From contig JBAZSB010000001.1 of NCBI GenBank assembly GCA_041662625.1, forward strand, positions 51,572 to 115,571: DNA of 64,000 nucleotides. Reading direction: 5' to 3'. This DNA comes from Patescibacteria group bacterium. Lineage in GTDB: Bacteria; Patescibacteriota; Patescibacteriia; Buchananbacterales; UBA6539. The notes below the pieces were generated by a model. It was not told the origin of the DNA. It did no database searches and worked only from the letters and a program-made list of their open reading frames with translations. This document shows, one piece after another, positions 1-64,000 of this stretch (within the stretch, counting starts at the first letter, position 1; each line of letters begins with the position of its first letter). The position numbers were made by a program, and so were the translations under genes.

Positions 1-188
1 GGATGGGCATTGATTCCTCTTTCTCTCTGCACCCACGGGTTTCGGGCAACAAACTCTCTCTTGTCCTGATTACTGCTGCCTATCTGTGTCATGATTTTAT
101 TCTTGTCTCCTTTCGCCTTGGTGAATTCTCATTTCTCCGTTTCAGCCTATTATCTTAATCTCAGTAATCATTTTTGTCAAGACGGGTT

Positions 189-1691
189 ATGTTTAAAAAA
201 ATTACCTATCAACTTTTAATTATTTTGGCAATTTTGATTCTGGCAACGGTTTTTTTATCTTTTTTTTATAAAAATAAATCGCTTACCCCAACTAGCGAGG
301 TAAGTCAAACTGGAGTTAATAATATGGCTAAACAAATCATTCGCCAACCTGCTTTAGCCGGCAGCTTTTATCCGGGTCAAAAAGACGCTTTACAGAAAAT
401 GATTAATGATTTTTATGCTAATGTTTCAGCTCAAGAGTCAACCAGCACTCCCAGGATTTTAATTGTTCCCCATGCTGGCTATGTCTATTCTGGCCAAGTC
501 GCTTCTTATATTTTTAAACAGTTAGAAGGCACTGATATAAAACGGGCAATTATTCTTGGCCCGTCTCACCATTTTCCGGCTGCTGGTCTTTATATTTCTA
601 GTGCCACAGCTTGGCAGACACCTTTAGGCGAAGTCAAAGTAGCAGATTTGAATGATGAATTGGCCAAAGAAAATAATTTTGAGGTTAACGATTCAATCCA
701 TCAGCCCGAGCATGCCATTGAAATTGAGTTGCCGTTTTTACAGGCCATTCTTCCTAATATTGAAATTGTGCCAATTGTGGTAGGCGAATTAAATTCTCAA
801 GAGCAAACTGATTTTGCCCAAATTTTAAATAAATCTTTTGATGCCCAAACCGTTTTGGTTGTTAGTGTTGATTTATCACATTATCATCCTTACCAAGAAG
901 CAGAGAAGTTGGACAACCAATCAATTCAGGATATTTTAAATTTGGATGATATCGGCGTTATTGATGATGAAATTGACGCGCCTTGGGCGGTGGCTTCAAT
1001 TTTGAAATTAGCCAAGCAGAATGGCTGGCAGCCCAAGTTGTTGAAGTATGCGAATTCCGGTGATGTGACCGGCGATAAGTCGGCAGTGGTTGGGTACTCG
1101 GCCATTGGTTTTTACGGAGAGAGTAATAAAGCGATAGAGCGATATAGCGATAAAGATGAGTACAGTGAAGCGGAGAAAAAGGAATTGCTGCAAGTGGCCC
1201 GGGCAACAATTGAGCAGTATCTTAAAGAAGGAACAATTTACGAACCGAAAATCGAAAATCCAAAATTCAAAGAAAAGTGGGGCGTATTTGTGACCCTCAC
1301 TAAAAGTGGTCAGTTGCGGGGCTGCATCGGCTATATTCAACCAATTAAACCTTTACTTGAGGCAGTGCGGGATAATGCAATTTCGGCTGCCTTTGATGAC
1401 CCCCGTTTTTCGTCGGTTACCGCTTCAGAGTTGGATAAAATTGAGATTGAAATTTCGATTTTAACTGTTCCGCAAGCTGATACGGTGGCTAATATCATTA
1501 AAGGTAAACTCGGTACGGTTTTGGAAAATGGCAATTTGGGAGCGACTTATTTGCCCCAGGTTTGGGAGGATCTGACTGACCCAACGGAATTCTTTCAGAG
1601 TCTTTGTCGCAAAGGCGGTCTGCCTAAAGACTGTTACCAGGATAGCCAGACTAAAGTCTATTCTTACCGGGCGATTGTGTTTGGCGAATAA
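189..1691 (+). CDS. AmmeMemoRadiSam system protein B (MEMO1-like) fused to a C-terminal AMMECR1 domain (protein A); N-terminal TM anchor
   Basis: MEMO motif IVPHAGYVYSG and catalytic His/Asp pattern in the N half; AMMECR1-like GCIGY...LPQVW region in the C half. ATG at 189 preferred over the in-frame TTG at 174 used by the ORF track. Confidence 0.65.
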   Translation: MFKKITYQLLIILAILILATVFLSFFYKNKSLTPTSEVSQTGVNNMAKQIIRQPALAGSFYPGQKDALQKMINDFYANVSAQESTSTPRILIVPHAGYVYSGQVASYIFKQLEGTDIKRAIILGPSHHFPAAGLYISSATAWQTPLGEVKVADLNDELAKENNFEVNDSIHQPEHAIEIELPFLQAILPNIEIVPIVVGELNSQEQTDFAQILNKSFDAQTVLVVSVDLSHYHPYQEAEKLDNQSIQDILNLDDIGVIDDEIDAPWAVASILKLAKQNGWQPKLLKYANSGDVTGDKSAVVGYSAIGFYGESNKAIERYSDKDEYSEAEKKELLQVARATIEQYLKEGTIYEPKIENPKFKEKWGVFVTLTKSGQLRGCIGYIQPIKPLLEAVRDNAISAAFDDPRFSSVTASELDKIEIEISILTVPQADTVANIIKGKLGTVLENGNLGATYLPQVWEDLTDPTEFFQSLCRKGGLPKDCYQDSQTKVYSYRAIVFGE

Positions 1692-1737
1692 TTAGATTTG
1701 TTATCCTCTGCTTTTTTTGTTATAATTATGATGTATT

Positions 1738-2154
1738 ATGAGCCTTAAATCATTTTTATTATTGCTAATTTTAGGGACGCTTTTGGCCTGGCTGAGTTGG
1801 GGATTGATGCTTTTATATTTTGACCCAAGCCAAACCAGTCTTTTGGGTTTCAGCTTATTTTATCTCAGTTTATTTTTGGGTATAAGCGGCATTATCTTTC
1901 TGGTTGTTGATTGGCTCAAAGGAAAAATTTTTAAAAAACAGCTTTTATTGACTCGGCTTAAAAATTCAATCCGGCATGCCATTTTGTTTTCGATTTTGAT
2001 TCTCGGTTGGCTCCTGCTAAAAAGCCATGATTTATTACAGTGGTGGAATCTATTACTTTTCATTTTAGTTTTGACGACTTTAGAGTTTTTCTGCATGTCG
2101 ACTCAAAAGAATATCTATGAAGCAAAAAATTCAACAAATCAAAGAGCAGTTTAA
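1738..2154 (+). CDS. hypothetical small membrane protein (3-4 TM)
   Basis: Hydrophobic 138-aa ORF; its end overlaps the pheS start. No recognisable family. Confidence 0.35.
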   Translation: MSLKSFLLLLILGTLLAWLSWGLMLLYFDPSQTSLLGFSLFYLSLFLGISGIIFLVVDWLKGKIFKKQLLLTRLKNSIRHAILFSILILGWLLLKSHDLLQWWNLLLFILVLTTLEFFCMSTQKNIYEAKNSTNQRAV

Positions 2155-3148
2155 TGAGGAAATCAGTAAAATTTCTGATTTAGTTAAATTGGCCGAATTA
2201 GAAATCAGATATTTGGGCAGGAAAGCCGGGGAATTAACCCAGATTTTGCGGGGGTTAAAAACTGTCCCAGCCGACCAAAAAAAAGAAATCGGCCAGCTCG
2301 CCAATCAGCTGAAGCAAGAAATGGTGGAAAAAATCGAAACAGCAAAGAAAGTAATTAAGGGTCAGGCTATTAGTAGTGACTGGCTCGACGTTACTTTGCC
2401 GGGCGTTCAATGGCCGCAAGGTCATCTTCATCTGGTCACCCAGGCCATTTCCGAAATTACCGAAATTTTTGAACATGTTGGTTTTGTTCGCCGTCGTTAT
2501 CCTGAAGTTGAGTGGGATTTTTATGCTTTTGAATCTTTGAATATGCCGCCCGATCATCCGGCCCGCGATGAATGGGAAACTTTTTTTATTGATCCTAAGC
2601 CAGTTGGGCCCAAGGGCCAGCGGGTTTTAACGCCGCACACTTCTTCGGGTCAAGTCCGGGAAATGGAGCGCAAACATTTGCCGATTCGGATGATTAATAT
2701 TTCCAAGTGTTATCGCCGGCAAATTGATGTCTCGCACGCGCCGATGTTCCACCAGTTCGAAGGTTTGTTAATTGATAAAGACGTTACCATTGCCCATCTT
2801 AAGGGTACTTTAGATTATTTTGTCAAACAATTTTTTGGTCCCGATCGTAAAGCCAGGATCCGGCCGTTTCATTTTCAGTTCACTGAACCGAGTTTTGAAG
2901 TTGATGTTTCTTGTGGCCTTTGCGGCGGGAAAGGTTGTAAAATGTGCAAGGCCGGATGGTTAGAACTGGGCGGTGCTGGCATGGTTCATCCCAATGTCTT
3001 GAAAGCCGGCGGTATTGATCCCAAAAAATATTCCGGTTTTGCCTTTGGCTGGGGCGTGGAGCGGACTTATATGATGAAAGCCGGTTTAAGTATTCCTGAT
3101 ATCCGGATGCTTTATCAGAGTGATTTAAGGTTTCTTAATCAATTTTGA
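2117..3148 (+). CDS. pheS: phenylalanine--tRNA ligase alpha subunit
   Basis: Class II aaRS motifs (FTEPSFEVD, GWGVERTYMM, HPARD); immediately precedes pheT. Confidence 0.9.
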   Translation: MKQKIQQIKEQFNEEISKISDLVKLAELEIRYLGRKAGELTQILRGLKTVPADQKKEIGQLANQLKQEMVEKIETAKKVIKGQAISSDWLDVTLPGVQWPQGHLHLVTQAISEITEIFEHVGFVRRRYPEVEWDFYAFESLNMPPDHPARDEWETFFIDPKPVGPKGQRVLTPHTSSGQVREMERKHLPIRMINISKCYRRQIDVSHAPMFHQFEGLLIDKDVTIAHLKGTLDYFVKQFFGPDRKARIRPFHFQFTEPSFEVDVSCGLCGGKGCKMCKAGWLELGGAGMVHPNVLKAGGIDPKKYSGFAFGWGVERTYMMKAGLSIPDIRMLYQSDLRFLNQF

Positions 3149-3247
3149 ATTTCAAATTTTTAATTTCGAATGAATTTTTAATAATTCAATATTCTAATAT
3201 TCGAAATTGAATCAAAATTCTAATTTAAAAATTTGAAATTAATAACC

Positions 3248-5620
3248 ATGAATCTAAAAATATCCTACAATTGGCTCAAAGAATATCTTAAAACTGACAA
3301 ATCAGTTAATGAATTTGCCAAAGAGTTTTCTTTAAAAAGCCAAACTATCGACCGGATTGAACCAGTTAAGCCGAAATTTAAAGAGGTTATTACCGCTAAA
3401 ATTTTAGAAATTGAAAAACATCCCGGAGCGGATAAGTTAAAATTAGTTAAGCTGGATGCGGGCAAAACCAAACCAACAGTAGTTTGCGGCGCGCCAAATA
3501 TCAAAGCTGGCCAAGTTGTTCCTTTGGCCCTAGTTGGGGCAAAGGTTTTGGATCCAACTGAAGAAGGTAAGACTTTTACTATCAAAAAAGCCAAAATTAG
3601 AGACGTGGAAAGCAATGGCATGCTTTGCTCACAAAAAGAATTAGGTCTTGGCCAGGATCATACGGGAATCATGATTTTACCCGATAAAACGCCAATTGGG
3701 AAACCACTGGAAGAAATTTTAGATTTAAATGATTATCTTTTAGAAATTGAAGTTACCTCTAATCGGCCGGATGCCATGTCTGTGGTCGGCTTAGCCCGTG
3801 AGGCAGCCTCAGCGGTCGGTGGTAAATTCACTTTTGAAACCTCGCAGCCAAATTTAAAAGTCAGCCAAGCCAAACCGCTACTCGTTGAGGTCCTGGAGCC
3901 AAAACTTTGTCCCCGCTACCAAGCAGTAGTTATGACTGACGTCGAAGTCGGGCCTTCGCCTTTGTGGCTGCAAATTAGATTACTTTCAGCCGGTCTTCGG
4001 CCGATTAATAATTTAGTTGATATTACCAATTATATTTTGCTGGAATATGGCCGGCCGATGCATGTTTTTGATTACGAAAAGCTTGCCGGTCAAAAAATTA
4101 TTGTCCGCAAAGCCAAAGCGGGCGAGAAAATTTTAGCTTTAGATGGTAAGACTTATTCACTTAAGCCTGACCATTTGGTTATTGCTGACAGTAAAGTCCC
4201 CGTCGCTATCGGTGGGGTAATGGGCGGTGAAGATTCAGCCGCAACTTTTAAAACCAAAACCATTGTTTTTGAAGCGGCCGCTTTTGATCCGGTTTTGATC
4301 CGAAAAACCGCCCGTGAATTAAATTTACATTCTGAATCCTCTGATCTTTTTGAAAAAAATCTTCATTCTCAAACGACTTTAGACGGGATTTTGCGGGCAA
4401 TTGAATTAACGCAAAAATTAGCTAAAGGTATTGTCGCTTCTAATATTATTGATATCAGCGCTAAAAAATACCAGCCCACTAAAGTCAGTTTTGACCCCGC
4501 TAGTGTCAAGCGGCACTTAGGCGTGGAAATTCCCCTTGAACAAATTAAAAAGATTTTGGAATCCTTAGGATTTGGTGTTGCCGGATCTAAAATTTTAAAT
4601 GTGACTATTCCTTACTGGCGGGCTAACGACGTGGCTTTTGAGTATGATTTAATTGAAGAAATCGCCAGAATTTATGGTTATCATAATTTACCCACTCAGC
4701 TGCCCCAAGGCGAAATTCCCTTTGAGCCAAAAAATCCGTTGTTCTTTTGGGAAACTGTAGTTAAAAAAACTTTGGCCGCTTTAGGTTTCACCGAAAGCTA
4801 TAATTATTCCATGGTCTCCAAGGAATTGCTCCAGCAAGCCAAATTTCCGGCCCAAGATGCTTTAAAGATTTATAATCCTTTAAATGAGGAAATGGAATAT
4901 CTGCGGCCAACTCTTTTGCCCCAGGTTTTAAAGAATGTTGCTGATAATTTCAATAATTTTTCTGAGCAGAAAATTTTTGAGCTCAGTCATATCTATTTAG
5001 TCGGAAAAGATAACCAGTTGCCAACAGAACTGCCAAAACTGACCGGGGCGGTTTTGGGCCAAAATTCTTTTCTGGTGGCCAAAGGTGTAGTGGAAATTTT
5101 ACTGAAGGAAATAGGCATTTTTGGCTATCAGATGGTTTTGACTGATCCGGAGTGTCCTTTATGGGAAAAAGATCACACTTTGGATATTCGGCTTGGTAAA
5201 CAGTTTTTAGGGCAATTTGGCATTGTCCGAAAAAATATTTTAGAACATTTTGATCTTAAAAAGCCGGTGGCTTTGTTTGATTTTGATTTTAAAACTTTAG
5301 CGGAACTAGCCACAACCGTTAAAACTTACCGGCCCATTCCTGAATTTCCCAGTGTGACTCGTGATTTGGCGATTTTGGTTGACGAAAAATTAAGCTGGCA
5401 GGCAATTAGTCAATTAGTGAGTAAGGCCGATCCTTTGATTACTGAAGTTGAATATTTGAGCACTTTCGCTGACTCGGCTTTAGGCAAAGGTAAGAAAAGT
5501 TTGGCCTTGCGCTTGGTTTTTCGCAGTCGGCAAAGAACTCTAAAATCTGAAGAGGTAGATCAGGTCGTTGATAAAGTGATTAATAAGTTGGAAAAGAGTT
5601 TTGATGCTAAGTTGAGGTAA
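3248..5620 (+). CDS. pheT: phenylalanine--tRNA ligase beta subunit
   Basis: N-terminal tRNA-binding domain (NWLKEY...), B3/4 and B5 regions, 780 aa; ATG at 3248 with MNLKISYNWLKEYL. Confidence 0.9.
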   Translation: MNLKISYNWLKEYLKTDKSVNEFAKEFSLKSQTIDRIEPVKPKFKEVITAKILEIEKHPGADKLKLVKLDAGKTKPTVVCGAPNIKAGQVVPLALVGAKVLDPTEEGKTFTIKKAKIRDVESNGMLCSQKELGLGQDHTGIMILPDKTPIGKPLEEILDLNDYLLEIEVTSNRPDAMSVVGLAREAASAVGGKFTFETSQPNLKVSQAKPLLVEVLEPKLCPRYQAVVMTDVEVGPSPLWLQIRLLSAGLRPINNLVDITNYILLEYGRPMHVFDYEKLAGQKIIVRKAKAGEKILALDGKTYSLKPDHLVIADSKVPVAIGGVMGGEDSAATFKTKTIVFEAAAFDPVLIRKTARELNLHSESSDLFEKNLHSQTTLDGILRAIELTQKLAKGIVASNIIDISAKKYQPTKVSFDPASVKRHLGVEIPLEQIKKILESLGFGVAGSKILNVTIPYWRANDVAFEYDLIEEIARIYGYHNLPTQLPQGEIPFEPKNPLFFWETVVKKTLAALGFTESYNYSMVSKELLQQAKFPAQDALKIYNPLNEEMEYLRPTLLPQVLKNVADNFNNFSEQKIFELSHIYLVGKDNQLPTELPKLTGAVLGQNSFLVAKGVVEILLKEIGIFGYQMVLTDPECPLWEKDHTLDIRLGKQFLGQFGIVRKNILEHFDLKKPVALFDFDFKTLAELATTVKTYRPIPEFPSVTRDLAILVDEKLSWQAISQLVSKADPLITEVEYLSTFADSALGKGKKSLALRLVFRSRQRTLKSEEVDQVVDKVINKLEKSFDAKLR

Positions 5621-5704
5621 AACCGAATCAGGAATCATGAATTACGAATTAGGAGGCAAAGGAAATTCCTAATTCCTAATTCCTAATTCCTAATTCCTAA
5701 AAAT

Positions 5705-6001
5705 ATGTTTGAAACATCCAAAGACGTCCTTCTTCTGACCATTGCCGGAGCAGTGGCTTTGTTTACCATTTTTAGCTGCTGGGCGCTTTACTACGTGATT
5801 ATGATGCTGAAAAATGTCAGCAAAATGACCATTAGCGTGCGCGAGAAGCTGGAAACCGTTGATAAGATTTTAAAGCTAGTCAAAGAGAAACTGGAAAAAG
5901 GTTCAAATCACATGGCAGTTTTGGCCGATTCAGCAATCAAAATGGTGGGGTTTTTGATGGAAAAACAAAGTAAGGCTAGCGGTAAGAGGAAGAAAAAATA
6001 G
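5705..6001 (+). CDS. hypothetical small membrane protein
   Basis: 98-aa ORF with one TM and a lysine-rich tail; no SD; preceded by TTCCTAA heptad repeats. Confidence 0.35.
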   Translation: MFETSKDVLLLTIAGAVALFTIFSCWALYYVIMMLKNVSKMTISVREKLETVDKILKLVKEKLEKGSNHMAVLADSAIKMVGFLMEKQSKASGKRKKK

Positions 6002-6158
6002 AAATGAATTTTGAATTTTGAAATTTGAATTTTGATTCAATATTTAAATATTTTAATATTCGAAATTGATTCAAAATTAAAAATTATTATTTGCAGGGAA
6101 GACTTCTTTCCTTGGGAATCATTATTTTGTTAAGATTTCCAAAATTAAAATAATTACT

Positions 6159-9100
6159 ATGTCGTTTGTCCACCTCCACACCCATTCCCATTATTCTTTA
6201 TTGGATGGTTTAGCTAAAATTGATGGCTTAGTGAAAAAAGCCAAAGAATGCGGCATGCCGGCCTTGGCTTTAACCGATCACGGGGTCATGTATGGCTTAA
6301 TCGAATTTTATCAAAAAGCCAAAAAAGCTGGCATTAAACCAATTTTAGGGGTTGAAGCCTATGTTGCCCGAAACGGCCATCAGAATAAACGGCCGAAAGT
6401 TGACGATTCACCTTATCATCTGGTTTTATTAGCCAAAGATTTGGCTGGTTATAAAAATTTAATCAAATTGACTACCATCGCCCATCTTGATGGTTTTTAT
6501 TATAAACCGAGAATTGACTTGGAGCTTTTAGAAAAATATAGCGAAGGTTTAATCGGCCTTTCGGCCTGCCTTCAAGGCGAAGTGGCCAGGAATTTTATTA
6601 ATAATGATGATAAAGCGGCCGAAGAAGCGGCAAAACGGTACCAACAAATTTTAGGCAAGGGCAATTTTTATCTGGAGGTTCAGCACCATCCTAATATTAA
6701 TCATCAGGGGGGAGTTAATAATAAAATAATTGCTTTAGGTGATAAATTGAAAATTCCGGTGGTGGCGACTTGCGATATTCATTATCTTGATCCTGATGAT
6801 GATTATGCTCAGGATGTTTTATTATGTATTCAAACCAAAAAGATTTTAGCTGACACCGATCGAATGTCTTACATGGGCGAAGATTTTTCCTTGCGTCCAA
6901 TTGACCGGATGAAGCAGGACTGGGCAGAACACCCGGAAGTAATCAGTAACACCTTGACGGTTGCCGAAAAATGTAATGTTAAACTTGAGCTAGGTAAAAC
7001 TTTGTTGCCCCATTTTAAAGTGCCAAATAATAAGACAACGATGGAATATCTGACTGACTGGTGCCATGAAGGTTTAGCCAAGCGTTATGGCACGGCTAAA
7101 GTTGATGAAACGATTAAAACCCGGCTCAATTATGAGCTGGAGGTGATTGAAAAGACCGGCTTTGCTTCTTATTTTTTGATTGTGGCTGATTTTATCAATT
7201 GGGCAAAAAATAATGGCATTGTTGTCGGCCCGGGCCGTGGTTCAGCGGCCGGCAGCTTAGTTGCTTATTTGACTAATATTACTAATATTGATCCTTTAAA
7301 GTATAATTTGATTTTTGAACGATTTTTAAACCCGGAAAGAATTTCGATGCCAGATATTGACTCTGATTTTGCCGATACCCGGCGTGACGAAGTCATTAGT
7401 TATATTTCTGAAAAATATGGCCTCGATCACGTCGCCCAAATTATAACTTTTGGGACGATGGCGGCCCGGGCGGCCATTCGTGATGTCGGGCGGGTGATGG
7501 GTTTGCCTTATACATATTGTGATCGGGTGGCAAAAATGATTCCGATGTTTATGTCGCTTAGTCAAGCCATTAAAATGGTTCCTGATTTCCAGGAGGTGAT
7601 GGCTGATCCGGACGGTAAACGCTTAGTGGAGATTGCCAAAAAGCTAGAAGGTTGCGCTCGGCACGCTTCTACCCATGCTTGCGGCATTGTAGTTACCCCC
7701 GAATCGATGGCTAATTATGTCCCGCGCCAGCGTTCCAGCCAGAATGAAAATGAAGTAACCACTCAATACGAAATGCACGCTATCGAAGATTTGGGACTAC
7801 TGAAAATTGACCTTTTGGGTTTAAAGAATCTGACTATTATTGAAAATACCCTGGAGATTTTAAAAAAAGCCAGAGGCATCGAAATTAAAATTGATGAAAT
7901 TCCTTTGGATGATAAGCAGGCCTTTGAACTTTTAAAGAAGATTGAAACAACTGGTGTTTTTCAGTTGGAAAGTTCAGGAATGAAACGTTATTTAAAACAG
8001 CTGAAGCCAACAGAACTAGAAGACATCATTGCCATGGTTTCTTTGTATCGCCCCGGACCGATGGAATTTATTCCCGATTATATCAAGGCTAAACATGGCC
8101 AACAGAAAGTTTATTATCTTGATGAACGGATGAAGCCAATTTTGGAAAAGACTTATGGCATTATTGTTTATCAAGAGCAGCTGATGGAAATTGCCCGGGA
8201 ACTGGCTGGATTCTCTTACAGTGAAGCTGATGTTTTGCGCAAAGCAGTCGGTAAAAAAATTGCTAGCCTGCTTCATGAACAGGAAGAAAAAATGATTTCA
8301 GGTATGGTTAATAATGGCATCAAACCCAAGGTGGCTAAACAAATTTGGGATTACATTTTGCCTTTTGCCCGTTACGGCTTCAATCGCTCGCATGCGGCCT
8401 GCTATGCCATGATTGCCTATCAAACCGCCTACCTTAAATCCCACTACCCTTCGGAATTTATGGCTTCACTTTTGACTGCTGACCATGGTAATATCGATCG
8501 GATTGCTATTGAAGTCGAAGAATGCCGTCAGATGGGTATTGACGTCTTGCCACCGGACATCAATGAAAGTTTTTCAACTTTTACAGTGGTTTATGATTCT
8601 TTAGACGTCCGCCAAGATAAAGAGAGCAAAAAAATCCGTTTTGGCCTGAGTGCGGTTAAAAATTTAGGCGAAAATATCATTCGTGAGGTTATCAAGGAAA
8701 GAAAAAATAACGGGCCTTACAAAACTTTGACCGATTTATTAAGTCGGGTAAAAACCAAAGATTTGAATAAGAAATCGCTGGAAGCTTTGGTTAAATCGGG
8801 GGCGTTTGATAATTTAGGTGAACGCAATCAATTGCTTTATAATATGGATAAACTTTTGGTCTTTGTCAAAAATATTAATCAGGAGGCCGAAAGTAAACAG
8901 TCAAGCCTTTTCGGGATGATGGCTACCTCTACCGCCTTACCTAAACTCAATTTGGATAATATTGAAACTGCGACCGATAAGCAAAAATTAAATTGGGAGA
9001 AAGAATTTTTAGGTCTTTACGTCTCCGCCCATCCTTTGGCGGAATTTGGCGCTCAGTTGCGCAATCAGATTGTTCCAGTCAAAGAATTGCTTGATAGCAA

Positions 9101-9704
9101 TAACCATCGTGACCAGACCCTGAAAGTGGCCGGCGTCATCAGTAAGGTTAAAAAGATTATCACTAAAAAAGGTGAGCCGATGTTATTTGTCCGGATCGAG
9201 GATACCACTAATGGCATTGAGGTTTTGGTTTTCCCCAGTATTTTGAAAGCTAATCCCGAAGTTTGGCAAGAAGACAAAGTAATCCTAATGAATTGTCGAC
9301 TTTCGGATAAAGACGGAGAAAGCAAACTGATTTGTAATCAAGCCAGGGAACTAGACCCTAAAAATATTTCTTCAGTAATCAGAGAATTGGATCAGCTGGC
9401 CCAAACTAATGGCTACCTGCACCATTCCTTCAATAATCATCAAACCGCTAGCCGATCAGAGCTTTTAATCGAAGGCAACGCCTATATTATTTTGCCCCAA
9501 GCCATCGGCGCTGATATCACCGAAAAACTGAAAGGAATTATTAAAAAATATCCGGGTCGATACAAAGCCTGCCTGTTAATCAAAAGTTCGGCCGGCTTCA
9601 AAAGAATTGCCACTAATTTTTTGGTTGACGATGGCAAAAAAATCAAACAAGAGGTTGAAGAAATTTTAGGTGAAAATACCTTTCGGACGGAAAAAATAGG
9701 CTGA
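6159..9704 (+). CDS. dnaE: DNA polymerase III alpha subunit
   Basis: PHP domain start MSFVHLHTHSHYSLLDG; polymerase core motifs; 1181 aa. Confidence 0.9.
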   Translation: MSFVHLHTHSHYSLLDGLAKIDGLVKKAKECGMPALALTDHGVMYGLIEFYQKAKKAGIKPILGVEAYVARNGHQNKRPKVDDSPYHLVLLAKDLAGYKNLIKLTTIAHLDGFYYKPRIDLELLEKYSEGLIGLSACLQGEVARNFINNDDKAAEEAAKRYQQILGKGNFYLEVQHHPNINHQGGVNNKIIALGDKLKIPVVATCDIHYLDPDDDYAQDVLLCIQTKKILADTDRMSYMGEDFSLRPIDRMKQDWAEHPEVISNTLTVAEKCNVKLELGKTLLPHFKVPNNKTTMEYLTDWCHEGLAKRYGTAKVDETIKTRLNYELEVIEKTGFASYFLIVADFINWAKNNGIVVGPGRGSAAGSLVAYLTNITNIDPLKYNLIFERFLNPERISMPDIDSDFADTRRDEVISYISEKYGLDHVAQIITFGTMAARAAIRDVGRVMGLPYTYCDRVAKMIPMFMSLSQAIKMVPDFQEVMADPDGKRLVEIAKKLEGCARHASTHACGIVVTPESMANYVPRQRSSQNENEVTTQYEMHAIEDLGLLKIDLLGLKNLTIIENTLEILKKARGIEIKIDEIPLDDKQAFELLKKIETTGVFQLESSGMKRYLKQLKPTELEDIIAMVSLYRPGPMEFIPDYIKAKHGQQKVYYLDERMKPILEKTYGIIVYQEQLMEIARELAGFSYSEADVLRKAVGKKIASLLHEQEEKMISGMVNNGIKPKVAKQIWDYILPFARYGFNRSHAACYAMIAYQTAYLKSHYPSEFMASLLTADHGNIDRIAIEVEECRQMGIDVLPPDINESFSTFTVVYDSLDVRQDKESKKIRFGLSAVKNLGENIIREVIKERKNNGPYKTLTDLLSRVKTKDLNKKSLEALVKSGAFDNLGERNQLLYNMDKLLVFVKNINQEAESKQSSLFGMMATSTALPKLNLDNIETATDKQKLNWEKEFLGLYVSAHPLAEFGAQLRNQIVPVKELLDSNNHRDQTLKVAGVISKVKKIITKKGEPMLFVRIEDTTNGIEVLVFPSILKANPEVWQEDKVILMNCRLSDKDGESKLICNQARELDPKNISSVIRELDQLAQTNGYLHHSFNNHQTASRSELLIEGNAYIILPQAIGADITEKLKGIIKKYPGRYKACLLIKSSAGFKRIATNFLVDDGKKIKQEVEEILGENTFRTEKIG

Positions 9705-9756
9705 GCCCATTAACCGTCGGATTGCCAATTTAACAATTTTTTTATATTATTAAGTC

Positions 9757-10914
9757 ATGCCCAAGACTAGCTACATTTTACCCAAATCTTATCGTCAGCT
9801 CGGTTTAGGTTTCTTTGTTTTATCGCTGTTAATTTTTGTTTTTACCGGCTATTTAATTTGGGCTAAAGTGACAATTATTATTTATCCTAATACCGAAGAG
9901 TTGAGCCAGGAATTTTTGTTTGAAGTCAAAGATCCGGGTGGTCTGACTTCTTTAGTTGAAAAAGATGTAGTCGGTGGTAAATTAAAAACCATTGAAGTTG
10001 AAGACAGCGGCGTTTTTCAAGCCACTGGTTCCAAATCGCTTACTTCTGATGTGGTCGGTGAAGTTACAATCATCAATAACTATAGCAAAGAGCAGACCCT
10101 GGTAGCGACGACTCGCTTAGCAGCTTTTGAAAAACCTGATCAGATTTTAGTTAGACTTAAAAAAACCGTGACCGTGCAACCTGGCCAACAGATTAAAGTG
10201 CAAGTTTATCCCGATAAGCCGGAAAGTTTCAAAGGCCTTGAGCCGATGAAATTTGTTATTCCTGGTCTTTGGCAAGGAGTTCAAGATAAAATTTACGCAG
10301 AAAGTTCGGCTGCTTTGGGCCAAGGCGGTTATACGGTTTCAATTGTCAAGGAGGAAGATTTAGCGAAGGCCGAAAAAGAGCTGCAGGATAAACTTTCCCA
10401 AAAAGCCTTAGCTGAAGTCAATCAGCAGCTCGAGCCGTCTCAGGCTTTGTGGCCAAAACTAATTTCAACAAAAGTTAATGAAATAAGTTACGATGCCCAG
10501 GTGGGCGAAGAAACGGCCGAGTTTACCGCTAAAATGAAATTGGCCGTAACTTTGATTGCCTTTGATGAAAGCCAGCTAATCTCTTCGGCCCGGGAAAGAA
10601 TGAAAGAAACATTGCCGCTTGATAAGCAGCTAGTCAGCTTAGATCCTAAAAGTTTTTCTTATACCGTTGAAAGCTATAACCTAGAGGCTAATACTGCCAA
10701 AATTAAGGCTTCTTTTAAAGGCAGTTCGATGTTAACTAATACGGCCCAATTGTTTGATAAAAGTAAGTTGGTGGGCAAAACTACAGAAGAAATCCAGTCA
10801 TACTTCTCCCAGTTTCCTGAAATCAAATCAGTTGAAGTTAAGTTCCAGCCGAGTTGGTTGAAAAAAACACCTCGGTTTCAGGAAAAAATAAAAATTGAAG
10901 TTGGGGAAAATTAA
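9757..10914 (+). CDS. hypothetical membrane-anchored protein
   Basis: N-terminal TM helix then a soluble 350-aa region; no recognisable motifs. Confidence 0.45.
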   Translation: MPKTSYILPKSYRQLGLGFFVLSLLIFVFTGYLIWAKVTIIIYPNTEELSQEFLFEVKDPGGLTSLVEKDVVGGKLKTIEVEDSGVFQATGSKSLTSDVVGEVTIINNYSKEQTLVATTRLAAFEKPDQILVRLKKTVTVQPGQQIKVQVYPDKPESFKGLEPMKFVIPGLWQGVQDKIYAESSAALGQGGYTVSIVKEEDLAKAEKELQDKLSQKALAEVNQQLEPSQALWPKLISTKVNEISYDAQVGEETAEFTAKMKLAVTLIAFDESQLISSARERMKETLPLDKQLVSLDPKSFSYTVESYNLEANTAKIKASFKGSSMLTNTAQLFDKSKLVGKTTEEIQSYFSQFPEIKSVEVKFQPSWLKKTPRFQEKIKIEVGEN

Positions 10915-10924
10915 AATTTGACAC

Positions 10925-11200
10925 CATTTAATCTTAGTTTTATAATGAATCTACCTAAAGGTGATTGGCGAAAGTTACCAACTTCGCGCCCTGAGCTTGT
11001 CGCCTTTCAGTAAATTCAAGGCGACCTTGAGTGTACCGAAAGGTCGAAGGGCTTCCGTTGTCCGGAACTAAGCTTTTAGGCCAAGTTAATACCCGCCTTC
11101 GTCCTCGATTTCATCGAGACTACGGCGAGGTAAGAAATCGAGTATTTCCTGAGGTGGAATCTCTCTGACAGCAAGTCAGGGCCCCAGGCAGAAATTTTTC
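10925..11200 (+). ncRNA. candidate structured non-coding RNA region (identity unknown)
   Basis: About 270 nt without a credible ORF, more GC-rich than the flanks, with several nested stem-loops (e.g. gcgaaagtt...aacttcgc; tcaaggcgaccttga; ctcgatttcatcgag). Begins after a TATAAT at about 10941. Contains one copy of the paired element also seen at 32712-32792. Confidence 0.25.
10999..11051 (+). repeat. structured element copy A (gcctttc...tcaagg-cga-ccttga...gaaaggtcgaaggg)
   Basis: Homologous in sequence and predicted fold to 32712-32792. Shared blocks are 'cctttc', 'tcaaggNgNccttgagt' and 'cgaaaggNcNaagg'; the apical loop differs (cga vs tgg). Confidence 0.4.
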
Positions 11201-11316
11201 TGGCTGGTATTTTTAATAAATTTTTAATTTCCAATTTTAAATTTTGAATCAATTTTGAATATTAGAATATTATAATATTGAATCAAAATTAGAGTTTAAA
11301 AATTCAAAATTATTTT

Positions 11317-11901
11317 ATGTCCCGATTAGTTATTAAAGGCAAAAAAGTAATTCTGCGGCCGCTGTCGCTCAAAGATGCGGGCCGGTTTTGCCAATGGTTT
11401 AGTGACCGGGAAGTGACAAAATTTTTAAGCATGTATGACCAGGCGCCAATAAGCATCAAAGAAGAAATGGAGTGGATAAGGAAATCTTATCGTGATAAGA
11501 GTAATTTTCGTCTGGCCATAGATACAATCGATGGCAGGCATATTGGCACTGTCAGTTTAAGTAGTATTGATGATTTTAATAAAAATGCGGAATACGGGAT
11601 ATTCATCGGAGATAAGAGATACTGGGGCCAAGGATACGGCACCGAAGCAGGAAAACTAATAGTTGACTACGGATTTAAAAAGTTAAAACTGCATCGGATT
11701 TACCTTCGTTATCTTGCTTATAATATCCGCGGCCTAAAATCATACCGGAAGGTTGGCTTTAAATCAGAAGGCAGAAAGCGCCAACATATCTTCCGCGACG
11801 GCTATTGGCACGATGAAATGCTGATGGGGATTTTAAGAGAAGAATTTTTAAAAAATCTAAAATCTCAAAAATCAAATCTCAGAACTGCAGCTAAAAAATA
11901 A
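11317..11901 (+). CDS. GNAT family N-acetyltransferase (RimJ/RimL-like)
   Basis: Acetyl-CoA binding motif WGQGYGTEA and GNAT beta-strand pattern; tandem paralog of the next gene. Confidence 0.75.
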   Translation: MSRLVIKGKKVILRPLSLKDAGRFCQWFSDREVTKFLSMYDQAPISIKEEMEWIRKSYRDKSNFRLAIDTIDGRHIGTVSLSSIDDFNKNAEYGIFIGDKRYWGQGYGTEAGKLIVDYGFKKLKLHRIYLRYLAYNIRGLKSYRKVGFKSEGRKRQHIFRDGYWHDEMLMGILREEFLKNLKSQKSNLRTAAKK

Positions 11902-11925
11902 AAGCTTTTAACTTGAAAGTATAAT

Positions 11926-12468
11926 ATGATTGCGCCAATTTTAAAAGGCAATAGAATAATCTTAAAGCCGATTGCGTCAAAGCATGCGGCGGTAAGATAT
12001 AGATGGTATACAGACCCCAAGGTTGCTGAATATCAGGACTTTTTGGACGTTTCGCTTAAAAAATTAAGGAACAGTATAATTAAAAGACGAAGAAGCAAAG
12101 ATTATTTTGGTTGGATGATATCTATCAAGCATAATAGGTTGATTGGTGAAATTCAGTTAAAAAGAATTAATTTTAATGATAAAGTAGGTGAACTGGCAAT
12201 TAATATCGGAGAAACAGAATTTTGGGGTCAGGGTTATGCTTCTGAGGCTATAAAGTTAGTTTCTAAATTCTTTTTCAACAGATTGAAATTGAATAGAATT
12301 GAGCTTGATGTATTTTCTAAAAATATTGGTGCAATCAAATGCTATCAAAAATGTGGTTTTGAGAAGGAGGGAGTTAAGAGAAAAGCGTGTTTTAAAAATG
12401 GAAAGTTTTATGATTTGATTTTGATGGGAATTTTAAGAGAGGAATGGCAAAAGAAGAATAAAAGTTAG
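11926..12468 (+). CDS. GNAT family N-acetyltransferase (tandem paralog)
   Basis: WGQGYASEA motif, collinear with the previous ORF (ILKPI..KHA.. vs ILRPLSLKDA..; ...LMGILREE both). Confidence 0.75.
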   Translation: MIAPILKGNRIILKPIASKHAAVRYRWYTDPKVAEYQDFLDVSLKKLRNSIIKRRRSKDYFGWMISIKHNRLIGEIQLKRINFNDKVGELAINIGETEFWGQGYASEAIKLVSKFFFNRLKLNRIELDVFSKNIGAIKCYQKCGFEKEGVKRKACFKNGKFYDLILMGILREEWQKKNKS

Positions 12469-12469
12469 G

Positions 12470-12512
12470 AATTTAGGCTCTAGGTGCCTAGTGCCTAAAT
12501 TCTTGATTCTTA
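12470..12512 (+). terminator. nested hairpin terminator after the GNAT pair
   Basis: aatttaggc-t-ctagg-tg-cctag-t-gcctaaatt is a perfect inverted repeat, followed by a T-rich tract. Confidence 0.45.
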
Positions 12513-12523
12513 ATTCTAAAAAT

Positions 12524-14293
12524 ATGTCCAAAGAAAAAAAATCAGATGATAAGTTGGGAGCCATGCGCCATTCAATATCACACTTGATGAGTATGGCGGT
12601 CCAGGAATTATATCCGCAATTAGGCCTCGGTGTCGGGCCGTCGATTGAAGATGGTTTTTATCAGGATTATGATTTGCCGGAACCGATTACACCGGAATTA
12701 TTGCCGAAACTGGAAAAGCGGATGCGAGAATTAATTAAAGAAAACATCAAGTTTGAACAGCATGATGTGGATTTTAAAGAAGCTTATAAGTTTTATAAAC
12801 ATGATCCTTATAAGACTTGGTTTATTGATGATCTGAAAGCTCGCGGAGAGAAAATAGTCAGTTTTTACAAATCCGGTTGGTTCGATAATCTCTGCGCCGG
12901 TCCGCACGTCAAATCCACCAAAGAAATCAACCCCGATGCTCTCAAACTGACTAAAATTGCTGGTGCTTACTGGCGCGGCGATGAAAAAAATAAAATGCTG
13001 CAGCGAATTTACGGCGTGGCATTCGCTACTGAAACGGAATTAAAGCAGCATCTTGATTTATTGGAAGAAGCCAAAAAAAGAGATCACCGAATTATCGGCA
13101 AAGATTTGGACTTGTTTGTTTTTTCCGATATAGTCGGGAAAGGCCTGCCGTTATTTACCGAAAAAGGCTCAATCATCAGGCGTGAGCTTGAAAGATTTAT
13201 TGTTGATGAGGAAATCAAGCGTGGCTATCAACACGTTTACACCCCGGATTTAGCTAAAGTGGAACTTTACAAAAAATCCGGTCATTATCCCTATTACAAA
13301 GATTCCATGTATCCGGTAATGAAGATTGATGAAGAAGAATTAATATTAAGGCCGATGACCTGTCCGCATCACTTTCAGTTGTACTTAAGCAAGCCGCATA
13401 CTTATAAAGAATTACCGATAAGAATTGCCGAACTAGCCAAACAATTTCGCTATGAAAAATCCGGAGAACTAAGCGGATTGATGAGAGTCCGGGCTTTCTG
13501 TTTGGCTGACTCGCACATCGTTTGCCGGAAAGATCAGGCCGAAAGCGAAATCAATAACGTTTTAGATTTGATAGAATATGTTGCTTCGGTGATGGGATTA
13601 CAAAAAGGCGAAAATTTTCGTTATCGCCTTTCTTTGGGTGATCGAAAGGATGAAAAGAAATATTATAAAGATGATCGGGCCTGGAAGTTTGCCGAGGATG
13701 TTTTAAGAGAAGTTTTACAAAAACGAAAAGCGCCATTCTTTGAGGCCGAAGGGGAGGCAGCTTTTTATGGCCCAAAAATTGACATCCAAATGAAAAATTT
13801 TGCCGGTAAAGAAGACACCGCTTTTACAGTTCAATACGATTTTGTCATGCCTAAACGGTTTGAACTTAATTATATTGATGAGAAAGGGAAAAAGCAGGAG
13901 GCAATAGTAATTCATCGTTCTTCCATTGGTGCGATTGAAAGAGTAATGGCATTTTTGATTGAACATCATGCCGGCGCTTTTCCGGTTTGGCTTTCGCCGG
14001 TCCAGGTCCAGATAATTTCTGTTACATCCGATCATATTAGCGCCGCCAAAGATCTGGCTGCAGAATTAAGAAATGCCGGCATTCGGGTATTTGTTGATGA
14101 TATGAATGAAACAGTCGGTTATAAAATCAGAAAAAGTGAGAAAGCTAAAATTCCCTATACTTTAGTGTTTGGTGAAAAGGAAGCCAAAAGTAATGATTTA
14201 AGTGTGAGGGTTCGCGGCCAAAAAGAGATGGAAATTATGAGCCGGAAAAAATTTATTGAAAAGGTAATTAAAGAAATTGCTGATAAAAAATAA
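12524..14293 (+). CDS. thrS: threonine--tRNA ligase (lacks the N-terminal TGS domain, retains the editing domain)
   Basis: RHSISHLM editing-domain motif near the N-terminus; class II catalytic core; C-terminal anticodon-binding domain. ATG at 12524 (MSKEKK). Confidence 0.9.
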   Translation: MSKEKKSDDKLGAMRHSISHLMSMAVQELYPQLGLGVGPSIEDGFYQDYDLPEPITPELLPKLEKRMRELIKENIKFEQHDVDFKEAYKFYKHDPYKTWFIDDLKARGEKIVSFYKSGWFDNLCAGPHVKSTKEINPDALKLTKIAGAYWRGDEKNKMLQRIYGVAFATETELKQHLDLLEEAKKRDHRIIGKDLDLFVFSDIVGKGLPLFTEKGSIIRRELERFIVDEEIKRGYQHVYTPDLAKVELYKKSGHYPYYKDSMYPVMKIDEEELILRPMTCPHHFQLYLSKPHTYKELPIRIAELAKQFRYEKSGELSGLMRVRAFCLADSHIVCRKDQAESEINNVLDLIEYVASVMGLQKGENFRYRLSLGDRKDEKKYYKDDRAWKFAEDVLREVLQKRKAPFFEAEGEAAFYGPKIDIQMKNFAGKEDTAFTVQYDFVMPKRFELNYIDEKGKKQEAIVIHRSSIGAIERVMAFLIEHHAGAFPVWLSPVQVQIISVTSDHISAAKDLAAELRNAGIRVFVDDMNETVGYKIRKSEKAKIPYTLVFGEKEAKSNDLSVRVRGQKEMEIMSRKKFIEKVIKEIADKK

Positions 14294-14309
14294 TTCTTCC
14301 AAAAAGATT

Positions 14310-14347
14310 GAAGCCCGGCAGTTTGCGTCTGCAAACCGCCGGGCTTC
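14310..14347. terminator. bidirectional rho-independent terminator between convergent thrS and a lipoprotein gene
   Basis: gaagcccggcagtttgc / gcaaaccgccgggcttc is a 17-bp stem with one mismatch, a gtct loop, and A/T runs on both sides. Confidence 0.6.
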
Positions 14348-14354
14348 GTGTAAC

Positions 14355-14834
14355 TCACTCTGGTGGGTTCTTGGGATCGCTGCCGTCGGCAGCGAACATG
14401 AAGTCGCCAAGCAGTGACACCTCAGCGATCTTCACTTCATCCGAACCAATTGTCCAGAGCTCGAAGATCAAAGTCTCCCTGGGTTTTGTCTTCAGCGGCT
14501 CAATGAGCCAGTTAGTCCAGACGATTCCGTCTTCGTCCAGATAACCGACTGCCACACTTGGCAGTGTTTCATTGCCGTGACGACACCCAAGGATGAACCC
14601 TTGGTCCCGGTTCGGATATTGACACCGAACATAGAAGGGAACGCCCTTCAGCTCGGTGGCATTCAGGGTAGTCACCCTGAAGCGGTGGACCAGAACCGAT
14701 TGGTTGGCCGAAACCCGAATGGGTGCGGGTTTTGCCGTCGGCCAGACGGGGTGGATGGTCTTTTGCCGGTTGGTGGCACAGCCACCAAAGACCATTGCCA
14801 ATAACATTACTACCAGTACCATGTACTTCCGCAT
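14355..14834 (-). CDS. hypothetical lipoprotein in a GC-rich islet
   Basis: Signal peptide with lipobox (..VFGGC); SD aaaggag 7 nt upstream; GC content visibly above backbone. Confidence 0.5.
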   Translation of the reverse strand: MRKYMVLVVMLLAMVFGGCATNRQKTIHPVWPTAKPAPIRVSANQSVLVHRFRVTTLNATELKGVPFYVRCQYPNRDQGFILGCRHGNETLPSVAVGYLDEDGIVWTNWLIEPLKTKPRETLIFELWTIGSDEVKIAEVSLLGDFMFAADGSDPKNPPE

Positions 14835-14977
14835 TGCTTGCTCCTTTCGCTTCCATGTTTTCAGACAAGTTGTTTACTGATTATAGACACTATATACTAG
14901 CATAGAATTTATTTATCGTCAATCGTTGAGCTTGAATAGTTAAGTCTTTTTTGCTATTTTTAAATAGTTATGACCCT

Positions 14978-15088
14978 GTAGTAGTCCCTCACTTTTTACA
15001 GCGAGAACAGCTAGGGGGTAAAAATTATCATAAAATTTTAATAGATAGTTATTTTTATCACTTTGTTATTAAAGTGAGGGATCACTAC
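14978..15088 (+). promoter_or_regulatory. 18-nt inverted repeat pair bracketing the miaB-miaA upstream region
   Basis: gtagtagtccctcacttt (14978-14995) and aaagtgagggatcactac (15071-15088) are near-perfect reverse complements, separated by 75 nt of AT-rich sequence. The second arm ends 5 nt before the ATG at 15094. Confidence 0.35.
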
Positions 15089-15093
15089 GGTGT

Positions 15094-17226
15094 ATGAAGT
15101 ACCAAATAATAACTTTTGGCTGTCAGTTTAATCAATCTGATGCCGAAAAAGTTGCCACGGTTTTAGAAAAATTAGGTTTGCAAAAAGCCTTAGGCGAATC
15201 TGAGGCTGATTTAATTATGGTTTTAGCTTGTTCAGTCCGCCAGTCAGCTATCGACCGGATTTATGGCTTAAAGCAAAAATTTGAAAAGATTAAAAAAAAT
15301 AAACCTCTAATTACAGTTTTATCCGGTTGTGTTTTGAAATCAGATTTACCGAATATGAAAGAAATTTTTGACATCATTTTTAATATTAAAGATTTAGCCG
15401 AATTACCGAAGATGCTCAAAGTTCAAAGTTCAAAGCTCAAAGCTCTGGGCTATTTTTCTGTTCAGCCAAGCTATAACTCAGCTTTTCAAGCCTCCGTGCC
15501 GATCCTGACTGGCTGTAATAATTTTTGTACTTATTGTGTAGTGCCTTATGTTCGGGGGCGGGAAGTTTCCAGAAAAATGACAGAAGTAATAAAAGAGTGC
15601 AAAGATTTAGTTAGCAATGGCTACAAAGAAATTATTTTACTTGGCCAAAATGTGAATAGTTATAAAGACGGCAAAGTTGATTTCTCCAAATTATTAAAAA
15701 AAGTTGATGAAATTCCGGGAGAATACTGGCTTTCATTTGCTACCAGCCATTCTAAAGATATGTCGGATAAATTAATTAAAGTGATGGCAGATGGTAAACA
15801 TATTCTCCCATATCTTCATTTACCAGTGCAGGCAGGGGATAATGAGATTTTGAAAAAAATGAACCGGCGCTATACGGTGGCTCATTATAAAAGTTTGATA
15901 AAAAAAGTCAGAAAGGCTGTGTCGGGCATTGCCATTTCCACTGACGTAATTGTCGGTTTCCCTGGTGAAACTAAAGCGCAATTTAATAATTCAGTTAAAC
16001 TTTTTCAGGAAATCAAATTTGATATGGCTTATATTTCCCAATATTCACCGCGGGCCGGAACCGTGGCAGCTAAACTCAAAGATAATGTGCCAAAAGAAGA
16101 AAAAAAACGAAGAGACAAAGTTTTAACCAAGGTTTTGGCAAAGACCGCCTTGGAAAATAATAAAAAATTAGTCGGTAATCTGACTGAAGTATTAGTTGAT
16201 AGCTATAAAAACGGTTTTTGCTTTGGCCGGACTAAGGGGTTTAAAAATATTAAATTTGCTTCAGATATTGACTGGACCGGTCAGATTGTTCTGGTACAAG
16301 TAAAGGATTGCTATCAGTGGGGTTTAAGCGGCGAGTTGCCAAAAGTTGTTGTTGTTTTAGGCACAACTTCAGCCGGCAAAACTAAACTGGCTGTAAAATT
16401 AGCCAAGAAATTTAATGGTGAAATCATTTCCGCTGATTCGCGGCAGGTTTACCAAGGTATGGATATCGGTACAGGTAAGGATTTAGCCGAGTATGGCAAA
16501 GTACCTTATCATTTGATTGACGTTGCCGATCCAAAAGCCCAGTTTACAGTAGCGAGGTGGCAAAAGTCAGCCTATGAAGCAATTAATGACATTTTAAAGC
16601 GAGGCAAACTGCCGATTGTCTGTGGCGGCACTGGCTTGTATATTTCTGCTCTAGTTGAAGGCTACAATTTGTCAGAGACCAGAGATCAGAGACCAGAGAT
16701 CAGAGACCGGTTAGATAATTTAAGCCTCAAACAGCTTTTAATCAAATTGAAGAAAGTTGATAGTAAAACTTTCGGAGTCATAGATAAAAAAAATCGGAGA
16801 CGAGTTCAGCGGGCTTTAGAAATTTATTACCAGAGCGGAATTCCCAAATCAGAGCAGCCAAAAAATCAAAAGCCGCCCTATGAATTTTTGCAGTTGGGTA
16901 TGACTTTCCCTAAGCCATTTTTGCACCAGCGGATCGACCAGCGATTAAAGCACCGTTTGGAAAAAGAAGGGATGATTGCTGAAATCAAACGTCTGCACCG
17001 TCAGGGCGTAAGCTGGCAGCGGCTGGATGATTTTGGCTTGGAATATCGTTTTGTCTCCAGATATTTAAAAAAAGAAATCAACCAAGAGGAAATGTTTAGC
17101 AGCTTAAGCAGAGCGATTAAAGATTTTGCCAAGCGCCAGATGACCTGGTTCAGACGTGATAAAAAAATACTTTGGCTTAAAAATTATAAACAGGCAGAAA
17201 TTCTAGTCAAAAAATTTATCAGGTAA
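15094..17226 (+). CDS. miaB-miaA: bifunctional tRNA A37 modification protein: MiaB methylthiotransferase (MTTase N-domain, radical SAM, TRAM) fused to MiaA tRNA dimethylallyltransferase
   Basis: N-terminus FGCQFNQSD (MTTase), radical SAM CNNFCTYC, TRAM at about aa 360-415. From about aa 417 a MiaA P-loop begins (VVVLGTTSAGKTKLAVKLA...ISADSRQVYQGMDIGTGK) and runs 290 aa in one open frame. Confidence 0.8.
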   Translation: MKYQIITFGCQFNQSDAEKVATVLEKLGLQKALGESEADLIMVLACSVRQSAIDRIYGLKQKFEKIKKNKPLITVLSGCVLKSDLPNMKEIFDIIFNIKDLAELPKMLKVQSSKLKALGYFSVQPSYNSAFQASVPILTGCNNFCTYCVVPYVRGREVSRKMTEVIKECKDLVSNGYKEIILLGQNVNSYKDGKVDFSKLLKKVDEIPGEYWLSFATSHSKDMSDKLIKVMADGKHILPYLHLPVQAGDNEILKKMNRRYTVAHYKSLIKKVRKAVSGIAISTDVIVGFPGETKAQFNNSVKLFQEIKFDMAYISQYSPRAGTVAAKLKDNVPKEEKKRRDKVLTKVLAKTALENNKKLVGNLTEVLVDSYKNGFCFGRTKGFKNIKFASDIDWTGQIVLVQVKDCYQWGLSGELPKVVVVLGTTSAGKTKLAVKLAKKFNGEIISADSRQVYQGMDIGTGKDLAEYGKVPYHLIDVADPKAQFTVARWQKSAYEAINDILKRGKLPIVCGGTGLYISALVEGYNLSETRDQRPEIRDRLDNLSLKQLLIKLKKVDSKTFGVIDKKNRRRVQRALEIYYQSGIPKSEQPKNQKPPYEFLQLGMTFPKPFLHQRIDQRLKHRLEKEGMIAEIKRLHRQGVSWQRLDDFGLEYRFVSRYLKKEINQEEMFSSLSRAIKDFAKRQMTWFRRDKKILWLKNYKQAEILVKKFIR

Positions 17227-17231
17227 TAAAA

Positions 17232-17275
17232 AATACTGTAATGGTCAATTATTGCACCGCTACAGTATTTTTAAA
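17232..17275. terminator. bidirectional terminator between convergent miaBA and gatB
   Basis: atactgta...tacagtat is a perfect 8-9 bp stem flanked by an A-run and a T-run. Confidence 0.5.
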
Positions 17276-17286
17276 TAAGAGTTGTT

Positions 17287-18825
17287 TTAACCTTTCAACT
17301 TATTGATTAGGATATCATTGATCATCTCGGGATCAGCCTGGCCTTTAGTGGCCCGCATCACCTGACCGATGAAAAATTGAATCACAGTTTCTTTGCCCGC
17401 CTTATACTGTTCAACCTGCTTGGGGTTAGCGGCAATAATTTGATCAACTATTGAATCTAGCTCATCAGTAGTTTGACTTTTACCTAAATCTTCTTCAGTC
17501 ATAATGTCGGAGGGATCTTGTCCGGTTTCATACATTCTCTCCAGCAGTTTTTGCGCCACAGTGGAATTGACTTTATTCTGGTAAATAATGGTGATAAATT
17601 CGGCGAAGTTTTCCGGTGTGATATTAACGATTTCCACTAAATCCTTGCCGTCTTTATAAACGATGGCCATTAATTTATTGGTTAGCCAATTGGTCGTCAG
17701 TTTGGCTAGTTTAGCTTTTCCCTTTTGCCAAACTTCCTCATCAGTGCCTTCGACCTCGCCCAAAGCAATCAGCCAGGCGCGCAGTTCAGAAATCACTTGC
17801 TCAAAAAATACAGCCAGGTTTTTATCATCGGTCAAAGTTCTGGCATTTTCGGCGGATAATTCAAATTCTTCAATAAAACGCTGGCGGCAGGCTTGGGGAA
17901 GTTCAATCAAGCTGTTTTTAATGGCTTCAACATCAATACCGTTTGGTGCCTGCGGACTGAAATTTAAAGGCGGTAAATCGGGTTCGGGGAAGTAGCGATA
18001 ATCGGAAGCTTCTTCTTTGGTCCGTTGCTCCTCGGTAATACCTTTGTTTTCATCCCAACCGCGGGTTGATTGAGTCGCTGGCGGTTTACCTTCTTCCCAA
18101 AGTTTAGTTTGCCTTTTAATTTCGTATTCCAAGGCCCGTTCAACGGCTTTAAAAGAATTAAGGTTTTTAATTTCCGTCTTTGGGCTCAGCTTTTTAAGGT
18201 CAATTTTATCAGCGGGTTGGTTGGTCAAAGAAATATTAGCATCACAGCGCAGATGACCTTTTTCCATATCCGCCTCAGAGATATCCAAATAGCGCATAAT
18301 CAGCCTCAGCTCCTGCATAAAAGTTTTTGCTTCCGAGGGGGTGCGAATATCAGGTTCAGTGACAATCTCCATCAGCGGTGTGCTGGAGCGGTTATAATCA
18401 ACTAAAGTACTTTTACCATCAACTGAATGGAAGTTTTTAGCGGCATCTTCTTCCAGGTGGAGTCGGGTAATGTCGATTCGGCGCGGCCCAGCCTTAGTTT
18501 CGATATCTAAAAAGCCCTTAATGCCGATTGGCTGGTCATACTGAGAAATCTGGTAAGCTTTTGGCAGGTCGGGATAAAAATAACTTTTCCGGTCAAATTT
18601 TGAAATTTTAGGAATATCACAGTTGATCGCCAAAGCCGCCATTACTGACCACTCAATTGCCTGACGGTTGATTACGGGTAAAACTCCAGGATGGCCCATG
18701 CAAATCGGGCAAACCGTGGTATTGGCCGGCTTGTCTTCACCGGTATTATCACAGCCGCAGAACATCTTTGATTTGGTTTTGAGTTGAACGTGGATTTCTA
18801 ATCCAATAACTGGTGTCAATTTCAT
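17287..18825 (-). CDS. gatB: aspartyl/glutamyl-tRNA(Asn/Gln) amidotransferase subunit B
   Basis: MKLTPVIGLEIHVQL start; GatB/YqeY C-terminal domain. Confidence 0.9.
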   Translation of the reverse strand: MKLTPVIGLEIHVQLKTKSKMFCGCDNTGEDKPANTTVCPICMGHPGVLPVINRQAIEWSVMAALAINCDIPKISKFDRKSYFYPDLPKAYQISQYDQPIGIKGFLDIETKAGPRRIDITRLHLEEDAAKNFHSVDGKSTLVDYNRSSTPLMEIVTEPDIRTPSEAKTFMQELRLIMRYLDISEADMEKGHLRCDANISLTNQPADKIDLKKLSPKTEIKNLNSFKAVERALEYEIKRQTKLWEEGKPPATQSTRGWDENKGITEEQRTKEEASDYRYFPEPDLPPLNFSPQAPNGIDVEAIKNSLIELPQACRQRFIEEFELSAENARTLTDDKNLAVFFEQVISELRAWLIALGEVEGTDEEVWQKGKAKLAKLTTNWLTNKLMAIVYKDGKDLVEIVNITPENFAEFITIIYQNKVNSTVAQKLLERMYETGQDPSDIMTEEDLGKSQTTDELDSIVDQIIAANPKQVEQYKAGKETVIQFFIGQVMRATKGQADPEMINDILINKLKG

Positions 18826-18885
18826 AATTAAATCAATAAAATTTACTGTTATAGCTTATCATAAATTGATGAAAAAATAAAGTCT

Positions 18886-18911
18886 TAAAAAAAGAAGCCC
18901 GGTTAAGGGCT
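18886..18911 (-). terminator. rho-independent terminator (minus strand) ending the dTTP operon transcript
   Basis: On the minus strand agcccttaaccgggct hairpin followed by tcttttttt. Confidence 0.5.
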
Positions 18912-18934
18912 GATATCGAATCCGTGGCGGTAAA

Positions 18935-19051
18935 TCATTTGCGAAAGCGGACTTCGCTGCGGCCGGACAACTTTCCGAGTAGCGACCAGACGAGGTCGCG
19001 CCACCACCGATGCCAGGTCAGGTGTCTTTCCTTCTTTCCCTTCTTCTTCAT
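18935..19051 (-). CDS. candidate 38-aa highly basic, Trp-rich small protein in a GC-rich 200-nt segment (alternatively an ncRNA)
   Basis: MKKKGKKERHLTWHRWWRDLVWSLLGKLSGRSEVRFRK. Strong SD GGAGGG 5 nt upstream; AAG-rich codon usage unlike the backbone; lies between the tmk-like stop and the terminator at 18886-18911. Confidence 0.3.
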   Translation of the reverse strand: MKKKGKKERHLTWHRWWRDLVWSLLGKLSGRSEVRFRK

Positions 19052-19120
19052 GACTCCCTCCATTCCCGTTAGGATATAATAACACCTTAATTTAACATAA
19101 TCATCATGGCTTGTCAATCG

Positions 19121-19714
19121 TTACAAGCCTGGCTTCACTTTTTGCCAAATATCTTGAGCTACTTTTTCTTTTGGTTGATTGGCCAAAACAATTTGCCAGC
19201 CATATTTTTTTGCCAAATCTAAGTGAACTTGGCGGTTTTTAGCCATCCACTCATCGTTTTGCTCATGTAAATGATTGGTTTCAATGCCGTCTAGAAATCT
19301 TTGGCCGTCAAGCAGAATCACTATATCTTCCTTAATTAAATCCTGATTTTGTTTTTCTAAAGCGACCAGTTCAGCACCTTTAGTAACGCCCCAAGCTAAA
19401 CCCGTGCCGATATAATCTTCAGCGACAATATTGGTGCCCTGGTTTAATTTTTCTTCCAGTTGTGGCTGAAAGTCGCGGCGGTTTTGGGCGTAGATCTCCT
19501 GTAGTTCCAGCTCGGTTATTTCTTGGGCTTTGCCGCCGCGCAGAATCTGGTTAATCTGCGGCCCCGTCGGTTGGCAGTCATAAATCGGATATTTTAAATA
19601 CTCGGCTTTGTAGCCTTGCTCGTTTAGTTTTACCACTAATAATTTGGCCTGGGTCGTCTTGCCCAGGTTATTGCTGCCATAGATAACAATTAATTTGCCT
19701 TTAGTTTTTTTCAT
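19121..19714 (-). CDS. thymidylate kinase family P-loop kinase (probable dTMP kinase)
   Basis: P-loop IVIYGSNNLGKTTQ and an EDY..G..A region resembling the Tmk DRY segment; 4-nt overlap with the upstream DHFR-family gene; thyA/dut context. Confidence 0.55.
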   Translation of the reverse strand: MKKTKGKLIVIYGSNNLGKTTQAKLLVVKLNEQGYKAEYLKYPIYDCQPTGPQINQILRGGKAQEITELELQEIYAQNRRDFQPQLEEKLNQGTNIVAEDYIGTGLAWGVTKGAELVALEKQNQDLIKEDIVILLDGQRFLDGIETNHLHEQNDEWMAKNRQVHLDLAKKYGWQIVLANQPKEKVAQDIWQKVKPGL

Positions 19715-20229
19715 TTTAAAACCTTGTATTTTAGTTGCACGGCGTTATCGCCAATCTCTTTGACTTCAATTAATTCTAAATTCAAATCCAGTTCTTCGCC
19801 TTCGGTAAAGTTCATTCCTACCCCAAAGATTTTTGACTCCACGGTAATCCAAATTTCATCAACTAAGCCAGCTTTTAAGAAAAAGGAATTAGTCCGGGCT
19901 CCGCCGCCTAAAATGGCTGTTTGGTGACCTTTGGTTTCCAGATATTTAATTACTTCTTGGGGTGTAGCTTTCAGGAATTCCAATTCTTCGGGTTTAACCA
20001 AATTTTTATATTTTTCCGGTTCCAGGCTCAGAATTAAATTAAACCGCCCCGGCAAAGCAGTTTTTCCCATGGCTTCAAAGGTCGTATCGCCCATAACAAT
20101 GGCGCCGGCTTTCTTTGTCTCAGCAATAAAAACTTTTTTGTCGGCTTTGGAAGTCCAATTGGCATTTTGGGTTTTATTTTTGGCAATGATGCCGTCGGCA
20201 GTCATCGCCATCATCAGGATGAGCTTCAT
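19711..20229 (-). CDS. dihydrofolate reductase family protein (RibD C-terminal-domain type)
   Basis: MKLILMMAMTADGIIA... pattern typical of the RibD_C/DHFR-like family; sits between thyA and tmk. Confidence 0.6.
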   Translation of the reverse strand: MKLILMMAMTADGIIAKNKTQNANWTSKADKKVFIAETKKAGAIVMGDTTFEAMGKTALPGRFNLILSLEPEKYKNLVKPEELEFLKATPQEVIKYLETKGHQTAILGGGARTNSFFLKAGLVDEIWITVESKIFGVGMNFTEGEELDLNLELIEVKEIGDNAVQLKYKVLK

Positions 20230-20253
20230 AAGGTAGCTTAGGAATTATAGGAA

Positions 20254-20319
20254 GTAGATTGGTAGGGTGGTAGATTGGTAGGTGTAAATACAAACCATCT
20301 ACCATTCTACCAATCTACC
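20254..20319. repeat. long imperfect hairpin between thyA stop and DHFR-family start (tagattggtag repeats)
   Basis: gtagattggtagggtggtagattggtagg ... ccatctaccattctaccaatctacc form a stem of about 25 bp with a 12-nt loop. Confidence 0.4.
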
Positions 20320-20322
20320 GCC

Positions 20323-21237
20323 CTAAACTGCTATTTCAAATTTAATCGTTGGATAACTTTGGTAATTAATTAATTCGGTGTCAGTGGCTTGCCAGTCAAA
20401 AATGGAAGTGAACTTTTCGGTTCTAATTGTTGGCAAGGAATATTTATTTGGGTCGCGAGCTAATTGCTCTTTTAAGCCGTCGATATGGTTGACATAAATA
20501 TGGGTATCGGCCAAAAAACCGGTCAGAACTCCTTCTTTACATCCTGTTTCTTTAGCCAGCAGATGAAGGAGGGTAGCATAACTGGCGATATTAAATGGCA
20601 GACCTAAAGCAACATCCACTGATCGTTGGTTCCAAAATAAATTTAGTTTATTATTGATAACTGTAATTTGAAAACCATAATGACAATACGGCGGTACGGC
20701 TTTATCAATATCAAGTGGATTCCAAGCCAAAACTAGCATTCGCCGGCTATCGGGATGGGCTTTTAATTCGTCAACAACTCTTTTAAGCTGGTCAACGCCT
20801 TGGCCGGAATAATCGGTGTCATAAGATTGATACTTGGCGCCAAAATGTCGCCATTCCCAGCCATAAATCGTGCCTAAATCCCTTTCCGCCAGCATTTTCT
20901 TTTTAGTTTCTTCGTCGTTGGCATAAGGAACTTTTAAAGGTGTACACCATTCATCCCAAATATGGTTATTGTGGTCAATCAGCCATTGCTTGTCAGTAAT
21001 GCCTTTGATAAAAAATTCTAGTTCCGTTGCTACTAGCCGATAGGGAACCTTTTTTGTTATTAAGAGGGGGAAGCCAGATTCCATCTTATGTTGAAATATA
21101 GCTCCGGGAATAACCAAAGTATCAATCCCGGTTCGGTTGGTTGTTTTTTCCCCAGTCTCAAGAATTTTTTTGACAATATCTAAGTAGGCTTTCATCCCGT
21201 TAGAGATAGGTTGCGGTCGAAACCGCTTCTTAATCAT
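20323..21237 (-). CDS. thyA: thymidylate synthase (ThyA)
   Basis: MKAYLDIVKKILETG...NRTGIDTL and catalytic Cys region (PPYCHYGFQ). The likely true start is the internal Met at 21195; the track ORF starts at 21237. Confidence 0.85.
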   Translation of the reverse strand: MIKKRFRPQPISNGMKAYLDIVKKILETGEKTTNRTGIDTLVIPGAIFQHKMESGFPLLITKKVPYRLVATELEFFIKGITDKQWLIDHNNHIWDEWCTPLKVPYANDEETKKKMLAERDLGTIYGWEWRHFGAKYQSYDTDYSGQGVDQLKRVVDELKAHPDSRRMLVLAWNPLDIDKAVPPYCHYGFQITVINNKLNLFWNQRSVDVALGLPFNIASYATLLHLLAKETGCKEGVLTGFLADTHIYVNHIDGLKEQLARDPNKYSLPTIRTEKFTSIFDWQATDTELINYQSYPTIKFEIAV

Positions 21238-21318
21238 TAAATGAATTAGACAATGTTTCTATTTTAGCCGTTAGAGTATTTCAATCAGCAAAAGCAATCT
21301 CTAACGGGATTCATTATT

Positions 21319-23658
21319 TTATAATTTAAAATCCTCTTGCCAGGGCTGGATAACTCTTTTTTTATTCTTGCCTTCACTGTAGTTGAAGACCGGCCCGATG
21401 GCAAAAAACATTTTTCCTTCCTGATCAGGATAAATCACGATAATATAATTGATTCCATCAAGATATTCATCTAGACTATTTGCGGCATCAATCTGATAAC
21501 TGAAACTATATTTATTCTGAATGCCGGCTTTTTGGACATCGCCCATTACCCCTCTGATATGTTTATCAAAATTATTAATGAAGCTATAATCTTCAGCCGT
21601 CAAAGGTTCATTTTCTAGTTCCTGGCGAGCAACTGCGGTTATTCTTTGCAAGATTATTTTTAGATTTTCCAGCCGTTCTGCTGATTTGGCACTGGGTAAA
21701 ATGATTTGCAAACTTTTAAAACCATCCATTACCATTTGGGTATTAGCTAGAAGTTGGCTGTAAATTTCGACTTGGGGTTCAATATAGCCATACGGAAAAT
21801 GCGGGATCAAGCCGCCGCTTTCCATCGCACTGGTTTTTTCAAAATTAATTTCCCGGTGATTGGCTACCCAGGCCGCTAAGCCAGTATTAAGAGATTTTTT
21901 GGCCCAAGCTGTTGTTTGCATGAAAGTCGGTAAACCCGTTGTCGACTGGTTGCTGAAATTTTTTAGTGAAGCAAGCAGCGCCAGATAGGAATTATCATGC
22001 CAGTTATACTGGTCAAATTTTTTGATTTCATTTTTAAAATTATCAAGATTTTGGCCATAAAATTCATAGTAATCATTTTTGTTTTCTGTCAGGATTCCCT
22101 TGGCAGTTTCATTACCCAAAAGATTAAAAAGATCCAGGCCACTGGGTAGGCAGCGGTAAGCTTCATCATCCTTGGGGCAGGCAGTGAAAGGTAAGATTTG
22201 GTCTTTAGTTTTTGGCTCTAGGTATTGACCAACACTTTGGCCGCTTAAAGAATGAAACAAGCTATCTTCTAAGAGGTAATAATTTCTAAGTAATTTTAAA
22301 CCAACTTGCTCTTTTTTGTCTTGGCTGCCGCCTAAAACAGCAGTGAATTCAAAGCTGCTGATTTTTCCCCGGAGATCGGCGAGCTGTTTTTTTACTGTTT
22401 CCGCATCAGCGGAAAAAATTTCATCCAGCTGATAATTGGCGCCAAACAGACTTTCTAAAGCTTGATGATAGTCAAGGTAAGTCAAATTATTTTCCAAGCC
22501 TTTAAAGAAGGAGATTGATTTATAGATATTCGCCCAGCGATTTTTTAAATTTTGGTTGCTCGCTAAATCATGGCTTAAATAAAGCCCAGCTAAAAAATTA
22601 ATCTTTTGATCCTCTTCGTCAAGCAAGCAATTGGGGCAGTCATCACTAATATACCAAAGCGGGAATATAACATCATTAAGCCAGGTGATGGCCAAATAAT
22701 AATTTTTTAGTTTTTCGGAAGTTTGATATTGGGGTGGGACTTCATAATTTAGGTAACTTTTTTGGTAGAGGAAAATTGGCGAAGCAGCCGTTTTTGCTTT
22801 AGTGCTGATTAACTCAATTTCTTGGTCAATTTCCTTGGTTAAATATTCCGGAACGCTAACTTTATAAACACTGGCTTCCTGAGGTGAAAAATATTTGTTG
22901 CTGGTGCCAATTGCTTCTTTGATTTGTTTTGGCTCGGGAGAAAGCAGTTTTAAAGCAATACCTAAATAGGCCATTTCGAGCCGGTTGGCTTCAGTAATAA
23001 TATCGGTTTCGATGCCAAACTGCTGGTACCGGCTTTCATAGCGGAATTTAGTCTGGTTGTAAAGATCATTTAGCAGGCCCCAAAGAGAAGAATAAAATAT
23101 TTCTTGCTCCGTTTCTTTGTAAATTAGGTGGAGGGTATCTTGATAGAGGCCGATGATTGAGTCCGAACTGATGAAAATTGGTAAATCATTTTCTTTAACC
23201 AGTTTATAATTACTTTCCCAGTCGGTCAGCTGGCTGCTGAAGGGGTTTGCCATAACCACAAAGCCGTTTTCTCCAAGCTTTGGCAAAGCACTTTCCAATT
23301 TAATTTTTCGGGAAAAATCACGGTAGTTGACCACTTGCTCTTTAATATTTTCAATTGGCAAAGGATAAGTAGGGGCCGCTGGTGTATACGAAATTTCAAT
23401 TGGTTGGTAGAACGAAGAAATAAACTGTTTTTCTTTGGCCAGCTGTGATTGGGGAGTGTTGCCATTTTCGCCATTAGCGTTGACATCACCGGAACTTGGC
23501 AAAATAGGAACGTTGCCATTGACGTTTGTTTCTGGTGTCGGTTCCGGAGTTAATGGTTGGGGCCTTTGAAAATAGAAAAATAAAAAAACGCTGGTAATGA
23601 TTAGCAGGATTATTACTATCGCGATCCCAATTAGGTAAATAATTCTGTTGTCCTCCAT
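21319..23658 (-). CDS. hypothetical 779-aa protein with N-terminal TM anchor, embedded in the dTTP-synthesis operon
   Basis: Long uninterrupted ORF; TM at residues about 8-30; low-complexity Pro/Thr/Asn linker then a large soluble region; no recognisable catalytic motifs. Confidence 0.5.
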   Translation of the reverse strand: MEDNRIIYLIGIAIVIILLIITSVFLFFYFQRPQPLTPEPTPETNVNGNVPILPSSGDVNANGENGNTPQSQLAKEKQFISSFYQPIEISYTPAAPTYPLPIENIKEQVVNYRDFSRKIKLESALPKLGENGFVVMANPFSSQLTDWESNYKLVKENDLPIFISSDSIIGLYQDTLHLIYKETEQEIFYSSLWGLLNDLYNQTKFRYESRYQQFGIETDIITEANRLEMAYLGIALKLLSPEPKQIKEAIGTSNKYFSPQEASVYKVSVPEYLTKEIDQEIELISTKAKTAASPIFLYQKSYLNYEVPPQYQTSEKLKNYYLAITWLNDVIFPLWYISDDCPNCLLDEEDQKINFLAGLYLSHDLASNQNLKNRWANIYKSISFFKGLENNLTYLDYHQALESLFGANYQLDEIFSADAETVKKQLADLRGKISSFEFTAVLGGSQDKKEQVGLKLLRNYYLLEDSLFHSLSGQSVGQYLEPKTKDQILPFTACPKDDEAYRCLPSGLDLFNLLGNETAKGILTENKNDYYEFYGQNLDNFKNEIKKFDQYNWHDNSYLALLASLKNFSNQSTTGLPTFMQTTAWAKKSLNTGLAAWVANHREINFEKTSAMESGGLIPHFPYGYIEPQVEIYSQLLANTQMVMDGFKSLQIILPSAKSAERLENLKIILQRITAVARQELENEPLTAEDYSFINNFDKHIRGVMGDVQKAGIQNKYSFSYQIDAANSLDEYLDGINYIIVIYPDQEGKMFFAIGPVFNYSEGKNKKRVIQPWQEDFKL

Positions 23659-23708
23659 ATTTTTTAAGTCAAGCTAAAGTGAGTAGGTAAGTAAGTCAAG
23701 ATAAAGTG

Positions 23709-24128
23709 TTATTTGCCGGTAGAGCCAAAGCGACCATCATTACGGCTAGAATCAGCAAGCCGATCAGATTCTTCTAACTCGGCATAAGCGATTGGAAAAA
23801 TTACTAGTTGGGCAATTCGATCACCTTTCTTGATTTGGTATGGCTCATCGCTTAAGTTGATTAAGCCACAATTGTATTCGCCGCGGAAACCGCAGTCAAA
23901 TACTCCGCCTAAATTATGAATTGACTTAACACTTAGACTACTTCTATCTCGAGTTAGGGCGACATAGCCTTCTTCGAATTCTAAGGCAAATCCTAATTCA
24001 AATTTTTTTCTTTCACCCGGTTTTAATTCATAATCTTCCAGCGAGTAAAGATCTAATCCCGCATCGCCGGGATGGGAGTAGGTTGGAATCACTGCCTCGG
24101 ATTTGAGTTTTTTTATTTTAACTCTCAT
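23709..24128 (-). CDS. dut: dUTP diphosphatase
   Basis: dUTPase motifs (GDAGLDLYS, ...RSS...); 139 aa. Confidence 0.8.
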   Translation of the reverse strand: MRVKIKKLKSEAVIPTYSHPGDAGLDLYSLEDYELKPGERKKFELGFALEFEEGYVALTRDRSSLSVKSIHNLGGVFDCGFRGEYNCGLINLSDEPYQIKKGDRIAQLVIFPIAYAELEESDRLADSSRNDGRFGSTGK

Positions 24129-24688
24129 ACCTTGTCGATTTTTTCTAAGATGTCATCAATCTGGTGATAAAGATGAGTTAAATCACCATTATTATCAATG
24201 GTATAGCGGGTGAGTTTAATCACCTCGTCAATCTGCTGTTCCGCCTCCTGGAGTTCGTCTTGTTTAAATTGTTCCAAAGTTTTTTTAGTGTCGTCAACAT
24301 TTTCTCCTCTTTTCACTAGCCTTTCATAGCGCAGCTCCTGTTTGGTATAGATGTAAACTAAATGAAAACCGGGGATTTCCCGGAGATATTTAATATCGGG
24401 TTTTCTTCTGACCCCGTCAATCACAATTACTTTGGCGTCATCGCGTTTAACATCTTGGGCCATCACTTTGGCCAAGACATCATCGCCGAAATTTTGTCTT
24501 AAAGCGCCTGAAATTTTTTGGAGGTTTTCTCGGCTTTGCTCTATATAAAGCCGGTCAGCAATATCGCGTAACATTGTTGAAAAACGATGAATTGAGGCAT
24601 TCTGTTTTTCTTTGAGGTATTGGCCAACCGTTCCTTTGCCGGCAGCAATTTTACCAATAAAGCCTATAATGATTTTTTCTTTAACCAT
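24125..24688 (-). CDS. P-loop nucleotide/nucleoside kinase (dNMP kinase-like)
   Basis: Walker A GFIGKIAAGKGTV; size and context (between dCMP deaminase and dut, overlapping both by 4-8 nt) suggest a deoxynucleotide kinase. Confidence 0.45.
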   Translation of the reverse strand: MVKEKIIIGFIGKIAAGKGTVGQYLKEKQNASIHRFSTMLRDIADRLYIEQSRENLQKISGALRQNFGDDVLAKVMAQDVKRDDAKVIVIDGVRRKPDIKYLREIPGFHLVYIYTKQELRYERLVKRGENVDDTKKTLEQFKQDELQEAEQQIDEVIKLTRYTIDNNGDLTHLYHQIDDILEKIDKV

Positions 24689-25220
24689 GTTTTTCCTCTA
24701 GTTTAATTTTTCCTTCATTAGTCCGGTCGGGTATTTCTTCGGAAAAAATTTTTTTTATCTCCTCGTTCCACTCTGGGTTCTCCTGATAAATGTCAACTTT
24801 GACCCCAGCTTCTTTAAACATATCGATTGCTTTATCATTGCGATAAACTTTGCCGATTACCACTCTTTTAACGCCGCAGGCAATGACATATTTAGTGCAG
24901 TGAATACAGGGGCTATATTTAGTATACATTGTTGAACCAGCTGTACTGGTGCCGCCTTGGACTGCTGCTTGAAGCAAGGAATTGTGTTCACCGTGAATGG
25001 TCCGGACGCAATGGCCTTCTTCCATTAGATGGCCGACATCATGGCAGTGCGGTAGGCCGGGAGGAGAACCATTATAACCGGTGGAAATAATTCGATTGTC
25101 TTTGACTAAAACCGATCCGGCATAAAGCCGGTCGCAGGTACCCCGGGCGGCAATAATTTTGGCAATGGCCATAAAATAGTCATCCCAGGATGGGCGATAG
25201 TGAGTTCGTTCTTCTGCCAT
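24681..25220 (-). CDS. dCMP deaminase (ComEB family)
   Basis: Zinc-binding HGEHN...PCIHCTKY cytidine/deoxycytidylate deaminase signature. Confidence 0.75.
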   Translation of the reverse strand: MAEERTHYRPSWDDYFMAIAKIIAARGTCDRLYAGSVLVKDNRIISTGYNGSPPGLPHCHDVGHLMEEGHCVRTIHGEHNSLLQAAVQGGTSTAGSTMYTKYSPCIHCTKYVIACGVKRVVIGKVYRNDKAIDMFKEAGVKVDIYQENPEWNEEIKKIFSEEIPDRTNEGKIKLEEKHG

Positions 25221-25310
25221 ATTTCTTGATTGATTGAGAAAATAAATTAAGATTTCCGACCCCTATATTTTAACAGATTTAGGTTATCTTAGTCAAAGAT
25301 TCATTTTTTA

Positions 25311-25342
25311 GTAACAAAAGCCGCGGACTCAATTCCGCGGCT
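25311..25342 (-). terminator. terminator of the rplK-rplA operon (minus strand)
   Basis: agccgcgg/ccgcggct is a perfect 8-bp stem, followed on the minus strand by a T-run. Confidence 0.5.
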
Positions 25343-25363
25343 AAAGTTTTTAGTATCGAGAAT

Positions 25364-26044
25364 TTATAATTGAACCTTTATTCCTGGCCCCATTGACGAG
25401 GAAATGCTGACATTTTGTAGGTAAGTACCCTTGGCACTTGAAGGTTTGGCTTTTTTAATGGCTTCGATCAAAACTTGGAAGTTTTCTAGCAATTGCTTTT
25501 CTGAAAAAGAAACCTTGCCGATTATTTGATGGACATTGCTGGTGTCGTCATTTTTGAAGTTAACTTTGCCTTTTTTCAGTTCGCCAATGGTTTTTTTCAG
25601 GTTAGTGGTAATAGTTTCATTTTTTGGTGAAGGCATCAGGCCTTTAGGACCTAAGATCTTGGCGATTACGGCCAACTTGGCCATCATTTCCGGTATGGCC
25701 AAAACAATATCGGCGTCAATTTTGCTGGTTTTTTTGATTTCATCAATCAATTCCTGGCTACCGACAATGTCGGCTCCGGCCTCTTTAGCTTCTTTTTCTT
25801 TGTCGGGCGTAACAATGGCTGCGATTTTTTTAGTTTTGCCCGTGCCATGAGGCAGAGTGACGGCGCCGCGGACCTGCTGCTCACCTTTTTTTGGGTCAAC
25901 ACCGAGCCGGGCATGGATTTCCACGGAACTATCAAATTTTGTCGTGGCGGTTTCCTTAACCAGTTTGATTGCTTCAGCAATTGGGTAAATTTTGTTTTTA
26001 TCGATTTTTTTGACTGCCTCCTGATAGCGTTTTGAACGGCTCAT
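25364..26044 (-). CDS. rplA: 50S ribosomal protein L1
   Basis: MSRSKRY...IDKNKIYPI start; conserved L1 fold motifs. Confidence 0.9.
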
Positions 26045-26095
26045 ATTTTTTCCTTCGCGGTCAATGAGTTTTTAAACTCTCCCGCAAGTTATTAA

Positions 26096-26521
26096 TTATT
26101 CAACTACTTCTAGGCCCATCTGGCGAGCCGTACCTTCAATTGTTTTCATCGCTCCGGCCAGGTCTTTGGCATTAAGGTCAGGCATTTTCTTTTCGGCAAT
26201 TTCTCGAATCTGAGCTTTGGTAACTTTGCCAACTTTTTTCTTTAAAGTTTCACCCGAGCCTTTCTGAATGCCGGCCGCTTTCTTTAGTAATTCGGCGGCT
26301 GGGGGAGTTTTGGTAATAAAAGTATATGTCCGGTCTTCATAAACGGTAATTTCCACCGGTGTCACTTCTCCTTGTTTATTTTTTGTTGCCTCATTGAATT
26401 TTTGGCAGAATTCAGCAATGTTCAAGCCATGTTGACCTAAAGCCGGCCCGACTGGGGGCGCCGGAGTCGCTTGGCCGCCGGTAATTTGTAATTTGATTAC
26501 TGTTTTTACTTTCTTAGCCAT
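26096..26521 (-). CDS. rplK: 50S ribosomal protein L11
   Basis: [26 protein letters not shown]. Confidence 0.9.
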
Positions 26522-26561
26522 ATTGTTAGGAATTAGGAATTAGGAACTAGGAAATTAGGTA

Positions 26562-27107
26562 TTAGATTTTTTTCACCTGAAGGAAGTCTAACTCAACTGG
26601 AGTTTCCCGGCCGAACATGTTGACCAGGACTTTAATTTTACCGCGGTCCTCATCAATTTTATTGACTTTGCCTTCGTAGCCTTTGAATGGGCCGTCAACA
26701 ATCCGAACTGGTGCGCCCACAGTAACATCAATTTTAAAGGTTGGTTCTTCCACACCCATTCGTTTCTGCAGATTTTTAATTTCCCCTTCGGAAATCGGGG
26801 TCGGGGTTGTTCCCGAGCCAATAAAGCCCGTGACATTTGGCGTATTTCTGACCACGTACCAGGAATTATCATCAACGACCATCTCCACCAAAACATAACC
26901 GGGAAAGATTTTTTCTGTTACTACCTTCCGCTTGCCATTTTTTATTTTTATTTTTTTCTCGGTCGGAATCAAGACGCTAAAAATTTTATCTTCCATATCC
27001 ATTGATTCAATTCTTTGTTCAAGGTTTCTTTTGACATTTTCCTCATAGCCAGAATAGGTATGGATAACATACCAGCGTCGACCTTGTTGAAGTGTTTGTT
27101 TTGGCAT
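26562..27107 (-). CDS. nusG: transcription termination/antitermination factor NusG
   Basis: NGN domain RWYVIHTYSGYE; KOW motif GAPVRIVDGPFKGYEGKV. Confidence 0.9.
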   Translation of the reverse strand: MPKQTLQQGRRWYVIHTYSGYEENVKRNLEQRIESMDMEDKIFSVLIPTEKKIKIKNGKRKVVTEKIFPGYVLVEMVVDDNSWYVVRNTPNVTGFIGSGTTPTPISEGEIKNLQKRMGVEEPTFKIDVTVGAPVRIVDGPFKGYEGKVNKIDEDRGKIKVLVNMFGRETPVELDFLQVKKI

Positions 27108-27224
27108 ACCCGGTAGTAGTCTCCCACTTTGATTTGAATATTAAAGTAGGGGATATATTATTTATTAAAAATATTTTAATTTAAATTTATTATCAGATTG
27201 TCCCGAATTTAATCTCTGCTGGGG

Positions 27225-27413
27225 CTAAATAATAAAACTGATGACTAATTCCAGGATTTTATCAGCAATGCCTAAAAAAGCCGCCACCCCGACGCTAATG
27301 CCGATTACTAAAAGAGTGTGCCGGATCACTTCTTTTTTCGAAGGCCAGACAACCTTTTTCAGCTCTTGCTGGGAGGCTTTGAGGTAGTTAGTTAAACGGG
27401 TGAGAACATTCAT
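27225..27413 (-). CDS. secE: preprotein translocase subunit SecE
   Basis: 62 aa, KVVWPS motif, single C-terminal TM; canonical position upstream of nusG. Confidence 0.8.
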   Translation of the reverse strand: MNVLTRLTNYLKASQQELKKVVWPSKKEVIRHTLLVIGISVGVAAFLGIADKILELVISFII

Positions 27414-27650
27414 AGATATAAATTATATAATACTAATATATTTGCATCATTGGCATTATGTAGGATTTTTAAAAAGCCCCTTTGGGCTCTTTATTCTATA
27501 TTAAACCTATTTTACCATAAGGGATTAATTAAAGTCAAGAGGCTAGTCGCTGAAGTGCGAAAATCTTGTTTTATTGGGGTGAAAGGTGATAAAATAGTTA
27601 AAACCAGCAATTACCTTCTGGCAGAAGGGGTGGTAAGAGGAGAGGATACA

Positions 27651-28052
27651 ATGGAAGAACTGAGGATCAAACTGAAGTGTCCTTGCTGCCGGGCAAATGT
27701 TTATACGACTGTGTCTTGGCCCGGCCCGAATCTGTACTTTGTTCAGGTCACCTGCGAACAATGTAAAGGACCATTTGTCCGAATAATCCGTAATGGTCGC
27801 CAGCCCGATTTGGAGGAAACAATCTGGGACTACGTCGTTGACCCAAAAGCTGTGGAATCAGACCTCGATGAGCCGGAGGACGAGGGCAGGGAGTTGACTC
27901 CCTGGGAACTTCTTAATGAAGGTTTGTTTGAAGAAGGTCAACCACCTATTAATCCAGAGGAGGCTATTGGTCCACAGGAGTGTGCCGCCATCGTCGCAGC
28001 CCTAGGAAGTTTAGGCCATGTCCCAACAAACAGGGAGTTGGGAATTGTGTAA
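27651..28052 (+). CDS. zinc-ribbon protein (CPCC...CEQC), acidic C-terminal tail, in a GC-rich islet
   Basis: Strong SD (gagaggagagg) before ATG 27651; LKCPCCRANVYTTV...VTCEQCKGPF. The long N-terminal extension from TTG 27450 in the ORF track is rejected. Confidence 0.5.
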   Translation: MEELRIKLKCPCCRANVYTTVSWPGPNLYFVQVTCEQCKGPFVRIIRNGRQPDLEETIWDYVVDPKAVESDLDEPEDEGRELTPWELLNEGLFEEGQPPINPEEAIGPQECAAIVAALGSLGHVPTNRELGIV

Positions 28053-28069
28053 TCACAGGAGGAAATACC

Positions 28070-28378
28070 ATGGCTGATGAGTCAGTTCGCTGCTTTCTGA
28101 AAGTTGACTGTCAGCGGTGTAAGACGAGTTTTGTTGTTGGGTTCAGACTGACGATAGAGTTGCTTGCAAGGCTAAAAGCGCATCCTAATGGTAATTCAAT
28201 TATCATCAGCTGCCCTTTTTGCAGAACTCAGATTCCTGTAGATCTGCAGATACTTTTTACCTCGGAGCTGAAGGCAAGAGCTTCTCGAGCTGCTGAGGCA
28301 GGGTCGCCTATCACCCAAGACGAAGTTAATGCTTTCACGATTTTGTTGCAAGCTGGCCGAGAGGTGGATAATGCCTAG
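28070..28378 (+). CDS. zinc-ribbon protein, tandem paralog of the previous ORF
   Basis: SD aggagg before ATG 28070; LKVDCQRCKTSFVVGF...ISCPFCRTQIP is collinear with the CxxC...CxxC of the upstream ORF. Confidence 0.5.
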   Translation: MADESVRCFLKVDCQRCKTSFVVGFRLTIELLARLKAHPNGNSIIISCPFCRTQIPVDLQILFTSELKARASRAAEAGSPITQDEVNAFTILLQAGREVDNA

Positions 28379-28412
28379 CATCATCCGCAGTTCTCTGTAT
28401 CTATAATATGGC

Positions 28413-28453
28413 GAAAGGCCGCCGGGGTTCAACTGGCAGCCTTTTATTTTTTT
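28413..28453. terminator. terminator between the zinc-ribbon pair (+) and gyrB (-)
   Basis: aaaggccgcc...ggcagccttt stem with one mismatch, followed by ttttatttttttt. Confidence 0.5.
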
Positions 28454-28470
28454 TGTTGTAAGGTTGTAAA

Positions 28471-30552
<2,082 letters not shown>

Positions 30553-30737
30553 TTACTCGTCCTTTAGGCGAGGTTAGCCTATAATTTTTGGCTTAAATTG
30601 GTTTAAATTTTAATAATTTTATCTGCTTTAATTATAGCACAGCAGGAGATTTTTTCAATAGTTTTTTGAGTGGATAAATGAGCTAAATTTCAGTCCATTT
30701 TTTTAGTTTATTCCTTGTTTTATGGTATAATAAATTT

Positions 30738-31604
30738 ATGCCTGAACCTAATAATCAACCCAGCAAAATTACCAATTTTCAGCTCAAGTTTAATTATTGG
30801 TATGTTACCCATAAATTACAATTAAGGAAGGGGTTAATTGTTTTTTTGATTCTTTTAAGTTTTGGTTTTTACACTTATAGTATTTATAAAGCGGTTGTAA
30901 TTCTATTTATTGATGACGAAAATTTGAAGCGGGAATTAAATTATCTTTCGGCTGATTCAATTAATTACAGTTATTTTCATCAAGCTAACCAGCCGAAAGA
31001 TTTAGAAATTTTAAGTTTTGATTCTTTGAGTGGTCGGGAAAACCGGTATGATTTTGTCGCCAAAATCAAAAATCCCAATCCTCAGTGGTTTGCCGCCAAT
31101 GTCTCATTTCAGTTGATCGCCGGCGGTGAAATATTGGCAGAAAAAAACAGTTTTGTTTATCCTGGCGAAGAAAAATACATTGCCGTTTTCGGTCAGGAAT
31201 TAGACAGTTTCGGCAGCCCAACTTTGAAAATTAGCAATATCAGCTGGCGCCGGGTTCATCAATTTTCTGATTATGCCCCGCCCCGCTTGAACTTTAAAAC
31301 TAGTGGCATTGAATTCAAATCAGCTCAGGACTCCGGTATTCGCGGTGAATTGCCGGTCAGCACTTTGAATTTTAAAATTACTAATAGTACTGCTTATAGT
31401 TATTGGCAGGTTGGCGTTTTCATGGTTTTGCTCAGCGGTGAAGATCCAATCGCGGCTAATTATTTGTCCCTAGATCAATTTCGTTCCGGGGAAACCAGAA
31501 ATGTTGAAATGAGATGGTACGAGTCTTTGCCATCAGTTCAGCAAATTGAGATTTTGCCCGAAGTTGATATTTTTAGTCCGGCTTCTTACATGCCGGTTGA
31601 GTAG
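30738..31604 (+). CDS. hypothetical membrane-anchored protein
   Basis: N-terminal TM then a 240-aa soluble region; followed by a hairpin plus T-run at about 31646-31670. Confidence 0.45.
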   Translation: MPEPNNQPSKITNFQLKFNYWYVTHKLQLRKGLIVFLILLSFGFYTYSIYKAVVILFIDDENLKRELNYLSADSINYSYFHQANQPKDLEILSFDSLSGRENRYDFVAKIKNPNPQWFAANVSFQLIAGGEILAEKNSFVYPGEEKYIAVFGQELDSFGSPTLKISNISWRRVHQFSDYAPPRLNFKTSGIEFKSAQDSGIRGELPVSTLNFKITNSTAYSYWQVGVFMVLLSGEDPIAANYLSLDQFRSGETRNVEMRWYESLPSVQQIEILPEVDIFSPASYMPVE

Positions 31605-31817
31605 TTCTATTGTTCAAAAAAGCAAGAAATCAAGAAAACAAGACAAAGCCTGGCTTTGTTTTTTTATTTTCTTGATTTTTTGGCAAAACCTTGACTTTTT
31701 TGGCAAATCATGCTATTTTTTAAGGTCGATTTTTCGACTAGCCTTAGCTATGGTCTAGGGCTATACCCTCATTGTTCTCCCTGCCTCGGCGGGAGAAGAA
31801 AACAAGGAGATTCGGTC

Positions 31818-32570
31818 ATGAACAACCACGGTTCAGGCAAAGGTTCAGGCGGTTCACCCAGTTCAATTGTTGGCTACGGGGCAGTCGGCGTTCAGCTCGA
31901 TTTGTTGCCGGCTGAAAGTCTGGCGAACCTGCGGGTCGAGCAGGATGATCACGGCAAATTCGTCACCGGCCTAACCGTTGGTAACGTGCCCGTGCGGGTG
32001 CGGTTGGGCGACGTCGTTCAGATTGTCGAAGAGCCGCTTCAACAGACTCTGCGTGATCTGCAGCACCTCCAAGGGATGCAGCGGCCTGGCGAGAGCGGCG
32101 ATGAGTGGCTGCAAGCCGGCATTACCGCGAAGACAACGGCGTTGGCTGATATCAGTCAGTGTCTCGCCAATGCGGTTGCCGCGGCCAACCCGGCCCTCAA
32201 CGTCTACTCGGCCAATGGTCGGGGCTTCGAGATCCGGTTGAGCCAGTCGAACTGCACGAAACCGCCGACCCTGCGTTTCTTTGCGGCCGGCGTCAGTGTG
32301 CCGCCGGAGATGGCTGGTTTCCCGCCGTATCTGCCTGCGCCTCGACATACCGATGCGATCCATCACGCCTGGGATGTTGCCGGCAATCAGCTACTGGTAA
32401 TCGCCGTATGCGGCAGGCTCCAGGGCGGAGAGCAGAAGGGCAGTCTCTCGTTGTTCGTTCAAGGCGGTGGGCAGGTATTCCAGGTGGAAGCAGATGCCAA
32501 TCATAGCGGGCTGCGGATCCGTTCCGGCATCGTTGGTGAGGCAATCGCCCCGCCGCACGTGGTCGGCTAG
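31818..32570 (+). CDS. hypothetical protein encoded in a strongly GC-rich segment (probable foreign origin)
   Basis: SD AAGGAG 7 nt before ATG 31818. The composition and codon usage (GGC/GCC/CGG rich) are completely unlike the AT-rich flanks. No recognisable family. Confidence 0.45.
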   Translation: MNNHGSGKGSGGSPSSIVGYGAVGVQLDLLPAESLANLRVEQDDHGKFVTGLTVGNVPVRVRLGDVVQIVEEPLQQTLRDLQHLQGMQRPGESGDEWLQAGITAKTTALADISQCLANAVAAANPALNVYSANGRGFEIRLSQSNCTKPPTLRFFAAGVSVPPEMAGFPPYLPAPRHTDAIHHAWDVAGNQLLVIAVCGRLQGGEQKGSLSLFVQGGGQVFQVEADANHSGLRIRSGIVGEAIAPPHVVG

Positions 32571-32711
32571 CAGACCGGTGCATTCGCTGCCTAAGGAGGG
32601 GTAGCGCGACATTTGCAGATTCAGGAAGAGCAAAGCCAGGACGGTGATGCTCTTCTTTTCATTAGGAAAAAATTGTAAAATTATACTAGCTTATCTTAGT
32701 TTTGTTACTTT

Positions 32712-32792
32712 GACCCGCCTTCTCCGCCACCTTTCGATCAGCTCAAGGTGGCCTTGAGTTCATCGAAAGGCCAAAGGCGGATTCGGCGGGCG
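32712..32792 (+). repeat. structured element copy B (paired with 10999-11051)
   Basis: gacccgccttctccgcc acctttcgatcagc tcaagg tgg ccttga gttcatcgaaagg ccaaaggcggattcggcgggcg. Nested hairpins share the blocks of copy A. Confidence 0.4.
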
Positions 32793-32862
32793 AGATGAAG
32801 TACTGTCATAGTTCAGAGATTAAAAAACCTTTAATGTTTGGCATTAGGGTGTATTGATAACT

Positions 32863-32892
32863 TTGACATACCGACGGTCGGTATGTTAAAAT
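32863..32892 (+). promoter_or_regulatory. sigma70-like promoter with an embedded 21-bp perfect palindrome (candidate operator) upstream of the ABC transporter
   Basis: TTGACA (32863-32868), 18-nt spacer, TAAAAT (32887-32892). The spacer is the palindrome acataccgac-g-gtcggtatgt (32866-32886). Confidence 0.4.
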
Positions 32893-32948
32893 GCTAATAA
32901 CTAATCATATTAACGGTGAGCGGTAAACGGTTACCGGTTAACAACTCT

Positions 32949-33677
32949 ATGACCAATCATTTAATTCAGATCAAAAATCTCAAAAAAGATTATACCACCG
33001 ATGAAGTCACTACCAATGTTTTACGGGGCGTCAGTTTTGACATTGCCGAAGGCGAATTTGTGGCCATCATGGGGCCGTCTGGTTCGGGCAAATCAACCTT
33101 GATGCATATTTTAGGTTTTTTGGATCGGCTGACTAGTGGGGATTATCTTTTTGAAGGCCGGAGTGTGGCGGATTTTTCTGACGATGAGTTGGCGATTTTA
33201 CGTAACAAAAAAATTGGTTTTGTTTTTCAAAGTTACAATTTATTGCCCCGGACTTCGGTTATAGAAAACGTCAAGTTGCCGTTGGTCTATTCGGGCATTC
33301 CGGTCAAAGAGATCGAAGAACGGGCTCAGCAGGCAATAAAATCAGTCGGTCTTTATCACCGGATTAATCATTTGTCTAATCAACTTTCCGGTGGTGAACA
33401 GCAGCGCGTTGCCATTGCCCGGGCCTTGGTCAATGATCCGAAGGTAATTTTTGCTGATGAGCCGACGGGCAACCTCGATTCCAAATCTGGTACTCAAATT
33501 ATGGCGATTTTGGAAGGCTTAAGCGAAAAAGGCCATACTATTATTTTGGTTACTCATGAGCAAGACACGGCCGATCATGCCAAACGAGTAATCAAGTTAC
33601 GCGATGGTTTGATTGTTGCTGACGAAATTGTTACTAATCGCCGGCGGGTGGCTGAGGATGGTGAACTTAGAAAGTAA
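32949..33677 (+). CDS. ABC transporter ATP-binding protein (MacB/LolD/FtsE type)
   Basis: Walker [11 protein letters not shown]-loop, signature [15 protein letters not shown], Walker [15 protein letters not shown] 32949 preferred over GTG 32916. Confidence 0.85.
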
Positions 33678-33781
33678 CAATTAACATTTAACAATTAGCA
33701 GTTAACTTCTAATCTTGTCTTCAAATGAAACTCTCGGAGAGGCGTTAATTATTAATGGTTAATTGTTAACTGTCGTTATCT

Positions 33782-35023
33782 ATGAATCTCTATCAGACTG
33801 CCAAAGGTTCAATAAAAACTTTAGCCTCACGAAAAATGAGGGCTTTTTTAACGATGTTGGGAATGATTATCGGGATTTCTTCAGTCATTATTATTATGGC
33901 TGTTGGTGCCAGTGCCCAAGGTTTAATTTTAAATCAGATAAAAAGCGTTGGCTCAAACTTGATTGGTATTTTGCCTGGCGCTTCTGATGAAGATGGACCG
34001 CCCGCTTCGGTAATGGGAATTTCCGTCACGACTTTAAAATATGATGACGTTATAGCGATTGCCCAACCGCAAAACGCGCCGCACGTGGTGGCCAGTGCCG
34101 CTTATGTCAAAGGTGTGGGCAGCATCAGCTGGCAGAATCGTAACATTGACACTAATTATACCGGTACAACTGCCAATTATATTGAAGTAGAAGACACCCA
34201 AGTTGCAATTGGTCGGTTTTTTACAGTTGATGAGGAAAAAAATTTGTCGCGCGTTATTGTCCTGGGTAGTCAGGTCGCGGAAAATTTGTTTGACAACACC
34301 GATCCGCTGGGTCAGCTGGTCAAAGTCAAGCGGGAGCAATTTCGGGTAATTGGTGTGATGAAAGAACGCGGATCGGCGGCTTTTCAAAATGAAGACGACC
34401 AGATTTTTATTCCGTTTAAAACCGCACAAAAACTGATTTTAGGCATTGATCATGTGGGTTTTGCCCGGGCCAAAGTTGACGATGCCAAAAATTTAGACCA
34501 GACGATTAATGATATTAAAGCTACTTTAAGAGAGAGGCATAATATTTCCGATCCGTCACAGGATGACTTTACTGTCCGCAGTGTTCAGCAGGCACTCGAT
34601 ACTTTTACCAGTGTGACTAGCGCTTTGACCTTCTTTTTAGCCGCCATTGCCGCCATTGCTTTACTTGTCGGTGGTATCGGGATTATGAATATCATGCTAG
34701 TTTCAGTTACCGAAAGAATCAGAGAAATCGGGTTGCGTAAAGCCGTTGGTGCCAGAAATAAAAATATCAGAAATCAATTTTTAGTTGAAACTATTATAAT
34801 TTCCCTCGGCGGTGGAATAATTGGTGTAATTTTTGGTATTATCATTGCCGCCATTGTTGCTTTAGTTGCTCAGTATTTAGGTTATGCCTGGGATTTTATC
34901 GTTACCATTAATTCCGTTATTGTTGCCTGCAGTGTTTCTATCATAATTGGTTTAGTTTTTGGAATTTATCCAGCAGTCAAAGCAGCAAAGTTGGATCCGA
35001 TTGAGGCGCTACGTTATGAATGA
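33782..35023 (+). CDS. ABC transporter permease (FtsX/MacB-like, with large periplasmic domain)
   Basis: N-terminal TM, about 250-aa periplasmic domain, three C-terminal TMs with FtsX signature. Confidence 0.8.
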   Translation: MNLYQTAKGSIKTLASRKMRAFLTMLGMIIGISSVIIIMAVGASAQGLILNQIKSVGSNLIGILPGASDEDGPPASVMGISVTTLKYDDVIAIAQPQNAPHVVASAAYVKGVGSISWQNRNIDTNYTGTTANYIEVEDTQVAIGRFFTVDEEKNLSRVIVLGSQVAENLFDNTDPLGQLVKVKREQFRVIGVMKERGSAAFQNEDDQIFIPFKTAQKLILGIDHVGFARAKVDDAKNLDQTINDIKATLRERHNISDPSQDDFTVRSVQQALDTFTSVTSALTFFLAAIAAIALLVGGIGIMNIMLVSVTERIREIGLRKAVGARNKNIRNQFLVETIIISLGGGIIGVIFGIIIAAIVALVAQYLGYAWDFIVTINSVIVACSVSIIIGLVFGIYPAVKAAKLDPIEALRYE

Positions 35024-35127
35024 GGAATTTAGGAATTTAGGAAACTAGGAATTAGAAAATTAAAATTGGTAAATTATTAAAGAAGTCTAAATTCCTAACT
35101 TCCTAATTTTCTAACCTCCTGATCATC

Positions 35128-36462
35128 ATGAATAATAATAAACCACAACCAATCAAACGCTGTCGACGAAGTAAATTCATCCTCTTTAATGCGTTTCATT
35201 TTTATTGTGATATTATTGTGCCTTTTCGAATAGCACTGATGTCGCTTAGGCGCAACAAAGTCAGAACTTCTTTGACGGTTTTAGGTATTGTCATTGGTAT
35301 TATGGCAGTTATCACAGTCATGTCTGCCGGTGATGGCTTGAAAGGTTATGTTACCGGTCAAATTGAAGCTTTTGGTACTGATTTGATTGAGGTTGAAGTT
35401 AAAGTGCCAAATACCAGTCAGATGTCCGCTTCCAATGCGGGCGGCCAGGCGATGGGAATTCAAATTACCACCTTGAAGTTAGAAGATGCTGAAGCGATAA
35501 AAAAATTACCAAACATTGAAGATAATTATTCAGTTTTAATGGGAATGGAAATTGCTTCTTATAAAGGAACTAATAAGCAGACACTTTTATGGGGGACCAC
35601 CGGTTCCTTTATTAATGTTGATACGACTAAAGTAGCTGAGGGCCGGTTTTTTACCGATGAAGAAGATAGAAGTTTGGCTAACGTGGTGGTAATCGGTCAG
35701 ACCGTTAAAGATAAGCTTTTTGGTTTGGATGATCCAATAAATAAATCAATTAAACTTGGGCGAGAAAAATTTATGGTCATCGGCGTGATGGAAAAACGTG
35801 GTGCCATTGCTTTTTTTGATATGGATAATTTTATTTATGTGCCGGTACGGACTCTGCAGAAAAAGCTGATGGGTGTTGAATATCTTTCGGTAATTATGAA
35901 TAAAGTTTATAACAAAGACATTGCTGATGAAACCGTATCTGATATTAATTCACTTTTGCGCCAGCGCCATGATATTTTGGGCAATAACCCGGACAAAGAT
36001 GATTTTGCCGTAATGTCCATGGCCGAAGCACTGGATATTTACGATACGGTTTTTGGCGCGATTAATTTACTTTTAGCGGCGATTGCCGGCATTTCACTTT
36101 TGGTCGGTGGTATCGGTATTATGAATATTATGTATGTTTCGGTTACCGAGCGGACTTATGAAATTGGCTTGCGCAAGTCTGTTGGCGCTACCGGCCATAA
36201 TATTTTATGGCAGTTTTTGTGGGAGGCAATTGTCATTACTCTTTTTGGTGCATTGATTGGCTTTGTTTTGGGTATTGGTTTGTCTTATCTAATTTCTGTC
36301 ATTGCTACGGCTCAAGGTATTGGTTGGAAATTTGTCATTTCTCTAAACTCAATCGTGCTAGCAATTGGTGTATCTTTTATCATTGGTTTAACTTTCGGCG
36401 TATTTCCGGCCATAGCCGCTTCTAGACTTGACCCGGTAACGGCATTACGCTATTCTAAATAA
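35128..36462 (+). CDS. ABC transporter permease (second FtsX/MacB-like paralog)
   Basis: Same architecture as the previous ORF; start could alternatively be 35239 (MSLRRNKV). Confidence 0.8.
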   Translation: MNNNKPQPIKRCRRSKFILFNAFHFYCDIIVPFRIALMSLRRNKVRTSLTVLGIVIGIMAVITVMSAGDGLKGYVTGQIEAFGTDLIEVEVKVPNTSQMSASNAGGQAMGIQITTLKLEDAEAIKKLPNIEDNYSVLMGMEIASYKGTNKQTLLWGTTGSFINVDTTKVAEGRFFTDEEDRSLANVVVIGQTVKDKLFGLDDPINKSIKLGREKFMVIGVMEKRGAIAFFDMDNFIYVPVRTLQKKLMGVEYLSVIMNKVYNKDIADETVSDINSLLRQRHDILGNNPDKDDFAVMSMAEALDIYDTVFGAINLLLAAIAGISLLVGGIGIMNIMYVSVTERTYEIGLRKSVGATGHNILWQFLWEAIVITLFGALIGFVLGIGLSYLISVIATAQGIGWKFVISLNSIVLAIGVSFIIGLTFGVFPAIAASRLDPVTALRYSK

Positions 36463-36520
36463 TCTACCAATTCAATAAGAGCGGAGGAGTATATTCAAGG
36501 ATCAAGAAGGAGGATGGAGA

Positions 36521-36964
36521 ATGAGAGTCAGACTATCACTTCTTTTGGTTGTCGTTTTGGGCTTGATTCTGATTGGTATAGCCCTTTATCAAAGCCTTGG
36601 TCAACAAAGCCTTGGTCAACCCCAACAGCAGTTTGTCACTGACCTGCCCAGCTACGAAGTGGAAGACATTGACATTTCTTTGGCTAACCCCGCCCAGACC
36701 TATCAACTGCTGAAGCGTAACGTCGCATTTGAGGCTAAACTTTGTGGTTTGGCACTCCTGGTTTTGCTGATTGTGGCGATTGCTTCATCTAGATTGCCGA
36801 TCTTAACGGATATCATTGAAGGAGCCAAAGAAAGAGTTTGGCAGATGATTTGGGCCAATCGGCCGCGGAGCACCGATGAAGTTGAAGGCAGACTATTACG
36901 CCTATCGGGAGGCAGCCCGGCTTATCGTCGGACTTTGTTGGGTCGGCGGAGGAAAACTCGGTGA
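36521..36964 (+). CDS. hypothetical two-TM protein (GC-richer than backbone)
   Basis: SD aggagg upstream; contains the in-frame direct repeat caaagccttggtcaa x2 (SLGQQSLGQ). Confidence 0.45.
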   Translation: MRVRLSLLLVVVLGLILIGIALYQSLGQQSLGQPQQQFVTDLPSYEVEDIDISLANPAQTYQLLKRNVAFEAKLCGLALLVLLIVAIASSRLPILTDIIEGAKERVWQMIWANRPRSTDEVEGRLLRLSGGSPAYRRTLLGRRRKTR

Positions 36965-36978
36965 AAAGACCCCAGCTA

Positions 36979-37015
36979 CCCAGACCTTTAGCTTTTTTAA
37001 GGGGTTTTTATTTTG
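36979..37015 (+). repeat. 37-nt terminator-like motif, copy 1 (copy 2 at 40219-40256), flanking the beta-helix gene
   Basis: cccagacctttagcttttttaaggggtttttattttg vs cctagacctttaactttgtttaaagggtttttatttgg (about 85% identical). Confidence 0.4.
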
Positions 37016-37201
37016 TTTAACTTTTTTTAAAAAGAGTAATAGGGTTTAAGCTGTCACCTTGTTTTTTATAAACCGTTCTAGCGGTTTTGGACCGGTGATC
37101 ATTAATCGATGATGCCAGCGTTTTCGCTTAACTTTTTAGCTTGACCGGTATTGGCATCCAAATGTGCTTGCAGAAAAAATTATTTATGATAAAATTAATT
37201 T

Positions 37202-40171
37202 ATGAAATATTCTAAAATAATTGCCATATTATTTTTTATTTTTGCGCCAACGGCGATTGTCCGAGCTGCAGATACTTATTATGTAGACTCTTCCATTACA
37301 GACACTAACATCACTTCAGCCACGGCGGATTGTACTAATTATGACCCAACCACTTTTGCTTGTGGCAGTGGGACAAATAGTGTTTATGTTACTATCGCGG
37401 ATGTTAATTTGAAGTCTTTTTCCGCCGGCGATAATATTTATTTTCGCAAAGGCCAAACCTGGCGCGAGCAGTTAACCACTAAGGTTGCGGGCACCGCCGG
37501 TAATCAAATTACTTATGGTTCATACGGAACCGGAAATAAACCCAGAATCACTGGGCTTGATATTGTGTCCGGGGCGGCGATCACAGGAACAGCCAACGTT
37601 TATTCAAAAGCGGAAATCGCCACTACGCCTAACGTGGCGGTAATCGACGGCGTCATGGGAACGGAAAAAGATTCATTAGGGGCATTAGCAGCCAATAACG
37701 ACTGGTATTTTGCCGATAGCACTTTATATGTGTATAGTACCACTGATATTGCCGGCAAGGTGGTTGAAGCGGGCGTGCGGGATAAAGTGATTAATAGCAC
37801 CAAGGCTTACATTACAATAGAAAATTTGCAATTAGACGGCGCCAATCATGCCTCGGCCGGGGCGGGCGTGTATCTTAGCGGCGTGGGGGCGACGGGAGTT
37901 GTGGTCAACAATTGTGATATTAAATTCAATTTATACGGCGTGCTTTTTTTTACGACTAATGCTCAGGCTGGTGCCCATACTATTTCAAATTCAACTATTC
38001 ATGATAACAGAAACTCCGGAATACATGTTAATGCTGGTACAGATGGTTCAACCGATTCAACCAGGACTCATATCTATAATAATCAAATATATAACAATGC
38101 CGGTTTTGGCATTTTTGTTTATGCCAGCTATTGGTTGGTGGAAAATAATACGGTTTATAATAATGGTGATCATACCACCGAGGCCGGTTGGTCAGGCATC
38201 CATATCTGGGGCGGGGCCAGCGGCAGCCCGACAGCGGATACGGGCCATGATAATATTGTCAGATACAATACGGTATATAACACCCTTTCGATCGGCGTTG
38301 ATGGCAGCGGTATCGGCGTGGATATGTATGCTGACGATAATGAAATTTATTACAATGTTTGTTATAGCAATGACGGACCAGGAATCAGCTTAGCCTCCGA
38401 TAGCGGCAATGTGATTTATAACAACGTGGCTTACGGCAATAACCTTAATAGCGGTGATAGCCAAACAGCGAAAATGGGAGAAATTAGAGTAACCGGCGGT
38501 ACGGTTTCCGACCAGGAAAATTTTGTTATCAAAAATAACATCGGTTATGCGACGGCCGATTCTGCTTATGCAATTTACGTCGATAATTATTCTTACGATA
38601 ATAATCCAATAATCACCAACAATATCTGGTATGCGCCCAATGTTATGAATTGGTATTTATGGAATACTTCAAATCCGGCCGTTGGCACAGTCTGGAATAA
38701 TTTAACCGGTGTGGGGACGGATTTAAATTCTAATCCGCTTTTTACCAATGCAGCCTCAAATGACTTCACGGTTTTAGCCACCTCACCGGCCATTGACGCC
38801 GGCGTGGATGTTAATTTGACTGTTGATTATTCTGAAGCCAGTTTGTACGGTACGCCCGACATCGGCGCCCACGATTATGTTCCCACTTATACTCAAGGTA
38901 CGAATTTAATTGATATTACTAGTCCGTTTAGAATTTACACTAACGGCAAATTCCGCTACACCCAAGCGACGAGTGGTTCACAAACGGCTGATTTCAAAGT
39001 GACGCCACTTTGGGGTTCTTATGATGCCGCTTCTTCTTCTGAATTTATGAATGTCACGGTAGATTCTTGGGAGACGACCGGCAATAAAAATAAACAATGG
39101 ACAATAAGCTCTTCGGTGGCTACCACCACAATTTTTACGATTGGCGATCTTTTGGCCAGTACTGGTTATACGGTTAAAGTAGACTCCAGTGCCTCCTCAA
39201 CGATAATATTAGGTGACACCTGCACCAGCGCCGTTTGCACTTCTGATGGCAGCGGCAAAATCGTCTTTACTTACACTGGCGGCTGGTCTTCGCATACGTT
39301 TAATTTAGAAAAAGTTGCGGTTGCTACACCAGTGGCAACGCCAAGTTCTACCAGTGTTGGGGGAGGTAGTTCATCTTCTGTTACCCTAACACCAACGGTC
39401 ACAGCTCTTAACTCCAGCGGTTCAAATTTCAGTCTATCGGTTAACAGTCCAACCAATTTTAGTACAATTATTAGCGGCGGCAGCCAGCAACACAGTATTA
39501 CCTTAATCAGTATCGATTCAGTAAACAGAAAGATTATTTTGGTTATTCAATCCGCTCCGGTAAATCTCAGCTTAAATTTTGAGGAAACTAAAGAAGTCGA
39601 CCTGAATAATGATGGCCTAAATGATATTTTTGTCACTTTTGCTGGTTTAAATGGCAATATTGTTGACATAAAGATTAAACCGATTAGCGCGACGGTTGAT
39701 TTGGCAAATGATTTGGTTAAAATTGCCTGCCCCGCTGAGGCCATGGCTGATAATCCCTGCAAAGCGGTTTATTATATCGGTTCTGATGGCAAGCGCTATG
39801 TTTTTACCGATGCTAATGTTTTTAAAACTTGGTATCAAGATTTTTCACTAGTTAAAACGATAATGGCTACGGAACTGGCTGCTTACCCCGTTGGTGGCAT
39901 TGTTACTTATCGGCCCGGAGTTCGGATGGTTAAAATCCAAACCGATCCCAAGACTTACGCTGTAGCTAAAGGTGGCACTTTAAGGTGGATTAAAAATGAA
40001 GACCTGGCAGTCAATCTTTACGGAACGCAATGGTACAAGATGATCGATGATATTTCAGCGGCTTTTTTTACCAATTATAAAATCGGCTTGGATGTTAGTT
40101 CAATCGAAGATTTTAATAGGGACGCTGCAGCTAGTGAATCTTTGAACATCAGCATTGACAAAAATCTTTGA
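37202..40171 (+). CDS. secreted parallel beta-helix repeat protein (989 aa)
   Basis: Signal peptide (...AIVRA/AD); many N-rich PbH1-type repeats (NNTVYNN, NNQIYNNAGFGI, NNVAYGNN); C-terminal beta-rich domains. Confidence 0.7.
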   Translation: MKYSKIIAILFFIFAPTAIVRAADTYYVDSSITDTNITSATADCTNYDPTTFACGSGTNSVYVTIADVNLKSFSAGDNIYFRKGQTWREQLTTKVAGTAGNQITYGSYGTGNKPRITGLDIVSGAAITGTANVYSKAEIATTPNVAVIDGVMGTEKDSLGALAANNDWYFADSTLYVYSTTDIAGKVVEAGVRDKVINSTKAYITIENLQLDGANHASAGAGVYLSGVGATGVVVNNCDIKFNLYGVLFFTTNAQAGAHTISNSTIHDNRNSGIHVNAGTDGSTDSTRTHIYNNQIYNNAGFGIFVYASYWLVENNTVYNNGDHTTEAGWSGIHIWGGASGSPTADTGHDNIVRYNTVYNTLSIGVDGSGIGVDMYADDNEIYYNVCYSNDGPGISLASDSGNVIYNNVAYGNNLNSGDSQTAKMGEIRVTGGTVSDQENFVIKNNIGYATADSAYAIYVDNYSYDNNPIITNNIWYAPNVMNWYLWNTSNPAVGTVWNNLTGVGTDLNSNPLFTNAASNDFTVLATSPAIDAGVDVNLTVDYSEASLYGTPDIGAHDYVPTYTQGTNLIDITSPFRIYTNGKFRYTQATSGSQTADFKVTPLWGSYDAASSSEFMNVTVDSWETTGNKNKQWTISSSVATTTIFTIGDLLASTGYTVKVDSSASSTIILGDTCTSAVCTSDGSGKIVFTYTGGWSSHTFNLEKVAVATPVATPSSTSVGGGSSSSVTLTPTVTALNSSGSNFSLSVNSPTNFSTIISGGSQQHSITLISIDSVNRKIILVIQSAPVNLSLNFEETKEVDLNNDGLNDIFVTFAGLNGNIVDIKIKPISATVDLANDLVKIACPAEAMADNPCKAVYYIGSDGKRYVFTDANVFKTWYQDFSLVKTIMATELAAYPVGGIVTYRPGVRMVKIQTDPKTYAVAKGGTLRWIKNEDLAVNLYGTQWYKMIDDISAAFFTNYKIGLDVSSIEDFNRDAAASESLNISIDKNL

Positions 40172-40218
40172 GTATAAAATATATTTTAATTGTATCTGAA
40201 TCCGGCCAAATTGCCGAT

Positions 40219-40256
40219 CCTAGACCTTTAACTTTGTTTAAAGGGTTTTTATTTGG
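40219..40256 (+). terminator. terminator after the beta-helix gene (copy 2 of the 36979 motif)
   Basis: cctttaa / ttaaagg is a 7-bp stem with a ctttg loop, followed by gtttttattt. Confidence 0.5.
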
Positions 40257-40257
40257 C

Positions 40258-40286
40258 TTGACATTTTTTCCGCAATCGTTTATAGT
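40258..40286 (+). promoter_or_regulatory. rpsB promoter
   Basis: TTGACA (40258-40263), 17-nt spacer, TATAGT (40281-40286). A 130-nt structured leader precedes rpsB. Confidence 0.5.
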
Positions 40287-40418
40287 GTATAAGTTAAATA
40301 GCAGTTAATTAATCACACATACCGCACAAATTTTAGTTAATCCTCCCCAATTTAACAATGGGGCTAACTAAAAGCGGTAGAGGTTCTCGCTTCGGCGGGA
40401 TTAAAAAGGAAACAACTT

Positions 40419-41150
40419 ATGTCAAACGTCCCGGATTTATTGACGATGCTTAAAGCTGGCGTGCATTTTGGTCATCAGCAAGGCAAACGTCATCCTAAAA
40501 TGGAACCCTACATTTTTACGGCTAAAAGCGGGTTTCATATTATTGATCTAGAAAAAACCCAAGAGCTACTCCAGGAAGCTTTGGAGTTTATTAAGAAAAT
40601 AGTGAGCAATGGCGGCACTATTTTATTTTTGGGTACAAAAAAACAAGCCCAGGCAATTATTATTAAATATGCCAAAGAATGCAACATGCCCTATATTACC
40701 GAGCGTTGGCTGGGCGGAACTTTTACTAATTTTTCCGAGGTGTCACGGTTAGTCCGGAAATATACTGAGTTAAAGAAGAAAAAATCAAGCGGTGAACTAG
40801 ACAAATATACCAAAAAAGAAAAATTGGATTTCGAACGGGAGATTGAAAAGTTAGAAAAAATGGTTGGTGGTGTTGAAGGCATGTCTAAGGTTCCCGATGC
40901 TCTGTTTGTCGTTGATGTCAGAAGGGAAAAAACAGCGGTGAAAGAAGCAGTTAAAAGAAATATTCCGATTGTCGCGATGTGTGACACTAATGTTAATCCT
41001 CAAAATATCACTTATCCGATTCCGGCTAACGATGATGCGGTTAAATCAATTGAATTAATTACGGGTTTAGTGGCCCAAACCGTTAAGGAAGGTATAGCTG
41101 GCAAAGAAAAACCAGCAGTTGTCAGTAAAGCAGTGGCGGGGAAAAAATAA
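40419..41150 (+). CDS. rpsB: 30S ribosomal protein S2
   Basis: MLKAGVHFGHQ... signature. Confidence 0.9.
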   Translation: MSNVPDLLTMLKAGVHFGHQQGKRHPKMEPYIFTAKSGFHIIDLEKTQELLQEALEFIKKIVSNGGTILFLGTKKQAQAIIIKYAKECNMPYITERWLGGTFTNFSEVSRLVRKYTELKKKKSSGELDKYTKKEKLDFEREIEKLEKMVGGVEGMSKVPDALFVVDVRREKTAVKEAVKRNIPIVAMCDTNVNPQNITYPIPANDDAVKSIELITGLVAQTVKEGIAGKEKPAVVSKAVAGKK

Positions 41151-41169
41151 TAATTAACAAAAATAAAAT

Positions 41170-41955
41170 ATGGCTCTTGATACTAAATTAATCACTCAAT
41201 TGCGTGAATTAACCGGCGCTGGCATTGCTGATTGTAAAGAGGCTTTGACTGAAGCTGACAACAGCCTGGATAAAGCCGTAGAAGTTTTAAGAAAAAAAGG
41301 TGCAATTAAAGCGGCTAAAAAATCTGATCGGGCAACCAAAGAAGGGGTGATTGCGATTTTGAAAGCGGGTAACAAAGCAGCGGTTGTTGGTTTGGCTTGT
41401 GAAACTGATTTTGTCGCTTTGAACCAAGATTTTATTAAAGCGGTGGATGAATTTGCCCAGGAACTACTGAAACGGGGAAGTGATGAATTTAAAGCTTGGG
41501 CAAAAGATAAAATTACTAATGAATTAGTCGTTAAAATTGGTGAAAATATTCAGCTGGGTGATTTTGAAGTTTTGACTGGAGAAATTCTTGGCATTTATCT
41601 TCATTCCAATAAAAAAGTAGCTGCGGTTGTTACCATGAATAGCGGCAGTGAAAAATTAGCAACGGATCTAGCGATGCAAGTGACAGCCATGTCACCAAAA
41701 TATATTAAACCTGAAGATATTCCAGCAAGCGAAATTGCCAAAGAAAAAGAAATTTACCGTGAGCAGCTTAAGGCCGAAGGTAAACCAGAAGCAATGTGGG
41801 AAAAAATTATTCCCGGTAAATTGAATAAATATTATCAAGATGTTTGTTTGCTCAAGCAGACCTATATTAAGGATGATAAAATTACCGTTGAAAAATTGAT
41901 TGAGCAAGAAGGAAAAGGAATTGAGGTCGTTAAATTTTCGCGTTACCAAATTTAA
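41170..41955 (+). CDS. tsf: elongation factor Ts
   Basis: N-terminal UBA-like LRELTGAGIADCKEAL; follows rpsB. Confidence 0.9.
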   Translation: MALDTKLITQLRELTGAGIADCKEALTEADNSLDKAVEVLRKKGAIKAAKKSDRATKEGVIAILKAGNKAAVVGLACETDFVALNQDFIKAVDEFAQELLKRGSDEFKAWAKDKITNELVVKIGENIQLGDFEVLTGEILGIYLHSNKKVAAVVTMNSGSEKLATDLAMQVTAMSPKYIKPEDIPASEIAKEKEIYREQLKAEGKPEAMWEKIIPGKLNKYYQDVCLLKQTYIKDDKITVEKLIEQEGKGIEVVKFSRYQI

Positions 41956-41984
41956 ATCACAATCAAGTTTATCTCAATTAACTT

Positions 41985-42806
41985 ATGATACCAGTAGCTC
42001 AAGTTAAAGTTGCTTTTTGGGACCGAGTTTATGAATGTCCAGTCGGTGATTTTAAGTTAGAAATTGGTGACCAAGTAATCGTCAAAACTGACTGGGGAAC
42101 AGAAATTGGTAAAGTTGTCGCTTTGGTTAATCTTCAAGAAGACAAAGCCGCCAGCCAGAATGAATGGTCAAGTTCAATCATTCGCAAAGTGACGACCGAG
42201 GATTTGGGAACCTGGTCAAGTTTACAAAAACAAAAGCATGAGGCTTTAGAGTATTGTAAAAAATTAGTGGATCGGCACGGTCTGGCGATGAAAGTGATTG
42301 ATGCTCATTTTTCTTTTGATGGCGGCCGGTTGATTTTTCCTTTTATCGCTGACGGTCGGATTGATTTCCGGGTCCTGGTTAAAGATTTGACCCATCATTT
42401 TCAAAAATCAATTCGCCTCCAGCAGATTGGTATTCGGGACGAAGCAAAAATTTCTGGTGATTTTGGTTCCTGCGGCCGGAAACTTTGTTGCAAGACTCAT
42501 CTTAAAGCCTTGGAAAGCATTACTTCTGATTTAGCGGATGTGCAGCAGATTTCCCATCGGGGTTCCGAAAGACTCTCGGGTCTTTGTGGTCGCCTGCGCT
42601 GCTGTTTGGCTTTTGAAGGTGAAAACTATCAGGAGTTGGCTAAAACTCTGCCGGCACTTGGCTCACGGATTAAGACTCGTCAAGGTTTTGGTAAAGTAAT
42701 TGGTTGGCATACTTTAAAGCAAACTGTTGATGTTGCTTTGGAAGGTGATGAAAAAAATATCATTGAAATATCAATTCCCGATAAAGGGCAACCCCCGGCC
42801 AGATAG
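41985..42806 (+). CDS. yaaT: PSP1 C-terminal domain protein (YaaT/RicT family)
   Basis: Collinear with B. subtilis YaaT (ADGRIDFRVLVKDL...QQIGIRDEAK...CGRKLCC...LSGLCGRLRCCL). Confidence 0.8.
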   Translation: MIPVAQVKVAFWDRVYECPVGDFKLEIGDQVIVKTDWGTEIGKVVALVNLQEDKAASQNEWSSSIIRKVTTEDLGTWSSLQKQKHEALEYCKKLVDRHGLAMKVIDAHFSFDGGRLIFPFIADGRIDFRVLVKDLTHHFQKSIRLQQIGIRDEAKISGDFGSCGRKLCCKTHLKALESITSDLADVQQISHRGSERLSGLCGRLRCCLAFEGENYQELAKTLPALGSRIKTRQGFGKVIGWHTLKQTVDVALEGDEKNIIEISIPDKGQPPAR

Positions 42807-42831
42807 GGGATGAATTTTAATCATTAGCAAT

Positions 42832-43269
42832 ATGAAAAAACTTTTTATTTCGATTGTAATTTTATTTTTAGCCTTCGGCTTGGTTGGCTGTTTTAAGGGC
42901 AACAAAACTGAGTTCAGTCAGGAGCCCCAGGTGGAAGGCGCCCCCGAGACTGGAGTAGTCTTAGACATCACCGAAAAAAATGGTCAGAGCAGCACGGCCA
43001 AACCAGGTGATATTTTATATCTAAAATTGACCGGTGAGGCCGCCAGCGGCAAGCAATGGGCGGTAGTCAGCCCGACTTCCAGTGATTATATAATGTTGAA
43101 AGGCCATAAATTAATTGGCCTAACTGATTCCAAAGCACCGGATGGTCAATTTACTGATGAGTGGTGGTTGAAAGTGGAAAAGACCGGTAATTTTGAATTG
43201 CAGTTTGATTACGGCGTTTTGGGCAAAAAAGCCGAAAAGTCTTTCCAATTTAGTGTTGTCAGTCAGTAA
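42832..43269 (+). CDS. hypothetical lipoprotein
   Basis: Signal peptide with lipobox LVGC. Confidence 0.5.
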   Translation: MKKLFISIVILFLAFGLVGCFKGNKTEFSQEPQVEGAPETGVVLDITEKNGQSSTAKPGDILYLKLTGEAASGKQWAVVSPTSSDYIMLKGHKLIGLTDSKAPDGQFTDEWWLKVEKTGNFELQFDYGVLGKKAEKSFQFSVVSQ

Positions 43270-43273
43270 ATTT

Positions 43274-44137
43274 ATGATGACAAAAAAAATAACCATTCTT
43301 TTTCTTTTGACGTTTTTTGTTTTTCTTAGCTTGGTTGCTTGTACTCGAGTACCGGCTAATTTGCAAAATTCAAGTGGGCAAAATTCAAATTTAAAAGTTT
43401 CCGATCAGCCAGCGCCCGGTCAAGTCGCCGTTTTAGATAGTAATATAATTATTACTAAACCTTTAAGTAATGATATTATCTCCAGTCCGGTTGAGATTAC
43501 TGGTCAGGCGCGAGTTTTTGAAGGCATAGTCTTATATCATCTGAAGGATGCTTGGGGTAATATTTTGAATCAAGGGACAACGACGGCTACTGTCAGCGCG
43601 CCGGACTGGGGTGATTATAAGGCCAAGCTCGAATTTGCCACGCCCACCAGCCACAACGGTTGGCTGGAAGTTTATGCTAAAAGTACCCAGGACGGCAGCA
43701 ATAATGATTTAATCCGTCTGCCCGTTATTTTTAAAGAATACAAAAAGCCAGGGGTTAAAGTTTATTTTAGTAATATTAAAGAAGATCCTGATGTTTCGGA
43801 CTGTGGTAAAGTTTACCCGGCCGAAAGAGTCGTTGAACCCACACTCCAATTACCCGAGACCGCTTTGGCCGAACTTTTGAAAGGGGCAAATGAAGAAGAA
43901 ACAAAGCAGGGATTTATCAGCAATATTCCGGAAATCGGCATTACGGTCCAAAAATTTGATTTAAAAGATAATAAGCTGACAGTTGATTTTAATCAGGCTT
44001 TGCAGGCTAATGTAGCCGGTGCTTGCCGGGTAACCGCTATCCGGGCCCAGATCACCCAAACCCTTAAACAATTTCCGGGCATTAAAGAAGTGGTAATTTC
44101 TATTGATGGCAAAACTGAAGATATTTTGCAGCCTTAA
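43274..44137 (+). CDS. hypothetical lipoprotein with GerMN-like C-terminal domain
   Basis: MMTKKITILFLLTFFVFLSLVACT lipobox. Start at ATG 43274 rather than the 43193 of the overlapping track ORF. Confidence 0.45.
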   Translation: MMTKKITILFLLTFFVFLSLVACTRVPANLQNSSGQNSNLKVSDQPAPGQVAVLDSNIIITKPLSNDIISSPVEITGQARVFEGIVLYHLKDAWGNILNQGTTTATVSAPDWGDYKAKLEFATPTSHNGWLEVYAKSTQDGSNNDLIRLPVIFKEYKKPGVKVYFSNIKEDPDVSDCGKVYPAERVVEPTLQLPETALAELLKGANEEETKQGFISNIPEIGITVQKFDLKDNKLTVDFNQALQANVAGACRVTAIRAQITQTLKQFPGIKEVVISIDGKTEDILQP

Positions 44138-44244
44138 ACCAGAAAATAAAAAAACGAGAAAGCAGTCTAAGTCTAGATTGTTTTTTTGTTTTCTTGATTG
44201 TGGTATAATTTTAATGAGATAATTATTAACTTAAATTGAGACAT

Positions 44245-45273
44245 ATGCCAATAAAAATCGCTATTAACGGTTTTGGCCGGATTGGCCGGGCCGCTTTCAA
44301 AGCTGCTTTGGAAAACAAAAATATCGAAGTTGTCGCCCTAAATGATTTAATGGACAATAAAACTTTAGCCCAACTTTTAAAGTATGACACAGTCTACGGT
44401 GAATATCCGAAATCAATTCAGGGTTCTAAAGAGGGGATAAAAATTGAAGGTAAGCTTTATCCAGTTTTTGCCGAAAAAGATCCGGCCAAATTACCTTGGC
44501 AGAAATTGAAAGTGGATGTCGTTTTGGAATGTACCGGTATTTTTCGTGATAAAAAATCCGCTGGTGCCCATTTACAAGCCGGAGCAAAAAAAGTGATAAT
44601 TTCTGCCCCGGGCCAAGATGAAGGGATACAAACTTTGGTTTATGGGAGCAAATTGACTAACGAAGTTTTAAAAAAGGGCAAGGTTGATTCGGTAATTTCC
44701 ATGGCTTCCTGCACCACCAATTGTATTTCGCCAGTGATGCAGGTTTTGGAAAGTAAATTTGGAGTCGAAAAAGCCATGATGACAACTGTTCATTCTTATA
44801 CGGCTGACCAAAATCTGGTGGACGGGCCACATAAGGATTTGCGTCGGGCGCGGGCGGCCGCTCATAATATTGTTCCCACCACTACCGGCGCCGCGATTTC
44901 AACCACCAAAGTCGTACCCAGCCTGAAGAAACTGTTTGATGGGATTTCAATTCGGGTTCCCACAATCTGTGTTTCGATTTCTGATGTCACGGCGGTTTTG
45001 AAACGAAAAAAGGTGACAGTTGAACAAATTAATAATGAATTTAAAAAAGCCACTAAAGATCCGTTATTTAAAAAAGTCTTGACCACCACCAATAAGCCGC
45101 TAGTTTCTACTGACTTCACCGGTAATCCTTACTCGACAATTGTTGATTTATCATACACTAATGTTGTCGGCGGCAATTTGGTCAAAGTTTTGGCCTGGTA
45201 TGATAATGAATGGGCTTATAGTTTACGTTTGGTGGAAATGGCCGAAGAAATCGGCAAACTAGCCAGCAAATAA
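44245..45273 (+). CDS. gap: glyceraldehyde-3-phosphate dehydrogenase
   Basis: INGFGRIGR NAD-binding motif; catalytic SCTTNC. Confidence 0.9.
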   Translation: MPIKIAINGFGRIGRAAFKAALENKNIEVVALNDLMDNKTLAQLLKYDTVYGEYPKSIQGSKEGIKIEGKLYPVFAEKDPAKLPWQKLKVDVVLECTGIFRDKKSAGAHLQAGAKKVIISAPGQDEGIQTLVYGSKLTNEVLKKGKVDSVISMASCTTNCISPVMQVLESKFGVEKAMMTTVHSYTADQNLVDGPHKDLRRARAAAHNIVPTTTGAAISTTKVVPSLKKLFDGISIRVPTICVSISDVTAVLKRKKVTVEQINNEFKKATKDPLFKKVLTTTNKPLVSTDFTGNPYSTIVDLSYTNVVGGNLVKVLAWYDNEWAYSLRLVEMAEEIGKLASK

Positions 45274-45314
45274 ATCCTAAAAACCTAATAACTTAAGAAC
45301 CTAATAACCTAAAT

Positions 45315-45443
45315 ATGGAAAAATGCAAAGAATGCGGCATGCCACTAGACGAAAAAACTTGCTGTGCTTGCAATTCCGAACTGTGCTATCACTGTTGCGC
45401 CTGCGGACCAGAATGCACCTGCGGCTGCCAAGAAAAAGAATAA
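45315..45443 (+). CDS. candidate 42-aa cysteine-rich small protein (12 Cys)
   Basis: MEKCKECGMPLDEKTCCACNSELCYHCCACGPECTCGCQEKE. Not in the ORF track because it is under 60 aa. Fills the gap between the gap stop and a strong terminator at 45462-45488. Confidence 0.4.
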   Translation: MEKCKECGMPLDEKTCCACNSELCYHCCACGPECTCGCQEKE

Positions 45444-45461
45444 TACCTTACTATTTCAAAG

Positions 45462-45488
45462 GCCCCGGTGATACCGGGGTTTTTGCTT
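45462..45488 (+). terminator. rho-independent terminator
   Basis: ccccggt-gata-accgggg perfect stem followed by tttttgcttt. Confidence 0.6.
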
Positions 45489-45520
45489 TAGAGAAAAGTT
45501 TCAAGTATTAAATTATTAGT

Positions 45521-45645
45521 TAATGTCAAAATCCTAATGTCAAATATCAAATCAAATCCAAAGCTCAAATACCAAATATTGAGCTTCGTTTTTGTCATTT
45601 GTCATTGATTTGGCATTTGGATTTTGGAATTTGTAATTTTTGAAG
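45521..45645 (-). repeat. about 100-nt 'gacatt/tcaaat' palindromic element, copy 1 (inverted relative to copies 2 and 3)
   Basis: aatgtcaaaatcctaatgtcaaat is the exact reverse complement of atttgacattaggattttgacatt at 49606-49629. Internal inverted repeats (ccaaagctcaaata/tattgagctt; caaatccaaa/tttggatttgg). Confidence 0.45.
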
Positions 45646-45738
45646 TGGGGGTTTTTGATTTGCCAGGAAGAAATATTTTCGTTAAGATATACAATAATTG
45701 AAGTTTCCATTTCAGGACCAAAGGAGGAAGGAGGAATA

Positions 45739-46008
45739 ATGAGGACAAAAGGAGTTCACCAGGCCAGGGCAGCGGCGGCCAAGGTAAAGCAATTGTCTTT
45801 TGTTGCGCCGCGAGGCTCTTTGGGCTGGCTTTCGGCCCTCTTACCGGAGGAATCTAAGCCAAGACGGTATGACTTGGTGAATGAGTTCGACGGTTTTGGC
45901 GTTGTAGCAATTGTTCCGGCGGAGGGAATTGCGGATTTGATTTCCGCCCTTAAACATGAGGGCGCAGAGCAGATCACTGTAGTAAGTATTGAAATGTACG
46001 TACCTTAA
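45739..46008 (+). CDS. stand-alone HisG C-terminal regulatory-domain-like protein (89 aa)
   Basis: Strong SD aaaggaggaaggagg. ...ALLPEESKP...GFGVVAIVPAEGIADLISALKHEGAEQITVVSIEMYVP is collinear with the C-terminal domain of the HisG-like ORF at 47531 and with E. coli HisG C-term (..[22 protein letters not shown]). Confidence 0.5.
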   Translation: MRTKGVHQARAAAAKVKQLSFVAPRGSLGWLSALLPEESKPRRYDLVNEFDGFGVVAIVPAEGIADLISALKHEGAEQITVVSIEMYVP

Positions 46009-46033
46009 TCATCCAGCATCATCGCGTTTGCGT

Positions 46034-46067
46034 CCGGCGGAGCCATGTGGTTTCCGCCGTTTTTTTT
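46034..46067 (+). terminator. terminator (homologous to the one at 48486-48517)
   Basis: ccggcggagccatgtggtttccgccgtttttttt. Confidence 0.5.
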
Positions 46068-46128
46068 AAATCTTGACGTCATTTTCTGTCTGTGTTAATG
46101 TACTAATATACTAATACGTTAAAACATT

Positions 46129-46419
46129 ATGAAAGCAGGTCACAATTGGCAAAATCAGTCAAGTAAAGCGCTGTTTAAAGCCATTTTAAAGCTCAAAACA
46201 CCGGCTGAGGCCTCTAAGTTCTTCCGTGATTTATGTACCCTTGAAGAGCTGGAGGAGATGGAAAAGCGCTGGCAGGCAGTCCAGATGATTGCCAAAAACA
46301 AGCCTTACCGTGAGATCGCCAAAAAGACCGGCTTAAGTACTTCAACCGTTACCCGCGTTGCCCATTGGCTGAATTATGGGGAAGGCGGATATAGGCTAGT
46401 TTTGAAAAGAATTAAATAG
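46129..46419 (+). CDS. TrpR-like DNA-binding protein, YerC/YecD family
   Basis: 96 aa; ...ELEEMEKRWQ...REIAKKTGLSTSTVTRV HTH typical of the YerC/YecD family. Confidence 0.65.
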   Translation: MKAGHNWQNQSSKALFKAILKLKTPAEASKFFRDLCTLEELEEMEKRWQAVQMIAKNKPYREIAKKTGLSTSTVTRVAHWLNYGEGGYRLVLKRIK

Positions 46420-46481
46420 CGAGTTCAGTAAATTCAGTAAGTTAAGTCACTGGCCTAAGGGCTTAATTTACTGAACTCGCT
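46418..46481 (+). repeat. 17-bp perfect-stem hairpin (gcgagttcag family) after the yerC-like gene
   Basis: agcgagttcagtaaatt ... aatttactgaactcgct with a 30-nt loop. Related to the motif at 59419-59442 (cagcgagttcag-ctgaactcgctg) and the downstream aactcgctgNacttgctNaat blocks. Confidence 0.45.
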
Positions 46482-46502
46482 GTACTTGCTGAATTTACTA
46501 AT

Positions 46503-46562
46503 ATGAATAAAATCAGTCAAAACATCCATCATCACCAGATTGTCTCGCCAGAGTCGAGGTAA
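46503..46562 (+). promoter_or_regulatory. candidate leader peptide with three consecutive His codons (MNKISQNIHHHQIVSPESR), followed by a hairpin plus T-run (46585-46612)
   Basis: ATG 46503 ... cat cat cac ... TAA 46562. The hairpin ccccggctttggtcgggg plus ttttgctt lies 25 nt downstream. The next gene (radical SAM, then hisG-like) starts at 46657 with a strong SD. Confidence 0.3.
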
Positions 46563-46656
46563 TTTGGTATTTTGAAATATCAGCTTGCCCCGGCTTTGGT
46601 CGGGGTTTTGCTTATAGTGAGCAAAGCCGGCTCTTTGAGAATTTAGGAGGGGAATC

Positions 46657-47538
46657 ATGATTCAGCGTGTGATGGTTGAGTTAGATAATCGTTGTGGGCG
46701 TGATTGTCCGCAGTGCTATCTAGGGTCGGATAAGCGGGGTTTGCCTTTGACTGAAGCGGTCAGGCGGGTCAAAATTCTGCAGGCACTGGGTATACCTAGT
46801 ATTAAGCCGATTTTTGGCGAGGTGCTAGATCACCCGGAATATCTGCAGCTGTTTCCACTTCTTGGCCACCATTATTGCCTTAGCTCGGGCGCCGCGATAG
46901 TTTCCGATCCGTCAATCCGGCAGCAGCTGGTTCAAAATGGTATCAAGGCGGTGAGGCTAAGTGCTCATTACTTTGACCAAGGGCGCTGGTCGCCGGTGCC
47001 GCTATCAGTTGTCCATGAAGCGATCCGATTGTTGCACGAGGTTAGTATCAAGGCCGAAGCTTTCACTATACTCTGGCGTGGTAACTACCAGTCAGTATCA
47101 GCAATCTGCCAGCGGGCAATCGCGGATGGTATCTCTACGCTACGGTTCATCAACTTGATGCCGATCCGTCCCGAACTACGATCCGATGTTCTAACCGTCG
47201 CTGAGATTCAGCAGGTCTTTGACCAGGTGGCATTAATGCGTCAGCAGATTCCTAAAGATCAGTTGACCATTAAATTGCTCGGAAACTTCGGGCCAAGACC
47301 TGGGAGTTTAGGACAAGAGTTATCTCAGAGGCGATGCTATTGTCCTGCCGGTCGGGAGAGTATCTACATCGATATTGATGGTTTAGTCTACCCTTGTATG
47401 TTTCTGCGGGGGCCACAGTGGGTGATAGGTAGATTGAACAGAAGAAAATTGACAATCAAGCAAATAACCGATAGGTTTGATCGTCGAACCTGTCAACTAC
47501 TGATACAAACGAAGGAAAGGAGCTTGAACGATGAGTGA
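46657..47538 (+). CDS. radical SAM enzyme with C-terminal SPASM/twitch-like Cys motif
   Basis: CGRDCPQC (Cx3Cx2C) at residues 13-20; C-terminal CYCPAGRESIYIDIDGLVYPC. SD aggagggg; GC-rich. Confidence 0.7.
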   Translation: MIQRVMVELDNRCGRDCPQCYLGSDKRGLPLTEAVRRVKILQALGIPSIKPIFGEVLDHPEYLQLFPLLGHHYCLSSGAAIVSDPSIRQQLVQNGIKAVRLSAHYFDQGRWSPVPLSVVHEAIRLLHEVSIKAEAFTILWRGNYQSVSAICQRAIADGISTLRFINLMPIRPELRSDVLTVAEIQQVFDQVALMRQQIPKDQLTIKLLGNFGPRPGSLGQELSQRRCYCPAGRESIYIDIDGLVYPCMFLRGPQWVIGRLNRRKLTIKQITDRFDRRTCQLLIQTKERSLNDE

Positions 47539-48439
47539 CACACAGAGAGGTTGCCGGTTGTTGGTACCAGACGGTTCGCTAGAAGAAGAGGTGCAGCGCC
47601 TGCTTTTTGAAGCTGGTATTCCAGTTTACTTTTCGGGAGACCGTCAGAACCGCGGCAAGATCAGGAATCCCGATTTGTTTCCGCCGCCGTTTGACGGGGT
47701 AATTCGGATGCGGCCTCAAGATGCAGTCTGGATGGTGGCTGACGAAAAGGCAGACTTGGCATTCGCCGGTGATGATTTGATTGCCGAGTTTGGCTATGGA
47801 AGAGATCTTGCGGCAGTCAGGCGTTACCCGATTTCCCGGGGAGGCGTCGGCGAGACGCGAATTGTAGTGGCAGTACCCCATGACTCGCCGATTCAGTCAA
47901 TCGGTCAGATCACTCCTGAGTGCGAGCTGGTTACCGAATATCCCAGTCTTGCCACGAGATGGCTGCAAGAGAGGGGCGTCACGCCACGTATTCGCCTTTC
48001 TCACGGAAAGACGGAAGTTTTCGGCGGCGGGATCGCTGATGTCATCGTTGAAAACACCGAAACCGGTAATTCCTTAACCGTTGGCGGCTGGCGGATCATC
48101 GATGAAATCATGAGGTCGCAACTGCGCGTTTTTACTCACGGAAACGCCGGCAGTTTTATGTCTTGGCTTGAAGATGAATTCTGCCTATTGCTTGACTCCG
48201 TGATAAACGCGCGTTCCTACCGATTGATCAAGTGCAATTCACCCGCGGAGCGATTGGAAGCCGTTTTGGCCATACTGCCGGCCGCGGGATCGCCGACAGT
48301 TAGCCAACTGGCCGACAAACTGGGATTCGCTATTGAATCAGTCGTCCTTGCTAAACAAGTACCTGGTCTTGTCACGCGTCTTCGCCAAGCAGGGGCACAG
48401 GCTGTTATTGACTTGGAAATGGCCAAGTACATTCCTTAA
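47531..48439 (+). CDS. hisG: ATP phosphoribosyltransferase, long form (HisG-like)
   Basis: Collinear with E. coli HisG across catalytic and C-terminal domains (RLLVPDGSL; TEYPSLATRWL...GIADVIVENTETGNSL; SPAERLEAVLAILPAAGSPTVSQLAD; AVIDLEMAKYIP). Overlaps the radical SAM stop by 8 nt, so probably translationally coupled. Confidence 0.7.
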   Translation: MSDTQRGCRLLVPDGSLEEEVQRLLFEAGIPVYFSGDRQNRGKIRNPDLFPPPFDGVIRMRPQDAVWMVADEKADLAFAGDDLIAEFGYGRDLAAVRRYPISRGGVGETRIVVAVPHDSPIQSIGQITPECELVTEYPSLATRWLQERGVTPRIRLSHGKTEVFGGGIADVIVENTETGNSLTVGGWRIIDEIMRSQLRVFTHGNAGSFMSWLEDEFCLLLDSVINARSYRLIKCNSPAERLEAVLAILPAAGSPTVSQLADKLGFAIESVVLAKQVPGLVTRLRQAGAQAVIDLEMAKYIP

Positions 48440-48485
48440 GATATGATCGGGCGATTGTATCAAGGATGTTGAGCCATCATTTTGA

Positions 48486-48517
48486 TCAGGCGGAGACCGC
48501 ACGGTTTCCGCTTTTTT
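48486..48517 (+). terminator. terminator after the hisG-like gene
   Basis: caggcggagaccgcacggtttccgcttttttt; about 80% identical to the terminator at 46034-46067. Confidence 0.5.
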
Positions 48518-48544
48518 TTATTTTTATGGTATAATATAGGCATC

Positions 48545-49531
48545 ATGACGACTAAGCAATTAGCTAAATTTTTAGAATATTTGGCCCAGCAAAATATTGT
48601 TTGGGCGCCGCAGCGGATTGATGGGGAATTGGTCATCGAGCAGGTGACTGACCCCAAAAAAGTTGAGTTAACAAGCGAAATGCCGCTGTATTCTTTTAAG
48701 CAGATTTTGGTGCCTCCCGAAGAGGTGCTTTTTAATTATCAAAAAAATCAGATTAAACCTGAGATTAAATCGCCCAGCCAAGTAATTTTTGGTTTAACCA
48801 TCCCGGATTTAAAAGCAGTAACTTTTCTAAACCAAGTTTTTGCCCAAGATCCCTATTTTCAGAACCGAATTAAAAAGACTATAATTGTCGGCCATAGTTT
48901 GGTGCCGACCGAAGGCTATCAATTTTTTATCAATAAGTTTGCCGAAGATATTTTGGAACATTTGAAATTTGATATTTTCTTTGCTGTCCAGAAAGATAAA
49001 TTTATTATTTACGCCGGTTCGGAAGACGGTCAAAAAGTTTTAGATGACTTTGGCTATAAGAATTATCAATACATTGAATATGCCGGCCCGATTCGCGAAG
49101 AGGGACCGGATGGGCAAATGTTAAAAATCAGAGAGAAATTTTATCAAAATAAAGAGATTTGGCAAGAGCTTGGCAACCGCTGTATTGAATGCGGCAAGTG
49201 TACTTTGGTTTGTCCAACTTGTTTTTGCTACAATATTTTTGATCAGCCGGAATTTGAACCGAAATCCGGCCAGCGGCGGCGCTTTTGGACCACTTGTTTT
49301 TATACGGATTTTTCCGAAGTCGCTGGCACGGAAATTGATAAAATGAAACCAAAATTTTTGAAAAATACTAGCGCGCGAATTAGGTTTTGGTATGAACATA
49401 AGTTTGTCCGTTGCCCTGATGAATTTCAGCTGGCTGGTTGTGTTGGCTGTGGCCGCTGCACCAAGGTTTGTCCGGTGGGAATTGATATTAAGGAAACACT
49501 GCAGAAAATTTTGAAGGGAAAGATTAAATAA
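48545..49531 (+). CDS. hydB: group 3b [NiFe]-hydrogenase beta subunit (HydB/AsrA-like, 2x[4Fe-4S])
   Basis: CIECGKCTLVCPTCFC and CVGCGRCTKVCPVG ferredoxin motifs. ATG 48545 with an upstream TATAAT (about 48528). Followed by hydG. Confidence 0.65.
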   Translation: MTTKQLAKFLEYLAQQNIVWAPQRIDGELVIEQVTDPKKVELTSEMPLYSFKQILVPPEEVLFNYQKNQIKPEIKSPSQVIFGLTIPDLKAVTFLNQVFAQDPYFQNRIKKTIIVGHSLVPTEGYQFFINKFAEDILEHLKFDIFFAVQKDKFIIYAGSEDGQKVLDDFGYKNYQYIEYAGPIREEGPDGQMLKIREKFYQNKEIWQELGNRCIECGKCTLVCPTCFCYNIFDQPEFEPKSGQRRRFWTTCFYTDFSEVAGTEIDKMKPKFLKNTSARIRFWYEHKFVRCPDEFQLAGCVGCGRCTKVCPVGIDIKETLQKILKGKIK

Positions 49532-49532
49532 T

Positions 49533-49640
49533 ATCAAAATTCAAATTTCAAATGACAAACCAAATCCAAAATTCAAATTTCAAAATTTGTCATTTGATTT
49601 TTGATATTGATTTGACATTAGGATTTTGACATTTAAATTT
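49533..49640 (+). repeat. 'gacatt/tcaaat' palindromic element, copy 2
   Basis: caaatgacaaa...tttgtcatttg inverted repeat; the terminal gatttgacattaggattttgacattt is shared with copy 1 (reverse complement) and copy 3. Confidence 0.45.
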
Positions 49641-49642
49641 TT

Positions 49643-50461
49643 ATGTATAATCCCTACCTGCCAAAACTAGCCAAAGTCAAAAAGATTCAGCCGGAAACAC
49701 CGGACATGAAGCTTTTTACTTTTCAGTTTATTGATAAAAATGATCGGGATAATTTTGAATTTTGGCACGGCCAATTTTTAATGCTGGGAATATTAGGTCA
49801 AGGTGAGGCGGCCTTTGACATCTGCTCTTCAACAAAAAATTCTACCACCTTTGAATTGGCAGTGAGAAAAGTCGGGACTTTGACTGATAAATTACATCAA
49901 CTCAAGGTTAATGATTTAGTGACCATCCGTGGGCCGTTTGGCAATGGTTTGCCTTTGAAAAATTTTAAAGAGAAAGATTTACTTTTGATTAGCGGTGGTT
50001 GCGGTTTTGTCACCATGCGGTCTTTTGTTTTGGATTATTTGGCAGGTAAACTTCATTTGGGGAAACTAAATGTTTTTTATGGCTGTGCCAATGAAAAGAA
50101 TTTGTTATTTAAAAATGAATACAAAAAATGGCAGAAAAAAATTGATTTGGATATTGTTTTGGATCAGCCTACCAAAAATTGGTCCGGCCCAACAGGAGTG
50201 ATTACCGCTTTGTTTAATGATCAACAGGATTTTTCCGATACCATTGCTTTAGTGGTTGGTCCGCCAGTGATGTATAAATTTGTAATTGAAGAATTGCAAA
50301 AAAGAGGAATGAAAGATTCAGATATTTATTTATCACTGGAACGCCGGATGTATTGTGGTGTAGGCGTTTGTCAGCATTGTGCGATTGGCCCCTATTATGT
50401 CTGCAAAGACGGGCCAGTGTTTAGCTGGCAGCAGCTTAAAGATATCCCCGGAGCTATATAA
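49643..50461 (+). CDS. hydG: group 3b hydrogenase gamma subunit (PyrK/AsrB-like FAD/NAD(P)-binding, C-terminal [2Fe-2S])
   Basis: Ferredoxin-reductase fold motifs (GGCGFVTMRS) and C-terminal CGVGVCQHCAIGPYYVCKDG cluster. Confidence 0.7.
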   Translation: MYNPYLPKLAKVKKIQPETPDMKLFTFQFIDKNDRDNFEFWHGQFLMLGILGQGEAAFDICSSTKNSTTFELAVRKVGTLTDKLHQLKVNDLVTIRGPFGNGLPLKNFKEKDLLLISGGCGFVTMRSFVLDYLAGKLHLGKLNVFYGCANEKNLLFKNEYKKWQKKIDLDIVLDQPTKNWSGPTGVITALFNDQQDFSDTIALVVGPPVMYKFVIEELQKRGMKDSDIYLSLERRMYCGVGVCQHCAIGPYYVCKDGPVFSWQQLKDIPGAI

Positions 50462-50487
50462 TAATTAACATTTAACTTTACAAATTT

Positions 50488-50565
50488 ATGCCTTGTCGTT
50501 GCAGTTGCTGTGGCCCCGCAAAATCAAAGGCCAAGCCAAAAAAGAAATCTAAGAAAAAAAAGTAA
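50488..50565 (+). CDS. candidate 25-aa Cys-rich, polylysine-tailed peptide (MPCRCSCCGPAKSKAKPKKKSKKKK)
   Basis: Fits exactly between the hydG stop (50461) and the nikM-like start (50589). Not in the ORF track because it is under 60 aa. Confidence 0.3.
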   Translation: MPCRCSCCGPAKSKAKPKKKSKKKK

Positions 50566-50588
50566 ATTTTTTGATTTAAGATTTTATT

Positions 50589-51287
50589 ATGCACATACCC
50601 GATGGGTTTTTAACCAGTCAGATTAATTATAGTCTGACCGTAGTATCGCTTGTTGTCGGTGGTTTTGCTTTAAAAAAAATTAAAGATTTGTTTTTTGAAA
50701 AAAGTCAGGTCTTAGCATCGCAGCTCGTGACTAGTATTGGCCAAATGGGCCAATCAAAATTAGTCAGCCGTTGGTTTTTGAAAAAAAATGCCAGCCAAAA
50801 AATTCAGCAAATAGTTTTAGTTTTCTGCTTAGTTTTTACCATTCAAATGATAGATTTTGTTAAAATTGGTGGTATTCCTGGCCATTTAATTGGCAGTTTT
50901 TTAGCGGCTTTAGTTTTGGGACCTTGGGCCGGGATTTTGATCATATCAGCGGTTTTAGCGGTCCAGGCAATATTTTTAGGTGACGGCGGCATTATGGTTT
51001 TGGGCGTTAATATTTTTAATATGGCCCTAGTTGGCTGTCTTGGCGGTTATTATCTTTATTTAATATTAAAAAAGTTAGCAAAAAATAATAATTTAGCAAT
51101 TTTTTTCGCCAGTTGGTTTTCCGTTTTAGTAATGGTATTAGCTTATGCTACTGAAGCGAAAATTACCGGCCGAACATCAGGGGTTGATCTGTTAGTAATG
51201 GTCCACGTTTTAGTTGGTGTCATTGAGGGATTAGTCACCGTTTTAGCTTTAAAATATTTATTTTCTGATAAAACCTATGAAAAATAA
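50589..51287 (+). CDS. CbiM/NikM family metal (Ni/Co) transporter substrate-capture component
   Basis: N-terminus MHIPDGFL (CbiM/NikM hallmark M-H-x-x-E/D-G); about 6 TM; hydrogenase context suggests nickel. Confidence 0.65.
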   Translation: MHIPDGFLTSQINYSLTVVSLVVGGFALKKIKDLFFEKSQVLASQLVTSIGQMGQSKLVSRWFLKKNASQKIQQIVLVFCLVFTIQMIDFVKIGGIPGHLIGSFLAALVLGPWAGILIISAVLAVQAIFLGDGGIMVLGVNIFNMALVGCLGGYYLYLILKKLAKNNNLAIFFASWFSVLVMVLAYATEAKITGRTSGVDLLVMVHVLVGVIEGLVTVLALKYLFSDKTYEK

Positions 51288-51675
51288 AATCCCATTTTTT
51301 GCTTTTTTGCTTTTTTGCTTTTTTGTTTTCTTGTTTACTGGTTGTCAGCTTAAGGAAAATTATTCGATGCAATCAAGTTTCACTAATGACATTGCTACGG
51401 AAACTAAAGTTGAAGTGGTGACTGATGGTCTTAATGCGGAAGTGCCGTTTGCTGACTTTAGTTGTGACATTAAAAGTTTTAAGCCAGTTTTAAATCGTGA
51501 TGCTGATACTTTTACTATTACTTTAAAGGGTAATGAAACCACTGAACGGTGTGGGCAGAAATTTTCTGCTCAAATCACCGGCGTTGTCCCGGGTACTTAT
51601 TGGTTAAAAGTGATTTACCAAAAAGCCGGGTCTAGTCAGCAAGTTTTATATCAGCAGTTTACCATTGCCAAGTGA
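51277..51675 (+). CDS. hypothetical lipoprotein (possible transporter accessory protein)
   Basis: Signal peptide plus lipobox FTGC; overlaps the nikM-like stop. Confidence 0.4.
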   Translation: MKNKIPFFAFLLFCFFVFLFTGCQLKENYSMQSSFTNDIATETKVEVVTDGLNAEVPFADFSCDIKSFKPVLNRDADTFTITLKGNETTERCGQKFSAQITGVVPGTYWLKVIYQKAGSSQQVLYQQFTIAK

Positions 51676-51699
51676 TTCTCGGCTAAAAGCTATAAAGAT

Positions 51700-51894
51700 A
51701 TGTGCTTAACTAAGCCAGCCAAAATTAAAAAAGTTAAAGGTCAATCAGCTGAATTGATTGATGGCCGCAAAGTCAGCGTGGCTTTTGCCGGTAAGATTAA
51801 GAAAGACGACTGGGTTTTAGCTAATGCTAATTTGGCTGTTGCTAAAATTTCTAGCAAAGTGGCCAAAGAAATTAATCAATATTTAAAAATATGA
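51700..51894 (+). CDS. hypC: hydrogenase maturation factor HypC/HupF
   Basis: MCLTKP N-terminus (MC(L/I)xxP) and DWVLANANLAV core; 64 aa (short). Confidence 0.65.
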   Translation: MCLTKPAKIKKVKGQSAELIDGRKVSVAFAGKIKKDDWVLANANLAVAKISSKVAKEINQYLKI

Positions 51895-52811
51895 AGAAAG
51901 GCATATATTTAGTTTTAATCACGGCGGTTGTTTCCGGCCTAGCTAACTTTTTCAATAAGTTTGGGATGCAGGCTTTAGGCAAAGATGCTTTTCAGTATAC
52001 GACATTGAAAAATGTCATTGTCGCTTTAGTTTTGTCCCTAATCGTTTTGACGCCTTGGATTTTACCAAAGTTGAAAAAATTAACCAAGAAAGAATGGGCT
52101 CAGTTGGCTTTAATTGGATTAATTGGCGGCAGCATTCCATTTTTATTGTTCTTCAAAGGTTTGAGCTTAACTTCGTCAGTTTCGGCTTCGTTCATTCATA
52201 AGACTATGTTTGTTTGGGTAGCAATTCTAGCCTGGCCGATCTTGAAAGAAAAAATTTCTAAACTGCAATTTTTAGCTTTAGGTATTTTGCTTTTAGGTAA
52301 TATTATTTTTGAAGGCTTCAGAGGCTTAAATTGGGGAATGGCCGAAACTTTAATTTTAGTGGCAACACTATTTTGGGCCGCAGAAAGCGTGATTGCCAAA
52401 ATTAGTCTAAAAAATATTGATTCAACGGTTTTAGCCTGGGGCCGGATGTTTTTTGGGGCGATGTTTCTACTTGGGTTTTTATTAGTCACCGGTAATACCG
52501 CAGGGCTTTTGACTTTAAGTTTGTCCCAAGTAAGTTGGCTGTTACTGGTTTCAACATTTCTGACCGGCTACGTTTTGACTTGGTATGCAGCACTAAAGAA
52601 ATTGCCGGCAACAGTGGTGACTTGCTTTTTAGTCATTGCTTCGCCAATTACGACATTTTTGAACAGCATTTTTGTCAGCCATAAGTTGGCGGGGCATAAT
52701 ATTTGGGGAGTAATAATAATTCTAGCCGGAATATTATTGTTTTGGCAGTTTAAAGAATCAAAAATTAAGAATCAAGAATTAAGGAAAGATTTTAGCGTCC
52801 TTGATTCGTAA
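51891..52811 (+). CDS. EamA/DMT family transporter
   Basis: 10 predicted TM in two EamA repeats. Confidence 0.65.
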   Translation: MKKGIYLVLITAVVSGLANFFNKFGMQALGKDAFQYTTLKNVIVALVLSLIVLTPWILPKLKKLTKKEWAQLALIGLIGGSIPFLLFFKGLSLTSSVSASFIHKTMFVWVAILAWPILKEKISKLQFLALGILLLGNIIFEGFRGLNWGMAETLILVATLFWAAESVIAKISLKNIDSTVLAWGRMFFGAMFLLGFLLVTGNTAGLLTLSLSQVSWLLLVSTFLTGYVLTWYAALKKLPATVVTCFLVIASPITTFLNSIFVSHKLAGHNIWGVIIILAGILLFWQFKESKIKNQELRKDFSVLDS

Positions 52812-52833
52812 TTCATGATTCATAATTCTTTTT

Positions 52834-53619
52834 ATGTTTGAGAATCAAAAATTTGACGGTTCCTTGCTTGCCGCGCGTTATGCTTTCATGCCCAACAAGT
52901 TACGTTACTGCGGACCTGATTCCAATTCTGAACTTTTTGCTTATACTGCCGCGAACCAAAGTGATGCCGGCTTGCAGGCAATGCTGAAAGAATTTGAAAC
53001 CATGTTTCCTTATTTAAGGCTGATTGCCGAAGCTAACCATATTGCTGACCCCTTTAATTACAAAGTCGTTGAAGCCTATTGGATTGGCAATGAATTGTTG
53101 GAAAATGTTACTATGCAGAACTTCTATCGTTATTTAGTTGATGAGCAGAAACTGAAAAAGAAATTCAAGCCAGCAGTTTTAGAAAAAGTCTTTGGCAAAA
53201 TTCCCGTTGGCGCCAAGCCGCATCATAGCTTTCATGTCTTTAACATTCCGAAGCGGACCGGGCATTATCCAGTCGAGCATAGTTTGGTGACAATGGATAG
53301 CTGCAGAATTACGCCAGCGAAAATAAAAGCTTTGGCAAGCGGCTCAAAGCCCATAGCTCAAAGCTCAAAGCTTTCCGGGATGATGGCCGTAGAATATCAG
53401 CCGTTGGTATTGCTGGGAGATAGGTTGGAGTTAGGCGAGATGGTTGAAAAAGAAGTGCTTTGCGAAATGAATGATAAAGCATTTGTTAAACAGCCAAAAG
53501 TTGGTGATTGGGTTTCTTTGCACTGGAGCTGGGTCTGCGATTTTTTGACTAAAGATCAGGTTGATAATCTGCAGAAATGGACTAAATATAATTTAGCATT
53601 AACTAATCTAAACCTATGA
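52834..53619 (+). CDS. hypothetical protein
   Basis: 261-aa soluble ORF with no recognisable motif, inside the hydrogenase locus. Confidence 0.45.
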   Translation: MFENQKFDGSLLAARYAFMPNKLRYCGPDSNSELFAYTAANQSDAGLQAMLKEFETMFPYLRLIAEANHIADPFNYKVVEAYWIGNELLENVTMQNFYRYLVDEQKLKKKFKPAVLEKVFGKIPVGAKPHHSFHVFNIPKRTGHYPVEHSLVTMDSCRITPAKIKALASGSKPIAQSSKLSGMMAVEYQPLVLLGDRLELGEMVEKEVLCEMNDKAFVKQPKVGDWVSLHWSWVCDFLTKDQVDNLQKWTKYNLALTNLNL

Positions 53620-54104
53620 AACAAGTTGATATTAAACAAGCAATAGAAAAGAAATATCCTGAAGTTGTAGTACTAGTGACTTCAATTGATAAATCTGGAA
53701 AGCCCAATGTGATGCCTGCCGGCTGGTTTGCTTTCTCTAATTCCGAGCCAGCTTGTTTGACCGTGGCAATCGGCTACAAACGTTATACTCATAAATTAAT
53801 TTCCCAGACTAAAGAATTTGTAGTTTGTTTCCCTTCGCTTGGCCAGGAAAAGGACATTGAATATTGCGGCGAAGTCAGCGGCGCCGAAGTTGATAAATTT
53901 GCGAATTGTAATTTAGAGATTTTACCTGCCGTCGAAGTTAAGCCTCCATTAATAAAAAATTCAGTTGCTTGTTTTGAGTGCAAAATTATTAATATGATGG
54001 ATTTAGCTGACCACACGGTATTTGCGGGTGAAATTGTGGCGGCGCATATTAGTGACAATAAAAGAATTTATAATTTTGGCCATCGGGTTTTTAAAACAGT
54101 ATGA
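53616..54104 (+). CDS. flavin reductase-like FMN-binding protein
   Basis: Split-barrel flavin reductase pattern (VVVLVTS..DKSGKPNVMPAGW). Confidence 0.6.
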   Translation: MKQVDIKQAIEKKYPEVVVLVTSIDKSGKPNVMPAGWFAFSNSEPACLTVAIGYKRYTHKLISQTKEFVVCFPSLGQEKDIEYCGEVSGAEVDKFANCNLEILPAVEVKPPLIKNSVACFECKIINMMDLADHTVFAGEIVAAHISDNKRIYNFGHRVFKTV

Positions 54105-54964
54105 AAATTAAGAATAAAAAACCAAAAGTTGCCATTGTCGGCCTGACTTGCTGTGAAGGCTGTGAGTTTGCAATACTGGACTTAGGCCAGCGGTTTTTGG
54201 ATTTGGCTAAATGGATTGATCTGGTTGAATTTAGAATGGTCAAAGATGATCCGCCAAAAAGTGGACCATATGATATTTGTTTTATTGAAGGTTCGGCGGT
54301 GACCAAAAAGAATTTGCAAGTTTTAAAGGAGCTGCGGAAAGTTTCAAAAAAATTGATTGTTTTAGGCAACTGCGCCCACACTGGCGGCATTCACCGGATG
54401 AAAAATTTCATCGGCCGGATTAAAGCCATTGGTCAAGTTTACAATCAGCCAAAAGGGATTGATAATCCGCCGGTTTTACCAATTTCCGAAATTGTTAAAG
54501 TTGATTTTGTCATCCCGACTTGCCCGATTAATGCCGAGGAATTTTTAGCGATTATTCAGCAAATTTTAGCCGGTAAAACGCCGCAGATTCCGCAAAACCC
54601 GGTTTGCTACCAGTGCCAAATCAATGGCTATGAATGTTTGCTCCAAAAAGGCGAGCTGTGTTGCGGGCCAATTACTTTAGGCGGTTGCCAGGCGGTTTGT
54701 CTAAAGAGTAAGCAAGCTTGTTGGGGTTGTCGGGGACTTTTGGAAGAACCTGATGTTGATAAATTTGTTAAAAATTGTTTTTTAGCTGACCATCCGATTG
54801 GCGAGATAACCAGAGTCCTGGAGGTTTTCGGGGTGCGCGATGACTGGGGCGAGCAAGCAGTCAAGGAATGGAAAAGTCAGCAGACGCCGAAGGATCTGAT
54901 GGTAGTTAAAAAGAAATCCAAAATCCAAATGACAAATGTCAAATCAAATCCAAAATCCAAATGA
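54101..54964 (+). CDS. hydD: group 3b [NiFe]-hydrogenase small (delta) subunit
   Basis: N-terminal CCEGCE cluster motif (NuoB/hydrogenase small subunit family). The last about 17 codons run into repeat copy 3. Confidence 0.7.
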   Translation: MKIKNKKPKVAIVGLTCCEGCEFAILDLGQRFLDLAKWIDLVEFRMVKDDPPKSGPYDICFIEGSAVTKKNLQVLKELRKVSKKLIVLGNCAHTGGIHRMKNFIGRIKAIGQVYNQPKGIDNPPVLPISEIVKVDFVIPTCPINAEEFLAIIQQILAGKTPQIPQNPVCYQCQINGYECLLQKGELCCGPITLGGCQAVCLKSKQACWGCRGLLEEPDVDKFVKNCFLADHPIGEITRVLEVFGVRDDWGEQAVKEWKSQQTPKDLMVVKKKSKIQMTNVKSNPKSK

Positions 54965-55033
54965 CAAAAAATTGTTTAACATTTGAGCTTTGGTATTTGA
55001 TATTGATTGGAAATTTGGATTTTGACATTTGGG
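54914..55033 (+). repeat. 'gacatt/tcaaat' palindromic element, copy 3 (with internal 23-nt direct repeat aaatccaaaatccaaatgacaaa x2)
   Basis: ttgatattgatt...ggattttgacattt shared with copy 2; overlaps the hydD 3' end. Confidence 0.45.
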
Positions 55034-55042
55034 TTTAAACCA

Positions 55043-55288
55043 ATGATCCACAAAGATAAAATCAAACACTTTTTAGCTTCGTCTTTCCTTACTGCTTTAA
55101 TCTATTGGTTAAGCCAAAATTTAATTTTGGCGATTCTAGTTCCCTTGTTGTTTGGTTTGGCCAAAGAATTATATGACCAGGCCAAGAAGAAAAATACTGT
55201 CAGTGAATCAATATTTGATTTAGGGGCTAATATTTTGGGAATAATTTTAGGAATCCTGGTCATTTATTTGGTAAATTTAAAATTATAA
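55043..55288 (+). CDS. hypothetical small membrane protein
   Basis: Two to three TM helices; ATG 55043 immediately after repeat copy 3. Confidence 0.4.
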   Translation: MIHKDKIKHFLASSFLTALIYWLSQNLILAILVPLLFGLAKELYDQAKKKNTVSESIFDLGANILGIILGILVIYLVNLKL

Positions 55289-55355
55289 AAAAACAGGGTG
55301 GCCCTATCGATCCATAAAGGAAAGAGAGCCACCGCTGACATGAGAGGGTTCGGTG

Positions 55356-55556
55356 TTATCGCCGCCGGCAGAACCAGAAGAACGGTAACACCATCCAAAT
55401 AACCCCAGCCAACGCGAGCGGCGGTGCATCGCTTTCGGCCGCCAATACACAGACGGCCAAGCCGGGTATAAAGAACAGGACGCCGTAGAAGAACCCAACT
55501 ACGGCCAGGAATTCGCCGATCCGTTCCCGGGTCGACAACGCTGCTGATTCAGTCAT
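55356..55556 (-). CDS. hypothetical GC-rich two-TM small protein with its own terminator (55294-55337, minus)
   Basis: MTESAALSTRERIGEFLAVVGFFYGVLFFIPGLAVCVLAAESD...; composition unlike the flanks; hairpin cagcggtggc...gccaccctg plus T-run downstream on the minus strand. Confidence 0.35.
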   Translation of the reverse strand: MTESAALSTRERIGEFLAVVGFFYGVLFFIPGLAVCVLAAESDAPPLALAGVIWMVLPFFWFCRRR

Positions 55557-55639
55557 ACAACAACCCTTTCTTATTTTCACCCACCATTGAGTGATAAAGT
55601 ATATTAAGATAAATTAATTATTTTGTCAATAATAGCGTT

Positions 55640-56926
55640 ATGAAGATTAAGATAAATCATTTAGCCAAGATGGAAGGCCACCTGGATTTTATTGGTGATA
55701 TTCTAAAAGGGGATGTGGCGTCTGCCAAAATTAAAACCACCGAAGGTGTCCGGTTGATTGAAAGCATATTGGTCGGCCGGAAATTTTCGGATGCACCAAT
55801 TATCACTGCCCGGATTTGCGGCATTTGCCCGGTGGTTCATTCGCTCAACACAATTAAAACCATTGAAAATGCTTTTGGCCTTAAGCCATCGGTTCAAACC
55901 ATCAAACTGAGAAAACTGATGGAATTGTCGCAAATAATTCATAGTCATGCTTTGCATTTGTATTTTCTGTCAATGCCGGATTTTTATGGAGTCAAAGATG
56001 ATTTGGATTTCATCAAAAAGCATCCCACCCAAGCTTCCTCGGCTATTACCTTAAGGGAATTCGGTTTGAAAATTCTGGAAGTGGTCGCTGGCCGCGCTAT
56101 TCATCCGATCGCCTGCGAAGTTGGTGGTTTTAAAGTTTTACCAAAAAAGAAAAAGCTGGAGGAACTCCTAGAAATGTATGAAGGGGCGATGTCAGCCGCA
56201 ATGCAGCTGGTTTTGTTTGCCGCCAGGTTGCCTTTTCCTAAGTTCTACCGGGAAATGGAGTTTGCCGCGCTAAACCAAAAAGGCGAATATGCGGTTTATG
56301 ACGGCGAAGTTAAATTTTTGGCGGGCAAAACTGTAAAAGCCAAAGATTATAGTCATATTATTACTGAATATCAGTTGCTTGGTTTGGCGGCTAAACGTGC
56401 CAATTACTCAGGTAAAAGTTTTATGGTCGGGGCTTTGGCGCGTTTAAATATTAATCATAATCAATTAAACCCCCAGGCCAAAAAAGTGGTAAAAGATTTG
56501 AAATTAGAATTTCCGATTTATAATACTTTTATGAACATTTTGGCCCAGGCGATTGAAATCGTCCAGGCCACTGAAGCAGCGGGTAATTTATTGGCAGATT
56601 TAATTAAGACTCTAAAACCCGAAGTAAGTTTAGGTCATAAGCTAAACTTAATCGCTAATGCTAACCCTAAAAATAAAATTACAATTGGTTATTCGGTGAT
56701 GGAAGCGCCGCGCGGAATCCTTTACGACATGTTGGAAATTGGTGCTAATGGAATTATCACCAAAGCCGATATCATTACGCCAACAGTTCAATTTTTGAAT
56801 AATCTTGAAGATGATTTGAAAGTTTATTTACCAAATTTAAAAAAGCTAAGTGCGGCTGAACGCGAGCAGAAAATCAAAACTTTGATCCGGGCGTATGATC
56901 CGTGTATTAGCTGCGCCACTCACTAA
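55640..56926 (+). CDS. hydA: group 3b [NiFe]-hydrogenase large (alpha) subunit
   Basis: N-terminal RICGICPVVH (RxCGxCxxxH) and C-terminal DPCISCATH (DPCxxCxxH) Ni-Fe ligand motifs. Confidence 0.85.
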   Translation: MKIKINHLAKMEGHLDFIGDILKGDVASAKIKTTEGVRLIESILVGRKFSDAPIITARICGICPVVHSLNTIKTIENAFGLKPSVQTIKLRKLMELSQIIHSHALHLYFLSMPDFYGVKDDLDFIKKHPTQASSAITLREFGLKILEVVAGRAIHPIACEVGGFKVLPKKKKLEELLEMYEGAMSAAMQLVLFAARLPFPKFYREMEFAALNQKGEYAVYDGEVKFLAGKTVKAKDYSHIITEYQLLGLAAKRANYSGKSFMVGALARLNINHNQLNPQAKKVVKDLKLEFPIYNTFMNILAQAIEIVQATEAAGNLLADLIKTLKPEVSLGHKLNLIANANPKNKITIGYSVMEAPRGILYDMLEIGANGIITKADIITPTVQFLNNLEDDLKVYLPNLKKLSAAEREQKIKTLIRAYDPCISCATH

Positions 56927-56939
56927 ATTCTAATTTTGA

Positions 56940-56986
56940 ATTTCTAATTTTGAATCAATTTTGAATATTCAAATATTATAATATTG
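56940..56986 (+). repeat. AT-rich palindromic (AATATT)x3 element, copy E4 (other copies at about 3187-3220, 6032-6078, 11244-11290)
   Basis: ttgaatcaattttgaatattcaaatattataatattgaatcaaaatt is near-identical to 11244-11290 and contains a TATAAT. Each copy sits 30-60 nt upstream of a + strand start codon (pheT, dnaE, GNAT, hypA-like). Confidence 0.45.
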
Positions 56987-57027
56987 AATCAAAATTCGAA
57001 TTTCAAAATTCAAAATTTGATAACTTT

Positions 57028-57282
57028 ATGCACGATTTACACGCAGCTGACCAAATCTTAAAGCTGGTTTTAGCAAAAGCCATTGAAAATAAATTATTGA
57101 AAGTAAAAAAAATTGTCATCGAACTGGGCAGTATGGTTGAGCATGGTCAAGATATTGATCCTGACAATTTGGCTTTTAATATCAAATTATTAGCCAGAAG
57201 TACACCCGCTCGTGACCTGAAAGTAATCATTAAAAAAGTTAAAGGCTTTGGCTGGCAACTGGTTGAGATTGAAGGTGACTAG
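57028..57282 (+). CDS. HypA-like hydrogenase nickel-insertion protein lacking the zinc-finger domain
   Basis: MHDLHAADQILKLVL... aligns to the HypA N-terminal Ni-binding domain (MHE...). No Cys at all, so the CxxC...CxxC Zn site is absent; 84 aa. Confidence 0.5.
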   Translation: MHDLHAADQILKLVLAKAIENKLLKVKKIVIELGSMVEHGQDIDPDNLAFNIKLLARSTPARDLKVIIKKVKGFGWQLVEIEGD

Positions 57283-57344
57283 TAAAAAACGAAATTTTTT
57301 TGTGGATAGCGAAGCCTTTTATTTTATGTTATAATTAAACCTAT

Positions 57345-58577
57345 ATGAAACCAAAAAAATCAATTCAGGAAGTCAAAAATTTAAAAGGAAAAACGGTACT
57401 GTTTCGTGTTGCTTATGATATTCCTTTGAAACAAAAGGGCAAGGGTTGGGTCGTGGCTGACGACCGGCGGATTGCCGAAACCATTCCGACTTTAAATTAC
57501 CTTCTAAAAAATCAGTGTAAAGTTGTTATTTTGTCTTGGCTAAAACGGCCAGGCGGCAAAGTAGTTGATAAATACCGAATGGATCCGGTAGCTAAAGCTT
57601 TGAGCCATTTGATAAAAAAACCGGTTAAAAAGTTAAATGATTGCATCGGACCAAAAGTTATGGCCGAAATCAAAAAACTTAAACCCGGCCAGATTCTGAT
57701 GCTGGAAAATGTTCGGTTTTATCCGCAGGAAGAAGAGGGGAACAAAATGTTTGCGGCGCTTTTGGTGCAAGGTATTGATCTGATTGTTTTTGATGCTTTT
57801 GCTCAGGCCCACCGTGTCCATTCTTCAACCACCGGCATCACTAAATTTTTGCCAACCTATGCCGGCTTTTTGCTAGAAAAAGAATTGAAAGCCCTAAGTC
57901 AAATCAACAAAAATCCCAAGCGGCCTTTGGTGATAGTTTTAGGTGGGGCAAAAATTTCCGATAAAATCAATGTTTTACAGGAGCTGGTTAAAATTGCCGA
58001 CAAGGTTTTAATTGGTGGCGGTTTGGCCAATGTTTTTTTAAAAGCTCAGCGAGTGCCAATTGGCCAATCTTTTATTGAAGATGTCTTTGTCGACAAGGCC
58101 CGAAGAAAAAAAGTTAATTTTACCAAATTGGCTAAAAGGTTATTAAAAAGATACAAGAGTAAAATTATTTTACCCGTTGATTTATTGGCGGGTAATAAAA
58201 TTGATGAACACTCATTGGTTGAGCTAGTCGATTTAGAAAATCATGAGGTAATTAATAAACGCTGGTTATTTTTGGATATTGGTCCCAAAACTGTTGCTAA
58301 TTATTTGGCGGAAATCAAAAAAGCTAAAACTATTTTTTGGAACGGCCCCATGGGGGTTTTTGAAATCGACAAATTTGCTTTTGGCACCAAAAAAGTTTCT
58401 GAAGCTGTCGCCAGAGCTAAAGCGACAACAGTGATTGGCGGTGGTGATACCGAAGTAATTGCTGCCAAATATAAATTGGAAGATAAATTTGATCACATTT
58501 CTACCGGTGGCGGTGCCAGCCTAGAATTTTTGGCCGGGAAAGAATTACCAGCCTTGAAAAATATAATTAACAAATAA
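57345..58577 (+). CDS. pgk: phosphoglycerate kinase
   Basis: Conserved Pgk N- and C-domain motifs (RVDFNVP-like region, GGGASLE). Confidence 0.9.
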   Translation: MKPKKSIQEVKNLKGKTVLFRVAYDIPLKQKGKGWVVADDRRIAETIPTLNYLLKNQCKVVILSWLKRPGGKVVDKYRMDPVAKALSHLIKKPVKKLNDCIGPKVMAEIKKLKPGQILMLENVRFYPQEEEGNKMFAALLVQGIDLIVFDAFAQAHRVHSSTTGITKFLPTYAGFLLEKELKALSQINKNPKRPLVIVLGGAKISDKINVLQELVKIADKVLIGGGLANVFLKAQRVPIGQSFIEDVFVDKARRKKVNFTKLAKRLLKRYKSKIILPVDLLAGNKIDEHSLVELVDLENHEVINKRWLFLDIGPKTVANYLAEIKKAKTIFWNGPMGVFEIDKFAFGTKKVSEAVARAKATTVIGGGDTEVIAAKYKLEDKFDHISTGGGASLEFLAGKELPALKNIINK

Positions 58578-58597
58578 TTAAAATTAACTTAAAAACT

Positions 58598-59383
58598 ATG
58601 GAACAAGAAAAAAACAACGCATGTTGCCATAACATGCCAGCTTGCAAAATTTTAGGCGCAGTTTTGGCTATTTTTTTGGTAATTTATCTGGGTGTTTTGA
58701 CTTGGAACGAAGTCAAAAAGCATGATTACATCGGCCGAGAAAGTCAGCAGACTTATACTATTGCCATCGATGGCGAAGGCAAAATCACCGCTATTCCGGA
58801 TATTGCCGAAATTTCTTTAGGCATTCAGACAGATAAAGTGACTGTTGCTACGGCGCAAAAAGAAAACACTGATAAAATGAACAAAATTATTGCTGAATTG
58901 AAAGGAATGGGAATTGAAGCCAAAGATATTCAAACGACAAATTACAGTATTTATCCGCGGTACGATTGGAATAATGGAAAACAAACTTTGCTCGGTTATA
59001 CCGTCAGTCAAAGTGTTACCGTTAAAATCCGGAATTTAGACAAGATCGGTGACATCGTTGACAAGGCCGGCAGCCTTGGTGCCAATCAGGTTAGTAGTCT
59101 GAGTTTCACTATTGATGAACCGGAAGTAATCAAGCAGCAGGCCCGGGAAAAGGCTTTACTTAATGCCAAAGAAAAAGCCGAGGCTTTAGCGAAAGTGGCC
59201 GGAGTTAAATTGGGCAAGTTAGTTTCGTTTACTGAGAGTTCTAACCCGGTTTACCCGGTTTATCGCGATTACGCGATGAAATCATTAGATGCTGGTATTG
59301 AGGAATCAGCGCCAGCGCCTACAGTTGAGCCCGGGAGCCAGGATGTGATTATCAATGTGATGGTGACGTATGAGGTTTTGTAA
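58598..59383 (+). CDS. SIMPL (DUF541/YggE-like) domain protein with N-terminal TM
   Basis: Membrane anchor then SIMPL-type repeats (...GYTVSQSVTVKIRNLDKIGDIVD...). Confidence 0.55.
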   Translation: MEQEKNNACCHNMPACKILGAVLAIFLVIYLGVLTWNEVKKHDYIGRESQQTYTIAIDGEGKITAIPDIAEISLGIQTDKVTVATAQKENTDKMNKIIAELKGMGIEAKDIQTTNYSIYPRYDWNNGKQTLLGYTVSQSVTVKIRNLDKIGDIVDKAGSLGANQVSSLSFTIDEPEVIKQQAREKALLNAKEKAEALAKVAGVKLGKLVSFTESSNPVYPVYRDYAMKSLDAGIEESAPAPTVEPGSQDVIINVMVTYEVL

Positions 59384-59418
59384 ATCATAAAAAGTAAATT
59401 CAGCGAGTTCGGCAAGGT

Positions 59419-59442
59419 CAGCGAGTTCAGCTGAACTCGCTG
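59419..59442. repeat. 24-bp perfect palindrome cagcgagttcag|ctgaactcgctg (gcgagttcag family)
   Basis: Sits between the SIMPL gene and eno. Flanked by further gcgagttc/aactcgctgaacttgct blocks resembling 46418-46500. Confidence 0.4.
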
Positions 59443-59478
59443 GATTCACTTAACTCGCTGAACTTGCTAAATAAATCT

Positions 59479-60735
59479 ATGCCCAAAATAAAATCCATCA
59501 AAGCCCGGGAAATTCTAAGCTCCGGCACCACGCCGTCGCTGGAAGTCAAAGTCATTTTGAGTGATGGTGCAATTGGTGTGGCCTCAGTTCCTTTTGGCGC
59601 TTCTGCCGGTATTCACGAGGCCCTGGTTTTACTTGACGGTGATAAAAAAAGATATGGCGGTACCGGAATGTTAAAAGCGGTTGCTAATATCAATCAGAAA
59701 ATTGCACCTAAGCTAATCGGCAAAAATCCGTTTCAGCAAAAATTGATTGATAAAATCATGATTGATTTGGATGGCACGGAAAATAAATCAAAGCTGGGCG
59801 GCAATGCGATTTTGGGAGTTTCTTTAGCGGTGGCCCGGGCTGCGGCTACTAGCAAAAAATTACCTTTGTACCGTTATCTCCGGCAGGCTTTTCGCTTACC
59901 TTATCGAAACTACAAACTACCCAAACCAATGATGGTGGTAATTGAAGGCGGCAAACATGCCGCTAATTCTACGGATTTGCAGGAATACATGATTACGCCG
60001 GTTGGTGGTAAGAATATTAAAGAATGTATTCGCTTCGGCGCTGAGGTTTATCTCGCCTTAAAAAAAGTCCTGAAAGAAAAAAAATTGAACGCCAATGTCG
60101 GCAACGAAGGCGCTTATGCGCCGCCGGGCTTAAAAAATAATGAAGAACCTTGGCAATTGATTTTGGCGGCTATTAAAAAAGCCGGCTACCGCGCTGGTAA
60201 AGATGTAATGCTTTCGGCCGATCCGGCAATTTCAGAACTTTTTGAAAATGGCAAATATCACTTAGCCAAAACTCACCAAAACCTAACTTCCCGGCAAATG
60301 ATTGATTATTTTGCCAAGTGGGTGAAGAAATATCCCTTGCTGACTTTAGAAGATCCTTTGGCTGAAGACGACTGGCAGTGGTGGCCAGTGATTACTAAAG
60401 AACTTGGTAAGAAAGTTAGGATCATTGGTGATGATTTGACCGTGACTAATCCCGAGCGTTTAAAAAAGGCGATAAAGCTCAAAGCAATCAATGCGATTTT
60501 AATTAAGCTTAATCAAATTGGTAGCTTATCTGAAACAATTCAAACGATTGAACTGGCACATAAAAATAAATTTTGGTCAATCATTTCCCATCGTGGCGGG
60601 GGAGAGACCAATGATACTTTTATGATTGATCTGGCGGTTGCCACCAATTCCGAGTTTGTCAAAGTTGGCATCTCGCGTGGGGAAAGAGTAGAAAAGTATA
60701 ATCGGCTTATGGAAATTGAAGATGAGCTGAGGTAA
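59479..60735 (+). CDS. eno: enolase
   Basis: Canonical enolase N-terminus MPKIKSIKAREIL and catalytic motifs. ATG 59479 preferred over the TTG 59464 of the track. Confidence 0.9.
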   Translation: MPKIKSIKAREILSSGTTPSLEVKVILSDGAIGVASVPFGASAGIHEALVLLDGDKKRYGGTGMLKAVANINQKIAPKLIGKNPFQQKLIDKIMIDLDGTENKSKLGGNAILGVSLAVARAAATSKKLPLYRYLRQAFRLPYRNYKLPKPMMVVIEGGKHAANSTDLQEYMITPVGGKNIKECIRFGAEVYLALKKVLKEKKLNANVGNEGAYAPPGLKNNEEPWQLILAAIKKAGYRAGKDVMLSADPAISELFENGKYHLAKTHQNLTSRQMIDYFAKWVKKYPLLTLEDPLAEDDWQWWPVITKELGKKVRIIGDDLTVTNPERLKKAIKLKAINAILIKLNQIGSLSETIQTIELAHKNKFWSIISHRGGGETNDTFMIDLAVATNSEFVKVGISRGERVEKYNRLMEIEDELR

Positions 60736-60880
60736 GTTTGTAAGTTACTAGGTTAATAAGTTAATAAAGTGAATAAAGCGATAGAGTGATCGAGTTAATA
60801 AAGTGATAGTAAGATATAAAGAAGATGGCTACAGGCGTGAGCGAGTAGTCATCTGGTAGAGTTTGATTCCATCCGTTTTC

Positions 60881-61189
60881 CTAATGTACTTCGGAAAGCC
60901 GCCCGGCGGCACGTTCCTGAAAATCCGCCCACGAGAGATCAGTTTCGATGTAGACGGGCCTTCCGCTATCGGATGATCCCTCCTTGGATTGGACATGACC
61001 TGACACGATACTTAGCAGAGTCCTTTCCGCCGCCGGGGCATTTATCGCCCCAGTCACTACGGTATAGAGGACTGCAATCTTGTTGTCATTTTCTGGTTGT
61101 CCCTCCTCTGCTTCCTCCGTGGTTACTATGATGGTGATATCCAGATGGTTATCAACCACCGCCCTTTTTCGCTCTGTTCTCGTTGCCAT
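60881..61189 (-). CDS. hypothetical acidic small protein in a GC-rich islet
   Basis: SD aggaagga 8 nt upstream of ATG; 102 aa; composition unlike the flanks. Confidence 0.4.
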   Translation of the reverse strand: MATRTERKRAVVDNHLDITIIVTTEEAEEGQPENDNKIAVLYTVVTGAINAPAAERTLLSIVSGHVQSKEGSSDSGRPVYIETDLSWADFQERAAGRLSEVH

Positions 61190-61285
61190 ATCGACCGTCC
61201 TTCCTGTCTTTGGTTTTCTGAGACTTTCCCGATTTTTTATCGTAGTTCTTTATAAGTAAAATGTCAAATATAAAAAACAATTCTA

Positions 61286-62317
61286 ATGTCTTTATCAAAA
61301 AAAGAAGAAAAAATATTAAAGTCAATCATTGTCGCTTCGGAAAATGATCCTCGTAAGCCGGAATTTCCGGCTGATGACCCGAAATTTCCCGCTACCCCAA
61401 CTTACAAAATAAAAGTGCCGGGATTTTTTAATGTTTGGCTCAAAGACGAAAGTTATAACCCGACCGGAACTCATAAAGACCGGATGGCCTGGGAAATTAT
61501 TGTAACTTACCGGGATTTTTTGTTGGCCAAAAAACGCGGTCAAACCAGTGGTACCCTGCCAGCAATGTCGATAATTTCTTCTGGCTCGGCGGCTTCGGCA
61601 ATCCAGACTCAACTGAAGAAATATCACTTGCCAGATCTAAAAGTATTGGTTGATTCTTACATTAATCCGGAAATTTTAAACTCCTTAAAAAAAATTGGCT
61701 GTGAAATTTATGAAACTGATTTGAGCAAGAAGCCGTTTGCTTGGAAAGAAATTTTGGAATTAACTCATAATCCAGATGGTTTTGATATTACTTCTAGTGA
61801 GGCTTTAGATCCAACTACCAGGTTTTATGATTGGTTGAGCTATGAAGTGATCAACAGTTCACCCCAGTATTGTTTTGTTCCTTTTGGTACTGGTAATCTT
61901 TATGAAAATATTTTGAATATCAATAAGAAAGAGGCCTCGACTAAAAATCATGACCCGAGATTCAAAGGTAATGTTGATGTGTTGAGAAAATGTAATTTTT
62001 TGGGGGTAACGACTAATAATCCGCGATCAAAGGCCGAAAAACTTTATTCGCCACATTTACCGTTTGTTCATTATGATGAGCAGTGGATCAGGTTATATCG
62101 TTATGCCGGCTATTGCGGACCCCAATCTAATGTTTATTTATTGCGGGAGCAATATCTCGATGAAGCACTTAAACTGGCGCAATCTCAAGGTATTAACTGT
62201 GAACCGTCAGGAATTGCTGGGTTGGCTTTGATGCTGCAGATGAAGAGCAAATTGCCAAAAAACCAAAAGATGTTAATTATCAATACTGGCAAAACAAAAT
62301 ATCAAGATGAAAAATAA
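61286..62317 (+). CDS. PLP-dependent enzyme, fold type II (threonine synthase/TrpB-like), divergent
   Basis: NPTGTHKDR lysine motif (cf. NPTGSFKDR) and Gly-rich loop CFVPFGTGNL; overlaps the gpmI start by 11 nt. Confidence 0.5.
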   Translation: MSLSKKEEKILKSIIVASENDPRKPEFPADDPKFPATPTYKIKVPGFFNVWLKDESYNPTGTHKDRMAWEIIVTYRDFLLAKKRGQTSGTLPAMSIISSGSAASAIQTQLKKYHLPDLKVLVDSYINPEILNSLKKIGCEIYETDLSKKPFAWKEILELTHNPDGFDITSSEALDPTTRFYDWLSYEVINSSPQYCFVPFGTGNLYENILNINKKEASTKNHDPRFKGNVDVLRKCNFLGVTTNNPRSKAEKLYSPHLPFVHYDEQWIRLYRYAGYCGPQSNVYLLREQYLDEALKLAQSQGINCEPSGIAGLALMLQMKSKLPKNQKMLIINTGKTKYQDEK

Positions 62318-63884
62318 TAAACACAATATTAAAAGACCTCCATTTGTTTTACTTATCCTAGACGGTTGGGGTCTTGCCCCAAAAAGTCTTGGTAATGCGA
62401 TTGAATTGGCCAAAAAGCCAAATTTTGATTATCTTTGGAATAATTATCCTCATACCAAGCTGCAGGCTTCAGATGGTTATGTTGGTTTGCCGCCAACGCA
62501 AGTGGGCAATTCCGAAGCCGGCCATATGAATATCGGTGCGGGCCGGGTCGTTGATCAGGACGCGGTTTTTATTTCCAAAGATATTAATACCGGTAAGTTT
62601 TTTAAGAACGCGGCTTTTGATGCAGCTTGCAAACATATTAAAAAAAACCGATCCAATCTTCATTTAATGGGCATGCTTTCTAACGGTCAAAGTGCTCATA
62701 GCGACCCTGATCATTTATTAGCTCTTTTAACTTGTGTCAGATTAAAAAAAATTCCCAATGCTTATTTACATTTATTTACTGATGGCCGTGATAGTCCGCC
62801 GCATTCCGCTTTGAAATTAGTGGAAGCCTTAATGCGGCAGCTAAAAAACCGAGCCAATGGTCGCCAGACCGGGGAATGGATTGCCACAATCATGGGCCGG
62901 TTTTATGCGATGGACCGTAAAAAAGCTTGGCAGCGCACCGAAGCAGCTTATAATGCCATGGTTTTAGGCCAAGGCATTGCCGCGAAAAGCCCCCAGGCAG
63001 CCATTACCCAGTCTTATAATCGTGGTGAAACTGATGAATTTATTCCACCCTATGTTATTCAACATGGTGGTAAGCCGATTGCCAAAATTAACGACGGTGA
63101 TGCCGTAGTTTTTTTCAATCTGCGGTCTGATCGGGCCAGGCAGCTGGCCAAACCTTTTGTCCAGAGGAATTTTACCGAAGAAAATCCCGGCAGTTTTAAA
63201 CGTAAAAAAATTCTAGAAAATATTGCTTTCGTCGCGATGACTGATTTTGGTCCGGACCTAGATTCAATCTTGACCGCCTATCCTTCGCCAGATCTGCACG
63301 GCACTTTGCCGATGGTCATTGACGGCCGCAAGCAATTATATATTGCAGAAAAAGAAAAGTACGCCCATGTCACTTACTTTTTTAATGGTGGTTATGCTGA
63401 TCCGGTTGCTGGTGAGGACAGGATTTCCATCCCGTCACCAAATGTTATTTCATATGATTTAAAGCCGGAGATGTCAGTCGCTGCAATTACCAGTCGGGTT
63501 TTGAAAGAACTTGATGATTATCAGTTTATGGTCATTAATTTCGCCAATGCTGATATGGTTGGCCATACCGGCAACCTAAAAGCTTGTATTAAAGCCATTG
63601 AAGCTGTTGATAAAAATTTAGGGAAAATTAAGGATGCAGTATTAGCGAAGAAAGGGACATTAATTGTTACTGCCGATCACGGCAATGCGGAAAAGATGCT
63701 GGACTTGGAAACTGGTGAAGTGTATACTGAACATACTTCTAATTTGGTGCCGTTTATTATTGTTGAAGCAAAGAAAACTAAGCATCAGCTCAAGAGAGGC
63801 CGACTCGGTGATGTGGCGCCGACAATTTTAAAGCTGATGAAGATTGGCAAAGCAAAAGAGATGAAGGGGAAAGCATTATTTTAA
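62307..63884 (+). CDS. gpmI: 2,3-bisphosphoglycerate-independent phosphoglycerate mutase
   Basis: iPGM N-terminus (PFVLLILDGWGLAP) and metal-binding motifs (DGRD, HTGN). Confidence 0.9.
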   Translation: MKNNKHNIKRPPFVLLILDGWGLAPKSLGNAIELAKKPNFDYLWNNYPHTKLQASDGYVGLPPTQVGNSEAGHMNIGAGRVVDQDAVFISKDINTGKFFKNAAFDAACKHIKKNRSNLHLMGMLSNGQSAHSDPDHLLALLTCVRLKKIPNAYLHLFTDGRDSPPHSALKLVEALMRQLKNRANGRQTGEWIATIMGRFYAMDRKKAWQRTEAAYNAMVLGQGIAAKSPQAAITQSYNRGETDEFIPPYVIQHGGKPIAKINDGDAVVFFNLRSDRARQLAKPFVQRNFTEENPGSFKRKKILENIAFVAMTDFGPDLDSILTAYPSPDLHGTLPMVIDGRKQLYIAEKEKYAHVTYFFNGGYADPVAGEDRISIPSPNVISYDLKPEMSVAAITSRVLKELDDYQFMVINFANADMVGHTGNLKACIKAIEAVDKNLGKIKDAVLAKKGTLIVTADHGNAEKMLDLETGEVYTEHTSNLVPFIIVEAKKTKHQLKRGRLGDVAPTILKLMKIGKAKEMKGKALF

Positions 63885-64000
63885 CAAAATAAAAAATTAA
63901 GAAAATAAAAAATTAAAGCCATAGCTTTACCTTAATTTCTTATTTTTTTATTTTATTAATTTCTTATTCTCATGGTAAAAACCCGTCCAAAACCAGTAGT

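Follow-up and report, generated by a model that had tools for sequence, protein, structure and literature searches.

The window, i.e. the whole 64-kb stretch of DNA analysed, carries between thrS and gatB one gene whose product joins a MiaB-type methylthiotransferase module to a MiaA-type dimethylallyltransferase module (Table 1). An identical protein is deposited at NCBI as MFA6254453.1 (922-kb contig) under the name 'MiaB [Patescibacteria group bacterium]'. An earlier note had read the frame as encoding an entire MiaB that continues into an entire MiaA with no stop codon in between, a reading borne out by the single ORF and by scores above the cut-offs of both equivalog HMMs; the motifs quoted there, CNNFCTYC, GTTSAGKT and DSRQVYQGMDIGTGK, are all found in the translation. 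The proposed domain composition was recovered by Pfam only in part: UPF0004, Radical_SAM and IPPT were matched in the 710-residue protein, but the TRAM model PF01938 gave no match at E≤0.01. No second miaA, miaB, mutS or mutL was found within the 64-kb window. Neither the window nor nine Patescibacteria loci yielded a tRNA gene with ARAGORN, nothing within the window reached the Rfam gathering threshold, and promoter-like sites occur at chance level (6 vs. 7.6 expected). Terminator-like matches inside the fusion ORF are weak and were not taken as signals.

Table 1. Features of the miaB-miaA locus (positions in the window; aa, residues of the fusion protein)
Feature	Position	Strand	Basis or remark
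thrS (context), conserved upstream neighbour of the miaB(-miaA) locus in Patescibacteria	12491..14293	+	Pfam
miaB-miaA fusion ORF	15094..17226	+	ATG start, one uninterrupted frame, 710 aa plus stop codon
MTTase N-terminal (UPF0004) domain, aa 2-90	15097..15363	+	PF00919, E 3.7e-16; auxiliary [4Fe-4S] ligands C10, C46, C79
Radical-SAM core, aa 136-303	15499..16002	+	PF04055, E 6.9e-30
Radical-SAM cluster motif CNNFCTYC, aa 141-148 (C141, C145, C148)	15514..15537	+	read from sequence
TRAM beta-barrel, aa ~356-414, divergent	16159..16335	+	own TRAM HMM, AF2 strands, TIGR01574 span
Two-residue linker L415-P416, last TRAM strand to MiaA strand beta1	16336..16341	+	AF2 strands 410-414 and 417-423
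MiaA (tRNA dimethylallyltransferase) module with insertion domain, aa 417-710	16342..17223	+	PF01715, TIGR00174
MiaA P-loop GTTSAGKT, aa 423-430	16360..16383	+	read from sequence
MiaA catalytic motif DSRQVYQGMDIGTGK, aa 448-462	16435..16479	+	read from sequence
gatB (context), conserved convergent downstream neighbour	17287..18825	-	Pfam

The N-terminal half matches the MiaB equivalog model TIGR01574 with 378 bits (cut-off 355.3), residues 2-415 being aligned to model positions 1-436 of 437. Its nearest solved structure is MiaB of Bacteroides uniformis (pdb-codes: 7MJV-7MJZ; E 5e-73), to which it aligns end to end with 36% identity and with which it has in common the UPF0004 domain with three cysteines, the radical-SAM CxxxCxxC motif and the TRAM domain; the Foldseek superposition onto solved MiaB yields a TM score of 0.86 (normalised to target). 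Compared to solved MiaB, the half is ca. 20-40 residues shorter, its C-terminus runs into MiaA after two residues, and its TRAM is too divergent for PF01938, while sister proteins are devoid of any TRAM. Among the aligned fusions, the radical-SAM cysteines C141, C145 and C148 as well as C46 and C79 are unchanged in 110 of 110 sequences, and C10 in each of the 96 that extend to the N-terminus. An MtaB (forming ms2t6A) or a RimO (whose target is ribosomal protein S12) fused to MiaA by chance would be compatible with the close relationship of the MTTase subfamilies and with the sizeable scores of the MtaB (TIGR01579, 291.7 bits) and RimO (TIGR01125, 236.5 bits) models. However, both scores stay under their cut-offs (357.05 and 356.95, respectively), whereas that of MiaB exceeds its own, and the best match to a solved RimO structure (E 5e-43) falls behind that to MiaB. 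The assignment to MiaB is additionally favoured because the module is fused to the enzyme producing the obligatory substrate of MiaB. We consider an MtaB or RimO identity highly improbable.

The C-terminal half is recognised by PF01715 (IPPT) over the full model (E 1.2e-68; residues 451-689, positions 1-243 of 243) and by the MiaA equivalog model TIGR00174 with 248 bits against a cut-off of 148.65 (residues 418-697, positions 1-285 of 288). Sequence matches in the PDB comprise the MiaA enzymes of B. halodurans (pdb-codes: 2QGN/3EXA; 8e-60), S. epidermidis (3D3Q) and, in complex with tRNAPhe, E. coli (2ZM5/3FOZ), the identities ranging from 33 to 37%. The P-loop, the DSxQ motif and the insertion domain of these structures are all present in the fusion, with full model coverage; P-loop and catalytic segment conform to the patterns GxTxxGK[ST] and DS(x)Q...DIGT(A/G)K, respectively, and superposition onto tRNA-bound E. 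coli MiaA by Foldseek resulted in a TM score of 0.88 and an rmsd of 2.3 Å. In contrast to solved MiaA, the module lacks a free N-terminus, as its strand beta1 starts two residues past the TRAM barrel of MiaB, and its P-loop reads GTTSAGKT instead of GPTASGKT, the majority form of the family. Across the 110 aligned fusions, P-loop residues G423, G428 and K429 are invariant and T425 is retained in 108; D448, S449 and R450 of the catalytic motif are unchanged in all 110, and no variation was found in GG511-512, N567/R570/R573/E576 and Q682/W685. This pattern bears on the idea that one half has become a pseudo-enzyme, e.g. MiaA a dead tRNA-binding domain or MiaB an inactive appendage. Fused domains sometimes do decay into binding modules, and TRAM, the usual RNA clamp, is evidently dispensable in some fused homologues (23, see below). 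However, the catalytic signatures of both modules are without exception invariant in the 110 sequences, both halves exceed their equivalog cut-offs, and the window offers no other copy of miaA or miaB, which makes a decayed half very improbable.

A stop codon lost by sequencing error, or a frameshift introduced during assembly, could have joined two genes artificially; some relatives indeed possess separate, adjacent miaB and miaA genes, and MAG assemblies can carry indels. However, in-frame junction and both modules recur in 119 of the top 120 database matches, which are 41-76% identical and were drawn from four independent data sources (NCBI, JGI, ENA and Logan assemblies). Overall, 134 of the 273 collected proteins are fused, more than 130 distinct homologues from independent assemblies with identities down to ca. 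41% sharing this architecture. At the junction itself, the sequence WGLSGELPKVVVVLGTTSAGKT is unchanged in the syntenic, 76% identical homologue L086, and of codons 395-440, 25 are the same in both genes, 18 differ synonymously and 3 change the amino acid. Both alternative frames contain stops at this place. Purifying selection acts across the junction. A separate MiaA start was searched for at the junction, where neither ATG nor GTG is present and the only candidate, TTG-415, is not preceded by a good Shine-Dalgarno sequence. In the 111 fusions that contain TRAM, the linker has a median length of 4 residues (range 2-30). The explanation of the fusion as an artefact is effectively refuted.

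The surroundings of the gene suggest how the fusion may have originated. Adjacency to thrS is also found at loci L082, L083, L086 and L091 and adjacency to gatB at L081, L086, L088 and L091; in unfused Patescibacteria the order is thrS..miaB-miaA..gatB. The two genes overlap or abut in the Patescibacteria loci L005, L072, L083, L089 and L091, and in L005, L083 and L089 the stop codon of miaB overlaps the start codon of miaA. In a sample of 80 loci, miaA lies downstream of miaB on the same strand in 35. Within the Clostridia, C. ultunense (L037) has the order miaB-mutS-mutL-miaA, and both this Firmicutes cluster and the unfused miaB-miaA pairs agree with the fusion in order and strand; compared to the pairs, the fusion has dispensed with the stop codon and its product is one polypeptide. 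Hits in Coriobacteriia and Oscillospiraceae that spanned the full length in tblastn and appeared to be fusions outside the CPR proved to be two adjacent genes: in Raoultibacter (Coriobacteriia, L001) and in the Oscillospiraceae locus L002, miaB and miaA stand in the same frame with a single stop codon between them. In the scan of genome contigs the generic CNNFCTYC pattern prevailed; it returned mostly ordinary MiaBs, so that it does not amount to a per-taxon census of fusions, but it brought the conserved arrangement of the two genes to light. Very probably the gene originated within the Parcubacteria branch of Patescibacteria, when the stop codon and a short spacer separating miaB from the miaA behind it were lost. 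The earlier observation that the domains run opposite to the order of the reactions is correct; it carries no mechanistic meaning, because with stop and spacer lost the protein simply copies the ancestral order with miaB upstream.

Based on these data we propose that the protein truly combines two enzyme activities in the modification of tRNA A37, its gene having been born of the loss of the stop codon between miaB and miaA, and assign to this reading a probability of roughly 80%. The C-terminal MiaA would transfer the dimethylallyl group of DMAPP onto N6 of A37 in tRNAs reading UNN codons, forming i6A37; the N-terminal MiaB, a predicted radical-SAM methylthiotransferase with two [4Fe-4S] clusters, would then add the 2-methylthio group to give ms2i6A37. 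Judged from the sequence, the successive production of i6A and ms2i6A by one polypeptide is well supported, and from the same data we infer that both modules are active and are produced in a 1:1 ratio. Two consecutive steps on one nucleotide within one chain are not without precedent, as MnmC carries two domains in a single chain which catalyse the final two steps of mnm5(s2)U34 formation. Likewise, TrcP combines two catalytic modules acting successively on the same nucleotide, C-to-U and then U-to-pseudouridine (PMC9553926). The MiaB-MiaA protein differs from both in chemistry, folds and tRNA position, and its sequential action within one binding event is hypothetical. MiaB requires the i6 group, and in miaA mutants A37 stays strictly unmodified (PMC2952846).

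The TRAM domain attributed to the MiaB half by the earlier note is there, in a divergent form: TIGR01574 is matched up to position 436 of 437, an HMM built from the TRAM segments of homologues scores 83.6 bits on the fusion protein, and the AF2 model shows beta-strands at residues 363-414 which correspond to the TRAM beta-barrel. Exactly this segment is missing from 23 of the fused homologues. The deletion is not a consequence of the fusion, a possibility we had considered and which is ruled out by the relatives of P0265, a stand-alone TRAM-less MiaB, 70 out of 120 of which are likewise TRAM-less and unfused. MiaBs without TRAM are common in Patescibacteria. Among the unfused TRAM-less miaB genes sampled, 9 of 11 have miaA immediately or closely downstream, and at L082 and L087 no miaA was found within 4 kb. 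Split-off TRAM ORFs were not seen near TRAM-less genes. The locus exists split or fused and with or without TRAM, the fused and unfused states both occurring at the same syntenic thrS..gatB position. In a neighbour-joining tree of the MiaB core, too crude for counting fusion, fission or TRAM-loss events, fused and unfused proteins are interleaved.

Whether the covalent link couples the two reactions is a separate matter. Substrate channelling, which had been taken to be implied by the fusion, is not established, as fused and unfused forms alternate at one syntenic locus and MiaA and MiaB possess separate pockets for A37; true channelling or a hand-off is only an inference. According to the titles of the solved structures (pdb-codes: 3FOZ/2ZM5 and 7MJV) and to PMC10702137, which summarises the MiaB structure, each enzyme binds the flipped-out A37 in a pocket of its own. 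Because the base is buried in each case, the tRNA loop has to be withdrawn from one site to gain access to the other. The two active modules may be linked like beads on a string, the link having no kinetic or structural meaning; it would then have come about through genome streamlining, neutrally or with a slight gain in economy, when translationally coupled neighbours merged, and the tRNA would be released and rebound between the steps. Apart from the separate pockets, this reading agrees with neighbouring genes in relatives that are either one stop codon apart or overlap as ATGA/TAATG, with the mixture of fused and split forms in the MiaB-core tree and at the thrS..gatB locus, and with TRAM loss in unfused MiaBs. 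We give it nearly an even chance.

However, several observations do not fit easily with a meaningless link: the fusion is retained down to ca. 41% identity with very short linkers, miaA follows so regularly upon TRAM-less unfused miaB, and the AF2 models place the modules relative to each other with confidence (pLDDT 93 and pTM 0.88 for the whole 710-residue chain, pTM 0.76 for the TRAM-less form). The median linker of 4 residues and the confident single-body prediction hint at one rigid unit, and the nearly constant neighbourhood of TRAM-less MiaBs to miaA hints at cooperation. That the modules form such a unit, sharing the binding of the tRNA and passing its anticodon loop on from MiaA to the active site of MiaB, appears possible, although the odds are rather against it. 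Evidence against cooperation comes from the fused and unfused forms at one syntenic locus and in the tree, from the abundance of TRAM-less MiaBs as separate proteins and from the two TRAM-less genes, at L082 and L087, that have no miaA nearby. Less likely still, we think, is a more far-reaching scenario in which MiaB and MiaA of Patescibacteria are obligately associated, through the peptide chain in this genome and by non-covalent contacts wherever the two genes only overlap. The tRNA grip that MiaB normally owes to TRAM would then come from the anticodon-stem clamp of MiaA, and A37 would receive both its prenyl and its methylthio group while the tRNA stays bound, the loop swinging from one pocket to the other. 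An obligate unit with the MiaA clamp as tRNA grip would explain the repeated loss of TRAM and, if true, predicts an unrecognised MiaA-MiaB interaction in other bacteria.

Our literature searches retrieved no description of a MiaB-MiaA fusion, in agreement with the earlier remark that it is uncharacterised. Public databases name the fusions plainly 'MiaB' (or 'MiaA') and the TRAM-less forms 'MiaB/RimO family'; genome surveys of Patescibacteria would miss one of the two functions because only the other is named. The fusion is a new architecture of known enzymes and otherwise an ordinary joining of two familiar housekeeping enzymes. Provided that both modules are active, the protein would be a natural one-chain ms2i6A37 synthase and thereby a compact tool for the heterologous installation of the full modification. 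It would also provide a Rosetta-stone argument for a physical cooperation of MiaA and MiaB, which is undocumented for the separate enzymes. Finally, one syntenic locus that occurs in fused and split states, each with or without TRAM, represents a natural experiment on the role of TRAM in methylthiotransferases, which bears as well on the coupling of consecutive tRNA-modification steps.

The frame under study encodes one chain in which a MiaB half precedes a MiaA half; neither half departs from the norm of its family, and it is the architecture that is unusual. In NCBIfam, residues 2-415 exceed the cut-off of the MiaB equivalog model TIGR01574 (378 vs 355.3 bits) and residues 418-697 that of the MiaA model TIGR00174 (248 vs 148.65 bits); the scores of the fusion protein for MtaB (291.7 bits) and RimO (236.5 bits) lie below the respective cut-offs of ca. 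357. The MiaB half aligns end to end with B. uniformis MiaB (7MJV-7MJZ, E 5e-73) and the MiaA half with the enzymes from B. halodurans (2QGN/3EXA, E 8e-60), S. epidermidis (3D3Q) and E. coli (2ZM5/3FOZ). All motifs quoted in the earlier note were found in the frame, and of the domains expected there Pfam recovered UPF0004 (the MTTase N-terminal domain), Radical_SAM and IPPT (the MiaA domain), but no TRAM, the C-terminal RNA-binding domain of MiaB, at E ≤ 0.01. The presence of TRAM is nevertheless shown by the match to TIGR01574 as far as the final model positions, by a score of 83.6 bits with our own HMM, built from the TRAM columns of homologues, and by a β-barrel of residues 363-414 in the AlphaFold2 model.

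Features of the fusion and its surroundings (nucleotide positions in the window; residues of the fusion)
Feature	Position	Strand	Basis or remark
miaB-miaA fusion ORF	15094-17226	+	ATG start, 710 aa, single ORF (ORF listing)
UPF0004	residues 2-90		Pfam
Radical_SAM	residues 136-303		Pfam
CNNFCTYC motif	residues 141-148	+	sequence reading
Last TRAM strand	residues 410-414		AlphaFold2 model
L415-P416	residues 415-416		between last TRAM strand and MiaA β1
MiaA strand β1	residues 417-423		AlphaFold2 model
MiaA P-loop GTTSAGKT	residues 423-430, nt 16360-16383	+	sequence reading
MiaA motif DSRQVYQGMDIGTGK	residues 448-462	+	sequence reading
IPPT	residues 451-689		Pfam, full model
Two tandem GNAT acetyltransferase genes	11317-12468	+	194 and 180 aa, Acetyltransf_3; just upstream of thrS
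Small ORF	14355-14834	-	159 aa, between thrS and fusion; lipoprotein-like N-terminus (MRKYMVLVVMLLAMVFGGCATN...), no Pfam match
DUF3160 protein	21319-23658	-	779 aa, unknown function; adjoins thyA and tmk
ABC/MacB-FtsX transporter set	32916-36462		precedes NosD-like gene
Right-handed β-helix/NosD-like protein	37202-40171	+	989 aa, probably a surface protein
SPASM-domain protein, HisG, 4Fe-4S dicluster protein	46657-49531	+	in a row; HisG, ATP phosphoribosyltransferase

An identical protein is deposited at NCBI on a 922-kb contig (MFA6254453.1, 'MiaB [Patescibacteria group bacterium]'). Among the 120 best database matches (90%-identity clusters from NCBI, JGI, ENA and Logan, 41-76% identical to the query), 119 combine, within a single chain of ca. 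620-780 residues, the cysteine motif of radical-SAM enzymes with the P-loop of MiaA, the sole exception being a 432-residue protein on a 2.2-kb contig. Invariant in 110 aligned fusions are Cys46, Cys79, Cys141, Cys145 and Cys148, the P-loop residues Gly423, Gly428 and Lys429, and Asp448, Ser449, Arg450, Gly511, Gly512, Asn567, Arg570, Arg573, Glu576, Gln682 and Trp685; Cys10 is kept in all 96 aligned fusions whose N-terminus is included. The locus of the closest relative (P0002, 76% identity; locus L086) is fully syntenic with the window, in the order dnaE, hypothetical gene, GNAT, thrS, small minus-strand ORF, fusion and gatB. Of codons 395-440, which cover the junction, 25 are identical in the two genes, 18 differ synonymously and only 3 change the amino acid; both other frames contain stops. 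Judged from this codon comparison, purifying selection on a single frame thus extends through the whole junction. An artefactual fusion, or separate genes in all relatives, as considered in the earlier note, is ruled out by this selection and by the 119 fused matches; the frame is genuinely uninterrupted.

The order of the modules is indeed opposite to that of the reactions, as had been noted, but it reproduces the order of neighbouring genes and hence carries no mechanistic message. Downstream of miaB and on the same strand, miaA occurs in 35 of the 80 bacterial loci retrieved with the query, in many Clostridia after a gap of ca. 4.5-5.7 kb, which in [Clostridium] ultunense (L037, 5989-12748) holds mutS and mutL. 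This same-strand miaB-mutS-mutL-miaA cluster, in which the two A37-modification genes flank the mismatch-repair genes, is conserved in L037 and ca. 25 other Firmicutes loci among L012-L079. The 64-kb window contains no second miaA or miaB, no mutS and no mutL. Abutting genes occur in Raoultibacter, Senegalimassilia, Coriobacteriaceae, Atopobiaceae and one Oscillospiraceae MAG; in the Raoultibacter (L001) and Oscillospiraceae (L002) loci they share one frame and are a single stop codon apart. In Patescibacteria the arrangement thrS..miaB-miaA..gatB recurs with genes that are separate yet overlapping or nearly so, the unfused junctions being ATGA (L005), TAATG (L083), a 13-nt overlap (L089) and an 8-nt gap (L091). 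Loss of one stop codon is sufficient for fusion.

MiaA generates i6A37, A37 being strictly unmodified in miaA mutants, and for MiaB the i6 group is a prerequisite (PMC2952846); the MiaB structure of 2021 is summarised in PMC10702137. By analogy, the C-terminal module would prenylate A37 and the N-terminal module would next methylthiolate the same base, the fusion ensuring production in a 1:1 ratio and proximity. Each module would bury the flipped-out A37 in a pocket of its own, and the anticodon loop would therefore have to exit the MiaA site before entering the MiaB site. Classical tunnelling-type channelling would thus be impossible, and the earlier claim that the fusion implies substrate channelling goes too far; at most, an intramolecular hand-off with the tRNA still partly held may be considered. 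In the AlphaFold2 model of the whole 710-residue chain, based on a 110-sequence alignment (mean pLDDT 93.0, pTM 0.88), the position of the two modules with respect to one another is predicted with confidence. The model matches MiaB with a target-normalised TM of 0.86 and tRNA-bound E. coli MiaA (3FOZ/2ZM5) with 0.88 (rmsd 2.3 Å). The MiaA half deviates by ca. 10 Å rmsd (TM 0.70) from the more similar apo-enzymes 3EXA and 3D3Q; the insertion domain is hence predicted in a closed, RNA-clamping state. In the 111 TRAM-containing fusions, a median of 4 residues (range 2-30) separates the matches to the TRAM and MiaA models. A shared tRNA grip would fit the shortness of the linkers, the confidence of the one-body model and the almost constant proximity of miaA to miaB genes lacking TRAM; none of this proves it, and we estimate the chance of such a grip or hand-off at roughly one in three. 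Two independent enzymes residing on one chain are rated above it, although still short of an even chance. No tRNA genes for a substrate check were found in the window or the related loci.

To our knowledge, TRAM is present in all characterised methylthiotransferases. A census of 273 homologues with module-specific HMMs, leaving out relatives of the stand-alone TRAM-less MiaB P0265, gave 111 MiaB-TRAM-MiaA fusions, 23 fusions without TRAM, 114 stand-alone MiaBs with TRAM, 9 MiaB cores only and 7 stand-alone MiaAs. In TRAM-less fusions the radical-SAM C-terminal helix ('...KEKKRREKVLxxIL') passes into MiaA β1 ('KLIVILGPTASGKT') after 1-20 residues, with all Fe-S cysteines and MiaA motifs intact. 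One of them, P0095, is confidently modelled (pLDDT 91.8, pTM 0.76), and its locus L081, with gatB and tmk downstream, is syntenic with the window. The reading that a fused MiaA made TRAM redundant does not hold, since among the 120 best relatives found with P0265, 70 are TRAM-less yet stand-alone (Kuenenbacteria, Berkelbacteria, Moranbacteria and others). On the sequence evidence, TRAM loss is thus widespread among Patescibacteria and does not result from covalent fusion. TRAM-less MiaB homologues of ca. 323-390 residues are common in Patescibacteria (loci L081-L091, L005, L042 and L072; proteins P0265 and P0274-P0392). The neighbourhoods of 11 unfused TRAM-less miaB genes were read. Overlap or direct contact with miaA is seen in five (L005, L072, L083, L089, L091), in four miaA follows downstream within one or two genes (L042, L084, L088, L090), and two genes related to each other (L082, L087) lack it within 4 kb; no split-off TRAM ORF lies near any of the 11. 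Two lineages carry a small unrelated gene between the TRAM-less miaB and miaA, in L042 (WWE3; 1368-1922) a 185-residue membrane-like ORF without Pfam match and in L084 (5125-5886) a 253-residue TPR/SPOR protein. TRAM itself acts as a generic RNA clamp, a MiaB/MtaB swap leaving i6/t6 specificity unchanged (PMC2952846). Fused, TRAM-less and stand-alone forms intermingle in a rough neighbour-joining tree built on the MiaB core, suggesting that events were repeated or that gene calls are fragmentary; the tree is too unreliable for counting events.

Full-length fusions collapse to only ca. 15-20 representatives at 50% clustering. The named members, according to source names and not a systematic scan, are all Parcubacteria-type Patescibacteria (Buchananbacteria, Nealsonbacteria, Minisyncoccales, Paceibacterota). 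The divergent TRAM-less fusion P0158 (L085, 55-2217; linker of ca. 20 residues) lies on a 48% GC contig beside MerR, HisKA-GGDEF and ParA genes, and composition and context look unlike Parcubacteria. It may represent an independent fusion event, as its context resembles an unfused miaB-x-miaA-hflX-merR locus.

Elsewhere in the window, the small ORF preceding the fusion has a minus-strand counterpart at the matching position of L086 (4510-4878), where one GNAT gene instead of two lies upstream of thrS. The row with the SPASM-domain protein and HisG lies in the GC-rich 46-48 kb stretch, whose GC content of 0.485 vs ca. 0.40 might reflect foreign origin; a lone hisG is unexpected for a reduced Patescibacteria genome. 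The transporter set belongs to a second GC-rich stretch, at 32-34 kb (GC 0.478).

Source databases name the fusions 'MiaB', occasionally 'MiaA', and NCBI names the TRAM-less MiaBs only 'MiaB/RimO family'. A full-text literature search yielded no publication that treats fused MiaB-MiaA or Patescibacteria tRNA modification genes, in agreement with the earlier view that the fusion is uncharacterised. A functionally analogous single-chain enzyme for two tRNA modification steps is MnmC. TrcP is another (PMC9553926). The fusion is real and conserved, and mildly surprising to the specialist; it is of use mainly as a natural experiment that bears on coupling between MiaA and MiaB and on the part played by TRAM.

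Follow-up and report, generated by a model that had tools for sequence, protein, structure and literature searches.

The open reading frame (ORF) at positions 45315–45443 of the window, by which we mean the whole stretch of 64,000 nucleotides analyzed here, is a real, conserved protein-coding gene. Our preferred reading, to which we give a probability of about 0.55, is that of a translated single-copy gene for a cytoplasmic, metallothionein-like protein with a metal–thiolate cluster, in which we infer the metal binding and the role. The product is MEKCKECGMPLDEKTCCACNSELCYHCCACGPECTCGCQEKE, an acidic protein (pI 4.7) of 42 amino acids and 4.6 kDa without a signal peptide, and 12 of the 42 residues (29%) are Cys. 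The coordinates, the length and the Cys count were reported in a preliminary description of this DNA, and they were reproduced when we reread the positions and the translation. The same description called the ORF unannotated, but an identical protein has already been deposited from a metagenome-assembled genome (MAG), on a contig of 922 kb, as hypothetical protein WC675_00420 (Patescibacteria group bacterium); the public annotation of this entry is hypothetical only. The immediate locus consists of the following elements:

44236..45273, + strand: gap, encoding glyceraldehyde-3-phosphate dehydrogenase (Pfam Gp_dh_N E 1e-37, Gp_dh_C E 2e-54)
45179..45207, + strand: weak sigma-70-like match TGGTCA-17-GATAAT (9/12), lying within the 3' end of gap
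45274..45314, + strand: A/T-rich spacer of 41 nt from the gap stop codon to the ATG, with no Shine–Dalgarno (SD) motif
45315..45443, + strand, stop codon included: coding sequence of the 42-amino-acid, 12-Cys protein, starting with ATG
45457..45489, + strand: intrinsic-terminator-like hairpin with a 13-bp stem (RNAfold)

The spacer contains a tandem 16-nt repeat (45278–45293 and 45294–45309). Because a terminator scan detected nothing resembling a terminator from 45273 to 45315, gap and the small gene, which lie on the same strand, may be co-transcribed. The hairpin downstream has its core, CCCCGGT-GAT-ACCGGGG with the loop GAT, at 45463–45479; RNAfold widens the stem to 13 bp (45457–45485), and the stem is followed by TTTTTGCTTT, the T-run beginning at 45480. 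It comes about 20 nt past the stop codon of the small gene, and the distance of 190 nt from the gap stop codon to the hairpin was given correctly in the preliminary description. The predicted folding energy is −21.8 kcal/mol (z = −3.9), which none of 200 shuffled sequences equaled. The hairpin was identified with RNAfold and is not in the list produced by a simple terminator scan of the window; it probably terminates the transcript bearing the small gene. The sigma-70-like match at 45179..45207 could be regarded as a separate promoter of the small gene, which is speculative: such matches are no commoner here than in shuffled sequences (8 found versus 6.2 expected). We also considered the missing SD motif as an argument against translation and rejected it. 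SD-like motifs precede about 10 of the 53 long window ORFs and, in the family, 9 of 73 genes, at a background of 0.11, and as most genes of both sets thus lack the motif, its absence at the small gene is uninformative.

Several lines of evidence establish the ORF as a gene. No other 42-residue stretch in the six frames of the window is as rich in Cys, the runner-up having nine, and the number of such stretches expected by chance in the window is about 1e-5 (binomial, using the window TGY frequency). A homologue of 49 amino acids (L001), 73% identical to the window protein, is found on three metagenomic contigs in another neighborhood, where it follows a Mur-ligase-like gene and is faced by convergent genes for phosphoglycerate mutase and enolase. 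While the flanks of these contigs are unalignable to the window, the coding part aligns and the differences fall mostly in third codon positions. Over the 41 aligned codons, pN is 0.13 and pS is 0.84, the latter saturated, and the contrast between the two shows that selection on the protein encoded in this frame is strongly purifying. The combination of Cys density and pN/pS rules out a chance ORF.

We then have two relatives with shared synteny, L038 and L070, in which gap is 71–72% identical to that of the window and an intact small ORF with the same Cys pattern is present 3' of gap. L038 keeps the direct order of gap and the small gene, and L070 has a 628-amino-acid ORF between them. The preliminary description had named two observations that would speak against a protein-coding gene: absence or frameshifting of the ORF in relatives with conserved flanks, and a conserved RNA structure that explains the conservation instead. 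We looked for both. The ORF is intact in L038 and in L070, and Rfam returned noise matches only, with no family that explains the region. The proposal of a real protein-coding gene is thus borne out by the homologues, the conservation of the Cys pattern and the purifying selection.

The gene belongs to a sizable family. A profile search (HMMER) of 1.84 billion cluster representatives retrieved 41 proteins at E ≤ 1e-3, all of 42–81 amino acids with the single exception of one of 127. A set of 5.8 billion proteins gave 42 clusters, and all those with a name are hypothetical proteins from MAGs of Patescibacteria, Paceibacterota or Berkelbacteria. Genomic loci were collected by searching one genome per species with a degenerate DNA pattern designed by hand to capture the Cys scaffold, followed by hmmsearch. 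The family HMM confirmed 66 of the 119 pattern-derived loci, making 66 species-representative genomes positive, and it recognizes the window protein, which also fits the family pattern, with an E-value of 2e-16. The family proteins are 40–85 amino acids long around a core of 35 residues.

About 50 of the 66 confirmed loci are explicitly labeled as CPR (Paceibacterota; Buchanan-, Falkow-, Magasanik-, Berkel-, Nealson-, Portnoy- and Colwellbacteria; Minisyncoccales; "Saccharibacteria"), and the others are labeled "uncultured Gammaproteobacteria," "Pacearchaeota" or plain "bacterium." We considered whether the Gammaproteobacteria and Pacearchaeota labels indicate a wider distribution and rejected this: these loci are syntenic with labeled CPR loci and in some cases encode nearly the same proteins, and we take the labels to be artifacts. 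The family HMM confirmed none of the pattern matches in other phyla. Judged by the informative record labels, the family is, on the sequences searched, restricted to Patescibacteria (CPR). It also appears to be previously undescribed, having no Pfam, NCBIfam or PDB entry, and in the searchable literature on metallothioneins and cysteine-rich proteins in Patescibacteria/CPR we found nothing relevant and no mention of the family.

The alignment of 120 unique cores gives the scaffold C-x(1,2)-C-G-M-P-[LIMVF]-x(5,6)-C-x-C-x4-C-x-[H/Y]-C-C-x-C-x3-C-x-C-G-C, in which Cys makes up 32% of the residues and occurs in CxxC, CxC, CC and CxCxC motifs. Eleven of the 12 Cys of the window protein are conserved family-wide (C4, C7, C17, C19, C24, C27, C28, C30, C34, C36 and C38); C16 is not. 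The internal loops of four and three residues have the same length in all 120 cores. The first knuckle reads CxxCG in 87 cores, M9 and P10 are each found in 115, position 11 is L, I, M, V or F in every core, and G37 is present in 93 of them. Position 26 is mostly H (77/120) and otherwise often Y (21/120). The only aromatic or His residues of the window protein are Y25 and H26. With regard to the scarcity of aromatic and hydrophobic residues typical of metallothioneins the picture is mixed, since the family conserves an aromatic or hydrophobic residue at position 25 as well as M9-P10-L11. A median of five residues precedes the first conserved Cys, and the C-terminal tails are variable, 17 of the 120 cores being followed by long poly-acidic ones. 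The fixed spacing together with the conserved non-ligand residues G-M-P-L and G37 could also be that of a structural multi-zinc module working with a binding partner rather than of a metal buffer.

AlphaFold2, run with the family alignment, predicts a compact structure for the window protein with a mean pLDDT of 87.3 and a pTM of 0.59, almost without regular secondary structure according to DSSP. For a member 48% identical to it, the pLDDT is 83.7, rising to 85–91 in the core. Foldseek searches with the two models found no significant structural neighbor: the weak matches have E > 2 and a TM-score of about 0.4, and all of them are Zn modules (RING, LIM, FYVE, PHD, ZZ and RecO). We read the models as predicting a defined fold made of Cys knuckles that has no significant solved neighbor.

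These results bear on the strongest alternative, that the protein is a structural multi-zinc finger with three cross-braced Zn sites, acting as an adaptor or regulator that binds a specific protein or nucleic acid and using the metal as a scaffold. The invariant spacing, the high conservation of G8, M9, P10, L11 and G37, and the confident, compact AlphaFold models would all agree with it, as would the zinc-module character of every weak Foldseek match; the poly-acidic tails of one subfamily suggest an interaction surface. The structural matches are nevertheless nonsignificant, and Pfam support for a zinc finger comes down to one member among 42 matching Zn_ribbon_2 at E 4.3, with no match to any other zinc-finger family. 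Furthermore, 11 Cys in 35 residues exceed what a two- or three-zinc finger needs without bridging, and no neighboring gene is conserved as a partner, no gene family being present at more than 11 of 74 loci. We regard this alternative as possible but clearly less probable than a metallothionein-like protein.

The genomic context was surveyed by clustering the ORFs within 4 kb of 74 nonredundant family loci. No conserved partner gene was found across these loci, and the commonest neighbor family is present at no more than 11. Three gene orders recur: M23 peptidase, family gene and a convergent Xer-like recombinase (11 loci); the family gene directly 3' of atpC at the end of the ATP synthase operon (about 8–10 loci); and Gmad2/Germane lipoprotein, gap and family gene (the window, L038 and L070). 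A same-strand upstream gene is present at 59 of the 74 loci, at a median distance of 75 nt, and a hairpin with a T-run lies within 100 nt past the stop codon at 38 loci, compared with 4 of 74 random control segments. The picture, as drawn from these arrangements, is that of a small gene added behind the last gene of well-expressed housekeeping units, apparently with a terminator of its own.

A few neighbors hint at the chemistry involved. Desulfoferrodoxin is encoded within 4 kb at 5 of the 74 loci, in four different arrangements, where the rough chance expectation is less than one locus if each genome of about 1,000 genes has one such gene, a figure that is an estimate and not a test. A CsoR-type repressor is found within 4 kb at two loci (L005 and L055), the first of which also has an HMA-domain protein. 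These neighbors may be a weak lead toward oxidative-stress or metal chemistry. The desulfoferrodoxin neighbors would also fit an iron redox mini-protein with a rubredoxin- or desulforedoxin-like Fe(Cys)4 site or an unusual Fe–S center, passing electrons to superoxide reductase or hydrogenase, for example. The host organisms are anaerobes and the window encodes a group 3b hydrogenase, and the CxxCG knuckle with a CC pair next to it resembles desulforedoxin. On the other hand, of the two CxxCG-type knuckles with an aromatic core that mark the rubredoxin and desulforedoxin proteins, only the first has a likeness in the family, the spacing fits no known Fe–S motif, and 42 members searched with the Rubredoxin, Desulfoferrod_N and Fer4 profiles gave no match even at E ≤ 10. 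As the desulfoferrodoxin neighbor is missing from 69 of the 74 loci, and no desulfoferrodoxin gene is present in the window itself, we consider an iron redox function unlikely.

The preliminary description also raised the possibility of a Cys-rich precursor of a ribosomally synthesized and posttranslationally modified peptide (RiPP), pointing to a SPASM-type radical SAM gene 1.2 kb downstream. That gene exists:

46657–47538: SPASM/radical SAM ORF (SPASM E 2.8e-5; CxxxCxxC at residues 13–20)

The small protein would then be a substrate cross-linked by this enzyme, and beyond the proximity of the two genes in the window, L038 too has, in the corresponding place, a radical SAM protein whose Cys motifs are SPASM-like. 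The correspondence does not hold on closer inspection. Between the radical SAM proteins of the window and L038 no homology is detectable (best E 0.014 over 17 amino acids), and L070, an equally close relative, has HisI (PRA-CH) and a PLP enzyme at that position. An enzyme with any CxxxCxxC motif is found within 4 kb at just 4 of the 74 loci, and two of those four look like housekeeping enzymes by sequence motif, one RlmN-like (L099) and one activase-like (L066). The window enzyme has no orthologue at any other family locus; it, a HisG-like gene and a small HisG_C-like ORF are all singletons in the clustering of neighbors. It lies within a GC-rich segment (45600–48440, 45–55% GC versus 37–40% around it) and is separated from the small ORF by the terminator of the latter, two further terminator-like hairpins and two genes. 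The TrpR-like gene of the window is 73–74% identical to those of L038 and L070, the L038 radical SAM gene lying behind it, and the hydrogenase beta gene is shared with L038 only (77%). The protein itself shows no division into leader and core and no NCBIfam match at E ≤ 1, the SCIFF model TIGR03973 included, and neither a protease nor an exporter is encoded nearby. Because there is no recurring radical SAM enzyme, no leader and no match to a precursor model, the RiPP interpretation is unsupported, and we consider it very improbable.

A secreted disulfide-rich peptide of the toxin or bacteriocin type is similarly improbable. While the protein is small and Cys-rich and its predicted fold is compact, it has no signal peptide or leader, only about five residues typically preceding the first Cys, and the number of conserved Cys is odd. 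The product is acidic, its gene is part of housekeeping operons, and neither an exporter nor an immunity gene lies nearby.

A further suggestion of the preliminary description concerned hydrogenase maturation: the small protein might supply the metal handling missing from a HypA-like protein that has no Cys. The latter was found as described:

57028–57282: HypA-like ORF without Cys, matching only positions 1–69 of the 112 of the HypA profile

This ORF follows the gene for the alpha subunit of the group 3b NiFe hydrogenase, a CbiM transporter is also encoded in the window, and the CxxC...CxxC half of HypA is indeed missing, all of which would be compatible with a trans-acting substitute for the zinc domain of a truncated HypA in NiFe-hydrogenase maturation. 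We found no support for such a role. The two genes are 11.6 kb apart, and just 2 of the 74 loci, the window and L038, have hydrogenase genes in the neighborhood of the family gene; elsewhere the family is found next to atp genes, M23 peptidases and in other contexts unrelated to hydrogenases. There is no resemblance to HypA in the sequences either, as no family member matches the HypA profile (42 members, E ≤ 10). We consider a role as a HypA substitute very improbable.

In the metallothionein-like reading that we prefer, the 11 conserved Cys would, as CxxC, CxC and CC pairs, wrap a polynuclear metal–thiolate center that also gives the protein its fold, and the usual His or Tyr at position 26 and the Gly-Met-Pro-hydrophobic knuckle would accompany the thiolates around this center. 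Eleven thiolates would fit three to four Zn(II) or Cd(II) ions if some of the sulfurs bridge, and alternatively a larger cluster of Cu(I); as the number is 11, three independent tetrahedral sites would require a twelfth ligand (His26 where present) or a bridging sulfur. The outcome would be a small, rigid fold like those of structured bacterial metallothioneins. The protein would be expressed from the last cistron of housekeeping units, here the gap unit, which would be shut by the intrinsic terminator. The placement at operon ends, with no metal-responsive regulator, suggests that metal would be buffered or donated constitutively and that detoxification on induction is less likely, and the likeliest role would be constitutive metal buffering or donation, thiol redox protection, or both, in anaerobes with reduced genomes. 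The metal binding, its stoichiometry, the identity of the metal and the physiological role are all what we infer from sequence.

CPR/Patescibacteria account for much of bacterial diversity, and their tiny genomes encode lineage-specific proteins that are mostly unexplained. Here, a conserved protein of 4–5 kDa with 11 conserved Cys sits on core operons, those of glycolysis and ATP synthase among them, and matches no database family. Lacking both a database family and a structural neighbor and being a small peptide, it is a cheap and directly testable candidate, and its metal content would bear on how CPR bacteria cope with oxidative stress or manage zinc, copper or iron. The clean sequence signature would allow annotation of a family now called "hypothetical protein" or overlooked. 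A bolder and rather doubtful idea is that the protein has a structurally new, Patescibacteria-specific polynuclear metal–thiolate fold and serves as a constitutive housekeeping hub and not as a stress-induced detoxifier. If true, the hub could act as a metal donor, a thiol redox buffer, or an electron or metal partner of superoxide reductase, and it may offset thiol and metal-homeostasis systems missing from the reduced genomes; the family would then represent another independent lineage of bacterial metallothioneins and a lineage marker of CPR physiology.

By comparison with known proteins, this is, as far as sequences can tell, a new CPR-restricted family whose general kind is already known. 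The window protein has no Pfam or NCBIfam match at E ≤ 1. When 42 members were searched against Pfam at E ≤ 10, the only recurrent family was Metallothio_5 (PF02067), which matched 11 of the 42, all below threshold with a best E-value of 0.089, and did not match the window protein; PF02069 matched none of them. A search of PDB sequences with the family profile gave zero matches at E ≤ 10. Compared by hhalign, the family gave probabilities of 3% (2.9%) with SmtA, 5% with human MT2A and 36% with Drosophila MtnA. The size, well under the ~10 kDa usual as a limit for metallothioneins, and the high Cys content and motifs are those of a metallothionein. The term "metallothionein-like" used in the preliminary description therefore stands for composition, size and Cys motifs, and falls for membership of the known metallothionein families, given the profile and hhalign results. 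It is a fair word for the composition and for what is likeliest to be the function, with metal binding as a prediction.

Short and Cys-rich, the protein resembles the SCIFF/SPASM RiPP precursors, and in the window a SPASM enzyme is encoded within 1.2 kb, but it differs from them by having no conserved maturase, no leader and no match to TIGR03973 or another precursor model. With the cross-brace and treble-clef zinc modules (RING, LIM, FYVE, PHD and ZZ) it shares successive Cys pairs in knuckles. These modules, however, are eukaryotic interaction domains with two Zn and eight ligands, and their structural match to the family is nonsignificant.

The eukaryotic metallothioneins, both the mammalian alpha-domain and family 5 of Diptera, are similar in their scarce secondary structure, their Cys content of about 30% and their CxC, CC and CxxC motifs. 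The four-metal cluster of the mammalian alpha-domain has 11 thiolate ligands, which is the number of conserved Cys in the family. Unlike the floppy eukaryotic proteins, the family has a rigid spacing, a conserved GMPL and H/Y26, and a confident single-domain AlphaFold model. Among bacterial metallothioneins, the Cu(I) protein MymT of Mycobacterium is likewise lineage-restricted and Cys-rich, at ~5 kDa, and was found only by targeted search. The role of MymT is copper detoxification (PMC7387436), and it is set apart from the family by description: we saw no sign of copper regulation, the pair of CsoR and HMA genes being near the family gene only at L005.

A further comparison is with the BmtA/SmtA proteins (PF02069; SmtA and PflQ2 MT). 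According to PMC7387436, SmtA and MymT are the only two bacterial metallothioneins whose biological function has been studied. Like the family, the BmtA/SmtA proteins are small (~55 amino acids), cytoplasmic and Cys-rich; they hold a cluster of three to four Zn bound by thiolates, or thiolates and His, with a zinc-finger-like element (PMC7387436, PMC10612145). His is among the likely ligands in both, and the Pseudomonas members too have no adjacent metal regulator, in which they and the family differ from the smtA–smtB arrangement: no metal-responsive regulator is consistently found beside the family gene. The two groups have no sequence relationship, their motif order differs, and the 11 conserved Cys of the family stand against nine Cys and one or two His in BmtA/SmtA; the family is confined to Patescibacteria, and its metal binding is a prediction. 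The known bacterial metallothioneins SmtA and PflQ2 MT fold into rigid, well-defined Zn clusters whose core resembles a zinc finger (PMC10612145, PMC7387436), and because they are rigid too, the rigid Cys spacing of the Patescibacteria family is no argument against a metallothionein-like role.

We found a segment of elevated GC content in the window downstream of the small gene, the 42-aa, 12-Cys ORF at 45315-45443 (+) of the Cys-rich mini-protein family: the GC profile stands at 45-55% across 45600-48440, compared with 37-40% in the flanks. Four genes lie inside it:

45739-46008, small HisG_C-like ORF
46129-46419, TrpR/YerC-like regulator
46657-47538, SPASM/radical SAM gene
47531-48439, long-form HisG-like gene, overlapping the stop of the radical SAM gene

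The TrpR-like gene is retained in both syntenic relatives, L038 and L070, and the genes behind it differ, L038 carrying a different radical SAM gene and a 177-aa ORF and L070 carrying HisI (PRA-CH) and a PLP enzyme. The segment looks like a variable cassette behind a conserved regulator, with a cargo that is perhaps devoted to his-related chemistry.

Several hairpins and repeats surround the small gene. The spacer that separates it from gap is filled by a tandem 16-nt direct repeat at 45278-45309 (TAAAAACCTAATAACT / TAAGAACCTAATAACC). The terminator hairpin behind it (45462-45488) has a second copy, 70% identical, at 46587-46613 (GCCCCGG...CGGGGTTTTGCTT), immediately upstream of the radical SAM gene, and the two copies flank the HisG_C-like and TrpR-like genes on either side. 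The AT-rich spacer from the terminator to the next ORF is occupied by an imperfect hairpin of ~110 nt (45519-45631) with a folding energy of -35 kcal/mol (z = -5.0), and none of 200 shuffled sequences was equally stable. Compared with Rfam, this hairpin belonged to no family, the sole match being a plant miRNA model that we regard as noise. Across the whole window, an SD-like motif preceded the listed start of only ~10 of 53 long ORFs, which equals the background rate (0.11), and Shine-Dalgarno pairing seems to play a minor part in this genome.

The group 3b NiFe (sulf)hydrogenase genes of the window (48482-56926) are split into two pairs, beta with gamma and delta with alpha, beginning at the following positions:

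48482, hydrogenase beta
49643, hydrogenase gamma
54101, hydrogenase delta
55640, hydrogenase alpha

Between the pairs lie CbiM (50589), a lipoprotein-like ORF, an EamA transporter, DUF6390 and a flavin reductase. The 84-aa HypA-like ORF at 57028-57282 (MHDLHAAD...) covers only positions 1-69 of the 112 in the HypA profile; the match is to the N-terminal nickel-binding part, the zinc domain is absent and the ORF contains zero cysteines.

Elsewhere in the family, 17 of the 120 unique sequences of the Cys-rich core belong to a subfamily with poly-Asp/Glu C-terminal tails of 25-40 residues, mostly found in an M23-peptidase/Xer context (e.g., loci L004, L006, L028, L114 and L130). P0038, a 127-aa cluster representative without a locus, has only the first, N-terminal half of the motif, through CC-x-C, joined to an unrelated C-terminal region of ~90 aa with a GHFIP...C-x2-C-x-C motif; either a fusion of two genes or an artefactual frameshift could account for it.

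The window contains no desulfoferrodoxin gene. Such genes, encoding superoxide reductase, occur no more than 4 kb from the family gene at five loci (L001/L002, L005, L015, L105 and L110) in four different arrangements, and at L005 a CsoR-type repressor is present as well, together with an HMA-domain protein.

The family gene was also found on MAG contigs whose records carry the label 'uncultured Gammaproteobacteria' or 'Pacearchaeota archaeon', in a first group of loci (L014, L018, L053, L082, L084, L088, L095, L099, L103, L126, L128 and L130) and a second (L044 and L086). These labels are probably wrong on the family-positive records: the loci share their synteny with genomes that are labelled as CPR, and in some the proteins are near-identical.

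Follow-up and report, generated by a model that had tools for sequence, protein, structure and literature searches.

Upstream of hisG in a Patescibacteria contig, a small gene encodes an 89-aa protein which is a free-standing paralogue of HisG_C, the regulatory domain (domain III) of long-form ATP phosphoribosyltransferase (ATP-PRT), and not a generic ACT or PII protein. The gene lies at 45739..46008 (+) of the window, by which we mean the whole 64-kb stretch of DNA that was analysed, and its assignment draws on Pfam, TIGR03455, AF2 modeling and a single orthologue, P0026. The best explanation of the whole is an old partial duplication, the product of which would now be a remodelled, PII-like oligomer with an altered ligand or partner. 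We put the probability of this account at about one half.

The small gene and its expression signals

The small protein has the sequence MRTKGVHQARAAAAKVKQLSFVAPRGSLGWLSALLPEESKPRRYDLVNEFDGFGVVAIVPAEGIADLISALKHEGAEQITVVSIEMYVP. Directly 5' of the ORF is AAAGGAGGAAGGAGGAATA, and a strong double Shine-Dalgarno (SD) sequence, AAAGGAGGAAGGAGGAA, can be read at 45720..45736 (+). A consensus scan places a promoter-like site, TTGCCA-17 nt-TAAGAT, at 45660..45688 (+), and this is the putative promoter of the gene. The promoter block, TTTGCCA...ATTTT..TTAAGATA, recurs 5' of the orthologue in a second genome (locus L007, 4826-4856), where the SD is AAGGAGGAA and its position matches that of the window SD. 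On the 3' side, a predicted hairpin, CCGGCGGAGCC-ATGT-GGTTTCCGCCGG... and then T8, forms the putative intrinsic terminator (46034..46067, +).

The source of this DNA is a Patescibacteria MAG, and the DNA occurs in three independent assemblies with 0-2 mismatches. An Rfam scan of 44.0-49.5 kb produced chance-level matches only. There is no HisR-type operator at the small gene promoter, as the sole match in the window is in the promoter of yerC. The small gene is also without a His leader, unlike the radical SAM gene downstream. With its strong SD and terminator, 45739-46008 reads as a real gene that is separately transcribed from its own (predicted) promoter.

The surrounding histidine locus

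A YerC/YecD regulator of 96 aa (HisR-like, TrpR family) is encoded at 46129..46419 (+), with TIGR02531 scoring 86.4 bits (cut-off 42.2) and Pfam Trp_repressor matching at E 9e-25. Its promoter holds a candidate HisR operator at 46100..46117 (+), the palindrome-like sequence GTACTAATATACTAATAC, which is the sole exact match in the window. Perfect palindromes, clearer than the window site, are found 5' of yerC at loci L011 and L013 of more distant relatives. The HisR repressor has been described for Firmicutes; its sites are palindromic and 20 bp long, and hisR frequently regulates itself (PMC9413887).

The 237-nt spacer between yerC and the radical SAM gene contains a candidate histidine attenuator (46503..46613, +), for which the leader ORF was taken from the sequence and the terminator from a scan. 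The leader peptide, MNKISQNIHHHQIVSPESR, would be encoded at 46503-46562 (+), and this is followed by the candidate terminator GCCCCGGCTTTGGTCGGGGTTTT at 46587-46610 (+). An alternative long hairpin that would sequester the attenuator terminator is predicted, with a z of -3.0. Leaders with 2-3 consecutive His codons, a terminator and the same set of hairpins are kept in L005, L011 and L013. Separately, an unannotated 42-aa ORF with 12 cysteines was seen at 45316-45444. Its terminator resembles those of the his attenuators (24/26 nt match with L005) and gives a further pair of similar terminators, arranged colinearly with the pair formed by the small gene and hisG terminators described below. 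When this ORF was considered as a Cys attenuator leader, no antiterminator was predicted and no similarity to the His leaders was found.

The next gene (46657..47538, +) encodes a radical SAM/SPASM-like protein of 293 aa with a CxxxCxxC motif, a Pfam SPASM match of 24.8 bits and a weak Radical_SAM match; its best NCBIfam match, TIGR04317, reaches only 27 bits. The hisG start overlaps the stop of this gene, and the two appear to be translationally coupled. In L011-L013, hisI (PRA-CH) is found in place of the radical SAM gene. The hisG gene itself (47531..48439, +) encodes a long-form ATP-PRT of 302 aa, with 89.9 bits for TIGR00070 (cut-off 75.75) and Pfam matches to both HisG and HisG_C. Its C-terminal regulatory domain, the counterpart of the small protein, spans residues 227-302 (48209..48439, +), and Pfam HisG_C covers residues 227-298 with 64.1 bits. 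To judge from these genes, the surroundings of the small gene are the remnant of a histidine regulon, comprising a HisR-like repressor, a His-codon attenuator, and the radical SAM gene with hisG.

Family and fold of the small protein

HisG_C is the sole Pfam or NCBIfam family that matches the window small protein. For Pfam HisG_C (PF08029), the window protein scores 23.8 bits and P0026 scores 27.1 bits, which is a narrow margin over the gathering score of 23.5. TIGR03455 gives 31.9 bits for the window protein (E 1e-7), under its cut-off of 40.05. A profile made from the window small protein and P0026 only (the two-member profile) was also searched against the PDB, where HisG 2vd3 came first (E 4e-6), followed by 4yb5 (E 7e-4) and PII 4ozj (E 1.4e-3). 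The same profile matches the C-domain in 25/25 of the HisGs tested.

Two structures were predicted. Model 1, an AF2 model with HisG sequences in its alignment, has a pLDDT of 90 and a beta-alpha-beta-beta-alpha-beta topology. Foldseek ranks 1-29 for this model are all ATP-PRT, and the closest is 2vd3 (TM 0.84, rmsd 1.6 A). PII and PstA proteins appear from rank 31 on, with TM ~0.6. Since the HisG sequences could bias model 1, model 2 was built from the two small proteins alone. Here, with no HisG in the alignment, the pLDDT is 78, the topology is that of model 1, and Foldseek ranks 1-23 are again all ATP-PRT. On the models, therefore, the fold of the small protein is closest to that of ATP-PRT domain III. 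The small protein, a stand-alone ORF, carries neither of the HisG catalytic domains (I and II).

The weaker PII matches, namely 4ozj in the profile search and PII/PstA from rank 31 in the fold search, are what might suggest a generic PII/ACT-type ferredoxin-fold regulator unrelated to HisG. We give this suggestion almost no credence, as ATP-PRT fills the top 23-29 ranks with TM-scores of 0.7-0.84, against ~0.6 for PII, HisG_C is the only family matched, and the protein is colinear with the HisG linker helix and very C-terminus. In addition, the Pfam P-II family profile finds nothing in the window protein at E <= 1, and a T-loop, or an insertion of T-loop length, is absent. An earlier note on this DNA had assigned the ORF to HisG_C, and this assignment stands over a generic ACT or P-II family, with both models matching ATP-PRT domain III before PII.

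Relation to the neighbouring hisG

The earlier note had also proposed that the 89-aa ORF aligns to the C-terminal domain of the downstream HisG, and this was borne out at the protein level. BLASTP against HisG (47531-48439) places residues 33-89 of the small protein on residues 247-302, with 26% identity and 54% positives (E 3e-6 for a single comparison). In a 22-sequence alignment, which includes the paired stretch LGWLSALLPEESKP / LEAVLAILPAAGSPT of the earlier note, the small protein is colinear with the entire HisG C-domain; the match begins where the inter-domain helix ends and extends through the final residue. The similar C-terminal ends that had been pointed out were read directly as YVP-stop for the small ORF and YIP-stop for HisG. 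An aromatic residue at -3 (Y/F-[VI]-P) is present in the small proteins and in the local HisG clade; other HisGs have I/V at this position.

The DNA gives a different result. When the coding DNA of the small gene was aligned to the hisG 3' region, the local score was 16 and that of shuffled sequences 17.3 +/- 2.5, so that the nucleotide similarity looked for in the coding parts was not found. With no signal here, a recent duplication was rejected. Such an event, in which the present hisG 3' end and terminator were copied and are still recognisably the same DNA, would account for terminators that are ~75% identical with a core in common and for the Y-[VI]-P-stop at both protein ends. However, coding DNA no more alike than shuffled sequence, protein identity of 26%, and an orthologue at 49% identity in a second genome, which makes the gene older than that split, all speak against it, and a recent segmental copy is very improbable.

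Against the two-member profile, the window HisG (P0002) ranks only 13/25 among the HisGs. The best two are P0006 and P0007, which both belong to the local Patescibacteria HisG clade. Upstream of the small gene, both in the window and in L007, a tblastn search for remnants of the catalytic domains of HisG found nothing above noise. GC3 is raised in the small gene, yerC, the radical SAM gene and hisG (0.51-0.54) relative to the other genes (0.39 +/- 0.06).

The two terminators

The intrinsic terminator of hisG, CAGGCGGAGACC-GCAC-GGTTTCCGC and then T8, is predicted at 48487..48519 (+) as a hairpin of 11 pairs. The predicted folding energies are -19.1 kcal/mol for the small-gene terminator and -17.3 kcal/mol for that of hisG, each hairpin being followed by T8. 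Common to both is the pattern GGCGGAG(A)CC-4 nt-GGTTTCCGC plus a T run. The earlier note had the two terminators as about 80% identical. The best local alignment of the two regions has 53 columns with 39 matches (~74%), and identity is ~77% over the shorter strings which that note compared.

The score of this alignment is 32, while 300 shuffles gave 18.2 +/- 2.2 with a maximum of 28. The pattern GGCGGAG-N6-10-GTTTCCGC is found at only two sites in the 64-kb window, which are the two terminators, and in 0/100 shuffles. In addition, the core GCGGAG...GTTTCCGC, with an identical G.U wobble, is present in 4/4 terminators of the two genomes and nowhere else in the window or loci. Half of the resemblance is forced by hairpin symmetry. 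Among 1371 terminator-like pairs in the window, this one ranks about 4th-5th with a score of 21, the best chance pair reaching 24. The resemblance is significant for a pair specified in advance (about 0.4%) and is not a unique outlier. What the earlier note saw, with an identity of ~74-77% and a rank of only about 4th-5th of 1371, is therefore real, though not overwhelming, and it occurs again in a second genome.

Looser GCGGA...TCCGC stems are also found 3' of hisG in L005 and L006, so that convergence on a common stem is possible. Exact scans of metagenome and genome collections for the 22-nt hisG terminator gave no matches. The hisG terminators of the window and L007 show no differences, and that of L004 departs from them by 1 nt; the HisG proteins of these loci are 41-52% (L007) and 80% (L004) identical to that of the window. 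It might be objected that a non-coding terminator ought to lose its similarity before the coding part does. By this comparison, however, the terminator evolves slower than hisG itself, and there is thus no contradiction in a terminator that is kept next to a coding copy that is no longer recognisable. From some 20 informative bases, common ancestry of the two terminators is not provable.

Orthologue, distribution and selection

An exhaustive phmmer search of 1.84 billion representatives found one other protein. This is P0026, which has 92 aa and 49% identity to the window protein (E 1.4e-13). It is encoded in a second Patescibacteria genome (L007, L008, L009), in the slot after the gene gap, as in the window. 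The synteny is conserved and, in this second genome, runs EF-Ts, PSP1, Gmad2/Germane, gap, small gene, hisG and Fer4_22 hydrogenase-type genes. In L007, the order is small gene, terminator, promoter, hisG and terminator, which places the small gene in direct tandem with hisG.

No further family members were found by word-indexed protein searches, which included the two-member profile, or by back-translated scans of genome and metagenome contig collections. The literature, searched for free-standing HisG_C proteins and for Patescibacteria his genes, yielded nothing relevant. The more distant relative L011 has the order gap-yerC-His leader-hisI (PRA-CH)-hisG, and between its gap and yerC there is no small gene; L012 and L013 are likewise. 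The HisGs of these more distant relatives are 42-53% identical to the window HisG. The order gap-yerC-leader-hisI-hisG looks like the older layout, and as L011-L013 lack the small gene, it would have arisen on the branch that led to L007 and the window genome. Free HisG_C genes near hisG, which the earlier note suggested looking for in related genomes, are thus present in L007-L009 and absent from L011-L013.

Between the small gene and its orthologue, nucleotide identity at codon positions 1/2/3 is 0.61/0.66/0.33, a pattern that points to purifying selection on the small protein. The indels between the two genes are all in-frame, and the reading frame is open in both genomes. The loop LPxESxPxRxD is kept in both small proteins. 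These are 47-49% identical between the two genomes, compared with 80% for the neighbouring Fer4_22 protein and 77% for the FAD/NAD protein, and the small protein thus diverges faster than these neighbours. The conservation statistics are thin, with a family of n=2.

Fast evolution relative to neighbours at 77-80%, a tiny distribution, the loss of canonical ligand residues and the decay of hisG itself in L007 (see below) are features that a non-functional relic might have. In that case, a second hisG copy would once have existed, and the ORF would be a piece of it that is in decay and is still open by chance. This is improbable, given that codon positions 1 and 2 are kept twice as well as position 3, that only in-frame indels separate two open frames, and that the promoter, strong SD, terminator and LPxESxPxRxD loop are all kept. 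The predicted structure is also confident and compact. With an orthologue, a kept promoter and SD, and this codon-position pattern, the gene looks functional.

Origin of the small gene

We favor an old, in situ, partial tandem duplication of the hisG 3' end, for which the probability is judged to be a little over one half. This is favored because of the tandem position in L007, the aromatic residue at -3, the best profile matches to P0006 and P0007, the raised GC3 and the terminator core. The duplication possibly included the hisG terminator. It would be placed in the common ancestor of the window genome and one sister lineage, after which the copy would have diverged fast.

Any duplication must be old because there is no coding-DNA similarity, protein identity is 26%, and the local HisG ranks 13/25. 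It would predate the split of two genomes with neighbour genes that are 77-80% identical in protein. As the window HisG ranks 13/25, descent from that hisG lineage in particular is not demonstrated by sequence. The earlier idea that the 3' end of hisG was duplicated together with its terminator is thus plausible only as an old event, which two genomes cannot prove; the terminators are still alike, and in the coding DNA no similarity is found.

The same profile result could mean that another hisG was the source of the small gene, whether an older paralogue or one acquired by horizontal transfer, with terminators that are convergent or gene-converted. The neighbouring HisG does not outscore distant HisGs, the block as a whole has a composition foreign to the genome, and the terminator pair is not the top-scoring one in the window. 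Moreover, the locus is plastic in relatives, where hisI, a radical SAM gene, a SemiSWEET-like gene or another gene is found before hisG. Such an independent origin is nevertheless unlikely, although it deserves to be taken seriously. The best two profile matches, P0006 and P0007, fall within the local Patescibacteria HisG clade, which alone among HisGs shares the aromatic residue at -3, the small gene is in direct tandem with hisG in L007, and the identical G.U wobble is present in 4/4 terminators. An old local duplication is the reading that we carry forward.

Ligand site and possible role

Three subunits of long-form ATP-PRT bring their C-domains together in a cluster, and L-histidine binds between neighbouring C-domains, which stabilises a closed, inhibited hexamer (PMC5415358, PMC10464499). 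In the M. tuberculosis enzyme, the histidine site comprises D216, D218, T238', A249, L253', A273 and L275, and the substitutions D216V, T238'V or A249K abolish inhibition (PMC13018310). These residues were mapped onto the small proteins through alignment only (A3). Using M. tuberculosis numbering, the Asn/D218 position is Val in both small proteins. Thr238, which is otherwise invariant, is Arg in the window small protein and is kept as Thr in P0026. The A273 position is Gln or Glu, and the L275 position is Thr or Val. The local HisG keeps the usual site residues, KCN, PTVS, GFAIE and GAQAVI.

From the substituted contacts and the corresponding loop, LPxESxPxRxD, which both small proteins keep, we infer a binding site that is remodelled yet still under constraint. 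The earlier note had envisaged a free regulatory (P-II-like) domain expressed from a strong SD. The HisG_C domain and the strong SD are indeed present; the histidine-contact residues are replaced.

The hisG of L007 is frameshifted, as three assemblies show, and has a damaged PRPP loop with REWG in place of TETG, while the small gene there has stayed intact. This speaks against any role that depends strictly on HisG. The pattern would reflect either very recent decay of hisG or a small protein that is independent of HisG. As the contacts are replaced and the gene survives beside a frameshifted hisG, the role is probably not plain histidine feedback.

The small protein may instead be an oligomer that binds in the manner of PII, with an altered ligand or partner. 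There are two conceivable versions of this role, both speculative. In the first, the small protein would cap or mix with the regulatory-domain clusters of neighbouring HisG, thereby changing feedback. In the second, it would have taken on a HisG-independent role. A specific form of the first version, in which free HisG_C is a trans-acting subunit that co-assembles with or caps the HisG domain-III clusters and, through its changed histidine contacts, retunes or abolishes histidine feedback or couples HisG to another signal, is doubtful. The mode of action is speculative and is the weakest part of the account.

Significance

If the small protein acts on HisG, an allosteric domain would have escaped its enzyme to become a separate regulator. 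ATP-PRT regulation would then have a third architecture, in addition to long-form HisG and the HisG-HisZ complex. Should the trans-subunit reading be true, minimal-genome bacteria would have a new mode of ATP-PRT regulation with HisZ-like logic and an independent origin. Even without action on HisG, the gene would be a clean and datable case of gene birth at the level of a domain in a reduced Patescibacteria genome. Around their cut-down his locus, these Patescibacteria also keep a histidine-responsive set, made up of the HisR-like repressor and the candidate His-codon attenuator. The scope of these points is limited to the two genomes in which the gene is known. An old, much-diverged copy beside his genes is a modest curiosity and not a new kind of system.

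Comparison with known systems

PII/GlnB-like proteins, including PstA/DarA, are likewise small, stand-alone and ferredoxin-like, with ~90-110 aa and TM ~0.6 to the small protein. The likeness would extend, by analogy, to the proposed working, in which an oligomer binds a small ligand and modulates a partner. Unlike PII, the small protein has no Pfam P-II match or T-loop and is nearer to HisG_C; it is not a PII member.

HisZ is a histidyl-tRNA synthetase paralogue of ~300-400 aa, with a fold unrelated to HisG_C, and it is the trans-acting regulatory subunit of short-form HisG. If the small protein were to act on HisG, it would resemble HisZ in being separately encoded ATP-PRT regulation, a functional analogy only. 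In contrast to HisZ systems, the HisG here is long-form and already has its own regulatory domain.

The combination of HisR (YerC) and His-leader attenuation has been described (PMC9413887), and the window contains its elements in YerC/YecD, a promoter palindrome, and a three-His leader with terminator. It departs from that layout in being in Patescibacteria and in having a reduced locus, with hisG and a radical SAM gene, or hisI in relatives, instead of a full his operon. The small HisG_C gene differs further, in that it has no such operator or leader.

The closest known system is the HisG_C domain of long-form ATP-PRT (M. tuberculosis 1NH8/5LHU, C. jejuni 4YB5, M. thermautotrophicus 2VD3), with which fold and whole-domain homology are alike. 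The likeness also covers the linker helix in front of the domain and its hydrophobic-[VI]-P end at the C-terminus. Unlike domain III of ATP-PRT, the small protein is separately encoded with its own promoter and terminator and is not fused, and unlike the M. tuberculosis enzyme, it is substituted at the equivalents of D218, T238 and A273. With nothing outside the known kinds so far, the small gene encodes a well-known regulatory domain in a free-standing form that is confined to one lineage.

Proposed control of the radical SAM-hisG operon

A candidate histidine attenuator lies upstream of the radical SAM-hisG operon, at window positions 46503-46613. It consists of a leader peptide, MNKISQNIHHHQIVSPESR, with three His codons in succession, which is followed on its 3' side by a terminator and by a long hairpin that would compete with that terminator. 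The leader, with two to three consecutive His codons, and the terminator are kept in three relatives (L005, 160-275; L011, 899-1020; L013, 332-445), one of which has HH only. We know of no description of a His-codon attenuator in Patescibacteria.

The promoter of the YerC/YecD (HisR-like) repressor gene, yerC (46129-46419), contains a site that resembles a palindrome (46097-46117). Perfect palindromes, TGTATTAGTATACTAATACA and ACTGTATTAATATATTAATACAGT, are present in relatives (L011 556-585 and L013 1-25), and the half-site word recurs a third time at 46492-46504, immediately 5' of the leader ATG. This arrangement suggests HisR control in addition to attenuation. A long inverted repeat with 20-nt arms that are 95% complementary begins at the yerC stop codon (46418-46481) and is without a T run.

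Gene content and composition of the block

The slot directly upstream of hisG has an occupant that varies between the window and its relatives. Here it is a divergent radical SAM/SPASM gene (46657-47538), which matches none of the curated radical SAM subfamilies and is translationally coupled to hisG by an ATGA overlap. In three distant relatives the slot holds hisI (PRA-CH; L011 1061-1408, L012 19-450 and L013 467-805), in L005 a SemiSWEET-like membrane protein gene (323-598), and in L004, a further hisG locus, a gene that is none of these (1-330).

The small HisG_C-domain gene, yerC, the radical SAM gene and hisG form a block of distinct composition (approximately 45700-48450), with a GC of 0.45-0.53 versus 0.41, and a GC3 of 0.51-0.54 versus 0.39, elsewhere in the window. 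The hisG genes of L004 and of the sister genome (L007) are likewise compositionally distinct; those of L005, L006 and L011 show no such shift.

Upstream of the small gene is an unannotated 42-aa ORF with 12 cysteines (MEKCKECGMPLDEKTCCACNSELCYHCCACGPECTCGCQEKE; 45316-45444), for which there is no Pfam or NCBIfam match and no counterpart in L007. Its terminator (45462-45488) is similar to the his attenuator terminators, being identical to that of L005 at 24/26 nt. As the radical SAM/SPASM gene is 1.2 kb downstream, a putative peptide-maturase link is conceivable. Between this ORF and the small-gene promoter is an AT-rich long inverted repeat with 24-nt arms (45522-45631).

The hisG gene and its downstream region

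In the sister genome, hisG (L007 5343-6256) is split by a frameshift, which is reproduced in three assemblies (L007, L008 and L009), and the PRPP loop reads ENREWG in place of ENTETG. Given both changes, this gene is likely a pseudogene. The adjoining small HisG_C gene is intact.

Three genomes (window 48474-48545; L004 1290-1345; L007 6268-6332) have an almost invariant hisG terminator and, for the Fer4_22 (hydrogenase-type) operon downstream, an almost invariant extended -10 promoter (TGGTATAAT), while hisG itself is 41-80% identical across the same three. Conservation of the region is greater than a plain terminator would require.
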